Positions 1-64,000 of a stretch of DNA of 64,000 nucleotides are shown here, piece by piece. A program made the position numbers and the translations under genes. Numbering within the stretch: the stretch's first letter is position 1; the number at the start of each line of letters is the position of its first letter. The stretch comes from Schmidtea nova. Its lineage: Eukaryota. The stretch covers positions 449,252,001-449,316,000 of the forward strand of contig CM097882.1 of assembly GCA_044892505.1 (NCBI GenBank). Direction: 5' to 3'. The notes beneath the pieces are model-generated. The model saw only the letters and a list, made by a program, of their open reading frames with translations, did no database searches and was not told where the DNA came from.

Positions 1-170
1 GGCCTTAAAGTGTCCTCAAAGTGACCTTAAGCGAAAAATTTGACCTTAAAGTGCCCTTAAGCAAAAAATTTGACCTTAATTTGACCTACATAAATTTGAC
101 CTACATAAAAAAAAAATTTTCTAGGGGGGGGGGTGTTGACCTATATCTGGCGGGCTCACTTCCTACTACT
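1..170. mobile_element. Right-hand terminal inverted repeat (TIR) of a Maverick/Polinton; the element runs off the window start
   Basis: Ends in ...TTCCTACTACT (reverse complement AGTAGTAGGAAG), the (AGT)n terminus typical of Polintons. It is preceded by a G-run and six exact TGACCT subterminal repeats (22, 41, 71, 82, 97, 137). The other end is not visible. Confidence 0.6.
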
Positions 171-284
171 GAGGATGCCAAATGATTTTTTTTAAATGAT
201 TTTTTTAAAAAAATAATTTGCTTTATTATTTATTATATTGGCAAATATCATAGCGAGTTCTTAGAGGTTTCAGAGTTATTTACG

Positions 285-286
<2 letters not shown>

Positions 287-334
<48 letters not shown>
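287..334. repeat. (AT)n microsatellite
   Basis: Direct sequence. Similar tracts occur near 5632-5682, 7093-7199, 7790-7828, 32505-32545, 45535-45568 and 58134-58187. Confidence 0.95.
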
Positions 335-336
<2 letters not shown>

Positions 337-1539
337 TGGTAAAAATCAAATTAAAAAATTTACTTTAACACATTTGAACCCCGTGGGTCGCTAGCGGCTC
401 ATTTAATTAATTTTTTATTTTTGGTAATAATTCATATTTAAAGTATCACGACACTTAATCACCTGTCAATTCTAATGAATTTAACTAAAATACTGTTCAA
501 ATTGTATGAATTTTCGTTGAAGAAAAGATTTAAAATTGACAAAAAATTTTGTGGGTTCATATGTGTAAATGGAATATACTGGAAAATGTTGTTTATTTTT
601 AGTGTAAATTCAAATATAATTACATTTATAACTTTTCTTTATCATTTCAATATCATTTCATTCATAATTTATTTATATTTATTGTTTACTTACTATTTAT
701 AATTTTAACATAAAATATAATTTACAATTATAATTGAACTTGTTTGAACTGTTAGATTTTATCATTGAATTTCATGTTTTTCTTTTGATCTTTGACAATA
801 TACTACTAAATTTATTAATCTAAATTTATTGTTTGTATTTGGATTTCTGGGTTTTCTTATGGTTTGCTTAGATAATCTTCATTTAATACGATTATAAAAT
901 AATCTTGAAGATTATTTTACATTTGTTGTTTTCACGGAATATCGTGTAAAACTCGGATTATTTACTGATTGCATTTTGTAAATTTTAAAATTTAATTACA
1001 GGTGACAAATAATTTTCAACGAAAGTTTTTTTTAACTTATAGATATGTTGCTTTGATAATAAAAATAATGAATATCCAGCAAGAATTAGGAAGTCAATCG
1101 GAAATAATTCCGTATTGGAGTGATTAGGATCTTTTTAACATCGAAATAATTCATCAAATAAACATTGCTGAGAAAGACTTAACACTTTTGTCTTATTATT
1201 GTATAAAAATAGTGATAGTATTAAATAAAAATATTTCCAACGTATATTAATAATTAATTATTGCAATCTGTCAAAATGTGCATTACTACTAATGAACAGA
1301 ATAACTAGTTCAAATGAGCAGAAAAGCTCTGCTATTATATCCCAAAACCTTTAGGATTTAGCCGATTCGCGAGAAACGGTTGTTAAAATTATACGTGAAT
1401 GCCTTGGTTTTTGTTTGACATCTAGTATTAGCTGAGTAATCATAGACAAGACCAGTGATGAAATTCTGCCGGTTTGAAATATTTATTTTTGTGCAAATAG
1501 TATCTTTAATTGGGAGCTTTCTAATAATAGTGCGGTTGA

Positions 1540-1990
1540 GGTTTGTCTAAACAGGCACAAAATAAAATAAAATGTACATAAAGCTGAGTGCAAATTGATA
1601 AAAAATGATAAAATTCAAAAAGTAACAAATAAAGTGCTAAATTAATTTTTAAAAATCAATATTTTGCAGGGAAATAGGTATGGGAAAATGCCAAATAGTG
1701 AGACAAATTCAAATTTAATAATAGAAAATCAATGGGAGTCCCAGATATAAATATTGAGAAAATTCAAATTAATAAAAAATTGATTACTTGATAGAAAACT
1801 AGAGCTAATTGGAAATCTAAGTTAAGGGAAAACCCGAGCAGTGTGGGAAACCACAGTCCAAAACAAAATATTAATTTTTTCAGTCGATTAGTTGAGCTTA
1901 AGAAAAATTAGAGTCATGAAAAAACGAATCTGAAAACAAGTATTGAAATTATTTTAAGGTAATTTAAAAACTTGCATGTAAGAAAATCAA
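1540..1990 (+). mobile_element. Fragment of LTR-like repeat family 2
   Basis: Shares gggaaaacccgagcagtgtgggaaacc and ggaaataggtatgggaaaatgcc-type blocks with the copies at 11.5-12.3 kb, 31.9-32.6 kb and 42.5-43.2 kb. Ends not resolved. Confidence 0.4.
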
Positions 1991-2713
1991 AATTGAAAAA
2001 CAACTAAATTAATTGCAGAGAAATTCGGAAAGAAAAAAAGAAAACTCTGCTTGGCCGTCAAAATTCGATTTGGAAGATTCGATTATTTCTTCAGTTGCAA
2101 CCGTATAGTAGAAACATCTTCTTTTCGGATATTCTGAATTGTTCTTCTTTAAATCTTTAGAGGAATCTCATGAGATTTGACGATATACAAAACGATATAA
2201 TCGGGCAAAGTGCCCTTATGGTGATAAAACATAAGGTTCGTCTCTCGAAACATTTGAAAACTAAAAAAATAGTTGTAAACATGAAAATTGAACATTTAAA
2301 ATAATTTGATGCGATAAATGGTTAAATAGGTGCAACATTAGAAATATTAGAGTTGTACCCCAACATTTATGTGGGTGACCATTAAGATCATATTTATTTA
2401 CTCTCCCATTTAACTTGTTAGATTGAATATAATGTATTCTTTTCTTTTAGAGTTTGTATGATTTGTTTTATATTATGAAATTCTTCTCTTTCCATTGGTA
2501 TTTGCAACTTTGACAATAGTATATATTTTAATTTGCAAAGTGTTTCAGAAGTCTAATTAATCGATATAGTCTTTATTTTCTACCTCATGATGGCAGTGAG
2601 CTTGTTGAAATATATAGTAAAACGGTTGTTCAAGTTACAATGTTTATTTAATCATCTATTTAATAAATCAATCAATAAACAATATGTTTTTGAAGTGTTT
2701 AATTTCCATTTAG

Positions 2714-2965
2714 GACCTCAAAGATTTAACATAGACACTTCGAGAACACAAAGTTCTGTGAACACTAAATACAGTGACAAGGGCTCGTTCTTTGACAGTA
2801 TGGTGACAAATGCATTATCAGATAGATCGACTCTTAATGACAACGATTTGTTTCCTGGAAGCAACATGCTCCAGCTTTTGCAGAACTCTTACAAACTTGT
2901 TAAAGAGAGATCTGATACTGAATATAATGAGATTTCATCGAAAGTTGTGCCAGAAAATTTTGAAG
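2714..2965 (+). CDS. Internal exon of an unidentified gene (Ser/Asn-rich, probably disordered)
   Basis: Acceptor ttccatttag| and donor gaag|gtaatc bracket a 252-nt, phase 1/1 open frame (PQRFNIDTSRTQSS...VVPENFE) that is richer in GC than its flanks. Confidence 0.65.
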
Positions 2966-3055
2966 GTAATCAATGCATAAAATTTATTATTTTTTTAATA
3001 ATTTATTTAAATATAGTCAAACTTCTAAATTTGGTGTTTTTTTCTTCGTTTAGTT

Positions 3056-3585
3056 CAGTGTTTCCCACGTCCCACAAGGGGGCAATAATTAAAAATATAT
3101 AAAACAAGTAAAAATTAAAAATTATGCAAAAATAAAATTTAAAGACTGGAAATATGAGTAAAATGTCTGCTGGGTAAAAATGAAACATCAACAAATTTCA
3201 ACTTAAATTAAAAATTAAAATTAAAAAATTTCACACGTAATACATACCTACATAATGAATAGAAACAAAATCTAACTAACAGTTGACAAAAAACTATCAA
3301 TCGTTTTTTTTTGTGAATGTTTTTTTTAATGAAGAAAAATTTAACTTTTTTATATAATGGCTCAAGATTCTCACTGAATTTAATTAATAATTGATTATTG
3401 ATAATTATGATAAATGATATGTATATGGTTTTAGGACAAGAAAAATTATAATGATACAATTAGTTTTTTTCCTTTAATTCCCGAAAAACATTTGACAGAA
3501 TACATAACTGAATCTTACATAAGAGGCATAGAAATTGTAAAAAGGTTTTTGTGGGTAACGACGCGAAAAAGGTTGAGAAACACTG
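3056..3585. mobile_element. hAT-Charlie-type MITE in an intron
   Basis: TIRs cagtgtttcccac / gttgagaaacactg. Imperfect 8-bp NNNTANNN TSD gtttagtt / gtctagct. Confidence 0.65.
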
Positions 3586-5263
3586 GTCTAGCTGCTCGAT
3601 TTTAAAAGTTGCAATAAAATTAATTCAAAAATAATTCAAAATATTTAATGAAAATAAATAAGAGTTGATTTCATTTATTTTAAAAAGAACATAAATTGAC
3701 AATAAATGGAAATAATGTCAAAAAATGTGAATGTGAGGGAAATTTGCCCTCTATTTCAAAATTTTACATTTACTAAAATCTAAAAAATCCAATAATGTTA
3801 CATTACGAAACGCACAAATCATCTCGTGTTCAAGTCTAATAATTTTAATTAAAGCAAAAAGGACAAGCGAAAGAATAATTACATAGATTAATAAGACGAA
3901 GTTTTATATTTATCTTTGACCGCTTCAGGAGATTTTTCATTTTGCTTGGTAAATGTTTAACAATTTTGTGAGGAGTCTTTTGGTGCATATCAAATTTCTG
4001 AAGTGTCGACCAGTTTTTGTTGGTGGTAAAATTGTTTGAGAAAAATATTAATAAATATTATAATAATTAAATTGTTAAAAATATTACAATTAGGATTTCT
4101 AAAATTCAAAGATTAGTAATAAACTCTAACCTTCACTTTTGGGCTTAATAAATAATGCCATAAATCTTACAAGGATTTTAATTATTTTTATTACATATGA
4201 AAGACCTACATTGTAGGCATATTAACAAAAAATAAAAAAAACAATTTTTTGATTTTCTGGTTGTTTTTTGTTTGTGAATGTAACAATAAAGAAACGACAT
4301 ATTGTTATTCGTGTAAACATTTTAGTAAGGAAATTTAAGCAAAAGAAATAAAATTAACTTTAATTTAATTTATTAATAATTATTAATTTATTTATAATTA
4401 TGTTGTTTGTCATTGAAATAAACGAATACAATTGTTCAATTATTAGTTTTTTATTTTTCTTGCAAAATTTTGCTTCAGGTTTTCAGTTCGAACATTGGAA
4501 AACAATTGTTTTGAATATAACAAAAAGAATTGAATATTTATTTTACTTTTTATAGTATATATTTTTAAATTTAATATAAAATAAGAACTAATTATTATAA
4601 TTCTTTCTTATATTGCCGTTAATTTATTTTGTTAGAATTTATTATATAATTGTTTATTTATACACATATGGTAATTATGTACTTAATGAAATTGTTATTT
4701 GAGTACAAATAAACAACACATTTAATTGGATGTGCCATTATATCATAAAACATCATACCTGCATCAATTATAAATAATAAAATAGTAAATAGTAAAATTT
4801 TTACACATTACAAGTTAAAAGAGTGTGAAAAAATATAAAATTCTTACTAATAAAATTTCATTTAAATTTTCATAAAATTGTTTTACAATTAAATTTACGA
4901 TGTTTATAAACAATCACACGAGTCTAAATAACGTTAAGTCCTTTATAAATCTTTAATGTCCATCAATTTACTGAATACATTCTTTAGTCTTTGGTTGAAC
5001 AGTATAATCATTATTAATTTTTCTTCTGTCAAACTGCGAATTTTATTGTTTTCCAATCAGGATGTACACAATATTCTTTTAATTAAATAATTTCTATTCT
5101 CATTTACGTCTTATATAAACTTCTCATCAATTAAAAATGTTGATACTTATTTGTTATTTCTCTTTTCATCTCTTTCCACTACTCTTTTTAATATATATTG
5201 AATTTCACATATGAAATTTAATTAATTGGCACTGCCTAAACAATATGAAACTAATAATTCTTT

Positions 5264-5628
5264 TATAATTATCTTTGATCTCTTTTTTTAATTCAATAAT
5301 TTTCATATTAATTTTTGTAAGACTAGATCAAATTTGTTGTTGTTGTTGTTACTAAGTCTACGATATTTTGGCACAGCCTTTATTTACGATAGATAAAGGC
5401 TGTGCCGAAATATCGTGTTCCTAACAACCAAAATAATTTGATCTTTAGTCATACAATTATTAATATGAAAATTATTTATTTAAAAAAAGAAATCAAAGGG
5501 GAAATCAAAAGATAATTATAAATAATTATAATAATTATAATACTATAATTATAATACAATAATTATAATATTATTATCAATAATTCTCATAATGATGACT
5601 ATAGATCAAAAGTTTTTTTATAAACAAT

Positions 5629-5684
<56 letters not shown>

Positions 5685-5876
5685 ATATTGTGTTATTGTT
5701 TATAAAAAAAAAATTTTGATCTATAGTCATTATGAGAATTATTGATAATAATAATAATAATAATTATAATAATTATAATTATAAATAATTATAATATAAT
5801 AATTATAAAAATTACAACAACAAGCAATTTGATCTAGTCTTACAAAAATTAATATGAAAATTATTGAAATAATAAC
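5264..5876. repeat. Compound foldback (palindromic MITE-like) repeat
   Basis: 5264-5520 is a near-perfect hairpin centred near 5385. 5571-5750 is a second palindrome around an (AT)n tract. 5815-5876 is the reverse complement of about 5293-5345. Confidence 0.85.
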
Positions 5877-5926
5877 TCTTGAATTATATTGGTTGATTTA
5901 AATAATTTTAATCAATTTTTACACAG

Positions 5927-6081
5927 AGTTACATCTCGGAAACAATTCAAAATTTTCTCGGTCAACAAAATCAGCATCTGATAACAATTTCCTAGCAGCC
6001 GACATCCCAACGCCTCCCCCTCCAAGTCCTGAAATATCTAATCGTTTCCGTTCGATATCGGCAGCACCAGAACTGAATTGA
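5927..6081 (+). CDS. Probable terminal exon of the same unidentified gene (Pro/Ser-rich tail)
   Basis: Acceptor tttttacacag|, phase 1, compatible with exon 2714-2965. Reads ELHLGNNSKFSRSTKSASDNNFLAADIPTPPPPSPEISNRFRSISAAPELN*. AATAAA at 6198. Confidence 0.55.
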
Positions 6082-7108
6082 GAACACCAACAAAATAATT
6101 TATAACAAATTTCAATTTGGAATCCTTATTTTAACAATACAATTGTGATAATATTAGAATTGTGTCAACAATAATTTTTGAAATAATAATTATTTGTAAT
6201 AAAAGAAAAGAAAACGATAGTAAAAAAATTCTCTGCGATTAAAGTTTATCTAAATTTACGAATTCCGCAACGATACTGATAAGAAAATGACAGCTGTTTT
6301 TTTTTAATTTTTGAACTTTTTACCATATTGTAAATTAGATAAATTTTCAAATTTCATTAGATTTCGTTGAATGTTTTAGTTTTGGAAGATTTGATATTTC
6401 CACTGCAGTCGGTAGCATCATTCACAGAAACTTAATAGTAGAAGTGTGTTTTAAATTTAATCAAGGTCATGGAAATTTATTGAAGATCAAATGAAATTTT
6501 GCGGACTTTATTTTTTTAAATTATTTTTTTAGCATTTAATATTTATTTGGATTTATTAATTAAATGTTTGGAAAATTAAAATTATATTTAGAAAGAATAT
6601 TTTTATTGTTTGCAAAAGGGGCTTACTGGAACAGGAATTAGACTCTCGCGCCGTCAGATCCTCCTGGTTATTATCATAAACTTATTTGATATGTTGAAAT
6701 TGTTAAGAAATACCAGATAAATAAATCAAGATAAAACCAACTGACAAATTTTCAATATTATATTCTTTATCATTATAATTAATACAACAATTAAACAATT
6801 TATTTTTCAACCAATGATTGATGTTTTCTGTTTAACACAAGTTTTCGGAACTGCTTTTTTCAAGTGATAAATCGTTTAAACAATTATGTTTATTTAACAA
6901 TTAACATGATATATTATTATTATAAATAAATATTTTAAAAGTACTTCATTACCTGCCGCCTTGTGATGGCAAATTATTTCCAACACTATCAAAATTGTTC
7001 ATTTGAAATCAGGAGAAACATAACAAATATTATATTCTAAATGTTTCACTAAAAAAATACATTTCTTTTGTACTGCCTTTCACCTTGCTACAATCTACTT
7101 TGTTGAGG

Positions 7109-7202
<94 letters not shown>

Positions 7203-7593
7203 CTGAATTTTTATAGGGCCCAAAATTTTGTATTATTATTATAAAAACTTATTTCATCTTTTAATTATTTGCAGATTATTATATTTACGTAATATAAGTA
7301 AAAAAATATTTAATTATATTACGTATCATAATTAATATAATACCTTTCTTAAGTAAAAATTTCACGAAAGCATAATATTTTTTTCAAATTTTTATTTAAA
7401 AAAACAATGTTGGCTTTGATTTTCTTTAACCGTTTACACAAAAAGCATTAAAATCAAATCATTGCTTCAGATTACTGATTGTGCTTTAAAGTCAGGCAAT
7501 ATAGGAATAATAAATTAACCATTTTGTTTTAAAAAAATTATAAAAGGGCCCCATAAGATTTTTAGCCTTGGGCCCCTTTAAGAGTGAATATAT

Positions 7594-7786
7594 ATTATCA
7601 ATAATTCTCATAATGCAGACTATAGATCAAACATTTTTTATATAAACAATAATACACACTTGATAAAGGCTGTGCTGAAATATTGTGTTGTTGTTTATAT
7701 AAATAATTTTTGATCTATAGTCTGCATTATGAGAATTATTGATAATAATAATAAAAAAAGATCAAATGTGAAAAAAGATAATTATG

Positions 7787-7790
<4 letters not shown>
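7594..7790. repeat. Foldback family copy
   Basis: Arms tattatcaataattctcataatgcagactatagatcaaa / tttgatctatagtctgcattatgagaattattgataata, with the central gataaaggctgtg seen in the 5.3-kb copy. Confidence 0.85.
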
Positions 7791-7832
<42 letters not shown>

Positions 7833-8889
7833 ACTTATTATAAAAAGTAGATGATAAATATCTTTTAAATCAATTATGATTTCTAATTTACGGCTTTACA
7901 AACAGATAGACAAACTTATTCTTATCTGTTATTATTAAACTTTGGTTTTGGGCTAATTTTTATAAATTTTATTTAATTATTTAGTAATTTTTTGGAAAGA
8001 GATTTTTTAATAGATCAGAAATTAATTATATTTTCATTAAGAAGCAGATTTAACTCAATCTTATATCTCTAAGGTTGTTTACTTTTTTCTGAGAAAACAA
8101 TCAAATGGTGCTCTAAAAGTGTTCTCGTGAAGGTTATTTCATTTTGGTTAAGTTAAATTTCAAAAACGAAACTTAGTTTGATAGTTACAGATTTATGAGT
8201 TCTGATTGATGTCTACCAGATGTGATACGAATATCTTATTGCCACAATAACCCAACTTCAAACATTTAATCTTCATTAGATCTAACCATTGAAACTAAAT
8301 CAATGTTTTCTGTTCAGGTAATTATTAGGCTTGCTCAAAACAAACTGCCAGCACTTACCAACCTTCATACCTTTGTTGAAAGCGTGGTTCATAACTTTTA
8401 GTAATATATCGAAAGTTGGTATTTTTCCTGTCAGTTTCGTTTTCCTACGCTGAATAAATAATATTTTATTTTGATGGTAAATAAATAATATTAAATTGAA
8501 GTGTTGATTGGACTCAGAAAAGTAATTAATTTTAGTACTTTCAAGAACATTGTCACTTTCACAAGTACTCAAAATATAATTACTTCTTCCTGAATTTCAG
8601 CTTTTGTTTTTTTATTGTTTTATTCTTACATGAGATATATTTTTCTAAAATTGTTGAAATATTAATTTGGAGTTTATTATGTATTTTTATAAGTTCTTTA
8701 GCTTACTTTACCGCATTTGGTCTTAGAACGGGACGCCTGTAAATAAACAAATGCGCAAAAGTTCAAATAAAAAAAATTTCAAATTTCTTCAATTTGTTTT
8801 GGGCTTCAGAGAAAATGAGTTTATTAGTGTATTAATGATCCTTGTGTGTTAAAATAATCACAGTAGAAATAAATAATATTCCATGATGT

Positions 8890-9280
8890 GATTTGTTTTG
8901 ACCTTTTTCTTTCCTGGAAATATAAATATTTTTAATACAACAAACATGGCAATGAAATAATAAAAAAAGAAACATCAATCCAAAATTATATTCCGCACAA
9001 TATATTTCGAGAAACTCCTTCTCATCATAAAGTGCTTTTCAGTCAAACATTACCATACAAATCAATCAAATCGATTTTAAACAAATTAATCATAATTTTT
9101 TAAAAACTTATTTAAAATTTTATAAAATAATCAAAACTTTTAAAAGCGATAAAATTATTTTAGAATTGAAATAAATTAATCTTAATTTTTAAATATAGTT
9201 TTCTTAAAAATATTTTCATATTTATAAACAATTGTATAATTGAAGAGTCTTCAATTATACAATTGTTTATAAATATGAAG
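8890..9280 (-). mobile_element. Penelope-like pseudo-LTR-type repeat with a degenerate hammerhead (8995-9035)
   Basis: Colinear similarity with 63620-63960. Minus strand reads GCAC tttatgat GAGAA ggagt TTCTC GAAA TATATT GTGC, i.e. a hammerhead layout with a mutated CUGAUGA core. Confidence 0.55.
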
Positions 9281-9369
9281 ACCAAACCTATTATCATCAA
9301 TTGACAATGCTTTAAAACTCGAATACAGAGAAGACGGTCAGTTTACTCCAAAGTGTGTGGCATTTTGGC

Positions 9370-9590
9370 CATAATTATCTTTTGATTTCACTTTTGATTT
9401 TTTTTTATTTAATTCAATAATTTTCATAGTAATATTTGTAAGACTATAGATTAAAAAGTTTTTTGGTTGTTAGAAACATTATATTTCGGTACAGCCTTTA
9501 TCAAGTGTGTATTTAAAAAATTGATCTATAGTCTCACAAATATTAATGAAAATTATTGAATCAAAAATTATAATTTATAGTATTTCTCAG
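9370..9590. repeat. Foldback family copy (diverged)
   Basis: Contains ataattatcttttgatttc, gactatagat and ttgatctatagtc arms and cagcctttatc. Confidence 0.75.
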
Positions 9591-9665
9591 TAAAATATAA
9601 AGGAATATTAGATTAATATTTGCAAAAAATGAAATCTTGGGAAAAGCAGTGTTAACATTTGTAAG

Positions 9666-10148
9666 CAGTGGCGTACCTAGGGTAAATGGCGCCTATGGCA
9701 AACACCGATCTTGTGCCCTCCCTGGCGATAGGTTACTTACGTTTTATTTTCTAAAAAACTACTTTAGAATTTGGTAAAAAAGCACACAAGTTAAATCTAT
9801 TAACACTTTATTACAAATTTATCTTTCTTGCTTTAGCTGACGCAAATTGTTTTTTTATATTATCAAAGTCAATTTATTCGGTCTTTTCTCGTTCTATGCT
9901 AAGTAAAGCAAGATTACATAATCGACTTTGGCCCGTCGAGACTCTCAAATATAAAAGTATCAATTTTAATTTGCTAAATGATCTTTCGCATCTGGCAATA
10001 GAAACAGCGATTTAATACACATATTGATATCTATAAAAATAATTTTTTATTTTCATTTGCGTATTTATATGTTAAGCGCTTTTTCGCGCCCCCTTCAGTT
10101 GGCGCCCATGGCACGTGCCATGCCTGCCATACCCTAGTTAAGCCTCTG
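9666..10148 (-). mobile_element. Internally deleted hAT (Tip100/ZMYM1-like) element
   Basis: Starts cagtggcgta and ends gcctctg. TSD tttgtaag / tttgcaag (7/8). Minus-strand remnant AVSIARCERSFSKLKLILLYLRVSTGQSRLCNLALLSIE is the hAT dimerisation domain. Confidence 0.85.
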
Positions 10149-10383
10149 TTTGCAAGTTTATAAAGATAAACGTATTTCGACAGCAAATAACTATAGTTGT
10201 GATTTTGTAAATACCGACACAAGTGAAGCCAATAAGCCAAGTCTTCCGCTTGTGTATTTTTTGTATAAATTTTACTTTTAGTCATTTGTCGTTTATACAT
10301 TCTTTAACATTTTTAATTTTGAAATAATCCCGAATGCTTAGCAAAACTAACTTATATTATAAATAATCAAAAAAACGTAGTAG

Positions 10384-10710
10384 GGACGGGTGGTGTGTAC
10401 AAAGGGCAGGGACGTAATCAGCGCAAGCTAGTGACTTGCGCTTACTAGGAATTCCTCGTTTAAGTGGAATAATTTCAATCCACTATTCCTGACACGACAG
10501 TGATTTAGCAGGTTACCCGGCCATTTCTAGCTAGGAATTAAACTCGCTGTTACTGTCATTGTAGCACGCGTGCGGACCCGGACATCTAAGGGCATCACAG
10601 ACCTGTTATGGATCAATTTCATTTAGCTAAACGCTATTTATTCCTCTAAGAAGTCAGCATTTGCGTCCGAACACAAATGTAATATTTAGCAGGTTAGAGT
10701 CTCGTTTGTT
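10384..10710 (-). pseudogene. 18S rRNA fragment (3' region, dispersed pseudogene)
   Basis: Reverse complements of conserved 18S blocks: GTGTGTACAAAGGGCAGGGACGTAATC, TTACTAGGAATTCCTCGTT, CATCTAAGGGCATCACAGACCTGTTAT, TAGCAGGTTAGAGTCTCGTT. Truncated at both ends, with substitutions in the normally invariant GACGGGCGG. Confidence 0.95.
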
Positions 10711-10753
10711 GTTTAGATATTGCATATTTTCTATTTATTATTGATTATCCTGA

Positions 10754-10800
10754 TTGCTGCCTGAAGAAGATTGTTATACAATCGAAATATATCGCGTTAA
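10754..10800 (+). ncRNA. Minimal type I hammerhead ribozyme (Penelope-associated type)
   Basis: UUGCUGC CUGAAGA A GAUUG-uuaua-CAAUC GAAA UAUAUC^GCGUUAA: intact core, 5-bp stem II, palindromic AUAUAU stem III, AUC cleavage triplet and an imperfect stem I. Confidence 0.75.
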
Positions 10801-11204
10801 TGTTGAATTTACTTAGTTGGCATTTTTCTATTATATTATAAAGTTTCAGTTTTCATACAAAAATCGTTGCTATATGAATTTTAATTTCATAATTAAAAAC
10901 AAATTTCAGTTTATTTTCTCTGTACAAATTAAAATATATTTTTTTATTTTAGTGCATTTCGCTTGATCATTTGGACATCTTATGCCCAATATATGTGCAA
11001 GAACCATTGAAACAGAATCAGGAATTATAGAATCAGTATCTTAGTCTTTTAAAATTTATAAACTAATACAAAATTTAAAGGCATTAAATTTGTCTTGACA
11101 GATAGCGTTGACGTTCAGTTGCAGTATTAATATTTTCAAAAATATGTACAATTTCTGAAGGATATGCATTAAAATAATTTTATTTAGTATATTCAATGCG
11201 ATGT

Positions 11205-11250
11205 CTAATGGCACATTCGTTTCGAGCTTATTTACCTCTCATCAGTACTA
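11205..11250 (-). ncRNA. Degenerate hammerhead-like motif
   Basis: Minus strand CUGAUGA GAG-guaaauaag-CUC GAAAC gaau GUG. The core is intact, but the triplet is GUG and stem I is poor. Confidence 0.35.
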
Positions 11251-11534
11251 AGTGAAAAATCCAATAAACTTCATTATAAATTGATAAACATTTTAAAATA
11301 TATCATTTTAATGAAATAAACAACGTTATTATATAAATTTGGAATTTAATATCATTATTATTATTATCATTATGTATAAAATCTCATAAATAAATAAATA
11401 GCGTTTTCCGAAATTTGTCAGTGCTAGAAGTAAACATGAATAATAAATCATTTATTTTCGAAATCAGCTTCAAAATATTATTACTAATAAATATGTTGGA
11501 ATTTTTGGCTAATTATTATATCCGATGTTAAAAT

Positions 11535-12322
11535 TGTTGGGTAATAATGAAATATTCGATTACTCTCTGACTCCTCGTGTTCTTTCTTTATAAATCAATT
11601 GATAAAAACCCAATACAGAACAAATTTATTGATTTTTCAAAAATAAATTACAATTGTTACTGTATTTGCACTTCTCTTTTGATAAGGTTTTGACGTAAGG
11701 CAGGTAACCCAAGGGAGAATCGCCGCGTCGGGACGAATATATAGTTAATATTTTACACAATAATTTGTTTCACTTCTGATTTTACCGACCTTTTGTTTAT
11801 TGTATCAATGGTATACGCTCCAATTATGTTATCAAGATTTTGAGGCCTCCTAGTCTTTTAACAGCTCTCCTTTTTTATATTGTTTCTGTCACAACATTTG
11901 AATTGATGTTTGACACCTTTTTTCCGTAACAATTCACCCGGGCTGGCTCTTGTGGTAATTTTTCCTAAACTAAATTGATTAGTTTATTGACTATCCGGGC
12001 TCTCTAATCAGCTCGGTTTTCTTCATATCCCGGATTTCCCACACTGTTCGGGCTTCATATTAGCTCGGGTTTTCCATTTGCTTGAATTTCCCATTATGGG
12101 ATTAATTATTTTTGTTTTTTCTTATTAGTTTCTTTATAAACCCCTTACTATTTTTTATTATATTTGGGTTTTCCTTTCGATTCTGAGTTCAACCATACCT
12201 GTTTCATCTGAAAAATATTAATTTTATTAAAATTTTAATTAATTTTTGTAATTTAAATATCTTGATGTTTTAACGATGTTTTTTGATTTCCTTGCTTTTA
12301 TTTCCATCATTTTATCTCAACA
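11535..12322 (-). mobile_element. Solo-LTR-like repeat, family 2
   Basis: TGTT...AACA ends and long similarity to 42523-43173. No clear TSD. Confidence 0.6.
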
Positions 12323-13040
12323 CTAATAATATATATTTGTTTAGGTGAATTTTTAATTCATATAACATGAAACACCACTTTTTGACAAATGAATTTTCCT
12401 TGCCATTCAAATTTCGAAAAAAAAACTATTAAAAGTGCGATAGTAATTTTGAAAAAATTCTCCAAAAAAACACATCTATTGAAATCATAAGAATTCACTA
12501 AACATGTTGCATTAACCAGAAGCTGTTTTGAGAAAACACAGATTCAAAGTAAAAATTTATTCAAAATTATTACTTCAGTAATTTTAGTGTTAAAATATCA
12601 TATGGCCATGATAAGATTCTAAGACATCCTGATTTGATCAAGAAATTCTACACCTTACCAATAAAATTCATACATCTTTTGATATTGATACAGTCAGTAT
12701 GATAGATAAGTATTAAATTGGGACAGAAAAGTGGAAATTTGTATATATGAAGAATTACCAGTTCTTGGACAATGTACCTAGTGTCACAAAATTTGCAAAA
12801 CTTCTAACTAAAGTTTTTAGGTCAATATAGAGATTTTCAGCTCGCGAAAATATGCGATGATATTAGCAATACTGTTTTATATTTATTACATTCATAAGTT
12901 TATTTCTAAGCTTGATTTATTTAATATATTTTCTTCTGGATAATATTATTTAAACAAATTTGTTATCAGAATTTTTTAATGCCTAAAGAAGGAACTCAGC
13001 GAATCCATCAATCAACAAAATTCACACAATTATTTATTAA

Positions 13041-13258
13041 CCCTTTCCTATCTTCTTTATTTTATGTGTCCCACCCGTTCCAATCCTAATAAAATTTCAA
13101 AAAAAATTTTTTTAGTTCGCTCTATAAACAGTTGGTCATAATATAATCGACAGTGCATTGGAAATAAACTATTCAAAAATAATGTCATTTTTTTACAGAC
13201 AGAGGATAGAATGGTTAATTTTTTTGTCATATTTTTATAGACACAGGATAGGAAAGGG
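13041..13258. mobile_element. piggyBac-type MITE
   Basis: ttaa|ccctttcctatc ... gataggaaaggg|ttaa: perfect 12-bp TIR with TTAA TSD. Confidence 0.85.
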
Positions 13259-15129
13259 TTAAATTTATTGGATCGAAACAAGTGAAGTTTTATGATTCTG
13301 TAAATGTGTCGAAAAAATACAACAACCGTAAAAAGTTTATTTAAAAATATGCAAAAACACATCAAGTAATTCAAAATAAAGACATAAAACACGATTGTAA
13401 TTAAAAACGAGTCTAGAAAATCTTAAAGCCCAATGGGTTGCAAGCACCAACATAGTAGGAGGAAAAAACCTGCATTTCAGAAGACTGTTATGATAACGAT
13501 AAAAAAGTCATCTCAAAAGAGAAAATACAATTTGATTACAAGTCAAATTTGATACAAAAAGCCGCAAGCAAATTGGTGCGGAGAAGTCAGTTCGTCTTAA
13601 AATACGAAATAGTTTTAAAAATAGTGAATAATTTACTAAGAATTTTAGGGGGGAAAATACATCAAAAAATATAATAAAAGAAAAAGATTTTAAAATAAAT
13701 TAAATCTGATTTTTTTAATAGACTAACTTAATGAGCGATAACAAATAACACGACAGTTTGATGGATGCACACGTTATGTTATCGCGATTAAATAGAACTA
13801 TTGCAAAATAAATTAAATTATTAAAAATTAAAATTAATTCAATATTTATTGATTATAAATTAATTCACGTATAATTGTGCGCTGTTAATTCTAAAATTGA
13901 AAAAATTCCGCATGTGGCACATGGAACCAACTGCAGAATACGTGAGCAGCACACACAATTTTGTAAAAATACGACTCTGAATTCATTCAGTTAGCTTCGT
14001 TGTTAGCATCCAAATTCCTAGATTAGGAGATTTACGTCAAATTTTTATTTTGTTTGCCAACAGTGAATTTGGTATATAAATTTTATTTGTAATTTTAATT
14101 AGAAGTTAATTTTTGACTTTTATAGTAAACATTTTTAAGTTTTGCTTTTATTTTATATTTTAAAATTCTGACTCATGATACACATTAGGTAAAATAATCC
14201 CAAAATTTTGAAATAAGAAGAGTGAATGGAGTCCAATTGAAAACATAAATCTCCCTTCCCTAGTTTATTCGAGCAGATCTTGGTTTCGGCAATGCGCCGT
14301 CCACAGTTCTTTAAATGGAATCGAGGGGTTATCGAGTTACGCCTAAAATCTTGCGGTTGGGACAAATTTGATATTGATCAGGATTATTGTCCTCATGAGG
14401 TTTATTTGTCCTAAAAACTTTAGAAAATTGAATAACTGGGATGTTTTTTGATAAGATGTTTTTAATAATGGAAATTTTTCAAAGGAAATTCTTTGGTATT
14501 TTGCCAGGAAATATTAACATATCCATACGTAAATTTTAAAAACACAAACAGTTTAGAAATTTTTGAAATATAAACTTGAAAGTAGGGGTAGATAGGTGAA
14601 CAAATGTTTTGAACCCTTCAATAAAAAATTTTAAAAATTCAAATCAGAACTCAAAAATAAAGACGGGATCTGCCAAAAAATCTAACAGTAGAGGTAAACA
14701 CTGGGTATTATTTATAATATAGGTATTATATATTATTTTAAGAATTGACTAACTAATAGTCGAGTATGTTATATGAAGGGAAAGGAAAGTGCGCTCAAGA
14801 TCGTATATTGGCAGACATAAACCCGAGTAGAGAATGCAGTGAGTAATTTCAGTAACAGAGGTCACCTATTAATTTGCACTCGGACCATTATGTGAAGTTC
14901 AGAGGTAAGAGGTAGTAGTTGTTGGTACATAAATGAAATTAGTTATTTTAAATTCAAGAAGGTGTCAAGATAATTTTAACTGTAGCCGTAGTACAACACA
15001 AATTAACAACCTATGCACAAACAAATTGAAATTTGTTTAATTATCAATAAGTTTAATTAATATTTTTAATTGAATTAATTAATTATATTCTTATCTCTTT
15101 CCTTTAAATGACTTTAGCCATTAAAACGC

Positions 15130-17733
15130 TTAATATTGCCTAATTGTACTTTATTAGGTTTTCTTTGTAATTTTTTAATGATTTACATGGGTTCGAAAAT
15201 ATTCATCATTATCTTTTTTATTCGTTTTTATTTTAATTATTTCAAATTTCTTCCATGTATTCAAGTCAATGCTTTTGTTTCATTTTGTATTATTTCGATA
15301 AACTTTGCATTTCTTTTAACTTTTAATATTTCCAATGCGTACTGCTACTTTTGTCATCCCTCTTCCAAATTTTGCTTTTATTTCCCATATATATTCGTTC
15401 TTCCTTTCTTCTTCATTTTTTATTCGTTTCAGTTTCATTCCGAAAACCTCTTATTTTTCCTGGACGATATTTTATGCTACAATAAATATAACTTGTTGCA
15501 TTGTATTTCTTATTTAAACTTCAATATTTATCTTCTTCATCTACTTCAATCTGCTATTATTTGCACATCTTAGTAATTCATCTCTTTCAATCATCTTTGT
15601 ATTTCCTTATCTATCCTTCAAAGCCTTTGACATAACATTTACTGGTGCTCCTGTATATAATAAACAATCATATCATATATCCGCAAATATTTATATTTAT
15701 GCTTGGTCTGCCTTGCATTTTGTTGAGGATACCTAAAATACAAAATAATATAAAAAAATAATAAAATTACCTTGGGGAAAATCGTCATGACGAATGAGAC
15801 GGCTAATGGGAACTCGAAAAAGAAAACGGAAAAAGGAAAGATAAATGAGAAAGAAGAATCAAACAAACGAAATTAAACAGAAAATCAAAACGAAGGTCAG
15901 CACTAATTAATTAGTGCAAAAGAGAAAGGAATTCGAAAATGGGAAAAAACAAAATAATTACAATAATCTTATCTCGACAGCTTGTCGAAGATAAGGGGAA
16001 GAGAAATAAAACAGCCAGGAGCGGCAAAAAGGAAAATCCGAAATTATCTAGACAGCTGTCATAGATAAACGGGAATTGGAAGAAAAAACGAGATGCCCGG
16101 GAATCAAAATGGAAAAAGGCAAAATTATCTCAAGTACCATAAAATTTGACGAGATATAAAAGGAAGAGACACAGAAGAAGCAGTCAGAATTTTTGAGAGC
16201 AGAATTGTAGAAAGAAATTGTTACAGAAGTTTAGCGAGCAGAATATTGTGAACCGAGGAGGTGAAACAGAAGTGTCAGAGAAGTTGTGAAACAGAATAAT
16301 TGAATTAGAAGTTGAGAGAGACAAAGTGGGAGAAGAATTAATTGAATTAGAAGTGAAAAGAATTATACAGAAACCCGAAGCAAAACTTAAAGGAAACTTA
16401 AAGAAAAGTTGAGAAGAGGCAGAGAAACAAAGAGATAAACAACAGGAGCTGATCCAGTTGATAATCGAGTGAAGTTCAGCGTAAATCCAAGTCAAACCAA
16501 GAAAACAACCAGTCAGATTGCCAATTGTTGTATCCATCAGTGGTGAGTGATTGTTCGAACCAAGACATTATACAAGTGCTATTCTTCAACATCGTGTCTT
16601 AATAAGCACTGTATAATGAGTTGTTGGTCTGTTGATTTTGGTCAATTCAATGTTTAAAAAAATATTTGTGATATTCAATAAAGTTTTCAGTGTTAATTGT
16701 TATTGTTGTCAATTAAAAGGCACGCTTTGGAGTCATATATTTTATTGGTAACTTTTACCATTTCACCAATACCCCAGAACCCAACAATTTTATCACATTT
16801 TATTTCTGTCTCTTTCCATTTTCCTTTAGTTATTCTACTCCCTTCATCCATATAAATACTTATCTCATTTATTCAAATGTCTTCATTTTTTAGAAATTAT
16901 ACACTTTTTTAACTTCTTGAATTTCCTTTTTCTTTAATAACGAGTTTTTATTCACATTCAAAACATTATTCGGTTTGGTAATATCATAATTCGGCCTTCT
17001 GCTTTTTCATATTCTTCAACCACTCTCTTCTTAAATAAAGTTATCACCAATTTATTTTGCTATTTCGTTTGTATTTTAATCGTCTTATAGAATCTTCAAC
17101 AATTCTGATGAATTTCATCAGTTTATCATCTCTTCTGAATCTATTTAGTAAAGATTTTATCATTAATAGATCGGTCGTCGAGGTCACCAAATTAGTGGTT
17201 ATCGTGATTAACTTCTCTTACTTTATATTAACTAAGAATACATCTTTTAAATATTTATTTAATGAAAACTTATGAAAATACAATAATGCTTCTTTTATTG
17301 TTATTTCTTAAACAAATAATTTTTTAGGCTCTTTTAAATAATTCAAATAGCAATTTCATATAAATTCATCTTCAAATTAAAAATTCTTAGTCTTTAAAAT
17401 TTTATATAAATAATTGATAAAAATAAAAAAATATCAAAGGTGAAACCAAAAGATAATTATGATCGTTATGATTTTATTGTTTTTAAAATATCATCCATGA
17501 GCTTTCCGATATATTTTTAAGGCCATTTTTTTATTTTATATAAAATTTGCTATTCAATTCATAGGCATATTTTGAAAGTTTAAAAATATTTTTTATTTTT
17601 TTTATAATTCTTAAATCAATTCTTGAATTTTGAACAATAAAATTTTAATAGTATTTTTGAAGTTACTATCTTTAAATATTTCTTCTAATTTAGAGAAATC
17701 ATAGAATTTCACGTTAAAATCATTAAGTAATAT
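15130..17733 (-). pseudogene. Highly degenerate LINE ORF2-like remnant, interrupted by a solo LTR and abutting a second
   Basis: The A-rich minus strand has ILLNDFN (GDFN-like) and SRIDL (SRID-like) AP-endonuclease motifs near 17600-17730. Many stops and frameshifts. Confidence 0.4.
15721..16786 (+). mobile_element. Solo LTR, family 1 (Ty3/gypsy-like)
   Basis: TGTTGAGG...CCCAACA ends, perfect 4-bp TSD attt/attt, TATAAAAG near 16156 and AATAAA near 16677. Confidence 0.9.
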
Positions 17734-18709
17734 TGTTGGTTTAATGGGTTGTTGGTGAAGTTTAAAAATTATCAATCAAATTTCTGACTCCGAATGCGTG
17801 CTTTATCTATCAATAGAAAAACAATTACAACATGAATCTTTATTGATATAACAACTGGTTTCATAATTACATTGGTACACTCAATCAATAATCTGAGGCA
17901 ATTATACAGTGCTTATTACAATCACCAACTACTAATTTAGATTTAACAATGGGTGACCAACTAATTGCTTTCTTTGCCTTGACTTTAAATTTGGCTCACA
18001 AACTTCTTAATAAATTTCTCAATAATTAATTTATCCCAATCAATTTCTCAACAAATTTCTCTCGATACGTTTCTCAATAAATTTTCTCAGTAAGTTTCTT
18101 TTGATAAGTTTAATTTTGTGCCACAAAACTTCTTTTACAATTTCTCTTACAATTTCTGTTATAAATTCGTGCCCCAAAACTTTTATTACGAATTCTTGCC
18201 ACAAAACTTCTACTATAACTTTTTGCCGCAAAACTTCTGTCTAAAACTGGTGTCTTTCCCTTGTTATAGTTTGCCATTCTCCAGCACTTGTGATGATTTG
18301 CTTTTTTTCCATTCCTGTCGCTGGCATTATCCGTTTTATTTTTTAGCTCCCGTGTTACTCATAGCAGCTAGGCACTTTGGATAATTTGCTTTTATCCATT
18401 TTTATCTCTGGCATTTTCCAAATGTGCTTTTCCCAGTTTCCGTATTATCTCTAACAGCTGTCAAGATACCAGTTTTGTTTTCGTTGACGAATTTTGAAGT
18501 TCCAATTTGTTTTCTTGCACTTATTAATTATAAGTGATCTTTCTCTGGTTAATTTCTTTTATTTTGTTACTCTGTCCTCATCTCTAACTTTTTTGCTTTT
18601 CCATTTTCTTCTCCAAGCTCCAGAATTCTATCTCAATCACACTATTCGTTTTCCCCTTAAGTTTTTCGAATTATCTATAATAGTATTTAGTATTTAGGAA
18701 TCCTCAACT
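17734..18709 (-). mobile_element. Solo LTR, family 1 (older copy)
   Basis: Reverse-complement similarity to both ends of 15721-16786. TSD atat/atac (3/4). Confidence 0.8.
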
Positions 18710-20299
18710 ATACGGATTAACCACATTATTTTGCAAAAGAGTATAATACGCCACTGTTTACAAAAACAAAGAAATATCATCTATCATTGAAAATAGCTAC
18801 TTAAAACAATTAAATATAATTTACTTCGGTTAATTCGCCATTCTGCTTTATTCGTCACCATTTTGCTAGCCTGAGCAGACACCTAAACACTTAGTTAAAA
18901 TACCGATTATCAGCTTATCGCTATTCACAAGTTACAACTATTGTTTTAGCGAATCGAATCAATTGTTACCAAGACTAAATCAACTATCATATTATCAACA
19001 TTTAGGTAGACTGCATGCAACCAAATACATGCAGAGTCATTTACAAAAACAAATGAAAACGTATTCATAATTCATTGTCAAAGGAAATACATTTTTTGCA
19101 TGTAACACAGATCAATTCAGCTTTGAAATACAGACTCACAAACGATTTCTATCACCCATTCATGTTTGCTAGTTAGCCAACCTAACACATATACTCATCT
19201 ACCGGTAGATACAGTTATCGCCACAGACATAATGTATTGCGTCATCGCGAAGGCTTTAACTGAGTGTATATATGATGACACTCATATTATAATTATCATC
19301 AGGCATTGAAATCGGCATAAACATCAGAATAGCATTATATCACTATTTTCAAACATTTTTTGTCCACGGAACTCCAAGAATCAAAAAGGTCAAAAAATTA
19401 AAAAATGTAATTAAATTTATTTTAAAACATTCAGTGAGGTGAAAGATTTCAACTTTCTCATTTAATATTAGTTTTATTAACAGCAATCGGTGACTTAATG
19501 GAATTGAAGATTAACACTTTGATATAAACAAATTTAGAACAATCTTCAAAAGGCTCTAGTGCAACAAGTACGCAGCACCGTACTATAGCAAGCGCAATAA
19601 GTGCAAACGCAATGGACCCTCTATTTTTGAGGGGCCCCAAATATTAGATACGTTAGAAAAACTTCTGCAACAGCATAAAATACCAGAATTTGATAAAAAA
19701 ACAAAGATGAAAATTCAAAATTCGTTCGACTTTCAAACAAATCTAGTTGGCTAAGATTTGATTTTGTTGGACCGAGCAAGTCAGCTAAAAAGGCAAAGAC
19801 AATTGAATAATTTTAAACAAAGAATGAAACACTAATGAAAGTAAGCCATGACGACCCAATAGAAAGCTGAAAAATAAGTACAAATAGAATAAAATAAAAA
19901 GTAAATAAATTACCGATTATGAAGTAATATCCGAGAAACAGGAGGCCCTCAAAATAGCAAAATCTAAAATAAAAACATGAAAATAACGGAAAATTAAGGA
20001 AATATTAGTATATTATAGTAATTCATTATTTGAATTTTGATCCAGAAGGCAGGATATTGCAATCTGTCGGTCAAAGTATTAGAGTAAATAAAATCAAAAT
20101 TACTTTTTAAGGCAGAACTATCCTTATTGCTTCGTTAGACGGGCTCAATCAATTTAAATACTGAGGGTGTTGCGGCAGGCGAGTAAAGTAGAATTTTTGG
20201 ATTACCTTCCAACATGAAGTGTCACTGTGAGCGCATTTAAAATAAAACAATTTTGTTCCGTATGGAGGAGAACACCGCTAGTGTAAAACAAGAGGGAAT

Positions 20300-21800
20300 A
20301 TTTTGATGTTCCAATGTAGATGTAGTAAAGAGAGAACGAAGGGTTTGGCCGGGGAGGTTAAACCCGGTGTAGAATAAATCGAGTCGAGAATTTCGATAAA
20401 GGTGTCCCTTCACAATATGGAAAAATCAAGAAAATTAGATCTGGTACCGAGGGAGAGCTCACTGGTTGATTATCGCAGAATCCAATTATTCCCAAAAATT
20501 CGCCAAGTTATTAATTATCGTCAAAGATGTGAAGTGGCGCCTTCAATAAGTCATATATTGGAGATACATTCTTCAATCGTAATTTCAAGAGCTCGGATTG
20601 ACATTAGTCACTTCCATCCGACCCCTTCGAGAGAGCTAGGAGTGGAAGATGAGACTATTTTCCACTACCGCCTTACGCGAAATACCTATTTCAGAGGAAC
20701 TACAAATACGACGTATATTTGTGTGGAGCTCCACGCTGAGCATTGACTGATGGAATAAATCAAATAAATGTATTGTGTGATAATTCGTTTCATTTCATTG
20801 ATAAATCGAACTTAAGTTTTAAGCATTAGAGAGTGACGATGACATTTGTCAGCATTCATTATTAACACCACAATAAAATTGGAAATTTGAATAAATAATA
20901 ATAATTTTAATAGTATCATAACTAGCCAAATGAACCGTGACGCCAAACAAGAATCCCAAAAAATCCAGCGGGAACTGAAAGGGAGATATGCGATTTGAGA
21001 GCCCAGATCCGAAGGCTCGCTGCAGAAAACCAACAACTCAGTCGGAGCGCGTTCACTCCGGAACAAATGAAGGCATAAATCACGTGCACGGCACTAGCCA
21101 AAAGGGCAATGGCAGGATTGCAGCTCGAGCCCGACACAACCAGAAACGAATTGCGGAAATGTCAGCTCGGTCACCCGGTCGTTTATCGAGACAGAGTTAT
21201 GAGCGTGTATTAAGCCAATCACCATACAACTATGGACAGATAGTGCGGCGACCACCTGTTCCGTGGGAACCGGTATAAACAATATGCTCGAGAAGGAATC
21301 CAGTGCTGAAAACAAGCACGAAGGGATAACTTTCCATCAAACAAAATCACAAACGCAAATGGATTGGAGCCAGCAGCGGCGGCAGAAGAAACTGTTTACC
21401 CAACAATTAAAGACCCAAATCGACCGTTTGAATGATTTGACTGAATTAGAGTTATTAGTGGAAGTGATCCACTGTGTTCAGAAACAAATGAAATTTAATG
21501 CACAATAAATATATTTTCTAGCGTTCGGGTTGTGTTAAATAAAATATTAAATGGTATAACTGACAATAGGGTTACAATTACTAAAAAAATAAGTAAACCT
21601 TCTGACATATCAAGAATTAATGAAAAGTCAGGAAATGGAGGGTGTTGTCACAAATCGGCGAACAGATACATGCGTAAGATTTTCTAACGGCCATCGGAAC
21701 CCGGTGAAGATGGTTTAGGGGAGAGTAGTCCTTGTAAATGGGCTCATCTGTTCCCTAGCCGCTCACCCCCGTACACATCACCAACATGGTTGTATGGTGA
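20300..21800 (+). mobile_element. Uncharacterised multi-ORF repeat, copy A (decayed ORF-Y and ORF-X)
   Basis: Translated remnants SHFHPTPSREL, QIRRIFVWSSTL, AFTPEQMKA, TRNELRKC and QQRRQKKLFTQQLKTQIDRLNDLTELELL match copies B and C. Shared 3' box gaacccg..aggggagagt|agt..gctcacc. Confidence 0.65.
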
Positions 21801-22258
21801 ATGACCATGAGTGTACGAGTGAGACAGATGCTTATTTATGTTGAGGTGATAGTCGCATCCATCCTTTAGGTAATTTTTAAGAGAATATCGATAACCACAC
21901 CAGACCAACAATTTGAAAAAAGTATACCTAATAATTCAGTTGTTTTTTAGCTTCAAATTGTTTTCTTCTGTCTTTTTTTAGCGTCTTATTAGTGAAAAGT
22001 TATTAAAAGAAATACGCTTTATTTTAATTGTTGTGGACAAATAATGAATTTTAAAAAGGGTATTATTATTAAAATACGATATTATTAATAGCTTAAATTT
22101 TTTGTATCTGCTGTTAATATTAGTGTGGATATTACATATTAATTATAGGTTTGACGATTCGTTTGTATATTTAATTATAAGTTGTACTTTTCACTTTTCA
22201 AATCGATTTTGTGTTAACGCTGTACGGATATCGTTTGAAAACATATATATCTTATTAA

Positions 22259-22499
22259 CCCTTTCAATACTGTAGGGACATATTGTCCCAGAGAATTTCT
22301 AATAATTACTAACTGTGTTTTTATATGTGCTGTGCTCGGAATTGCCAAGTAAGCTATTTATAATTTTATTTTACTTATTTAGTGTGCAGCAATATTTTTT
22401 ATGAATTTTTTTATTTCCCGTCAAACTAAATTATCAATAAATATTTTGTGCTATAAATACTACATGAATTATTATAATATAAAAATCGTATTGAAAGAG
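22259..22499. mobile_element. piggyBac-type MITE
   Basis: ttaa|ccctttcaatac ... gtattgaaagag|ttaa (11/12 TIR). Confidence 0.8.
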
Positions 22500-22519
22500 T
22501 TAAACGAACAATAATTGTA

Positions 22520-22930
22520 TATATGTATATTTATTTATCTGTAAATTTTTTCTCGAAAACGGCATTATAATTTTTTCGGAAAATTGGCATACTATCATTT
22601 TCCGGTGTGAAAAAACGATCTAGATAGTGGAAAATTTTGTTTAGGGCCTTAATTTTGGAAAAACATTTTTCCTCTTTTATAATGGGATGTTGTACGTAGT
22701 ATTTTCCCGTGTTGAACGGCAAAATAGCTTGAAAGTAAATGAACGTCACACGCATAATGTTGTGTGGAAAGAAGCATTGAACGCTCCTGATGAAAGTTCT
22801 ATGTCTTGATAGTGACAGGGACGAAGGTTAACATCGATTTTTATGTCTCAGCCGAATAGAATAAAAGTTGTTTCGCGAAAGAGATTCAAAAACTGTCCTT
22901 CTTTTCAGCGAGCGAAGCTCGGTACCCTGG
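22520..22930 (+). mobile_element. Non-autonomous Helitron-like element
   Basis: 3' end gcgagcgaagctcggtacc-CTGG|t (hairpin plus CTRR before T). The 5' part contains ttttctcgaaaacggc. The 5' boundary is approximate. Confidence 0.5.
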
Positions 22931-23408
22931 TAATATTTATTTAAATTTATAAAAAAATTAATTTTTTAATTAAAATTAATAAAAAATGAATTCAATAAAA
23001 TTAAAAAAGTTACAGCACGGTGAGACGCAAGTACTTACTTTCCAACTTATTTGACGAAAATTTAATCAACGCACAACTGACAATATCTAGTTTAAAAGAC
23101 CTCAGTTAATTTGCCACTTTTATTTAACAAGTGCGCTTCACACTTATATTTAAAAAACTAACGTGTTAAAGCCACAGTAGACTGCATTTATTTGATATTC
23201 AAAATATGTTAAAATACAAAGACAAACAAACACATTGAAAATGTTGAAAGACAAATTTATTCAGACGAAAAATTTCCGAATACAATTTCATACAGAAAAA
23301 TACAGTGTTAATACAATAGAAACTCGTTTTGTATGAATAGAATTTTAAAACTCGGGAATTGTGTATGTTGTGAGAGAGAGAGAGAGAGACAACTTAGCTG
23401 CCAGGAGT

Positions 23409-26400
23409 CTATGACGTTCGACAACATGATAAAATAAATCTAGCTTTCCTACTCATATTGGAACCGGCACGAATGAACGGGTTAGTGTTAGTGAATCCAG
23501 TCACCGATTTCCCGGTGGTATTATTGCTATTGTTGTTATTCGAGTAGTCGATGTGATCTGCCGAGTGCCGATGACCGCTAATTTTGCCGCCGTTTTTAGA
23601 ATCGACACCAACAGCTCTCGATTTCATATTCGCTGCTGCCAACAACGATTCCTCTCTGTTCTTCTTGCCCACCAAAAGCGATTCGGAATCGTCTGGAGAA
23701 TGCAGCGATTTATTCCCGATCGGCAAACTCGTCACCGATGCGTACTCGCACCGGCTTTCCCTGCCACTCACGGTCGCTGAGGCACTCACGACACCGCCGT
23801 CAGACCGATAGCGATCATTACCCGAGTAATAGTTCGATCTCGTCGAGTCGGTTTTGATTTTATTCGCCATGCATTGCAGCTCAAATGCTCCCCGGACGAG
23901 ATTCATCATGGCTTTCGAGTCTCGCAGGCTGCTAGCGAATGAGCTGAGACTGAAATTTGATTGGGTTAATTGACTGGATAAACTGTGGCTGTTTAATTTG
24001 TGTGCCGATTGCAGCGGGACGGTGATCGGGGCGTTGGCTTGTCGCTTGGTACTGCTGCTGGTGGCGACAAAGCTGCGGTTGATTATCCCACCGCCGGTAA
24101 TTGGCATCCATTTTGATGGCGTACCGTCGGCGGATTCTGATTTGCGCCGGCAGTCAACCGAAACGCTTCGATACGAACCCCTTCCTGTTCCTCCTACGAA
24201 TCCTCCTCCTCCTCCGCCGCAGACGACGTTATCGAGACTTGTTTCTTTATCAATATAACTGCGGGATCGAATCAGCTCTTCCTCTTCGTGGATTGGTGCG
24301 CAAATGTCGCGATGCATTGTCATGCTGGCAACGGTTGGACTGCTTGCTAAGGGACCGTTGCTAACCTGTGAGGAGCTGGCGTTGTCATTCCCATAGTCAT
24401 TGTCGTTATTGTGGGTGTTATTGCCTCCAATCGGGATCTGCTCCTCGGATATTATCTGGGACGACACCCCGCCGCACATTATCGATTGGAAATCATCAAA
24501 AGGAGTGCCCATCGTTGCTCCCATTGAACTCGGTCTACTCCTACCGGATTTGATTCTCAAGCGACGATTGGTAGAACAGAAAAGCTTAGGCCCACTGCCC
24601 AATGTTCCAGCGGTCCCGGTACTGGTTGCAAACGAGCCGTCACTGTCGATGGAACTGTTGGACATCATTAATTCCGGCGTGTGAGGCTTTAGGTTGACAA
24701 ATTTCGAATAGAAATGTTTATTGCTGCTGTTGTTGTTATTATTGCTGAATGATTTGGGAACCGCGACGAATTTCCGTTCACTGAAACCGCGCAAAATCGA
24801 CAGCTCGTTGTCGGACAGATCGCTACTCGAATGGCTATGAGAGAGAGTGCTGTTGCCGCAGCTGACGGCGGCAGTGGATAGATTGAACAATGCCGGATAG
24901 CTGCAGCGTTTCTTTGACGTGTGGCCGGTGGCTTGAATCGCTGGAACGTGCGCGCTCGGCAATGAGACCCGATGTTTCGTTAGATAATAGAAATTGTCAT
25001 CCGATGAAATGGAGTTCGTTCGTCGATTGAACTGCGCTGAGAAATTGCGCTGGAATCTGGGAATGATTGAGAGCTTGTTGGATGAGGATTTCTGTGGCGA
25101 TATTGCATGGCTGGGAGCCGGTCGGCAATTGCTGTTGTTCTCTTCGTGGATGTTGTTGAGCAGTTGACTGAAGCTGGGGATCGATGACAACGAATGGCTG
25201 GAGTAGATCAATGAACGCCGGTTGTAAATTGCTGACCGGCAGCGATTTCTAGTGGTGAATTGTTGGCGGAAGGTAGAAAATCGAGAGTTGTTATTCAATT
25301 CAGATTCCGGAGTTTCTTGGTCGATTGAATCACTCAAACGCGAACAACAGCGACTGGGAAATGGCGCTGAGATGCCCGATTGTGATGAGACTTCGAATTT
25401 CGGAACTGTCAATTCGAGTTCTTCTCTCACTGACGCCAACGAAATCATAGCGTCGAGCTCTTCTTCTTCGGCTTCATCTTCTTCATCTTCGAGGATCATA
25501 CTAAACCGACGAATTCGATCTTCATTCGTTTCGGTAATCGGAGAAATGTTTGTCTGCTTTTGAAGAGCACTCGGAGACAAATTGACCAGAGCTTCCTCGT
25601 CAATTTCCTGACTCGACTGCAACAAAATCGTTTCTTTTTCCATTTCGAGTAATTTCATTTTGCAATAATTCTCGAAATATCTTCGCTTCAATTTCCGTTC
25701 AGCCAATAGGAAATACGTTGCACTGATGTATGAATATTCATTCCGATCGAGTATCGATTGGATTTCCTCAACAGAAGCCAAGTTTCCTTCACTCATTTTC
25801 GTGAGAATTTCCACGTGTTCTTCGACAGTTAAATGCTCCTGACTGATGAGTGGAACAGAAAACGAATCCAAAACATAATTGCTTTCGTTTTCATATTCCA
25901 ACCATTTATCCAATAGGATTTCTTCTAAGCAAGACCGGTTTTCCGGTTCTCTGACTAGCATTTTTTTGATGAGATTTTTACACGAATCCGATAAATGCAA
26001 TGGTAATTCATATTTACAATCCATGATTTTAGAAAGCGTTTCACTATCGTTAGCTTCCTCAAACGGTAAATGACCACAAACGAGCATATATAAAATCACT
26101 CCAAGTGACCAAATGTCGACTTTTGGAGCATCGTATGCGTCACCGAGCAAAATTTCCGGTGCCGAATACGCCAAAGAACCACAAGAGGTATCGAGAGTTT
26201 TACCGGGCACAAATTTATTACTAAATCCAAAATCTGTTAGTTTTACCAGTTCGACTTTTTCAAAGAAAACCACATTTTCCGGTTTTAAATCCCGATGTAC
26301 GACATGGAGATTGTGACAATAGGCAATTGCTTGTACAATTTGTCGGAAATATCGTTTGGCTTTTATTTCTGGAAGTCCGTTTTCAAATTTCATAATATAA

Positions 26401-26732
26401 TCATAGAGATCTCCCCCATCACCGAGCTCCAATATTAAATATAATTTTGTCGATGTATCTATGACTTCATACAATCTCACAACATTTGGATGCTGGACTA
26501 ATTTCATACACATCACTTCGGAAAATAAATGCTCTCGGGATTGGATGTCTAATTTTGTTTTGTCTATAACTTTTATTGCCACTTTTTCACCGGTAAATGC
26601 ATGTTTTGCTTCTTTGACTACAGCATAATGACCTTTACCTATTGTACTACCAATATTATAAAGTCCAGCTATTTTATCATTATCGGAATTCATAATCGAT
26701 TTTTTGATGCATGAAAAACTATTTAGGTCCAT
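23409..26732 (-). CDS. SNRK: SNF-related serine/threonine kinase (AMPK-related family) with UBA domain and a long Ser-rich tail; coding sequence intronless
   Basis: [100 protein letters not shown] are SNRK-diagnostic. The activation-loop Thr (LKB1 site) is present, followed by the UBA-like [13 protein letters not shown]...[16 protein letters not shown]. Confidence 0.97.
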
Positions 26733-29489
26733 TCAATCTAAAACCACGTTATTCAAAAATAAATTTATCAGTTTTATAAAGTAATAGAAAATTAAATATT
26801 ATACCTTAAAAAGTTAAATAAATATACAGATAAATATTTTAATCAAATTAAAAAATAATATCAAATTTATAAAAGTTTTCATATATTTAAACAATTTAAA
26901 TGTAGCAGAATTAAGGATTACAATTTTGAAAAAAAATATTAATCTTTATTTTTCTCTCAGTTTTTGATAAATAAAGTCAAATATTAACGTTTTAAAATAA
27001 AACCAATTTATAAATTTAGAGGCTAAAGCTTTTGATCTTCATTTTCAATAATAGAACTCATTTTTACACTTTTGCAGACAGAACTTTTATGAAAATCTAC
27101 GAGAAATACGATTTGTGTTTTTACATTATTTGCTTAAACTTTGGCGTTATTACAAATTTATTATTAATTATTTGCTTTCTTAAGAGCTAGGCAATTTATA
27201 GTGGTGGTTACTGGTAGTCAACAAAATATAAAACTATAACACTTTGGATCTTCGTTTATTACAATAATAAACCTCATATTTTCATTTGCCACTTTAAACT
27301 CGTTGCTAAGCAACTATGCCACTGTAAATATTTATGGGTTGTTGACAGTCAATATGACTTTGACTGTTACTTTGGCCACTGGTGGGTTGTTGACCGTCAA
27401 TCTTATACTGATATTATACAATTTGATGTAAATAAATTCAAAACTATAAATAAAATATTCATATGCGTCTTTGAATACTATATCGCACTTCAAAAAAATG
27501 TAATAGGATCCTAGACGTTAATTATTTTGAACAGACCTTGTGTTTGGCCAACCCACTACTCCTCATATAGCCAGATATGAGATGAAGCGTTTTTGGATGT
27601 TTGCACTCACTTCGATGAAAAAAATGGATCAGAACACTGGAAGGATTCCAGCGAACTGATGATTTACCAAAGCGACTAATGACGGTAAAACGACTAGGTT
27701 GACCATCATCAGACGTATGGAAGTAGTTTTAATGAGACAAAATATAAATATGCATATAAATAAATAAATGGATAATAATATAATGATGTTAATTTTTGAG
27801 AAAAAGTGGCCAAAGTAAAAATTTAAAAAAATTAAATATAAAATTATAATTTTCCAAAAGTGATAAATACACATTTAACCATATAAATAATACATTATTA
27901 ATATTCGAATGAAATTGAAAATCAAACAAAATACCAACGGCAGGGTAACAAAGGCATGATTTTGCTAGCCTGTATAACATAAAATTCATGATCCTTAGAT
28001 AATCAAATGGCTTCTCCGCTTGATTCTGATGCTACTTCTGGAAATCTTTCGAGGGGTTCGCATTCCGAAAATTCTCTCAAACGATTTTAAGCAAAGTTTT
28101 CTCTTAAAATTTTACCCTTAAAAACGTTTCAAAATTTTTAACAACAAAATTCCGGAATATTCAGAGCAAATTCTGATAGCTTCCATTATGATGGCGGTAT
28201 ATATAGTTGCTCAAATTGTTATTTTCGTTGATGCATTAGAACAAATTGTTCTAGAAGGAATTTTTGATTCTTTCGAAATTAGTTTTAATAATTTTACTCA
28301 AAATTGAATTATTATTTTTGCATACAATTTTAAATAAACCTTAAATAATTTATTTTTGATCTAAAATTTTATTTTTAAATCAAAGTTTTTCCGAATTTAA
28401 TTAATTTATCATAATTTTTAACTAAAACAATTTTCTTTCAAATTTTTTGAATTTTTACACTAAAAATCAAAAATGTTCTTCAGAAAAGATGTTAATTTTT
28501 TCTAGTGTGTTATATTATTACACAATTGATGTTTTTATGATATATATATATATAGGTTTTTCATGTGTATATTTAATGCGCTTTTGTTCATTTTAATTTT
28601 TAAATGTATTATATTTAATTATTTATGTGTTTTGTTATTACTGTGTTTTACTTAGTGTTTTACCTCATGAAATTTTAAATATACTTCTTGCGCGTTGGAG
28701 CATCTGAATTTGCTTCTGCACATTGGCAGTTTTCTCTGCATTGGTCCACGAAGCCACGAAAAATATCATAAAATCCAGAAATCTAAGTAATTTTGATGGT
28801 CTTGAAACTGCAATAGCTGCTGATAATGACAAAATATCTACATCTGATTGTAACGGGTATTTTTCTCATATGAGACAATTTGTTGTAAAAGGATTATTAA
28901 GAGAAAAGTTCTAATCATTGTAAATATCATTAAAATATGTTTCTTTATAGTTTTATTTAATCTTACATTTACACACACATATATAGTTTTAATATCTATA
29001 CTATAAAGTGAAATATCTTACTTTAAAGTAATTACATTATATTAAACTATTATTTATTTATTTGAGATAGTTATTTTTTTATTTAAGATAAATATTTATT
29101 TAACTGAAAAACCCTATAAATAAATATATCAAAATCTTTACTACTACATTATAAATAAATTGATGTTGAATTAATTATTATTAATATATTTAATAAAGAT
29201 TAGTGAATAATATCAATAAATCTTTGTTTATTTTGTTGTTTTAATTATTTTTTAACAAAGGCCTAATAAAAAGAAGTGTTCGAATTTCCAAATTTAACGA
29301 TATCAATTTAGATTTTAAATAGCTCTAATTATTTCAAAAGTGACCTTAACTTCATCGGTAATTAAAATTTACTTATTTTAAAGTTTTTTCGCACTGATTT
29401 TGATTAATTTCAATTCTGGATACACTTGATAAACGTCTGATAAATACATTTAAGTTTTTAAGATTTTTCTTGATGAATTAATTTAGACA

Positions 29490-29675
29490 ATGTCGATAAC
29501 CATACATTATGATAAATGCGAACTGGAGCTGATTGACTCCAAAAATATTGTTACGGATTTTGAAGGCGAGATAGAAAATAAGCAGATTTGCATTAAAATT
29601 TCTAATAAGCCTAATGTTGTGTGGTTGAAATGGAAAGGAAAAGTAAATGGATTGGCATGTATTGGGTGTGAATTA
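29490..29675 (+). CDS. Candidate first coding exon of an unidentified gene, divergent from SNRK
   Basis: ATG-started 62-codon frame with globular-looking composition (MSITIHYDKCELEL...WLKWKGKVNGLACIGCEL) ending at a perfect tta|GTAAGT donor. Downstream exons not resolved. Confidence 0.4.
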
Positions 29676-30685
29676 GTAAGTTTATTCCTTTTATTCGATG
29701 GATAATTAAGATATTATTATGTCGACACTTGCTCCGTAATTACTATTAAAATTAAGTCAATTTTTTAATTATAGAAAATATTTTTAGAATGTTTCAGTTA
29801 GCTGCATTAATTATATGTTAAATCCATTTATAATTGTCCATCTTTAGAGAAATGAATTTCTATAAAACATCACACTTTTACTAAAGGAGATTCATTGGCT
29901 TATAAATGTTATTGTTAATCGCTTCTATTCCACGGTTATTATTTTCAATTTAATAGAGCCGAACTTCGTCATTGGGAAATATATTTTGGTTCTGAATTAA
30001 GAAAATAACTCATTTGTAATAAATTCAAAGGAAGAATTTAAATTTTCGACTCCTAAAGTAAATTCCAGGTTCCGTTTTGAATTTCTAAAACTTGAAAATT
30101 TGCATTTTTTAATTATAACTTTTGAATTTTGTTGATTGTACTCATCCTTGATTAGTTGAATCTTTCGACCTCAGCAGATTTTTATACTTCTCCATCGTCG
30201 CTGTTGCCCTTAATATGTTGGTTCTTAATCGTCTTTTGCTTGAATTAAATTACCTAATTCTTTATCACTTATTTAAAAAAACATCCAACTAATTTTTTAG
30301 TTAATAAGATTTTATATTGCTTCATGTACATATGATATTCACAATTAATTGAATTTAAGAACTTAAAAATAATAATTATTATAAAATGGTGGTTTCCAGG
30401 TGCAAATATTAAAACATAAATAACAAAGTAAGCTAAGTATTATTGAGTAACAATTTTCAAATAATAATCGTAGATGCCACCTAATAAAACTTAATAAAGT
30501 TATTTATTTTTTAATATTATTATTATTTGATGAATTAATTTGTTTCTTGGATATTTTTTGGTAATTGGTATCTTTAGATACTTAAATTCCCTTAATATTT
30601 TCCTTTTTACTTTTACATACGTAAATCTAAAAAATAAGCATATATATTTATCATAATGGGTAATATTCATTTATGCATAATATTA

Positions 30686-31320
30686 CCGTAGATACTCAAG
30701 TATACCGTGAGGTTTTTGTGATACAAAATTAGATAAAAACTTGTGGATCGCGTTTTATTCGCGTTATTCTGTGAATGAATGTAACCTCAACTCCTAAACG
30801 TTTTTACAGTTTTATTTCTACGGTGTCTCGAATATAATTGGATCCACAAGTTTTATCTAATTTTGTGTCACAAAAACCTCGCGGTATACTCGAGTATCTA
30901 CGGCAGGGTTTCTTAAACTATGGGTCGCGACCTCAAATGGGGTCGCTTAGCAAAATCCCGGGGTCTCGATATTTTAATGTAAAATATTTAAAAACCCGAA
31001 TTTATAAAATCTAGATTAGTATTTGTGACAAAATTTTTATTTGTTATTACAAAAAATGCAATTTTGATGAAAAACAGGGCATATAATTTTTGTAACTATA
31101 GTAAATACAGTTTTACAACTTTTTGTGAAATTTTTAATTTTTGTATGTTTTTAAACAAATAGTAAAACTATTTTTTCATATGTATGTATATTGTTACATA
31201 ATCAATAAATCATCACATAATATTAATATCTTTCTTTTATATTTATATGGGGTCGCTAAAAAACTCACCATCATAAATGGGGTCGTGAATGAATAAAGTT
31301 TAAGCAGCCCTGATCTACGG
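30686..31320. mobile_element. Tc1/mariner-type MITE with long TIRs, hosting a hAT MITE
   Basis: ta|ccgtagatactcaagtataccgtgaggtttttgtgatacaaaattagataaaaacttgtggatc and its near-perfect reverse complement (30841-30903 and 31313-31320)|ta. Confidence 0.8.
30904..31312. mobile_element. hAT-Charlie MITE
   Basis: TIRs cagggtttcttaaact / agtttaagcagccctg, ggggtcgc subterminal repeats and a perfect 8-bp TSD atctacgg. Confidence 0.92.
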
Positions 31321-31399
31321 TAATACAGATTAAGGTTAGGGTTAGGGGTTTGCGCAATGAACTTTCTGAACTTAATAATAATTCTGAACTTTCTTTTGG

Positions 31400-31863
31400 A
31401 AATAACTGTTTCATCAATTTAAAACATTAATTCAAAATATTTGTCATTTATAAATAAATTTTCCAAATCCTACTTGTATTCCATCAGAAGATACATTATT
31501 GTTCGCCGGAAAATTGTCAGAAAGACTATAGTTTGCAAAAAGATTAAAAAATATTGAAATTGCACCACTTTTTGAAAATCAAAGTATTCAGACATCATTG
31601 TCACTACAAGAAGAATTGGATATTTTGCTGCAAAAGGAAAAACGATGAATTCAAATGACTAAAACAAGAATTTATATTATTTAGAAATACTAGCAAAAGA
31701 ACTGAAAATTTGTTCGAGGCATTTCTTACAATTAAACCGACATCTATAGACGTTGACCGCGTATTTTCGATATCAACAAAATTTTGTACTAAGATTCGTT
31801 CACGCCTACCTGATGAATATCTTAATTCCTCGGTGTTCCTGAAATTTCATTATAATAAATAAT
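31400..31863 (+). pseudogene. hAT transposase C-terminal remnant
   Basis: LTIKPTSIDVDRVFSISTKFCTKIRSRLPDEYLNSSVFLKFH (hAT dimerisation domain), the same family as the copies at 47.5 kb and 54.6 kb. Confidence 0.8.
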
Positions 31864-31930
31864 AGCTATTGAATTTCGGAAGTTGTATAGAAATTATAGT
31901 TTGAAATAGAAATATTTATTTTTATATTAG

Positions 31931-32503
31931 TGTTGGGGTTGTTATAAAAATCATAAAAGTAAGGAAAATAATATTAAAAGCAAAAAATACCAAGATAAAT
32001 AAAAGTGCAAAAATTAATTAAAATTTATCAACAATTTAAAATTACAATTCATTGGGGAAATGGGTATGGTTAAACGCCAAATAAAAAGACGAATTCAATA
32101 ATAATAATTAAAATTTAGTAAGGGGTCCCTAGAGAAAGCTGTATTGAAAAAACAAATTAATTAAAATTAATTAATCGATCAATTGGAAGCCTGAGACAAT
32201 GGAAAACCCGTGCGCATTAGAGACCCGGAAGATAAAAGGTGGGCGATTGCGTGAACCAATTAGGATAAAATCCCCCAGAGCGTTAGTGGGAGATGAACAG
32301 CGTAATTTGTTGTATGGACAATTAGGCCAGAGATTCTCAATTTGCTGTTGACCCAGATTTCGAAAATTACCTTCCGATAAACATATAAAAAGGGAGCTAA
32401 AAAGAAAAGGACTGCCAGTTGGTCAAATTGAGAAAACTTAAAAATATTATTGTCCGAGAGAAACTCAAAATATTACTACAAGTAGTCGAAAAGAATAAAA
32501 TTG

Positions 32504-32548
<45 letters not shown>

Positions 32549-32650
32549 TATTAATAAACCCGTTGATTTCGAATTCGAATAAAAACACTGCTTGTTCAGG
32601 GTTTCAATATCTATTAATCAACCTACTACCTTAAGCACTAAGAGAATCAC
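31931..32650 (+). mobile_element. LTR-like repeat, family 2
   Basis: Starts TGTTGGGG like the reverse complement of the 43173 end and has TATAAAAGGG near 32384. The 3' end is approximate. Confidence 0.5.
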
Positions 32651-33099
32651 TGAAGTGAAGACTCAAATTATTCAGTTATAACCAGAAATCTATTTTTATG
32701 AATTTTATAGAAATCTCGTTTATCTGAAGGTATACCGAAAGTTAGTAATAAGGAAAAACTCACTAGAGAAGCTTGCGATCTACTTCATTAACCAACGAAA
32801 CTAATGTTAATCGAAATGTGTAACCTGGTATTCAATGAAAATCTTGTCTATTTTATAAAATCCAAATTCGTAAAACTTCCATCTTAACACTTGATAGAAT
32901 TCAGTTAATTTTATTAATTTTTTTACTTGATTTAGAAATGTTGTTCAAAAATTCGAGAAAATTTAATTTGTAGTGTTATTTTTTAAAAATTAAGTATTAA
33001 AAACCCTATTTTAAAAATTTAAGATATTTTAGTTATTTTGGGTACATCACAAAACCTAATATGAAATTTAATACTAAAAGCTTAACTATATTGTTGTTG

Positions 33100-36000
33100 G
33101 TGTATTGGCGATTGAATTTATTTTTGTTAGTCAGTTGGCTAGGGAAATTGGATGTTTACACCAACACAAAAAATGAATTATCGCCGCTATGGTAGCCCTA
33201 GAATTCCCTAGAACTATCCCACGTTAGTACTGTACCATACTGTGTATATCAAGCGAGCAGGTGAGCGGCTGAGGTGGTCACTACCCTCACTTTCATATAC
33301 TCGGGTTCACGGTCGATAGAAGACCTGATTATTTCTATCCCGATTGTCCCCTTTTATCTAGTCGAAAAATGTTGCTTGAATTCCTTTGTACGTCGTAATT
33401 AATTAAAAATGAAAGCCAAGTCAATTGACAACATTCACTGAACACAAATATTGGAATTAATAGTTTTTAATAGCTGATCTTCGGACAGACCACTGAGCCA
33501 ATCCACTTGTATCGCAATCTTCTTAGCATATGCACGTCGTTCTCTGCGTCGCCTTGCTCCCATGCGGTTCCTACTTTTGGTATTCGTGCTCATTGGTGTG
33601 TCTCGTGGGGCAGACTCCGTTCGGCTAATCATCGTTAATTCGGTGACTATGGGAGCGTCCGTTTGTGCCTCTTCCCGCCGGTGTTTGGCAGATCCACTTC
33701 TCTAAGGTTATCGGATGAATCTGGACCCGCAGATGTTCCGCTATGTAGACTGAGCGTAGGCACGCCTTCAGTTCGCATCTCACGGCCGCGAGCTCAGCTG
33801 TCTGCTCATCTATAATACCCTGCATGCGTTCGATCTTTTGAAACTGGGCACGCATTTGCGAAGGAGAAAAATATTTCTTCTAAAGTAGATCGGCTTCCAG
33901 GACTTGTTTCGCTAATTTTCCCTCGAGTATTCGATTTTCTCGTTGTAATAGTTTAACTAATTGGTGGAGCTTAGAATTGGCCTTCGCGAATAATTCCATT
34001 CCTAATAAACAACAACAATTCTCATGATAACCGTAGCGCCAGTTATTAGGGGCTTCGTAATCCTTCTACAAACTCGGTCTTTCGTGTATCCCGTGCCTGG
34101 CTTGGTGACACTAGGTTTTCAACCTCTTAACCGGAAGATTCATTAGCCAAGGGTATCCCTCACTCCATACCCTTGGGATTCTAATTTATATTATGTAATA
34201 CTCGTTACCCGATGATTGAATCAAAGTATTATTTCTCCCCTCATGCTACTTGATTTATAACAACGCACAAAAACAGAAACAAAAACAGAACAAAAATAAA
34301 ATGACGAAATAGACACCCAATAATTCTGGTATTAATGATTAAATACAACGACATGATAGTCTGTCATTCCGCTCGTTAGTTTGTTGACTCATAACAAAAA
34401 ATCTGATAAGGTGTGCTTGACTTGACTTGATCACTTGGGGTAATAGGTGTTGAAGAGCAGGAGACCAGCACATTGTGGAGTGGAAGTCGAATATCTTACG
34501 GACCACGATGCTTGCTTGCCATTCGGAGTTTGGATTCCTGTCGAGCTTGAAGGGTAAATGTTTGAAGGCTAGTTCCAGGCCCGTCTTGACACAGTGAGGA
34601 GCGCATAATAGTATGAACTCTAGCTGATTAAGCTCACTAGTTGCAATGGGGTCGAAGTGGATGACCCACTTTGGTATGTTAGAGGTGTCCCGGAGCAGGA
34701 CGAACTAGCTGTATTAACGGTTGAATATTTCCTAAAAGGTAGAAACTGGCCACTGGGGCCCAACTCTACACCATAAGTCCGCGCTGCTATTGAGATTCCA
34801 GATGTTGAATGGCGCTATGGTCTTAAATTCCCTTCGCCAGCGACACATTTGAGCGTTGACGTCACGCCGGACGTCATGAAGAAGCGGTTTTATGAGTCCT
34901 AGAGTTTGGAGCCGGCAGTTGTATTCCACACTTGATTGTCGGTTAATGGAGATTGATTGTTGTCTTGATGTTGATTAAAGTTTCCCTTGCTGATGCATCA
35001 TTTCGTTTTGACAAAACTTTAAACTTAATTAGGTTGAGAATTAATATATTAAATCACAGTTTGGTAGGCTAAACACCGGAAATCGGCGAACGACGAGATT
35101 CCACACATAATAACTGAACTTTGTAATTCATTAAATGATACATAAATCACAGAGGTGTTCATGATGACTCTGACAAGGAATGCGGTGTACTTTAAATCGT
35201 ACCCATTCGTTGCCATTGATATTTAAGCTCGGGGTGTCCTTCGGCCTTTGTAACTATTTAAAAATGATGTGCGTACCTGATGTTCGCCGTCGAGTCGGCC
35301 TTATGAATAGACCTGACCAGGTGAATTTATGTTGGTTATGAGAGAAAATTGCGTTGTAAAATGGCACGAATACTACATAATTTCGATTGAAGTTTTTCTC
35401 GGAATTGGGATGCTTAGGTGCGATATTGTAAATATCTGTCAGAAATCTATACAGTTGCAAATGTCGGTTTGGGTGTTCTTACACGCTCAATTAATGTGAC
35501 GGTAACTGACTGTATGGATAACTAGGTACATCAGAGGTTTATTCTCATAACTATGCGCACACGACTGATTAGTAGCGGTCGATTCTCAGACTAATTATCA
35601 ACAAATACTGGGATGATCGTGGTTGATCTAATCGTTAGTTACTTGAAAAATAGGCTATCTTTGGATACCTCTGTTGGAAAAATATGCCTATAAATTATAA
35701 ATGTGGTACCGAGTCAACACATAACATAATTATCACGTGGAGTAAACAGATTTTTGGGTCCCTAGGCTTGGTTACAATATTCAAATTTATGAAAATATTT
35801 CGCCTGCCATGGACGCTTTTGGGTTGGCTACCAATTGTGAGTGTTCAAATTGAATGAAAATTTTGATCAACCACCATTTAACCCTTTGACTACAATTATC
35901 CGTGTCGGGTACTATGGGTTATGCTTTAGTCAAAACCGGTTTTGTTGTCCTGTTCGTTGGTCGTTGTTTTCATCGCTGTTCCCAACACATTTAGTATTGA

Positions 36001-36450
36001 CAATGATTGGTATCCTACGTGTACAAAAACGGTTGGATGGCCACGTGTAATTTATGGGGATTCTTCTTGAATAAATGTTTCGACAAAAATGGGGATGCTT
36101 TATATTTCATTAATTAAAAAAAATTTATTATTGAGATTCCCCATTTGCAATTAACTTTTATAATTTCGAAAATGTGTTTGAATACCTATGTGCAATCACC
36201 CCTTCTCTCCCGAATTTGGTTCTATGTCACCGAATCGGCCTATTTCGAAGGATCACGACCGAGAGGCCAGCGACCCTGTGGTCAGAAACCACTAAGGCCC
36301 ATCTTACAGATTTTCCCCTGGGGTATCATGAGGGGTTACTCACAATAGTATATATCAAAACACAAATGTAATATAAAATACCTTTTATTGTTTCACAAAA
36401 TTTGCTGGTAATAAGTACAATGATAACTAAAATTCTGCTCTACATTGATC
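33100..36450 (-). mobile_element. Uncharacterised multi-ORF repeat, copy B
   Basis: ORF-X about 33990-33435 (one stop, one frameshift) and ORF-Y about 34930-34350. The 5' box (36186-36268) is the inverted homologue of 38966-39055. The 3' box is at 33255-33310. Confidence 0.7.
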
Positions 36451-36949
36451 TAAGGATGTATTTATACCAGTTTAGCATTTAATCCAACCAATCAGAATGT
36501 GTCTACCGTCTGTTAAATGTTAATTCTTTTTATTTATATTATCATTAGTATTCTTGAAAATTTATGTTGGTTTGTTATTTTATTAATATATTTCTATTTT
36601 ATTATTGTTTATTCTACTGTTTTCGGTTGGTTTGCTTAGCCATACATTGTATAAAAACGCCCTAAAAAGAATTACGTGAAACGAAGATATTAAAACGATA
36701 TAAAAATAAATTCTGATGATTCTTATTTGTCATGTCTACATCAAGAAATGTTGAAATTCCCATCATAAAATGTGCGAATACAAATAAATAATTTCTATTG
36801 ATAAATTTCATTGCAATATAAATTGAGCAATCAAAAGCCGATATTTGTGAGGGTTGCTGACCTGAATTCTTAAATAAATCACATATAGTACGATTTTTAT
36901 AAACTCCTTAACCAATCTAATAGGGGATTACTGAAAATTTATCTTGGTA

Positions 36950-38226
36950 ATATAATGGAAGATTTTAATGCGAAATTATCATAAAAAGGGGATAAAAGGG
37001 GAATTTAAGATTTCAGAATTGCGCGTAGTTCGGGTAACATCCGTTGCTTAGATACAAAGGCCGTGGAACATCTTTTAAAATTATAAAATTAAATTTTAAT
37101 TTTAAGTTTGCGTTTTTAAATTAAATAACTTAAAATTCTTAATTTTCCTGGAAAATTTTTAAATCAAACTTGATAGCAAAATTTATAAACTAAAAATTTA
37201 CTCCAAGAATCGCGATAACTAAAAGAATACCGCCCAAAATAGAGTTTTATCCAATTTTCATTGATCCCTGCTTGTGGAGCTAGAATCAATCGTTAAAATT
37301 AGGAGTGTAAATTTTAAGCTGACAATTAAATTCTTCAAAATAACTCCTGAGATCCTAAGTTTATTTTCGCCTAGAATTTACCATAGAGCGTAACATAAAA
37401 GTAGCAACAATAAGACAATATTTGAATTCAGGAAATTCCGAGTTAATTCCCATTAAATTTGATGAAGGTTTCTAACCCGAATAAATGTTCCGAATTGGGT
37501 CGGAAAAGAAGATTGTTTTGTGGAAATAATTATAGAATTGTGAGGCTGATGTGGAAAATTACGAACGTGTGAATAAACGAAGAGAAAATTGAATTTTGCG
37601 TGCATATTTTTGAAATTCTAGATGACGGGATCAAGATTGGACGAAATATTTTTGTTATCATTTATTAGACTAATATTCAATATCTCTTTATACTGAAATA
37701 ACAAATCCGCGTGGATTCTGAGAAAAACATTCGACATTCGATTTTTACTTCAAGTTATACCATGATTTAGAGAATCAGAAAGTTAATATGCGGCAAACGG
37801 GTTTGATTACAAAATTTGTTTTGCAAGAAATCTTTTAGCGTTTTCAGTAAGGTAACGCCTAACGATCGAAGGGAATTATAAATTTTGTTTTCTTGGAATT
37901 AAATGTTTGATGACCACAAAAGAGGGGAATCGATAAATGTGTGTAATTAAATTCAATAACCATTTCATATGACGGAAGCGAAAATAGATGAGGTTTTTGA
38001 GGTGCTCAAAGGATGACGGTCCAAAATGTCCGGCGAATGAGTTTCCGCTTATCAGATATGTAAAAAGAGAAAAAGCTCCTGGACAAAATTTAAGGTCATG
38101 ACGATCAGATTGGAAAAATTCAGATCTCAGCCGGTCGATGGAGGCCACCTGACAAACGTAGAAGACACCGAAAAGTTAAAGAAACAAATTCAATTACTAC
38201 GCTCACTGTTTGCGTATGTCTACTCA
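36950..38226 (+). mobile_element. Uncharacterised multi-ORF repeat, partial copy D
   Basis: gaagggaattataaattttg, tttgaggtgctcaaaggatga and IPIKFD match gagggaaataaattttg, tttgggtgctcaagggtga and IPIRSD in copy C (39800-40170). Confidence 0.5.
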
Positions 38227-41200
38227 TGTTAGGCCAGCCAAATAGGACTCACACCGAAAATTAAAGGAAAAAATGAATAAATAAATAAAATTATAAATCC
38301 AAGAACAAGCAGGGGAGGAAAACTTGAAAGAAATAAAATAAAATAATCAAACATGAAATCTATCTGAATAAGCAACACCTGGAACCCACTCTTGATTAAC
38401 CAAACCTAAAGCAGGAATAAACAACAATAAAATATAAATACCAACAGCTGTAGGATTAGAAATCGATTAAAAGTCTGAAATTAACAGAAAATAATACTTG
38501 AAATAAAATAAACTACCAATTAAACTCAGCTATTACCGAACCAGCCTAACGAGTAACACCGAAGGAGATACTAAATAATAATAAATATTAGCATTAAGCA
38601 TCCCACTTTAAAATCCAAACCCGAAATAAATTTATCTAAAATAAGGATTATAAAATAAATATCTGTCAATTATGACAGCGGTAGACGGATTTTGATTGGC
38701 TGAGACCCGGCACGAAAAAGTATATAAGGAGACACGAAATCAGTTGAAGAAGACAAAAAAAATTTTACTTTGAACAAATTTGTTTGACTAGAGTGTACTA
38801 TTTGTAACTGAACTTTGTGCATTAGAATATTTTACTTGGATTCGAGCGATTTATAAAGGTATCAATTTTTATTGTGTTATTATTTATATTGTTTTCTCAT
38901 GCGTTTATATTTTTATAAAAATTATAAGGACACGTCCCGACGGTCTCATGACTCGACGGGCGATAACTGGCCTCCCGACCGACACTCTTCATGGTGCTAG
39001 GTGGTGCGGCGTACGGGCGCCAAACAAAGGGAAGGACAGCGATTGCACATAGGCTAAAGGAATGACTGAGTTTGATTAGGATGACCAGTAGATGTGATGG
39101 GAGTTAACGACCCCACATGTATAGTAGATTCAACTTCGGATAGTTTAATCGATAAGTATGATCACTAACGATAAACCTAAATTCAAGTCAATTTATTTAT
39201 TTTATTAATATCGGTGATTCAACTGATAATTAGAGTACCTAAATATTGAGTAAAGGAATAGTGGACACCATTGAAAGGCGTGTAAATTGGCATAACAGAA
39301 TCCCACGGCAATAAATACCATTCAATCAGAGGGTTACGGGAAATTAGGGTTACTCTACAAACATAGTCGACTTACATCATAAAGGGTAAAGAGAAAAACT
39401 GAACACAATGCATATTTTTTTACGAAAATAAAATTTAGGACATGTTGAAAGGATAGCAGACCCTGTTCGTTTTTATTAACTGTCATTTTCCAAAAGCTTT
39501 AGAAAATTCAACGATTCCATTTATACATCGGGTAGCCAAATATAACAGGAAGGTGGGTGACCAGAGGCCCGTAGAGTAAATGAGTACTCAGCGCGAATCC
39601 AGAGAAAATTCCATGCGCCATAGCAGCCGCTACTTTATCCAAGACGAAAATCCAACATTAAGGAGGGCAATACATTCTGTACGGATAGTTAGGAGACAGC
39701 GAATCAACCTTAGCATTGAACACCGCCACCGAACTGAAGATTTGACCATGTGAAGGATTTTTCTGAATTATTTTCCCAAAGGTAACGATTGAATGTACAG
39801 GCACATCAGCGTCAAAATTTAAACAAATTCCCATTAGGAGCGATCCCAGAGTAGTTAGTCAACATAAAATATTCACGGTTAGAAATTGTCGACGATCGAT
39901 TGTGAGAAATGAATTATAGACTGATATCGAGAAATAATTACACGAGAATATAAGTAGATTACTCTAATTGCTATAACTGTTCTTCCTGACTGAGCTGACA
40001 ACAGCTGTCGAGGGAAATAAATTTTGTTTTCGAGTTAATTCAGGAATGTTGGTGTGGTTGGCCTGTGTATGCCGAACAATGGAATAGAGGAGTTCCGAGG
40101 TCTTGTTTGAATGCGATGATTGGTATGGAGAATGACGACACTGCTTTCAAGTTTGGGTGCTCAAGGGTGAACCTCGTTACAAGGCGTGAATGTAGAATCT
40201 CAGTATTTTTCGCTGTGTTAAATTTTGTTATGTTGTTATGTGTTTTGAAAATCTAATTTAACTTTGAATTCCTTTGTGTGACTTGTTTTATCAATAATCT
40301 GATAGATGAACAAGTGTATGAGAATGTGCGTTAAAATGTATGAAATGGACTTATAATGGTCAGCGTATGATTTTGAGATAAAATTATTAAGCAAGCGGGG
40401 AAAAATAGTGCAGTTACTAATATCGTATAACTTACTTATTTGTGTGATAGTGGTATATAGATCTCACCAAGGTCATAGACACTGACAGTGGGAGGCAACT
40501 AAAACGACGAATGGTAGACTTGATTCAACCGTACCGCAGTAAGAGAGGTCTTGAAGTGCAAAGATAGGGCAACTGGGGCTCTAGAGGAGCAGACTAGGGA
40601 ATTAGAGGCTACGAAACTAGAATTATACCGATGTCTGAGGGAGGTCTCGAACGAATTCATCTTGAAACATCTGAAGGACCAGATCCGTGCGGACACATTT
40701 GAGCGATGGGTCCCGTCGCATAGCAAACCAATGGAAACACAGACAGACGATATACCGCCGATAGCAACGACAGAGATTATTATGGAACCGCCAGTAAGAG
40801 ACCCAATGCCAGTGCCACCGAAATTTAAGAAACGAAATATATTTAGCGTTAAGTGATGCCGTGAATGAAGAGCTTTCGCAAAGCGTATGGGGATTGAGGT
40901 AGACCTGTTAAGTGGGTTGTCCGAGAAACAACTGGTTAACGTCATCTATACTAGCATATTTTTGGGTTGAATAAATGTATTGATTTGTTTTAGTTTTATT
41001 TTATTCTTATGGAATATTGATCTATGTAAAAGTATGATGAATGTGTACGTATGAAGTAAATAATAAAGATGTGACATGTGTTAAACTACTAAGACCTAGT
41101 ATCGGTCGATATGAACCCGTAGATGATAGGGGAATAGTAACTACCTAGGTTGCTCACCTGCCCTATTATTCTACACCACTCAGCACATTACCAATATGGA

Positions 41201-41535
41201 TCGAAATTAGGGGCAAACCATGGGTGCGGGGCGTGGGTAATATTTTTATGTTGGCAGGGTGACCCTAACCATTCCATCCAAGCACAATCGTGTTTAACAT
41301 TAACCAACACACCAGTACCAATTTGTTGCATTTCCAACGTAACATTATAGCGAGCAGCAAGATAGTTAAATGATGTTTTATGTGTTGAATTTTTGATGGG
41401 AGTAACAGTAACGTCAAGGTCATATTGACGGTCAGCAACCCACCATTAATAAAAATTTTCACGGATTTCTCCCCAGGCGATAAAAAAAAATTCAATATTT
41501 CAACACAGCATCCTATAGTAAAATGTACGAACACA
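38227..41535 (+). mobile_element. Uncharacterised multi-ORF repeat, copy C (most complete)
   Basis: Starts TGTTAGG and possibly ends ...GAACACA with flanks ctca/ctta (3/4). A-rich U3-like region, ATTGG and TATATAAG (about 38693, 38722), 5' box, ORF-X about 40500-40970 and a 3' box at 41113-41160. Confidence 0.65.
38690..38745 (+). promoter_or_regulatory. Putative Pol II promoter of copy C
   Basis: Inverted CCAAT (gattggc), TATATAAGG, and an Inr-like TCAGTT about 10 nt after the TATA element. Confidence 0.45.
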
Positions 41536-42522
41536 CTTATTTTTTGTACTGCTTCGTATACATATACATATACATAAGAAAAACATAAATATGAAAAATG
41601 CTAGTATAAAAATATCACACGAGTAGCATTTCCAAACTGTTAGTGGATTTCTAATTTGTGACTATATTACATCTTTTATTTTGTTTACCTTTCTTTTTTT
41701 ATTTTTTGAATAATGAAATTTTTTGATCTAGACTTTTCAAAAATATATAAGCTAAATAGTGAGTGTAATAATTATACACTATAAAAAAGCAATTGAATAA
41801 AACCCGATCATTTTTGTTTGAATTTGTTTAGTACTTGACGATGACAGCTGATATGTTGAAATATATTTTAAGAAATGGTGTTATTTATTTCAAAAAATTG
41901 CAATTAATACAATTTAATAGTTTCTTTTATTTTAAACTTACAAAAATAAAATTAGATGTAAAATTTAATGCATATAAGTTATTGACAGTTCTTTAACATT
42001 GCATTTCGATAAATAAAATTTAAAAAAAATTCTAACGAAATTTACTACTTTAATGCACATAAAACGAATGTTTTAAGTTTCTCGCGGTTTATTGGAGTCT
42101 TAACAATTGTTAAAATTCAGTATAATGATATTATAAGTTTTCCGTTGAAGTTTAAAGTTCTAATAAAATAAAATAATAAATTACCAGTTGATATTAGGAA
42201 TCAAATTCGGTGCAAAATGAAACAGTTTCCATAATCAAAAGATTATTTTATTTTTGCTTTGACAGATTATTTTTATATCCAAGTTGAAAAAAAGTAACCA
42301 GTCATTTTGGTTTGTTAAAGATACTAATATTATTCTTGTAAATCTATATTAATTATTTATAATGTTATTGTCGAGCCTTGTATTTTATATATTGTATAAT
42401 AATTTACCCTACAGTTAACTGATGTCATTTCGTTTACAAGTTTTACACGAACTGATAAGCGAAAATAATATCAATATTTAATTTTAATTACACTTTTAAA
42501 TACATTGATGAACTTAAATGAC

Positions 42523-43173
42523 TGTTGGATTATTATTTAATATGTTGGTTAATCTCTGAATCCTCGTGTCATTTCTTTATAAATCAAATAATCGAAACCC
42601 AACACAGAACAAATTTATTGACTCTCAAAACAAATTAAAAATATCCACTTTATTTGCACTCTTCTTTTTCTTTATTGATAGGTTTTCCTTCGCTCTTTTT
42701 GTATTCCTGGCCTTTCAGCATCTCTACTTTTATACCAAATCTGTCAAAGTATTTTGATTACTCTTTTGATAACTTGTTTCCGAAATTCCAAAGTAATTGC
42801 ATACAAAACAGGCAATTTGCTCGGACCGGTTCTTGGGCAATATACTCTAAATGAAAGTAATTATTTTGACGATCACGGGGGCTTTCCATACAACTCGGCT
42901 TTCTACACATCTCGGGTTTCCACATTGCTCGGGTTTTCCATTATTGAATTAATTAATTTGTATTCTTATAACTTTCTCTAGAGAGCCTCTCGCTAAATTT
43001 CTATTATAATATTTGGGCTTGTCTCTAGATTTGGCGTTCAACCATTCCCGTTTCCCCCGAAAAATATTGTTTTTTAATTTTTCTATAATTTTAATTAATT
43101 TTTGTTCTTTAATTATTTTTGATGTTTTGGTTTTCCGCGCTTTTATTTCCATCATATTATATCCACCCCAACA
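42523..43173 (-). mobile_element. Solo-LTR-like repeat, family 2
   Basis: TGTT...AACA ends and similarity to 11535-12322. Flanks tgac/gtac are imperfect. Confidence 0.6.
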
Positions 43174-43604
43174 GTACTATATTATGCAATATGCTGTTTA
43201 GAGTTTACGATAATCTGAACTCTGCGACATTGTATCATACTACCAGTCATATTCTTGTCAGATACTGTTAAAAGTTTTGGATTGCTGTTTCTGTTTATTT
43301 ATTATTAAGTTTATAAAAATTATGTAGCTTAATAATTTTGACAATTTAATTAAATACCAAATAGCTAGCTTTATAAAAGTTTCGTTTCTAATAATAATTG
43401 TTCATTGCTATCAAAAAAAGTATATTATAACATTTGAATTATTTAATGTTTTCCCTTAAAGCCCTTTCATGTGCGGAACGTAACATTACGATTTTAGTAG
43501 CCTTTTAGATCCTCACTGTGATGTTTGTAATGTGATGTTAAGTGTTGTTTATCGTATTGATTCGGCAGATGGCAGTACTGAACCATAAAATTCATAGAAA
43601 AAGG

Positions 43605-44604
43605 TGTTAGGGATACCTAAATAACAAATTTAGGAATAAATAAATAAAATTACCTGGAGGAAAATCGTCATGACGAATGAGACGGTTAACGGGAACTCGG
43701 AAAAGAAAACAAAAATAAAAAAAATGAGAAATGAGAAAGAGGAATCAGACAAAAAAAGAAAAACAAGTCAGCACTATATAATTAGTACAAAAGAAAAAGG
43801 AATTTCAAAATCGGGAAAAACAGAAACAACAACAATATACTTATCTCGACAGCTTGTCAGAGATAACTGAAACAAAAAGAAAACAGACCAGAGCGGCAAA
43901 AAGGAAAAACAGAGAATATCTTGACAGCTGTCAAAGATAACTCCGTTTTAGAAAAGTCGAGAAATTATGCTGGAGGAAAAATTGAAAATTAGAGATACAC
44001 TGAAGTGTCACAAAGTGACGAGATATAAAAGGAGGGAACTCAGCAGAGAGTGACAGAACATTGGCGGGAGAAAAATTACGAGAGAAAATTAGACAGAACA
44101 TTTATGACAGACGGTTGAAGACAATACGACGGAAATTTATTGGAGAAATTGAAAGATTTTGTGAAGCCGGAGAAAGTTAGAAGAGAAGTTTAGAAAATAA
44201 TTCAAAGGAAATCCGACGAAATAATAATCAGAAATAAAGGAAGTGACAGAAATTTTAGTGAGATCCGTTATTATCAATTAGTAACCATGTAAAGCTCAGC
44301 AAATAAATCCAAGTAAAACCCATAAAACAACAAGTTAAATTACCAGTTGTTACCCTCTTCAGTAGTGAGTAATATTTTGAATCAGGATTATACGCGAGTG
44401 CTATTCCTCACAATAGTGTTACAATAAGCACTGTATAATCATCAGTTAGACTGTTGAGTCAATTGTATCATTGTGAAAATATTTGTGATATTCAATAAAG
44501 TTTACTGCTGTCAATTGTTATTTGTGGGTCAATTAAAAGTACGCTTGGAGTCAGATGAATAATTTGTTAAATTTGAGTTTCACCAACGACCCAATAACCC
44601 AACT
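43605..44604 (+). mobile_element. Solo LTR, family 1
   Basis: TGTTAGGGATACCTAA...CCCAACT ends, TSD aagg/aagg, colinear with 15721-16786. Confidence 0.9.
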
Positions 44605-45531
44605 AAGGTTACAAAATTAAAAATTTTTGTTTTTTTCCAAATATTACTCCACATTACGAGAAAATTTCGAAAAAAATTCCACATTAAAATGATTAAGAGC
44701 GGAATTAAATTTCATAAAAAATCGTGAAACGTGTCAATTATCCGTCAAAAAAAGTTAAAGATATAATTGTAATTTTCAAAAGGTATTCTTTTCAATAATA
44801 TTCGAATGTATTCGCATCTCGCACTTAAGAGCCGCGTTTTTTTGTAGAGCGTGGGATAAATCCACATCTTACACTTGAGAGCTGTGCATGGTGATTCGGA
44901 TTTATTCGCATCTTGCATCTTAAGGGTTAATAATCATGATAAATCAATGTGCATATTTTCAATTGTGAGTTACAATTTGTAACTTTGATTTTCAAAGTTA
45001 TCATTCTGTGACTTCTTTTGTTTCATAATTATAATAGCATTTTTAATTGCATTTATTTATAAATAAAAGTTGAAATATATTAGCAGTTGTAAGGGCGGAA
45101 TAAATTGCATTTCAACAATCTTTATTAGTTATTTACATTATAGAAAAATAAAGTTGAATATGGAACAAATGGAAAGTTCGGCAGTCAGAAATTGTTTGAT
45201 TGTGCTGATAAAAAAGGGGTTCTGATAATCATAAATGACAATATTAATACTTGTGTTAACGGTATGATTACTTTATTATGCTTATTTGCTGCAGTTATAA
45301 CTGGTGATGTGTTTTAAATATTTTTTCCGATTATTATCTATTTTTCTCACCAGGCCTTTGTTTAGTTTGATATTTTAATCCAATAAATATTTAGCATTTA
45401 ATATTTATTTTCTAGCTATCGATACTTTATTTTTTAAGGTGATTTTGATTGTTATTAACCTAAAGCACTTTCAAATTTGTAATAATTTTTAAATTAAATA
45501 TTTGGGAATGAGAATTAAAACTTTATTTTAA

Positions 45532-45572
<41 letters not shown>

Positions 45573-48500
45573 AGTCTTCAAGCTATAATAATTAAGGGAG
45601 TTCCAATAATTTATCTTTGTAAACTCAAGCCACTACCTTAAATTATTGATCTTTTATTTTATTAAAATTTCATCAAACAATATTTTACATAATCAGAATT
45701 AATTTAAAATCTATCAATAATTAAATGCTAAATCTTCTTTTGATTATTTTCATTTTTTCAGACAAATGATCAAAAATATTTTTTATTCATTATAAAGTTT
45801 CGATACAACTTTTCCCATGTTAAATCTTGTTAAATGAACCATTGAAAGAAACAGGATGGAAATTTTGTATTAAATAAGAGAATAAATTATCTAAAAAAAT
45901 GATATTTAATTATTTATATAATTGAAACTAAAAATTTAAAGGATGATCATTAATATGAAATACTCATTAAATTTTATTATTAATTGCTTTGACAACTTAA
46001 TGCTATTTATGTTTGTCGTTAAATGAATAAATTAACAATCTAACCTGCTTGTTCGAAATGCGTTTAATACAATTGTTATCCAGGTATGTATTTATGTCTT
46101 TTGGCCGTTTTTTAATATATCGGTGTTGTAAGGATTCTTAAAGATTATATTTTTTATTAATTTAAAATACTGATACAAATAAAAGTACATTTTTTTAAAT
46201 TCACATAATTATATTACAGAAAATAATTTCATAATTCATTACTATTACATCGAAATTTTTGATAGAATTTGGTGTTATAATGAGAACTAAATAAGTATTC
46301 AAAATTCCATTTTAATAAAATTTGGGAATCGGGTTAACTCATAGACTTCCAACGCGACACATCTGTCTTACTGCAAGTAATACATACATTAATAGCGCAA
46401 TGGGGATTATAAAACTTAGAATCTTCAGTCTCAATGGTTCGTAATCAAATCCCGTGATGTTTAGTTCCGAAAACTCCATAGATTGAATGAATTTACTGAT
46501 TTTTAAAGGAAAACAGCTGTTTATCACCATTTACATACGTAAAATCAAGATAAACTTTCATTATATAAATTATTTGTATACTTTTTTTTCAAAATAAATT
46601 TTCTGTACAATAACGATTTTTTATCTCGGCTAGAATACCAGTAAAACATGATCTCAATCAGTAACCTTCTAGGGAAATATATGTCTAAGCCCCAAAGATT
46701 TATTCCCTTTCATTTGAAAAAAAAGCATGTATGACTAAACTGTAATAAGCCTAAATAACATGCACATACTGAAAACACTCAATTTTGTAAAATATAAAAT
46801 TGGTAATCGATCACTAAATTTAGATATAAAAGTCCGAACAAGCTAAAGATAAGCTATTAGCGTTAATACTCTTTTCAGAATTCCTGGTATTTATAATGTT
46901 CACATATAATTGAAATATATATATATAATATAAATATCTGAAAAATGAACATAATAATTAAATGATATTATCGAAACTAAATATTAAAAAGATATCCTTT
47001 GATATGCAATTAATGATTGCAAAATTTTCATAAAAACTTAAAACCGTTTTTTTGGTTTTAAGACCATTTAAAATCAAATTCCGGATTTAAAAACGGTTTT
47101 CCTATTGTAATAAAATAAAACAGAAAATATTTTTTTTTATTATAACGAAAACGAATTATTTTATTAAGTAGGCAGTTATTTTTATTCGATAATAAAAATA
47201 AAAATATAACAAACAAATAACATCTTAACATGAAATATTTAACTCTTAAATGCATGATTTTTTGTATTTTATAAAACACCAGAAACACTTGCCACGTGCT
47301 ATCACAATTATTATTGACAAAAAACATAGACTAAAACATAGATTTCATTTTTATTTTCACTTGAATCCATAGACAGACTGTTTATCTTATTGCCAGACTA
47401 AAAAAATATATCGCTGTCATTAATCATAAATAATTATATTTAAATACTTGGTACGATGGAAATTTCGATCATAATGCATTTACGGGTTAAAATAAATACA
47501 TAAATATTGTAATAATAACAGCATTAAATAATTTTTATTAGAGACTTCATAAATTATAATAAGCTCTTAAAAAACTCATTGCATCAATGCTGCAATTACT
47601 CAATCTTGATCTGAATTTACTACAAATTTTACTGACTGTAAAAAAGTGCATTCTAATTCAACACTTATAGGTTGAATTGTTAATGAAAATGCATATACCA
47701 TACTTAAAAGTTTATCTTTCATTCCTTCTGATTCGAAAAATGTTATTTCTTTCTTCACTTTCTTAACATATCCTGATTTTTTAAATTATTTTTTTACATT
47801 AAGGTCATTTGTAATTATTAAATTTAGTTTTCTTTCATCGACAAATTAGTAGCCTCAACCTCAAATTCTATTTCCTCAACAGATTCATAATTTTGTTCCG
47901 ATTCCGAGTTTACACCACCTTTCGCGAATTTTTATTTTGAGTATTAAAATTAATTTCGGTATGTATGGAATTTTTTTGGTTGTTATCGATGTAATTTTCA
48001 TTGTTATGAAGATATTGGAGTACACACGAAAAGTTAGTATGGCGTTCCATAATTCGAGACTGTATAGCTGTTTGAAATTACCGATTCAATGGACTTTGTC
48101 AATATTATCAATTATGAAAATCTGCTGCCATTAGATTTGCATTAATTATTTATAGTACTTCTACATATAACTGTACAGGGAAAAGAATATAGACGGTCTT
48201 ATCAAGTTAATTTCAATTTCAGAAAAGCTTATATCAGTTTTTATACGCTTTTTTAACACATGATATCAATTTGTAGAATCTTTCTAACATTATCATTAAA
48301 CTACTTCGTGTTAGAGAGTCAAATATTAATTGAGGCTCTTTTCAAAATTGTTCTTTAACGTATTTTTGAAAAACATAATTTTTTTTGTGAAGATCGAAAT
48401 AAATTAATGGTTTTCCGTACTTTTGTAATTAGAGGACAGAATTCTTTGTCATTATTATATAAAACTATCATTATTATATAAAACTGCAAGACCATCATCT

Positions 48501-48732
48501 TCAATATTATTACTTTCGTCGTCTGGATATTCTTGATCACTATCAAAGCTATAATTATATTCTTCCATTTATGATGCTTCGTTTTCATAGCTTGTTCAAT
48601 ATAATATATCTAAAATCGCTAGTTGAATTCTGTGTACAAAACAAAGTTGCTGGTGGATGTTGATCAACTTACCAACTTTTTTAATCACTGACGCCTTATC
48701 CGTTGTTATGCATACAATATCTTCGTTTAGAG

Positions 48733-51700
48733 CAGAGGTTCCCAAACTTTTTTTGTCTCGTGGACCACTTGTCCTGGTTTTCGGTTTTTAGGTAGACTCC
48801 CTGCTTACCTGAGATTAATTTGTGCAAATTTATCAACTTCAAATGTATTTTTGACTACTGGCATAATGCTACTCATTTTGAAAGATTTAAATTTCTAACT
48901 GTAGGGAAGTGTATATGAAAAACCTAAAAGAACACAGTAAGTTTTATACATTTATTAATTAAATTCAAATTAAAACAAATTAAATTAAAATTTAGTATCT
49001 ATTATATAAAATAACTAAGCAAAAAATAAATACTTTAGTGTGAGGGATGAACCTGATAATAAATAAATAATAATAAATTTTCAACATTTGACATCAATTT
49101 AGTTAGGTGTAATCTCAAATTGCCTCGGTTAATGATATACAATTTGTTTCTTTTTGTTGTTAGGAGATTGGCAACTGCGCTGAAAATCCTTTCCACTAGG
49201 TATGAGGATGGATAAGAAATTAAAAGCTTTCTCGCGATATTCCATAATACAGGATAAGTAACAGGTATGTCTTTTGAAGCCAGAATTGCTGATATCCGTT
49301 TCTAAACTGTACCTTAAGTGGTATGTTAGTGTTTATTGCGATTAGTTCCTCTTGTAATATAACATCCGTTTCTTCAATGCAACCATATGGATTGATTATT
49401 CACTGTGGTATAACCATAGTTAAAATATCCTCAAACCTAGTTTCAAAATCTTAACCGAGGACATATAAATGTTGAACGTAGGCTGAAACGTCATCTTCCT
49501 GACAATTTGTCTGTAACAAATTGGGGAACTGGGAAAATTTGCGCCGTCCAATATTTTGCTTCATTAGCTTAATTCTGGCAAGAAACGCTGAAATGATTGA
49601 CTTTGTTTTAATCAAATTTAGACTTTTACCTTGTAACTATTAACCATATTAAATTTAGTAAACAAATCTGTTAAATAGGCAATGTCTATTTTGCACTTCA
49701 ATAAATTTTCTTTTAAAATTTGATTTTTAGTATCCTGAAATTCTAAAATAGTCTCAAAAAGTGCAAAAGATCTTATCAAACATAAGCCTTTCGACAGCCA
49801 ACGTACTTCAGTGTGACGGAGTAATTGATGAAACAGCACAAACAACCGTGTATACAATGCGCTTCTTTGGATTTGTTTTATTACATTAATGACTAATTGA
49901 AGAGATTCAAACAATCTAACAATCAAAATTTTTTTGATGACGTAATTTATTTCTAACACCCGGGTAAATTTTATTTAAAATATCTTATAAATTCAGGGCA
50001 GGGTATAGACTGATATTTTATTTGATAAAAGGATTGCTTTTTCATGAAGTAATCCTTGAAAACATGAAATATTGATTCGCTTTTAGTGTCTGTTATCAAA
50101 GCTCTCGCGAAGAGGAGTTCCTCGTAGATTTCTTGATCCATAATAAAACTAACATGCCAATATTAATGCTTCATTACCAGGTAAAGTTGACTCGTCCAGC
50201 AGTATAGAAAAATGGGTTGTTTGCAAATAATTTCACAAGAAGCTTTCAATATCATAACTTATTTCATGAATATGTCTTTCAACTGTTTTGTTGCTTAAAG
50301 AAATTCTTTTAATAATATCAGATGCAGGTTTTTGTAAAACAGTTTTTAAAACATCTTCAACGGCTGGAAAAATTAACTTTTCTCCGATATTATGCAGTTT
50401 CTGGATTTTGCTATAAGTAGCGAGATATTGTAAGACCGCCGCAAACCATCATCGTTTCTTTGTGACGTTGAAGCAAACATTTTTTCTGGCGTGGGTATTT
50501 TTTTGAAGTTTATTTCAAATCTTAATTTTTTATCAGGATGACATCTTCTTAGAAGCTTAGATCATTTCATAGCGTCATTACTTAAAACTTTGTTGCATAA
50601 AAGGCACATATGCAATTGTTTGTCCGACAATGATGGAATGAAGCCAAACTTCAAATAATCAACACTGTACTACTTACATTTATTAGATTTGGACATGTTT
50701 AGTATCAGTTATCTGGTGATAAAATTAATCTATTTAAATAAGACAGCAATAATATAATAATAAATTTTATAAAAAACAATGTATTTAATTTTCTCCGGCA
50801 CTCTTAAACAAAATGATACTGATTCACTTTACTTTCCTTTTCAAGATTCAGGAAACAAATGGACGTATTTGTCTCTCACATTCGTAATTATCGACTGGCG
50901 AATTGAACCAGTCAGTGCAAGTACGAGTCTTCCTGCACTGTCTTTGCGATGTTCTGAGACAAGAATGGACAAGAATTTATACTTCAAGTATGTGTGTTAC
51001 ATGATGGTACTGGTATGTCATTATGTCCAAGTTTTTACAAGTTAAAATTTTATTGCGACGACAAAGCGAATACTTACAACTTACAAAACAGTAGTAGTGT
51101 ACTGTCGGTCTGCTTGTGACGTTTTCACGTAAAAACTAAGCAACAAATCTCGTGATATTGTGCGCATATTAAGTTGGAGGTGTAACTAGCTAGAGTTGAT
51201 ACAAGCTATATGCTACAATTTACTTTGGAAAAATACTTTTACAAAATAGAAACTTAAATTCAGAGAAAATAAAACGTACGTGGGTGGAGCTGCGGACAAC
51301 TGCTAGTTAACAATAATTCTTTAACAGTCTCATTTGTCAGAAAATATATCTAATAACTTAAATTTTATTATATTTCTCCATCACGTTTCATGAACATTTA
51401 ATGTTTTAAGAAATTTTACTTCATAGGTACTTTTATAATTTATGTAGATAGTTATATCTAATATATCTAAATATATCTAATAACTTAAATTTTATTATAT
51501 TTCTCCATCACGTTTCATGAACATTTAATGTTTTAAGAAATTTTACTTCATAGGTACTTTTATAATTTATGTAGATAGTTATATATCTTTATACTATAAG
51601 GCAGTATTATATATCTTTATACTATAAGGCAGTATTACATAAGTAAAGAGGTGTTATGCGTGTATGCGGATTATTCCATTAACGAATGCCAAAATTAATG

Positions 51701-51838
51701 TCACGACCTGCTTTTATGAGATCAACTATCATTGACCCATATTTTCGTTTCATGGACTACCAATTTTCGGTGAAATGGACCCCTTGCAGGTCGTCGTCGA
51801 CCCCTGAGGGTTGATATAAACCACTTTAGGATCCATTG
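48733..51838 (-). mobile_element. hAT-Charlie/Buster element with a decayed transposase (about 50696-49150)
   Basis: TIR cagaggttcccaaact, TSD gtttagag/ttttagag. Remnants YSVDYLKFGF..CLLCNKVLSNDAMK and QLLRHTEVRWLSKG (FAM200/SCAND3-like). Confidence 0.9.
51345..51630. repeat. Tandem duplications and Helitron-like ends inside the Charlie element
   Basis: A unit of about 125 bp is repeated twice, followed by atatctttatactataaggcagtatt twice. A Helitron-like 3' end gagctgcggacaactgCTAG|t lies at 51287-51306. Confidence 0.7.
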
Positions 51839-52096
51839 TTTTAGAGAGAGCTTGTGGTCTTATAATTTTTTGTTAATTATTTCTACACATTTTTCAGCGG
51901 TCATTGAACCAAAAATCCGAATCATGTCAAGATTCCAAAATTTATTTTCGGAATACACATTAATATTCATATACCACTTATTCTTGGTAGATGCCCACTG
52001 GTAAAAAGTTAGGCTAAACCTTTTGTTTTGAATTTTAAGATTTGATAATTTTTTTTTAAATTTCGGATCTCTGCTATATTCTAGAATTATTTTTTA

Positions 52097-53116
52097 TTAA
52101 ATAAGGGTTTCGCCAATTTTATGTGGTTTTTTCTGACGTGCAATTAATTTTGCAACGTGGTAACTAGCTTCTAACGCTTTGTCAGAAATTGTAACGGACG
52201 ATCTCAGAAATTGCCTCTGTTTTAAATTTTGATTTAAAAGCCGCTGAAAATATTGTTTGTCCTTGTTGGCGCAATTGGGATGTTTTGATTTTAGATGGCG
52301 AATCAGTTTACTTGGCACCATTGCCTCGTTGGAAAGCTGTTCTCTGCAAATTACGCATTCTGGTTTCGGAGCCGCTTCTTCACCACACCATGAAAATCCG
52401 TATTGAATATATTCTGCATTGTATTGCCTTTTCACTATCTTCGGTCTTTTTACATCATTGCTCGTGCTGGGTTCATCATCATTTGTCGATAAAGTTGAAC
52501 ATTCTTTACGCAAAAACTTGTCCATATTTAAAATTATATAAAGTAAATATGAATAAAATAATTTTATTATTACACGCCCAGGTACAAATATTATTAGTAA
52601 TCGTAAAATATTTTAAATGTTATTTTAATTGTAATATTTATATATTAAAAATTATTCAAATTCAATATTTAGAATTGAGCGCTAGTCAAGTTATTTAGAA
52701 AAATAATTATTTGAATACTTACATTAATTTTTATCTTCTAAATTCACAAAATCACAGAGAGATGAGTACACTATAAAAGCTAACTTACGAATGAAAATTT
52801 AAAATCATCATCTGATTCAATAAAATAATGGATCAGTTGTCCGAAGTCAACGAAAACAAATTTCTCTAAAATTTCTTGTATTTATTGTTCAGGCTGTAAA
52901 ACTTGGTAGCACAACATAAGACAATAAATTTAAATGTGAACAACCTGAAATGTAATTTTTTAACCCATGTTTATTGACCGAATATTTTGTCAACAACGCA
53001 ATTATTTGTAAACAAGATAGATATAAGCATAACGCACGTGTCCGTCATAAACCCTATATTTTTTTCTCGGATAGGCATTGCGCCGCGGCACACCTAGCAT
53101 CACCTCGCGGCACTGA
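52097..53116 (-). mobile_element. 5' fragment of a Buster-type hAT with a BED-finger transposase N-terminus
   Basis: ORF 52525-52097 RQYNAEYIQYGF...PECVICREQLSNEAMVPSKLIRHLKSKH...EASYHVAKLIARQKKPHKIGETLI, with gtgccgcg subterminal repeats. Confidence 0.88.
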
Positions 53117-53119
53117 TTT

Positions 53120-54408
53120 AAAACTCATATAAATAGACAAGAATGTAATTTATTATTATACAAGAATCATTTTGTATTGTGTAAAAATATTAAAGTGTTT
53201 TTAGGAAATTCTAGTTCATTGAATAGAGAACCTTGTCTTAATTGTTTAACATCTTTCACATCAATTAATCAATTAAAAGAACACCAAAAAGTGTGTATTG
53301 AAAATAAAGAAGCTATAGCTATATTTCCACATCAAGAATACAAATGTTTTAAAGAATATGAATATAAAACTAAATGTCCATTTGTCATGTATGGAGATTT
53401 TGAATCATATAGTTTAGAAAAATATGGAAAATCAATTCAAACTCCTTATTGTGTTGGAATACAAAGTTTCTCAATATCAAGAACTTTTTCCCAACAAATA
53501 CATTCCGTGTTATAGTAGTAATGCTATGGAAGATTTTATAAATGAAATAATTGATTTGGAAGCCAAGTTTTCAAAATTATTAAAAACAAATGAAAAGGTG
53601 ATTCTAATAGGAAAAAATGGATTAAAATTTGAACAAGCAACAAATTGTTATTATTGTAATAAATTATTATTAAGTGATAAAGTATTAGATCATGATCATT
53701 ATAATGGAGATTATAGAGGAGCTGCTCATAATGAATGTAATTTTAGAGCTAAACAAAATACATTTTTTCCATTTTTCTTTCATAATGGTAGTAGATATGA
53801 CAATCACTTGTTTTTTTAGATTTGATAAAACATAATAGTTTGAAAATTTATTATTTGAAAATTTATTATAATAAAACAAATTATTTCCAAAAATGATCAA
53901 GTATATATTAGTTTTGAATTTGGTTGTATAAGATTTCTTGATTCATATAGAATTATGTCTGAATCTTTAGATTCTTTATCAAGTAAATTATTACCAAAAC
54001 AAGTAAAAATAAGTAAGGAACTTAGAAAGGGAATTTATCCATATGATTATCTAAGTGGAAATAGTTTTAAAGAAATATGGAAAATATTAGATGTAAAACA
54101 ATTACTACCAATTGAAAAATTCTTTTCAAAGTTAAAAATAAGTTTATAGAACCTGAAGAATATGAATTAGCACAAAAGAATTGGAAAGAATTAAAGTGTA
54201 GAAACTTTAAAGATTATACAATAAAATATTTAAAGATTGACGTCCAATTTTTGGGAGATAATTTTGAAAATTTCAGATAAGTATGTTTAGAAAATTTTCA
54301 AATATATCCATGTTATTGTTATTCAGCACCAGGATTAACTTGGATAGCAGGATTAAAATATACTCAAGTAAAATTAAAACATTATAACATGAAACTTTTG
54401 ATATGGAA
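53120..54408 (+). pseudogene. Maverick/Polinton protein-primed DNA polymerase B, N-terminal half
   Basis: CLNCLTSF..LKEHQKVC, PFVMYGDFES, CYYC...DHDHYNGDYRGAAHNECN...FFHNGSRYDNH, LRKGIYPYDYL, YSAPGLTW. Frameshifted and truncated by a hAT insertion. Confidence 0.9.
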
Positions 54409-54876
54409 TAGTATATGCACGAATACCGTTAATTCTTAATACCGGTATTCAGTATTGATTTTCGTTAATACCGGTATTATCGGTATAAACCGGTATTCAA
54501 TAAAAAATAGAAATCAAATATGCATTTTTATTGTAATAAATATAATACTAGCATTAACCATACTTAACAATTATTTCTTTAGATTCAAAAAATATGACCT
54601 TAAAAAGGATAACGTGTCCAAAGTGGAATCATTGAGCCTTGATCTTATTGTGGTACAGAATAATCCAGCTGCAGAGAACGCTCTCTCGAATTCTACACTA
54701 GTTGGTGGGATTGTCAATAATGCCTGATAAACAGATTCTAAATATTTTCCTCTATGATTTTGTTTCCGTAATATTTCCAGCTCTGTCTTAATTATGCCTT
54801 TGATGTCTTTTATTGTATCTGCAGATTGTTTATCATTAAACGGCAAAGTTAGTTTTTCTTGAATCAATAAATGCAA
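54409..54876 (-). mobile_element. 3' end of a hAT element inserted in pPolB
   Basis: Terminus tagtatatgcacgaatacc, ataccggtat repeats, and LLTIPPTSVEFERAFSAAG..TTIRSRL. Confidence 0.85.
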
Positions 54877-55008
54877 TAAAGTTTGTGTTATTGAAAGTGT
54901 TATTGGGGGTCAATTAAAGGCACGCTTTGGAGTCAGATATTTGATTGGTAACTTTTACCATTTTACCAACACCCCGGAACTCAACATATTTGGTGAGCCC
55001 GACGTGAT
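54874..55008 (+). mobile_element. 3' end of a family 1 LTR plus tRNA-Trp primer-binding site (PBS)
   Basis: caattaaaggcacgctttggagtc...aactcaaCA, then tatt, then TGGTGAGCCCGACGTGAT (54991-55008), 17/18 identical to the canonical tRNA-Trp PBS TGGTGACCCCGACGTGAT. Confidence 0.85.
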
Positions 55009-55424
55009 CAGAGGTTGATGAAAATATTATTGAGTAAAAACAGTTGTACAATAACCCCACGTGATCAGAGGTTGGTGAAAATATTATTGAGTAAAAACAG
55101 TTGTACCATAACCCGACGTGATCTAACGTTGGTGAAAAGATTATTGAATAAAAGTAATTGTAATATTTCAGACGTGATAAAAGTTGGTGGCGAATTATTG
55201 AATAAAAAGTATTGAAAAAGAAGTGAAAATAATTGTGATAAAGAGAAATTATTCAACGAAATGAGTGGATAAAATTAAATCATGCAATGGAAGATAAATT
55301 GATATACAAAGAAGTTAAAAGAATTAATGTATCTAATAAATAAATTATTATTAATGTATTATTATTAATGTATGTAATAAATAAATTATTATTAATGTAT
55401 TATTATTAATGTATCTAATAAATA

Positions 55425-56582
55425 AATTAATAATTGTTGCCATTTTTCCATTTGATAAATCTATACTAATTTCTTTTTCAGTTAAATTCACAGCAAAACA
55501 TCTTGCTTTAAAAATAGAATCTTTATTAATATGAATTGTAATATTAACTCCATTCATTGCTAGTTTTTCATCTTTAGCACTAGTATCAAAACAAAATTTT
55601 GATTACAAATTTTTAAAATCTGTCAAATTTAATTGTGGATCTACTCCAAATTCATGACACATTTCTACATAATTCTGATATGGTTTAGCTTGATGATTAT
55701 TTTTAAAAGAAAGTGTTGTAGGATCAATAGGATAATAAGTTGTATTTAATTGAACTCGTATGCTTTTAATTTCATTAACATTAACTTTTTGAATAAATTT
55801 TGAATAATTTTCTGTAAATGAAGGAGTCAAATCTTTAAAACCAACAATAATAAATCTAGGTCTTGAATTTAAAACTGTTGGTTTCCATGAATATTGTGTT
55901 CCTTCAGGAATATCAATACTTGAAGAAATTCTTTCCAAATAATTTACAATAATAGGTTTTGAAAAATTCATTCTATCCAAAATGTCAACTTCTAATTTTA
56001 GATTACATGTTATTGAAGGAACTATTAATTTTAATTCTTCAAAAACTAGTTTTGGTTCAGCTCTAGCATTTACCCCATAAAAATATTTTGATTATTTTGA
56101 TTTCTACTCATTCTTAATTCAAATGGAATTCGATATATTAATCTTTTATAATTTTGAAAGAATCCAAACAAAGTTTTTAGAGGATATATTCCTTCAAAAC
56201 TTGTAGAATACAATTCCTTTCTAACTTTAAATCCATGATTTTTAGTATCACCAGCTCCAGTATCAGGAATCCAAGTATTTAAATATTGTTTTTTATAATC
56301 TTCATCAGTCATGACAAAATTTATCAATTCACTTGCTTCACCAGAATTTTCAATACTTTCTACTTCTGTTGAACCTAGTTTTATTGATATTTGAGAAAAT
56401 ACATTACAAAACCAATTGTGTTCCAAAGTTATATACTTTGTAATACATGTATGAATTACAAATATCAATAGGATTTGATGTTTGTTGAATTTGAAATAAA
56501 AGATAGTGAAACTTCTAATAAATCTCGTTTTTAAATTGATGGTTAAATGAGAAACTTTTGTCAAAATTAAAACTTGTGTCAT
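55425..56582 (-). pseudogene. Maverick/Polinton major capsid protein (double jelly-roll, PY)
   Basis: FSQISIKLGSTEVESIENSGEA, YPLKTLFGFFQNYKRLIY, RPRFIIVGF, IRVQLNTTYYP, FCFDTSAKDEKL resemble Polinton MCP motifs. Several frameshifts. Confidence 0.78.
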
Positions 56583-56589
56583 TCATTTT

Positions 56590-58128
56590 TAAAAGTATTT
56601 CTTTAAAATTTTGCTATATTTTTCTGTTGTTATTAATTTTAATTCAACAAGTCTTGATAGAATTGCATTGACATGATTAAAAGTATTTGAATGACCAGCT
56701 TTTGTTGCAGATAATAGTTTATTTAATTGATAAAATAATTCCATAGGATATTCAGGAAAAAAGACAATCGGCGAAGCCGTTACTTTGTGAATTGGTTGCT
56801 CATTAACTCCTTTACCTTTACGAGAAGTACCTTCACCTGTTTCTGGTTTTGCATATGGCTACTCAATTGTGATCCACGAAATGACAGCTCCGCTGATAGG
56901 TTTTCAGATTTTTTAGATTTTACAAGTTGTTTTTCTGATGTCTTTAAAAATTCTTCTTCTGATTCTTCAACCAATTCTTTTTTTAAAGGAGTTGTGGAGC
57001 TGACACTGTGTCTGTTGAGCAATAGAACTAGAAGTTCTTCGATCGGCTCCTAAAGCCAATTTTATATTTACAATAATTTATAGTATTAAAATGTGGAACA
57101 TCTTCTGTTAATGATATAAAATCTTTTACAGTTTCTTTTTTACTACAAGATTTGATTGAGCTTTAGCCCTTGCATTTCCTTCAAAACATGATTGAAGATC
57201 TTTATCTCATAAATTTTAAATTATTTTCAATTCTATGAATATAAAAAATGGGATCATCTTTAATTTTTAAAAACTTATAAATTTGATTTCCTAATTTTAA
57301 AAAATATCCACGTTTTTCTTTTCCTTCATTAGTAAATAATTTAGAAGTATTGTTAAGATCAAAAAGATGGGGGCTGCTGACCTTAACACAGCTGACTCCA
57401 ATTGTAAATAAAACTATATTTATAAATAATAATATGTAATATTATAATTTATGTTTCGACGGTTGCTAGTTCCTATAAATAAATGAACTCAAGACAATTA
57501 CTTTTTCTAATGTTTAATGAAAATAAAATTTACAAAATCTGTTGTTATGTTTTGTGAGTTACAAAAGATAACTTACAAGGAATGGATTCACTGATCCCTG
57601 CTGTTTTTACCAGCCTGCAAGAAATAGTTGGCACCTTAGTAGCACAACTATCGCAATTAAAGAAAGAGGGCAAGCAAGAATTAATTTGGAGGCTACCCGA
57701 GTAGTGGTGAAACGGAAATGGTTTCCCTCTACTGCTTAAATTTAAAACTATTATTTATTTAATTAAAACGGTTAATACTGTAAAAGTAATTAACCGTCGC
57801 TTTACGATTCCCTTTTTCTTTCCAATAAAACAAAATTATAACTACCCGTCGATTCTCGAATAATCGTTAATTCCTCGTCCGCTGGATAATTTATCTCTAG
57901 ATTGGTTTCTCTGCAAATATCCCTCTAAATGATAACCTCCGAGAACGTCCTCCTCAGTTTTCCACTTTCGATTGTCTGCTAATTTTGTCTCCGACTTTTC
58001 TCAAGTTCTCACGCACACTAATATCGTCCGTTACTCAATGTTCCTGTGGTTATCGTCACAAATAAAACTTTTCGTCAGTTCTGTTATCGTCCTCTCCCGT
58101 TTTCTTTTCAATTTTCTTTCGTTTCCTG

Positions 58129-58191
<63 letters not shown>

Positions 58192-59030
58192 TTTCTCTGA
58201 TGTAGGTTGCCACCCTGATCTCTGCAAAATTCTAATTAACTAAAAATATTTCTCCAATTCTTCTGATAACAAATTCTGTGTTTTGGTAATTCACGTTTTT
58301 CTCGGAATCGATTAACACTCCAGTTATGTTTTCCCCTCTCCCCTCTAGAACTAAAATGTCGTGATATTTATATTAAAAACAAAATTCACCTACCTCGAAT
58401 TAGTCAATAATAATTTCTATTTAAATTTTAACTATTACCATAAATGGCTCATTTCTATTTTTAGTAATTGTTTTATTTAATTTTTATATTTATAGTAAAT
58501 ATTTATTCTTTTGATCTATTTTAAGCAATTAAATATTGCTATTATTACAACTTATTCTTTTTATTCTTTTAAGGCCAAGGGCCTGACCCTAACAGTATGA
58601 AGTTCTGGTACAATTTGTCCATCCAAAACTTTTCTTTTTAAATGGAATTCTATTATAAATTCTTCATCTAAATCTTTAATTTCCAAAGGTTTTGGTACAA
58701 CAGACCTTTTAATTTCTTCAACCCTTTTAATTTCTTGTTTAAATTTTTCATTTTCTATATATTTCTCTTTTGCTTTTTCATTCCATTTTTCATTTTCACG
58801 AATTAGATCTTTTACATTTTTAATATATTCTGTTTGATTAAATGTTTGTGGATCTTTTACAATAATTTGACAATTCAATTTTTATATAATTTTTTTATAT
58901 ATTTGATGTTTTTCTTTATCCAATGCTATATAATTATGTTTTGTTGAAAGATGTCCATTTAATAAATTAAAATCAATTTTTCAATAATGTTTGAAAACAA
59001 ATCTGAATAAATATTATCTTTATTTCTTTT
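56590..59030 (-). pseudogene. Uncharacterised Polinton ORF(s) between the ATPase and MCP, split by a solo LTR
   Basis: The frame rejoins as ELHT|SKLFTNEGKEK across the LTR. The C-terminal ELFYQLNKLLSATKAGHSNTFNHVNAILSRL resembles a recurrent Polinton LxLLxAxxxAG motif. Confidence 0.6.
57351..58594 (-). mobile_element. Solo LTR inserted in the Polinton
   Basis: TGTTAGGG...CTTAACA ends (minus strand), perfect TSD gtat/gtat, and a ggagtcag motif shared with family 1. Confidence 0.85.
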
Positions 59031-59032
59031 AC

Positions 59033-59619
59033 TTAATTGAAAAAATACAAAAAAATAGAATTTCCTCGTATACTTCTACGTGTTAAATCATAATAATTTT
59101 GAGATAAATATATACAATTACACTTGTTATGTCTTCCAAGCGTAAAGTATGATTTCATTATTTCTTGGTTTTTATCATTTACACAATCATCAAAAACTAT
59201 TAGATTCTTTTTATTTACATTTAATGTGTCACAAGCAGGAATTTCAAAATATTTATTAGACATGGTAACATTAATTATTGGTTTTGGATTTCCTTTTATT
59301 TCTGCAAGAGATTCACAAATTATTTTAATAGTTACATAATCGAATGTATTGATTTAAAAAAATATAAATGACATCTTGTTTTGTTAATCCACTATTAAAA
59401 CCATGAAATATTATTTGCATTTCTGGTTTTTGAAAATATAATTAAATTGTCATAATCTAAATAATCTGGTGTTAGTAATAGTTTATTTAACAAGACTGTT
59501 TTGCCACTTCCAGATAAACCAACTATCAATATTCTAAAACATTCTAGAATTATTGGATTGTGATTAAATTGGACAACATCTCTATTCCAAACAGGCATAA
59601 AATCAAAGTCATTTTCCAT
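59033..59619 (-). pseudogene. Maverick/Polinton packaging ATPase (A32/FtsK-like)
   Basis: Walker A RILIVGLSGSGKT, Walker B LIVFDDC, and FTLGRHNKCNCIYLSQNYY. One frameshift. Confidence 0.9.
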
Positions 59620-59623
59620 TTTA

Positions 59624-60650
59624 TGTTATGGTTCGAGATCAAGGGATCTCGGTTTTTGTATAAATTTTTGATAAAAAATTAATTAAATAAATAAATATTA
59701 ATAGCAATTAAGAATTACTATAGATAGAAAAAGAAATAAATATAGTAATAAATAATTACTATAAATAGATAGATTATAATAAATAAGGAATATGTTATAT
59801 CAATAGTAATAAATAAATAGATAATATTTTTAAATAGTAATAATGAATATATATATATATATATATATAGTAATAATAAATTATATATATAGTAATAAAT
59901 TACTTTAAATAAAAATATAATAATTATAGATAATAATAATAATATTTTTAAAGGCAGTGGTAAAACACCACCGCATTATTGAGAGTGATTGTGAGCGTAG
60001 TAGTGTGTAAGCCTACTATCGCTGAGAGATATAAATACTGATTGCAAATCAGCATTTGGGAGAAGAAAATTGATAGTGACAATTTAGTGAAAAACACATT
60101 GAGTGACAACATTTTGAGAGTAGCAAATATTAGAAGTTAAAATTAGTCAGAAGTTAATTTGAGAGAAAATAGAATTGAGAGAATATTTGTAAAAAACGAA
60201 AAATTTACTAGTGGAAATTTGTTGCGGAATTAATTTTCAGAACCCATTTGCAGTTATCTGGAATTCGGGATATTAAGTAATTTTTATTTTTGACTTATTT
60301 GTATCACGGAGTATTAGTGTTTCACTATTTTACTCCTTCAGGTCAACTTCAAATATCAGAGGGCAAATACAATAGGAAAAAGTAATAACCAATTCTGGGT
60401 TATTACTATCGCGTAAACATCCGGGAAGCCCACAAATTCTTGTTCCAATTTTTTAGTCGGAGCTGTTGAGTCATTTAGGTTCAGCTTTCGTATCTTTAAT
60501 TCTGATGACGGTTTGAACAACCTATTATTTGACTTTAGAATAGAAGCTTTGCAGCAATTGTGTTAATAAACCTAACTATTTTGTGCATTGTATTATATTA
60601 ATAAATCTTAGTTTATAAAACATTGTTTCTTATTTTTCTTACACGCAACA
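59624..60650 (+). mobile_element. LTR-like insertion
   Basis: Starts TGTTATG, with TATAAATA near 60030, AATAAA near 60565 and 60600, and CA-ending candidates near 60643-60655. No convincing TSD. Confidence 0.35.
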
Positions 60651-60882
60651 ACACATATATTTTATATATACACACACACACACACATATATATTAAAATA
60701 AACGGATTATCGTTTGTAGTCCGGTAATCAACTAAAGTTATTAATTATCGAATTTGTTAAAAATCTGTGTTCTTCGTGACCACTGATACGAACCGAACAT
60801 TTATATCAACAAAGTTGTGGTTTTACCGATCAAAAAAGTTGCAACTCGAATATTTATTTTTCATGAGTGAATGTATATATAC

Positions 60883-63300
60883 CAGGGGTGCCCAACTTTT
60901 CTGTATATAAGATCTACTTTTTTTCTTAAAAGTGTGTCGCGATCGACTTATTGTCATAGGCGTAGTCTAAGAGGGAAGAAGGGGTGTAAAATGCATACTA
61001 TGTTTATACACTGTGTTTCAGCGTAAGGTGCACTCCAGCGAGGTATGGGTAGATAAGTAAAAAATATGATCAAAACTATTTTTATTTTTAAATCACTTAT
61101 TAAGTTTTCGAGACATAGGCTCCTGAAGAAAATTAATTCTCAGATCCAACTTTTGATAGCAGCATTCCGTACATGCAGTACCTAAAAAATTCGATTTTAC
61201 AACAATTTTTCGAGATAGATTTTTACTAACTTAAAATGCAATTTGTGGTTTTTATCAACTGTAATGTATAAGTTGTTGTGCTATTTGTTCGTAAATATAA
61301 AAAAAGTTGTTATAAAAATGCACAGTATGGCTGATAATTTGATTACAATATTTCACTTTCGCGTTTTTTGGGCCAAGAAAATTTATCACGAGAGAATGAT
61401 ATGACTTACTTTTGCTAATTTATCAATAGCTCGCTAAGTATACCTCGTACTGAAATATAGATATACGGCTTATCTTCGTACGTAAAAAACATCAACAATA
61501 ATTATTTAAAGGGCCAAAAAACTCACGTCCAGGGGAGTTAAAAGAACATGGATAACTATTAACAATATTTATTAATTCAAAGTAGTCACAGATAAATACA
61601 GATTTAGAATTTAATTTTTTCCCTTAATATTAATGGGAAGACTGAGTTTGCATGTCTCTAACCAAGGAATCATAATCAGGTGTATATCCTGACAAAGATA
61701 TTAATAATGAGTCTCCTGTATGGGAATCAGTCAGGACAAATCGTTGTTTACTCTTCGTTAGCTTCAAGTATGAAAATGCCGATTCGCAAAGGTATGTAAA
61801 TCCGAAACAAGAATAGGTATATTCGCTACATTTTGTGACACTGGGATATTTTTCTCGGTTTACATATTTCCGAAAATCTTATTCTGATATTCTGGCTTGC
61901 AAGTTTAAGTCAGTTTGTAAAATTATAATTTCATTTTCTAATGCCTTTTGATCCATATGAAAAATATCTGAAATTTTTTGGCTAATGCGTTTCGTACTTA
62001 AATCTTTTTTAAAAGGAAAATATATAAATTCCGCTATTTCTTAAATTTTTTCAAAATCCTGGAATCTAATCTCAAAATCTTCAATTACTTTTTGGATTTC
62101 CGCGACGTATTTGTCGATCTTTTTATGTTTTTGTTGGTTATCCGCCATATTTGGAAAATGATTCAGATTATTTTGTTGCAGATCTTTTATTAGCAAAATA
62201 AATTTTGTTTTATATGCGTCTATGCAGCTGATCATATCAATTACTGTTTTATTTTTACCTTATAATTCTAAATTTAAATGACTTAATATTGAAGTAAAAT
62301 CGGTAATAAATGCCAAGTCACTAAGCCAAGTTTCATCCTTTAAATGTTCACAGTTTTCATCTTATTCGTGAAGAAAATCTATAATTTCAGGCAATAAATC
62401 ACGAAATCGCTGCAAAAATTTACCTCTGCTCAGCTATCTGACATCGGTATGTAGTAATAATTCAGGTTGGCCTTCATCGAGCTGCAGTTGAAGGAACGCC
62501 GTTTGAGGGAACTTCCTCGAATTGAATTAACAATTATAAATGCTATGTCCATCACTTCTTTTGTGTTTAGTCTTTTGCTAGCTAACACTTGCTGGTGAAT
62601 TATGGAATAATAGCTCAAAAAGGATGGGAATTCATCTTCAGTTCGACTTAGGGCTATAAATCCATTTTGCAACCTATTATTGCAGCTGCACCATCCGTTG
62701 TTATTGAGACTAATTTGAAAAGGGGTACATTTCAAATCATAGAGCAAGTTTTTAAAGGCTTTAAATATGTCGACACCTCTAGTCCTTTCCTTCAAAGAAA
62801 TCATACCCAACAATTCTTCTTTAGATGTAAAATCCTTAAAAATCATAAGAACGAAAACAAGTAATTGTGCTGTATCACTTATATCTGTCGATTCATCACA
62901 CTGAATGGAAAAACAAGAACATCTAATAATATCCTTAATTAGCTGCTCTTTTACATTCCCACTCATCATTTCAAGTCTTCGCACCACTGTGTTTCGAGAC
63001 AATTGTAGATCTTGAATTGCAGCAACAATTTCACTCTTGTTCGTAAAATCGTTAAAAATGTAAATCTGACATTTCCAAAAATATTTCCTTTACAAATTCA
63101 CCGTCGGAAAATGGCTTGATGCAGTAGTTACTGTTTGTGACTTCAACCTTGACGTTTTAAAAACGCTTTGTTGATTTGCTAATCGAGTTTTAAGATCCTT
63201 AACTTTATGTTTTCTCAGTTCAGAATTTGGTGGATAATCTGTTTGATACTTGTTATGTAAAGCTAAAAAATGTCTCCAGATTACCCTTCTTAGAAATGGC
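60883..63300 (-). mobile_element. hAT-Charlie (GTF2IRD2/EPM2AIP1-like) element, 5'-truncated and decayed
   Basis: TIR caggggtgcccaac after atatatac. Remnants FSIQCDESTDISDTAQLLVFV and FGFTYLCESAFS, with the stop at 61630. Confidence 0.88.
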
Positions 63301-63399
63301 TACCGAGGTAAGGCATATTAAACAACAGCATTTATCATTCACCATTGTAAAAAAGTAATCGAGCTCCTATTCTTCATTGAAGTGATAAGTTTTAGATTT

Positions 63400-64000
63400 C
63401 TTTGGTTTACTACTCATGTTCATGGGTATACTAGAATGCAAAGAAATATGAAAATTTAAAGAATAAATATTGATTTAAATATTTTCCTATAAAATTCAAA
63501 AACTCATGAACTGTGGCAATTATCTCCATTACATTGAGATTTTGGTTTACTACTCATGTTCATGGGTATACTAGAATGCAAAGAAATATGAAAATTTAAA
63601 GAATAAATATTGATACATAACACAACAAGCATGGCACTAAAATAATTAAAAACAAACGCCAATCCAAATATATATATATATTTGCACACTATATTTCGAG
63701 AACTTAATTCTCTTCATCAGGTGCTACCCAATCTTACATTCAAAAATAAATCAAATAAATCGATTTTTTCAAACAAATTAGTATTAATTTTTAAAATAAA
63801 ATATATTTAAATTTTATGTTAGTCAAAAAATTTAAATCGATTAAAATTTTTTAATTTAAATAAATTAATCTTAAAAATATAATATTCTTTTATTTTTATA
63901 CAAAAAAATATTTTTTTTAAGAATATATTATAAATATTTCCATATTTATAAACAACAGAATGATATAATAAAATATGGAAAATATATAATATTTAATATT
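63400..64000 (-). mobile_element. Penelope-like pseudo-LTR-type repeat with a near-intact hammerhead (63684-63724)
   Basis: Minus strand GCAC CUGAUGA A GAGAA-uuaag-UUCUC GAAA UAUAGU GUGC (U16.1 appears changed to G). Homologous to 8890-9280. A 74-bp direct duplication lies at 63401 and 63541. Confidence 0.6.

Follow-up and report, generated by a model that had tools for sequence, protein, structure and literature searches.

Why does one 64,000-nt stretch of the Schmidtea nova genome (hereafter the window) carry a complete hammerhead ribozyme motif, and by what route did it arrive there? The window is AT-rich, with a GC content of 20-47% per 2-kb bin, mostly below 32%, and the motif, our candidate, lies in its first fifth:

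10753-10801, plus strand: type I minimal hammerhead, family C, with an intact core, an extra A at position 9.1 and an AUAUAU helix III

In hammerhead numbering, every core position of the candidate is intact (C3, U4, G5, A6, N7, G8 and A9; G12, A13 and A14; the A15.1-U16.1 pair; H17). Stem I consists of an inner part, UGC with GCG (10758-10760 with 10794-10796; U-G, G-C and C-G pairs), and an outer part in which a C/U mismatch is followed by 4 bp (10753-10756 with 10798-10801). The segment from C3 to A9 reads CUGAAGA (10761-10767) and is followed by an unpaired extra A (10768) between positions 9 and 10.1. Stem II has 5 bp, GAUUG/CAAUC (10769-10773 with 10779-10783), retains G10.1-C11.1 and is closed by the loop UUAUA. 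The 3' box GAAA (10784-10787) runs into the palindromic AUAUAU (10787-10792), and C17 is 10793, after which cleavage is predicted. An earlier note had described the complete core, the 5-bp stem II, the palindrome and the cut at C10793, all of which are confirmed by reading and by a descriptor; it had passed over the extra A10768, the adjoining 18S fragment and the U3-A8 fold-back family described below. Folding gives probabilities of 0.99 for the G10.1-C11.1 pair and 0.69 for the 2.1-1.1 pair, so that helix II is nearly always and helix I mostly formed. The stems are weak nonetheless (-4.9 kcal/mol), and AUAUAU as a self-duplex is worth just -0.8 kcal/mol. Homodimer folding gave no helix III in trans, an unfair test because the double hammerhead is pseudoknotted.

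The candidate is a real, non-random motif. A descriptor search of the kind that the earlier note had proposed for the whole genome was run on the window under six settings and found exactly two complete motifs with every setting, at 10761 on the plus strand and at 63720 on the minus strand; the Rfam hammerhead models, proposed alongside, matched nothing in the window, even at E 5. The chance expectation came from resampling the window block by block 600 times with an order-2 Markov model and reading both strands. A palindromic helix III combined with a stem II of at least 5 bp appeared in 0/600 resampled windows, and with a stem II of at least 3 bp in 3/600. The loosest descriptor gave at least one match in 37/600 and at least two in 4/600, against two in the real window. 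In public collections, the family C pattern had no match in viral contigs and two in metagenomes, one sequence found twice and lacking stem I. A general hammerhead pattern had 28 viral matches, none with both a 5-bp stem II and a 3-bp stem I, and the five prokaryotic matches to hammerhead patterns all lacked stem I. Among sequencing runs, four from one study of a single organism contain 0.32-0.58 of the words of 8900-11300 and may come from the source, compared with 0.05-0.13 for 16 others. Viral contig L030 (3501-3530) has both hammerhead boxes with stems of 4 + 4 bp rich in G-U; it is unrelated to the window and may be chance.

Is the candidate alone? No second family C copy was found in the window, and the candidate is the only motif in it with all core positions intact in the long, AUAUAU register. 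Other hammerhead motifs are nevertheless scattered along the sequence. Two belong to a family A, and three further decayed motifs were scored by a model built from three sequences (the candidate and both family A motifs) and searched across the window except 10371-10699:

8933-9279, minus strand: family A copy 1, with its hammerhead at 8995-9035, C3 and G5 lost
63618-63889, minus strand: family A copy 2, with its hammerhead at 63684-63724
2580-2620, plus strand: decayed hammerhead of the same geometry, G5 lost, stem II rich in G-U (28.2 bits, E 1.5e-6)
41831-41871, plus strand: decayed hammerhead-like motif of the same geometry (19.3 bits, E 0.004)
11211-11248, minus strand: weak and decayed hammerhead-like motif, 450 nt from the candidate and facing it (14.9 bits, E 0.09)

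The loss of G5 is lethal to a hammerhead. The motif at 63684-63724 is broken in the long register by a U16.1 to G change, and in a shorter register it is a complete minimal hammerhead (AUAU, A17, stem I GCAC/GUGU). The two family A copies are 74% identical over 283 columns and align in both flanks (p 0.003). Copy 1 has at its 5' end a perfect 65-nt palindrome (9215-9279), like the palindromes at inverted junctions of Penelope-like elements (PLEs). Next to the 3' end of copy 2 lies an exact 74-bp direct repeat, with copies 140 bp apart, in 63401-63614. The motif at 11211-11248, which the earlier note had already called the weaker case, lacks the extra base, has either a G at position 17 or a broken helix III, and sits in flanks unrelated to family A or C. 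The same model also scores two motifs of a further family, B, at 9474-9508 (15.7 bits) and 7656-7688 (15.3 bits); its next match, at 13.6 bits, falls in sequence of 16% GC.

How are these motifs related? The earlier note counted three of them as degenerate relatives of the candidate. The motifs exist, all on the minus strand, but homology to the candidate is not supported: relationship of its flanks to those of family A, family B or the motif at 11245 was rejected, the best p being 0.02 among nine comparisons. The covariation-like support claimed for stem II fares similarly. The candidate and the two family A motifs align gap-free over 41 columns, and in this three-sequence alignment 28/30 cells pair, with four pairs changed on both sides, so the pairing is real; all four two-sided changes, however, fall between the candidate and family A. 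Since these families have unrelated flanks, the pairing reflects a design shared across families. The proposal of at least two hammerhead-bearing families in the window is borne out, there being in fact three or more.

The shared design is that of PLEs. Cervera and de la Pena 2014 (PMC4209133) list PLE features that go beyond the descriptor: a base between positions 9 and 10.1, G10.1-C11.1, a palindromic 15.2-16.2, and families with compensatory changes. The first three apply to the candidate, compensatory changes appear here only across families, with a single family C copy in the window, and the earlier assignment to the minimal type I hammerheads of the PLE kind agrees with this published design. 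By eye, the D. virilis Penelope pseudo-LTR (PMC4209133 Fig. 2C, S3) shares with the candidate CUGAAGA, the extra base, G10.1-C11.1, an AUAUAU helix III followed by C17 (GAAA-UAUAU-C) and a very short inner stem I. The candidate differs from it in a 5-bp stem II without a bulge, in having no ORF or intron after it and in being a single copy. A Schmidtea mediterranea PLE (PMC4209133 Fig. S3, AAWT01060303) agrees with the candidate, again by eye, in its box, its extra base, a 5-bp stem II with a 5-nt loop and the UAUA that follows GAAA, whereas the sequences of stem II, loop and stem I differ; that motif is tied to a partial PLE and the candidate to none. Its stem II and that of family A differ, by eye, in one compensatory pair (GAGGA/UCCUC versus GAGAA/UUCUC). 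Directly upstream of the candidate is a further element of the published motif:

10713-10752, plus strand: U-rich leader of about 40 nt, presumed 5'-truncated rest of the pseudo-LTR

Such a U-rich 5' flank belongs to the PLE motif consensus of PMC4209133. The same paper reports most such motifs as single and probably truncated PLEs, with some opposite-strand pairs 100-700 bp apart, an arrangement repeated here by the motifs at 10761 (plus) and 11245 (minus).

Structural marks of the PLE type come from family B, which comprises two fragments and four fold-back units:

7587-7786, plus strand: family B fold-back unit whose 64-bp arms flank a U3-A8 hammerhead at 7656-7688 (C11.1 to U)
9370-9567, minus strand: family B fold-back unit, U3-A8 core at 9474-9508 with damaged stems, and a 38-nt tail on one arm only
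5254-5519, no strand assigned: family B head-to-head pair, both arms beginning within the catalytic box, hairpin at 5359-5417
5566-5759, no strand assigned: family B fold-back unit with a (TA)n run in place of the core, at the AUAU palindrome

All share a sequence of 75-113 nt that starts at the hammerhead, which has the box UUGAUAA plus A, a 3-bp stem II, a 3-nt loop and U, C or A at N17 depending on the copy; no copy is individually intact. The box plus A is identical to that of the U3-A8 hammerheads of Schistosoma mansoni (family Sm3, PMC4209133), from which family B differs in its stem II of only 3 bp, 3-nt loop and short fold-back units. The (TA)n run at 5566-5759 would have one of two origins: the unit was inserted into a microsatellite, or the palindrome itself expanded. 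Rfam miRNA matches at 5346-5435 coincide with a family B hairpin, are far below gathering scores and were rejected. Neither the family A nor the family B pattern had a match in public collections, and no convincing target-site duplication was found for either family.

Among the ten family B arms, four end at 112-113, four at 75-78 and two unclearly, giving two discrete 3' ends 35-38 nt apart. The longer end is clearly one-sided in two of the four units, including the 35-nt tail on the right arm of the 7587-7786 unit, and unclear in the other two. PLEs are typified by inverted copies placed head-to-head and by a 30-40-bp tail at just one end (PMC8557442, PMC3846280), and the tail has been traced to two reverse transcriptase (RT) start sites of PAc, the Poseidon PLE of Anolis (Frangieh et al. 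2024, PMC11167929). Family B, with its four inverted units alongside the palindrome of family A copy 1, matches these hallmarks, and this is evidence from family B and not from the candidate. PAc is alike in further respects: it ends tens of bases downstream of its hammerhead, has two ends 30-40 nt apart and uses AT-rich targets. It is, however, a full element with tested protein-assisted cleavage, while cleavage of the window motifs is predicted.

Do any of the window's frames encode a PLE protein? No remnant of a PLE RT or GIY-YIG endonuclease was found in the 290 of 376 frames scanned (stop-to-stop, at least 45 residues, ranked by composition after setting aside the kinase region and the rRNA fragment), nor by a search with characteristic motifs. 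A full PLE spanning the 3.1 kb between the motifs at 7660 and 10761, both on the plus strand, was rejected, as the two are not of one family and the frames scanned in the interval showed no RT. The link between the candidate and PLEs thus rests on design and neighbourhood rather than on sequence continuity. Such an absence is expected of solo truncated copies, and we therefore class the candidate as a relic and not as an element.

Other occupants of the window are of different kinds. hAT transposase remnants (zf-BED, DUF4371, dimerisation domain) lie at 52100-52612, 62433-63089, 49038-49301, 54574-54909 and 31659-31859. hAT elements make an 8-bp target duplication, and a short hAT-type element at 9666-10148, with terminal inverted repeats matching at 15/18 positions, has an 8-bp duplication with one mismatch and a hAT dimerisation remnant at 9877-10011. 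A decayed Polinton/Maverick-like element at 53117-59625 retains pieces of an endonuclease VII-like protein, a type B polymerase, a double-jelly-roll capsid and an A32-type ATPase in short broken frames, interrupted by a hAT remnant. An intron-less ORF of 1107 codons at 23409-26732 on the minus strand encodes an SNF-related kinase; the best named matches to its residues 1-420, from 8000 candidates scored, are from tapeworms and flukes (62-69% identity), ahead of arthropods, which places the host among the flatworms, with no close relative in the collection searched. Lastly, a repeat of about 900 bp occurs twice (15736-16635 and 43619-44457), 74-80% alike and without a Pfam match in the frames scanned.

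Taken with the design match, these results make it likely that the candidate is a PLE pseudo-LTR hammerhead in a solo, heavily 5'-truncated insertion, and that the genome is littered with such relics of at least three PLE families. The earlier note had offered retrozymes as an option, under which the candidate would be a monomer of a non-LTR retrozyme making circular RNA by tandem self-cleavage. The candidate is indeed a type I hammerhead in AT-rich non-coding DNA of low GC, as in the metazoan non-LTR retrozymes (Cervera and de la Pena 2020); solo monomers exist, and an origin of retrozymes from PLE pseudo-LTRs has been argued (10.64898/2026.07.22.740005). Retrozymes are, however, described as canonical motifs with loop 1-loop 2 contacts in repeats of 150-450 bp (PMC7229834), while the candidate has no canonical helix I with tertiary contacts, only a short and broken one, and it carries the additional base that characterises PLE motifs. 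None of the 42 tandem-array rows for the window contains a hammerhead. The lack of hammerhead-bearing arrays, together with the lack of RT and endonuclease remnants in the frames scanned, argues for truncated pseudo-LTR relics and makes a retrozyme very unlikely. The earlier description of the families as non-autonomous loses its force, because 5'-truncated copies of ordinary PLEs explain the data equally well. Endonuclease-less PLEs of the Athena and Terminon type likewise carry minimal hammerheads (PMC4209133), but the site is interstitial, with no telomeric-type repeat array nearby, and both the inverted copies and the tails seen in the window are of the kind made by endonuclease-bearing PLEs (PMC3846280); we give an endonuclease-less source a very small share of the probability.

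Could the motif instead serve the host, trimming a local transcript such as one with antisense 18S? Its standing as the sole fully intact copy in the long register and the antisense rRNA piece directly upstream would fit a domesticated ribozyme. The weak stems, the unstable helix III and, in the frames scanned, the lack of any known gene for 12 kb along that strand speak against it, and an intact 13-base core is expected of a young insertion; domestication is accordingly highly improbable. As for a chance match in AT-rich DNA, the failure of Rfam and of the search for a second family C copy might be read in its favour, and huge collections do yield chance matches with a 5-bp stem II, as the two metagenome matches illustrate. 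The resampled windows and the gap-free match over 41 columns to two other motifs and to the published flatworm design leave this explanation the least credible of all.

How, then, would a PLE relic have come to lie here, and does it act? A PLE RT would have been primed at a nick in AT-rich DNA. Synthesis would then have started a few tens of bases downstream of the hammerhead and ended once about 40 nt of upstream sequence had been copied. On the evidence of the literature, the parent element's ribozyme would cut after C17 only in one of two situations: where another copy in a tandem transcript supplies the rest of helix III, or where the element's own protein helps the ribozyme to fold. Dimers of such motifs cleaved at a low level and monomers did not (PMC4209133). 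For PAc, the element's protein was required for cleavage, insertion did not depend on cleavage, and RNA-seq reads showed no ends at the site (PMC11167929). The lone candidate, which lacks a family partner in the window and has so weak a helix III, is probably inert, doing little or nothing. A fairly young age would suffice to explain its intact core, and selection need not be invoked.

What lies next to the candidate raises a further possibility:

10375-10712 (ends approximate), minus strand: part of the interior of a eukaryotic 18S rRNA gene, matched by Rfam RF01960 (72.7 bits, E 2e-17) together with two weaker pieces
10352-10363, plus strand: left copy of a 12-bp direct repeat, a possible target-site duplication
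10831-10842, plus strand: right counterpart of that repeat, 37 nt past the predicted cut

The 18S fragment ends 40 nt upstream of the hammerhead in head-to-head orientation, and the 12-bp repeat encloses both, with 467 bp inside. Among AT-rich control pairs, such a repeat occurred in 5/1509 with a 60-nt right box and in 43/1507 with a 500-nt box, that is 0.3-3%, the box having been chosen post hoc. The inverted 18S piece occupies the usual place of the inverted 5'-truncated copy of a PLE and may have entered with the hammerhead in one event, a reading to which we give somewhat less than even weight. The lizard protein PAc cuts and extends both strands (PMC11167929) and rotifer PLEs capture host sequence between their pseudo-LTRs (PMC3846280), which together make one insertion primed on two RNAs plausible. 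In its most specific form, a rather unlikely one in our judgement, the 467-bp stretch would be a single insertion for which a dimeric PLE protein nicked both strands and simultaneously copied its own pseudo-LTR on one and host 18S rRNA on the other. Two independent insertion events in AT-rich DNA are the alternative.

What do these relics mean for PLE biology? The class, extra base, palindrome and scattered solo copies are already described in the 2014 study by Cervera and de la Pena (PMC4209133). As a hammerhead, the candidate is one further sequence in a class with thousands of copies per genome, flatworms included. Family B touches on the open question of cleavage in vivo. In the 7587-7786 unit, the inverted arm ends about 3 nt or less from the cut site, although AC repeats make the placement ambiguous; the junctions of the other three units differ, and the fit to the cut site therefore stands at one unit in four. 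Family B fold-back junctions may mark the ribozyme cut site, and if they do, they would provide a genome-wide fossil test of PLE hammerhead cleavage in vivo, a compact U3-A8 family with junctions near the cut site being a cheap place to ask. For the 18S fragment, no PLE-18S chimera appears in the open literature searched, nor in the available part of one review. If the single-insertion reading is true, PLE machinery writes rRNA into DNA, and a chimera that was then amplified would become an 18S-bearing, hammerhead-bearing element. Co-insertion, if confirmed, would show directly from genomic sequence that PLEs can prime on two strands with two templates, and would extend their known capture of host sequence.

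Follow-up and report, generated by a model that had tools for sequence, protein, structure and literature searches.

Giant LTR retrotransposons of planarians are among the closest described parallels to the locus analysed here. According to the passages of PMC6431247 on Burro/GYPSM1, these Schmidtea mediterranea elements exceed 30 kb, with internal regions of up to 25 kb and accessory ORFs, and the published sizes imply multi-kb LTRs; the same passages assign extra domains either to the polyprotein or to an upstream accessory ORF, with no mention of ORFs within the LTRs. Cestode LTR elements such as ta-TRIM and lennie, in the sections of PMC4558846 describing them, have mostly 4-bp target-site duplications (TSDs) and solo LTRs that retain promoter activity, with internal transcripts. 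A protein ORF inside an LTR is known from the vertebrate retrovirus MMTV, whose U3 holds Sag/Naf upstream of the main promoter and whose Rev-like factor Rem offers a precedent for an accessory regulator (PMC9412291, sections on these genes). Two Repbase planarian transposons, GLT and GLT2, served as probes in Table S1 of PMC8532177; by eye, the GLT2 probe contains an AT-rich intron-like stretch that ends in TTTAG and leads into an open frame of coiled-coil-like character, and in the GLT probe an ATG-started frame comes after a CCAAT box.

In a window of 64,000 nt from Schmidtea nova (contig CM097882.1, forward-strand positions 449,252,001 to 449,316,000), three units, A, B and C, are genuine homologous copies that have deeply diverged. 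We consider it likely that each is a solo LTR from a separate subfamily, long diverged from the other two, of an LTR retrotransposon that used an integrase and had giant, gene-carrying LTRs of 2.1-3.6 kb; their putative LTR status is read from their ends only, and the parent, judging by the 4-bp TSD and the repeat content of planarians, was probably Ty3/gypsy-like. A flatworm host is supported by the SNRK search, in which 13 of the 14 named matches come from Platyhelminthes. The flatworm host, implied multi-kb LTRs, accessory ORFs and decayed fragments in Dugesiidae are points of likeness to Burro as described in those passages, and the ORF pieces gave no Pfam match to MATH, BIR, BCL2, ankyrin, Env or dUTPase, domains that a solo LTR would lack anyway. 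TRIMs such as the cestode elements are miniature and non-coding by definition, whereas the LTRs here measure 2-3.6 kb and hold constrained ORFs, and A, B and C do not show the two direct LTRs around an internal region that define TRIMs and LARDs. Unlike the MMTV ORF, those described here lie downstream of a promoter-like block. GLT and GLT2 resemble the units in their small non-pol ORFs and similar layout, a by-eye lead from partial probes; compared by hand, their frames show weak similarity only to the ORFs here, and for one primer of each (two primers in all) the window holds 0 matches with up to 3 mismatches. Possibly the family is already in the catalogues, among Burro LTRs or as GLT/GLT2; our literature search found no description of ORF-bearing planarian LTRs, though Grohme 2018 or Repbase Reports may contain one.

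Solo LTRs are usually taken as non-coding promoter relics. The boundaries of these units are as follows. Copy A (19765..21910, + strand, 2146 bp, TGTTGG...CCAACA) is flanked by the TSD ATTT at 19761-19764 and 21911-21914, and copy B (33095..36646, - strand, 3552 bp, TGTATGG...CCAACA) by the 4-bp TSD ACAA in the element sense. Copy C (38227..41309, + strand, ~3.1 kb, TGTTAGG...CCAACA) has a start set by homology, with alternative starts at 38150 and 38380 and an alternative end at 41320; no clear TSD was found at 38227, and CACC fits only the starts 38150 or 38380. An earlier note on this DNA had recognised the copies but drawn some borders differently: A starts at 19765 rather than 20300, B starts at 36646, and C ends near 41309-41320. 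All three begin with TG and finish with CA, with a short inverted match of 3-6 bp (6 bp in A, where 8 of the first 10 positions agree). TG...CA termini with a 4-bp TSD indicate a DDE integrase. For A, whose ends were picked by eye ahead of the scan, the TSD together with the 6-bp inverted terminus was reached by a fraction of 0.003 of shuffles (n=300); for B, a TSD with a 3-bp terminal match is frequent by chance (0.71 of shuffles). With the ends fixed, agreement of two flanking 4-mers has a chance probability of p 0.009, and agreement in at least two of three copies p ~0.0003.

The 5' ends of A and B are also reciprocal best matches over their first 40 nt: the start of A ranks best among 1551 positions for B, and the start of B best among 1651 positions for A. 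From the hairpin described below to the end, the distance is 168 in A, 171 in B and 157 or 168 in C. GC is uniform within the copies (38-40%, against 26-28% in the flanks) and falls just past the right ends, from 0.43 to 0.23 in A and from 0.39 to 0.18 in B. The copies, all broken by decay, lie within 22 kb in both orientations, and their flanks are unrelated. Neither paired direct repeats nor long TIRs were found for them within the window: the first and last 300 nt of each unit gave direct-repeat scores of 20-24, reached by 26-88 of 100 shuffles, and inverted end-versus-end scores of 18-21, the shuffle level. The window holds no pair of such units around a PBS, gag-pol and PPT, and no pol remnant adjoins a copy. 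In both readings of A, B and C, neither a PBS-like TGG after the ends nor a purine tract before them was found, as expected if the units are solo LTRs. Of the options raised in the earlier note, that of ORF-bearing giant LTRs is thus the one favoured by the homologous TG...CA termini, the 4-bp TSDs in two of three copies and the unpaired state of the units.

Within these boundaries, ORF-X is common to all three copies, as had been proposed. It survives in A as ~190 codons with stops and frame changes and an AATAAA at its stop (20930..21508, +); in B as ~187 codons with 1 stop and a single change of frame, where an acceptor-like TTTATTAG lies 2 nt ahead of the ATG and no AATAAA comes directly past the ORF (33438..33999, -); and in C as 148 codons in one frame with 2 stops and an AATAAA at 40970, its N-terminal part not being alignable (40524..40970, +). 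Frameshift-aware scoring gave 194 for B-C and 96 for A-B, where shuffles (12 for each pair) reached at most 43; taken on its own, A-C was not significant (42 versus 42 in shuffles). Leave-one-copy-out HMMs, whose columns derive from the alignment of all copies, recovered A at E=1.2e-5, B at 1e-14 and C at 1.6e-19 among 642 six-frame chunks. In an alignment of B and C made on DNA only, identity by codon position was 75/146, 94/148 and 54/147 (p 3e-5), with pS 0.83 and pN 0.37. Synonymous sites are saturated, which indicates that ORF-X was once under purifying selection, in agreement with the earlier suggestion; codon-level constraint acted between the subfamilies and was followed by later decay in each copy.

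ORF-Y was likewise said to be common to A and B. Its remnants (A, 20262..20747, +, 7 stops in 162 codons, with an aligned part at 20385-20738 holding 5 stops in 121 codons; B, 34339..35001, -, 220 codons and 4 stops) align with a score of 77 that 0 of 200 shuffles reached, and pairwise BLASTP gives E 3e-7 at 23% identity. The homology stands, but the HFxPxxxxEL motif offered as its mark does not: in A it lies in another frame, ~55-60 nt out of register, that fails to align to B (E>5), and the likeness is probably chance. ORF-Y was not detected in C by alignment, and an 85-codon stop-free frame there (39999..40256, +) occupies the place of its second half and is not alignable to it. Word-based homologue searches with ORF-Y found no match among 41 candidates of near length or among 734 of longer length, its structure model was unusable (pLDDT 32), and ORF-Y of B gave no ESM Atlas result. 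A further region, D (37000..38226, +), GC-elevated and with an 89-codon low-stop frame at 37963-38229, had been counted as a member sharing an ORF remnant with C. Neither protein nor DNA tests matched it significantly to A, B or C: the C-D protein score of 39 was reached by 144 of 200 shuffles, and the DNA score was 67 against a null maximum of 74. A reading of D as a fourth ORF-X copy was prompted by suggestive motifs and rejected, since its scores are equalled by 26-134 of 200 shuffles.

Upstream of the ORFs, the copies carry A-rich U3-like sequence and candidate control signals. The terminal A-rich unit of A (19765..19915, +) is homologous to that of B (A1-B1 z 3.6, 0 of 200 shuffles), and C has three tandem ~153-nt units at 38227, 38380 and 38533 (38227..38679, +; mutual z 2.6-3.9), with no match to them in the preceding 153 nt. 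A promoter-like block follows in B (36370..36510, -), with CGGTAGAC at 36508, an inverted CCAAT at 36493, TATAAA at 36466, AATAAA at 36389 and a donor-like AAG/GTAT at 36382, and in C (38679..38862, +), with CGGTAGAC at 38679, an inverted CCAAT at 38694, TATATAA at 38721 and AAG/GTAT at 38858. On the strength of these motifs, both blocks are candidate promoters with candidate splice donors. The promoter-like block and TG..CA-like ends ascribed to C are both there, but the block is not C's own, being common to B. A longer region shared by B and C (score 126 versus a null maximum of 119, n=40) includes the 5' box, whose occurrence in both had been claimed correctly: in B (36185..36272, -) it holds TGGCCTC at 36269 and GATTGCACATAGG, with ATTGCACA at 36196, and in C (38968..39054, +) TGGCCTC lies at 38968 and ATTGCACA at 39042. 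Neither the CCAAT/TATA block nor the 5' box was found in A; the former occurs in B and C only, and ORF-X is followed by an AATAAA just in A and C. With the promoter only 150-500 nt from the LTR start, R/U5 would take up 2-3 kb, an atypical length. The order common to the copies is A-rich units, promoter block, 5' box, ORF-Y, ORF-X, AATAAA, hairpin and end. This order has gaps, the promoter and 5' box missing from A and ORF-Y from C.

The 3' box common to A, B and C, also reported in the earlier note, was recovered by leave-one-out nhmmer at E 5.6e-8, 1.5e-10 and 1.4e-12, respectively. In A (21697..21765, +, with GCTCATCTG at 21742) it forms a long hairpin with a conserved internal loop, and the hairpins of B (33245..33308, -) and C (41113..41175, +) hold GCTCACCTG at 33266 and 41152. 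Stability of the hairpin is confined to the ORF strand (z -2.7, -3.4 and -1.5, versus 0.3, 0.1 and -0.8), that of B being only modestly stable. Its outer helix pairs 8/8, 7/8 and 8/8 in the three copies although the bases differ, and support from RNAalifold on the unedited alignment was weak, with 2 of 11 pairs compensatory. The hairpin is not an HDV-like or hammerhead ribozyme, as judged by inspection and by an Rfam search across 19000-43000 (E up to 10), which found no ribozyme and one chance-level match (E 8.8); no tRNA was found.

Against this background, it is unlikely that each unit is complete in itself, as a DNA element that carries genes but is non-autonomous and depends for its mobility on a trans-acting DDE transposase of gypsy-integrase-like type, either Ginger-like or of an unknown kind; the new non-autonomous coding element of the earlier note persists as this minority reading. 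The sections of PMC2836005 on Ginger1 and Ginger2 give them TGT termini, 4-bp TSDs and sizes of 2.6-7 kb, all features like those seen here, and the self-contained promoter-ORF-poly(A) layout fits as well, as does the lack of a parent element or LTR pair within the window. However, those sections describe TIRs of 40-270 bp, whereas the inverted match here is 3-6 bp and the ends align no better than shuffles; the units have no transposase and no RTATAY target, their TSDs are neither CCGG nor CCGT, and a conserved strand-specific RNA hairpin suits an element with an RNA stage. The other option of the earlier note, accessory 3' regions, taken here as truncated pieces of giant gypsy elements (or as inner LTR edges joined to internal region), is very unlikely. 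On this view the purine tract that precedes AGT would be a PPT, and TGGCCTC would be a PBS; a PPT-like purine run does stand ahead of AGT in 3/3 3' boxes, and TGG does occur in the B and C 5' box; spliced accessory ORF3s are, moreover, common in invertebrate LTR elements in the part of PMC5408684 that surveys them. We disfavour it because TG...CA ends and TSDs make A and B closed units, and because no pol remnant adjoins; the purine run is one hairpin arm, and the PBS/PPT reading was rejected since the sequence past the "PPT" is unlike that ahead of the "PBS" in every copy.

A promoter, intron-like signals, a poly(A) signal and purifying selection are what one would see if the units were pseudogenes from a lineage-specific family of host genes that had multiplied by duplication, an origin made highly unlikely by sharp homologous ends with TSDs between unrelated flanks, by the GC contrast, and by three broken copies crowded in both orientations. 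That the units are pieces of a retroelement of the tyrosine-recombinase (DIRS/Ngaro) or Penelope/Terminon-like kind is extremely unlikely: Athena/Terminon elements hold coiled-coil ORFs in the relevant part of PMC5408684, and ORF-X is coiled-coil too, but the Rfam scan found no hammerhead of the kind present in pseudo-LTRs nor any other family, A and B have TG...CA ends with 4-bp TSDs, and the units have no split direct or inverted repeats and no detected tyrosine recombinase.

If the units are solo LTRs, a parent provirus-type element would have been inserted by its own integrase, and LTR-LTR recombination would then have deleted gag-pol, a loss that would explain the absence of RT, integrase and transposase. 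The ORF strand would be the LTR sense strand, placing the ORFs downstream of the promoter in the R/U5 part. ORF-X might be expressed from a short spliced transcript, with a donor ~85-140 nt past the TATA-like box, an acceptor just before the ATG and poly(A) addition after the stop, and the hairpin might act in a longer read-through RNA. The predicted structure of ORF-X (pLDDT 73) consists of a coiled coil, a linker and a helix hairpin made of a basic helix and a Leu-rich helix. A basic helix followed by a Leu-rich helix, alongside an internal-loop RNA hairpin, bears a resemblance to a Rev/Rex/Rem-type factor with its response element. From this model it is possible, though doubtful, that ORF-X is an accessory regulator binding the element's own RNA, perhaps the 3' box hairpin; the fuller scenario, a gypsy-like lineage whose LTR has a spliced two-gene unit downstream of the promoter with ORF-X acting Rev/Rex-like on the hairpin, is a long shot. 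Were it true, every solo LTR would be a self-contained expression cassette regulating full-length elements in trans, and complex-retrovirus-style control would have arisen in an invertebrate retrotransposon.

No homologue or fold match assigns ORF-X a function. The Foldseek comparison proposed in the earlier note returned 0 PDB matches and a best BFVD E of 0.22, and a VIA wide structure search reached a best Z of 5.4 with generic coiled coils over residues 1-71 only, so that it barely tested the C-terminal helix hairpin. The ORF-X profile had 0 matches at E 0.001 among 1.84 billion representatives, and PDB sequence, PHROGs (5 pieces) and phage tblastn searches gave 0 each; Pfam gave DUF6806 below threshold in copy A only (E 3.8e-5, 23.9 bits, cutoff 27) and otherwise coiled-coil noise, and the best ESM Atlas scores for two ORF-X pieces were 0.75 and 0.85, the lead level being 0.9. 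These negatives are weak because the libraries are poor in close planarian relatives: the best SNRK match was only 54% identical, and the collection contained 0 of 4 window proteins.

The LTR here appears to hold protein genes under constraint together with a conserved RNA structure, both kept across subfamilies with saturated synonymous sites. A parent element, if found, would establish an unusual LTR architecture, with a very long transcribed part and accessory genes, and would account for planarian repeats that are coding yet lack an RT, while offering a protein-RNA pair. The presence of three copies within 22 kb points to a large family, which in a stem-cell model could be a source of transcripts and piRNAs. 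A probable fourth, older 3' box, E, lies outside 20300..41535. No ORF-X was detected upstream of it, and protein tests were negative. The hairpin motif has 4 matches in all and 0 in 300 shuffles, a count unfair for E, as the motif was fitted after E had been seen. The box (14786..14885, +) scores E 0.9 with model R1 and nhmmer E 0.009-0.02 with three-copy models.

The earlier note had proposed a multi-ORF family of four copies, and our sequence comparisons bear this out for three of them: A (19765-21910, +), B (36646-33095, -) and C (about 38227-41309, +) form a real family. ORF-X, a decayed frame of about 190 codons near the right end, is common to all three, and each copy was recovered by leave-one-copy-out profiles (E 1.2e-5 for A, 1.6e-19 for C, 1e-14 and 1.7e-11 for B), which gave no match with E <0.25 beyond the omitted copy. 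Frameshift-aware alignment scored 194 for B-C and 96 for A-B against 43 from shuffles, with A-C alone at 42 against 42 from shuffles; all-frame local alignment gave 133 and 116 for B-C, where shuffles reached at most 54, and 72 for A-B, below the 75 from shuffles. The 3' box, a conserved hairpin sequence right of ORF-X, is likewise common to A, B and C, and B and C share the 13-nt 5' box, inside about 500 nt of homology from their left ends (score 126 against a null maximum of 119 in 40 shuffles; second alignment 63.5 against 54 in 20).

Two proposals fared less well. ORF-Y, the frame upstream of ORF-X, had been described in A and B by two motifs; the A frame with RRIF..ST does align to B (77, 0/200 shuffles; pairwise E 3e-7), and alignment to B is absent for A's open frame with HFxP. 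In C, ORF-Y was not detected, its scores being matched by 15 and 31 of 200 shuffles. Region D (37.0-38.2 kb, +) was not supported as a family member, since none of five comparisons, including profile, frameshift-aware, DNA and protein alignments, was significant. D carries sub-significant hints of ORF-X (RENxIL...KYF; I.LEK) at 37402-37653 and 37963-38229 (+), collinear with B and followed by AATAAA and GGAACCC at a spacing like the family's.

TG...CA ends with a 4-bp target-site duplication (TSD) and no internal enzyme are the trace of integrase insertion followed by LTR-LTR recombination. Homology in the tail alignment stops near an ACCAACA motif, and a scan for TG...CA ends with duplications delimited A at 19765-21910, with TGTTGG...CCAACA and ATTT on both flanks (0.003 of 300 shuffles), and B at 36646-33095, with TGTATGG...CCAACA and an ACAA duplication that is weak alone (0.71 of shuffles). 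The left ends agree reciprocally: the first 40 nt of B match A best at 19765 among 1551 positions, the first 40 nt of A match B best at 36646 among 1651, and the first 140-150 nt of the two align (z 3.6). The hairpin lies 168 and 171 nt from the end in A and B, respectively. In C, the left end consists of three tandem versions, of about 153 nt, of the A/B terminal unit, starting at 38227, and the right end falls at 41309 (CCAACA) or 41320; a CACC duplication is compatible with a TG at 38150 or 38380 and incompatible with 38227. By the layout of their sequence, A, B and C behave like solo LTRs, A and B having both the ends and the TSDs.

We therefore regard it as likely that the three copies are leftovers of an element that would have been inserted by integrase and would then have lost its enzyme-coding interior by LTR-LTR recombination. 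In flatworms, the partly available account of the LTR element lennie gives 4-bp TSDs in 63/65 cases and describes solo LTRs as TSD-flanked and transcribed (PMC4558846). The ends of the copies are also Ginger-like, as would suit a DNA element mobilised in trans, but the terminal inverted repeats of 40-270 bp that define Ginger elements in the excerpt consulted (PMC2836005) are absent from them. Alternatively, but improbably, the copies could be truncated internal regions of a larger element, host pseudogenes, or fragments of tyrosine-recombinase (YR) or Penelope-like elements. Paired direct repeats and long inverted repeats were both absent around the copies, and neither a PBS nor a PPT adjoins their ends; a motif scan for pol remnants across the 64 kb gave three isolated matches, none convincing.

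From the left, the solo-LTR-like copies comprise one or more A-rich units, a promoter-like block and the 5' box (B, C), ORF-Y (A, B), ORF-X and the 3' box. The promoter-like block of B and C contains a CGGTAGAC motif, an inverted CCAAT box, a TATA-like box and an AAG|GTAT donor-like site, followed by the 5' box; neither block nor box was detectable in A. The ATG of ORF-X in B has TTTATTAG two bases upstream, AATAAA lies at the ORF-X stop in A and C and not in B, and the 3' box follows 130-190 nt beyond the stop/AATAAA position. The LTR probably has the same sense as its ORFs, given that tandem units come before the promoter and that, past the poly(A) signal of ORF-X, the hairpin is stable on the ORF strand; this would place the ORFs within an unusually long R/U5 part.

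A second promoter-like block at 36890-36950 (-), with GATTGGTT then TATAAAA, lies about 420 nt upstream of that of B, outside the B terminus; 22 nt from the U3 of B recur there, and it is possibly a remnant of another family member. In A, a second frame overlapping ORF-Y (20282-20746, +) is open for 122 codons, where about 7.7 stops are expected, with one stop in 154 codons and an ATG near 20414; the ORF-Y frame there has five stops. This frame, which has no match to B or Pfam, is either chance or an overprinted ORF. Upstream of ORF-Y in B, a low-stop frame (35134-35478, -; one stop in 115 codons) ends in a Cys/His cluster, with no Pfam match and no counterpart found in C.

The 3' box forms a long hairpin, and it does so on the ORF strand alone: folding gave z values of -2.74 (A), -1.48 (B) and -3.39 (C) on that strand, and 0.27, -0.83 and 0.09 on the opposite one. 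With GCTCAYCTG as anchor and loop length chosen copy by copy, inner helix pairs are kept at 5/5, 5/6 and 7/7 positions, the fourth pair differing by copy (C-G, G-C, A-T), and outer helix pairs at 8/8, 7/8 and 8/8 with differing bases. RNAalifold gave a weak result when run on the raw MAFFT alignment, because the register differs between copies, and the box had no Rfam match. Lying past the ORF-X poly(A) signal, the hairpin would be present in read-through RNA only. A weaker fourth 3' box at 14.8 kb (E 0.009) marks a possible old family copy, E (12961-15023, +). An A-rich stretch at 13.4-13.9 kb aligns weakly and collinearly to the U3 of C, and the candidate ends are TGTT...AACA with an AATT duplication, common in shuffles.

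The suggestion that the proteins had been under past purifying selection holds. In a DNA-only alignment, B-C identity in ORF-X was 75/146, 94/148 and 54/147 by codon position (p 3e-5), and protein-guided alignments of ORF-X (B-C, A-B) and ORF-Y (A-B) gave pS of 0.83-0.97 and pN of 0.37-0.54, an effect that protein guidance inflates; the third-position deficit was absent from shifted-frame controls. Synonymous saturation with proteins kept implies that A, B and C come from separate diverged lineages, and each copy decayed individually after these diverged: ORF-X has 0-2 stops per piece plus frame changes, and ORF-Y has stops in 4/220 codons in B and 5/121 in A.

In the predicted structure of ORF-X from C (pLDDT 73), a 51-residue helix and then a short one precede a disordered linker, beyond which lies a helix hairpin into which a basic RRxRR-like stretch runs; fold searches returned generic coiled coils only, and no fold was obtained for ORF-Y. 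Sequence searches with both ORFs were all negative, which says little because the libraries are poor in close host relatives. From shape and charge, we hypothesize that ORF-X may be an RNA-binding accessory regulator, possibly resembling Rev/Rex.

Among known elements, Burro of S. mediterranea is a giant gypsy-like type with accessory ORFs; the available part of its description (PMC6431247) does not mention ORFs inside LTRs. Probes for the Repbase planarian transposons GLT and GLT2, in the part of the source available (PMC8532177), resemble small non-pol ORFs by eye, and one primer of each had no match in the window. A precedent for an LTR-borne ORF is MMTV, whose ORF lies in U3 according to the excerpt consulted (PMC9412291). 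No account of ORF-bearing planarian LTRs was found in the literature searched, in part as excerpts, which comprised sources other than Grohme 2018 and Repbase and included PMC11410931, PMC13238120, PMC10954484, PMC6884822, PMC5408684 and PMC6673714.

The window is AT-rich (GC 30%), and CpG is not depleted. An SNRK-like kinase is encoded at 23409-26732 (-) in a single frame of 1107 codons with a long low-complexity tail; 13 of the 14 named among its 18 matches are from parasitic flatworms, and top identity to any match is 54%. These matches identify the host as a flatworm; that it is a planarian is suggested by composition and repeat content. B lies 6.4 kb upstream of this gene on the same strand, and its promoter could read toward it. 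Weak Pfam matches mark decayed Polinton/Maverick-like remnants at 53100-59400, with EndoVII and DNA polymerase B pieces (+) and double-jelly-roll capsid pieces (-); a hAT fragment at 54571-54909, also a weak match, splits these remnants. Further hAT/BED-finger transposase remnants lie at 49618-49974, 52097-52612 and 62430-63089 (-) and 31695-31853 (+). A separate interspersed repeat of about 1 kb and about 75% identity (15721-16785, 43605-44603, also 54871-54991) has Lys/Glu-rich reading frames without Pfam assignment. At 51342-51584 and 63401-63614, stretches of 116 and 74 nt are duplicated locally without mismatch, either through recent tandem duplication or as an artefact of assembly. A short repeat, GTCA..GTCATATTGAC..GTCA.CAACCCA, occurs as two tandem units at 27326-27411 (-) and as one at 41407-41442 (+), just past the right end of C.
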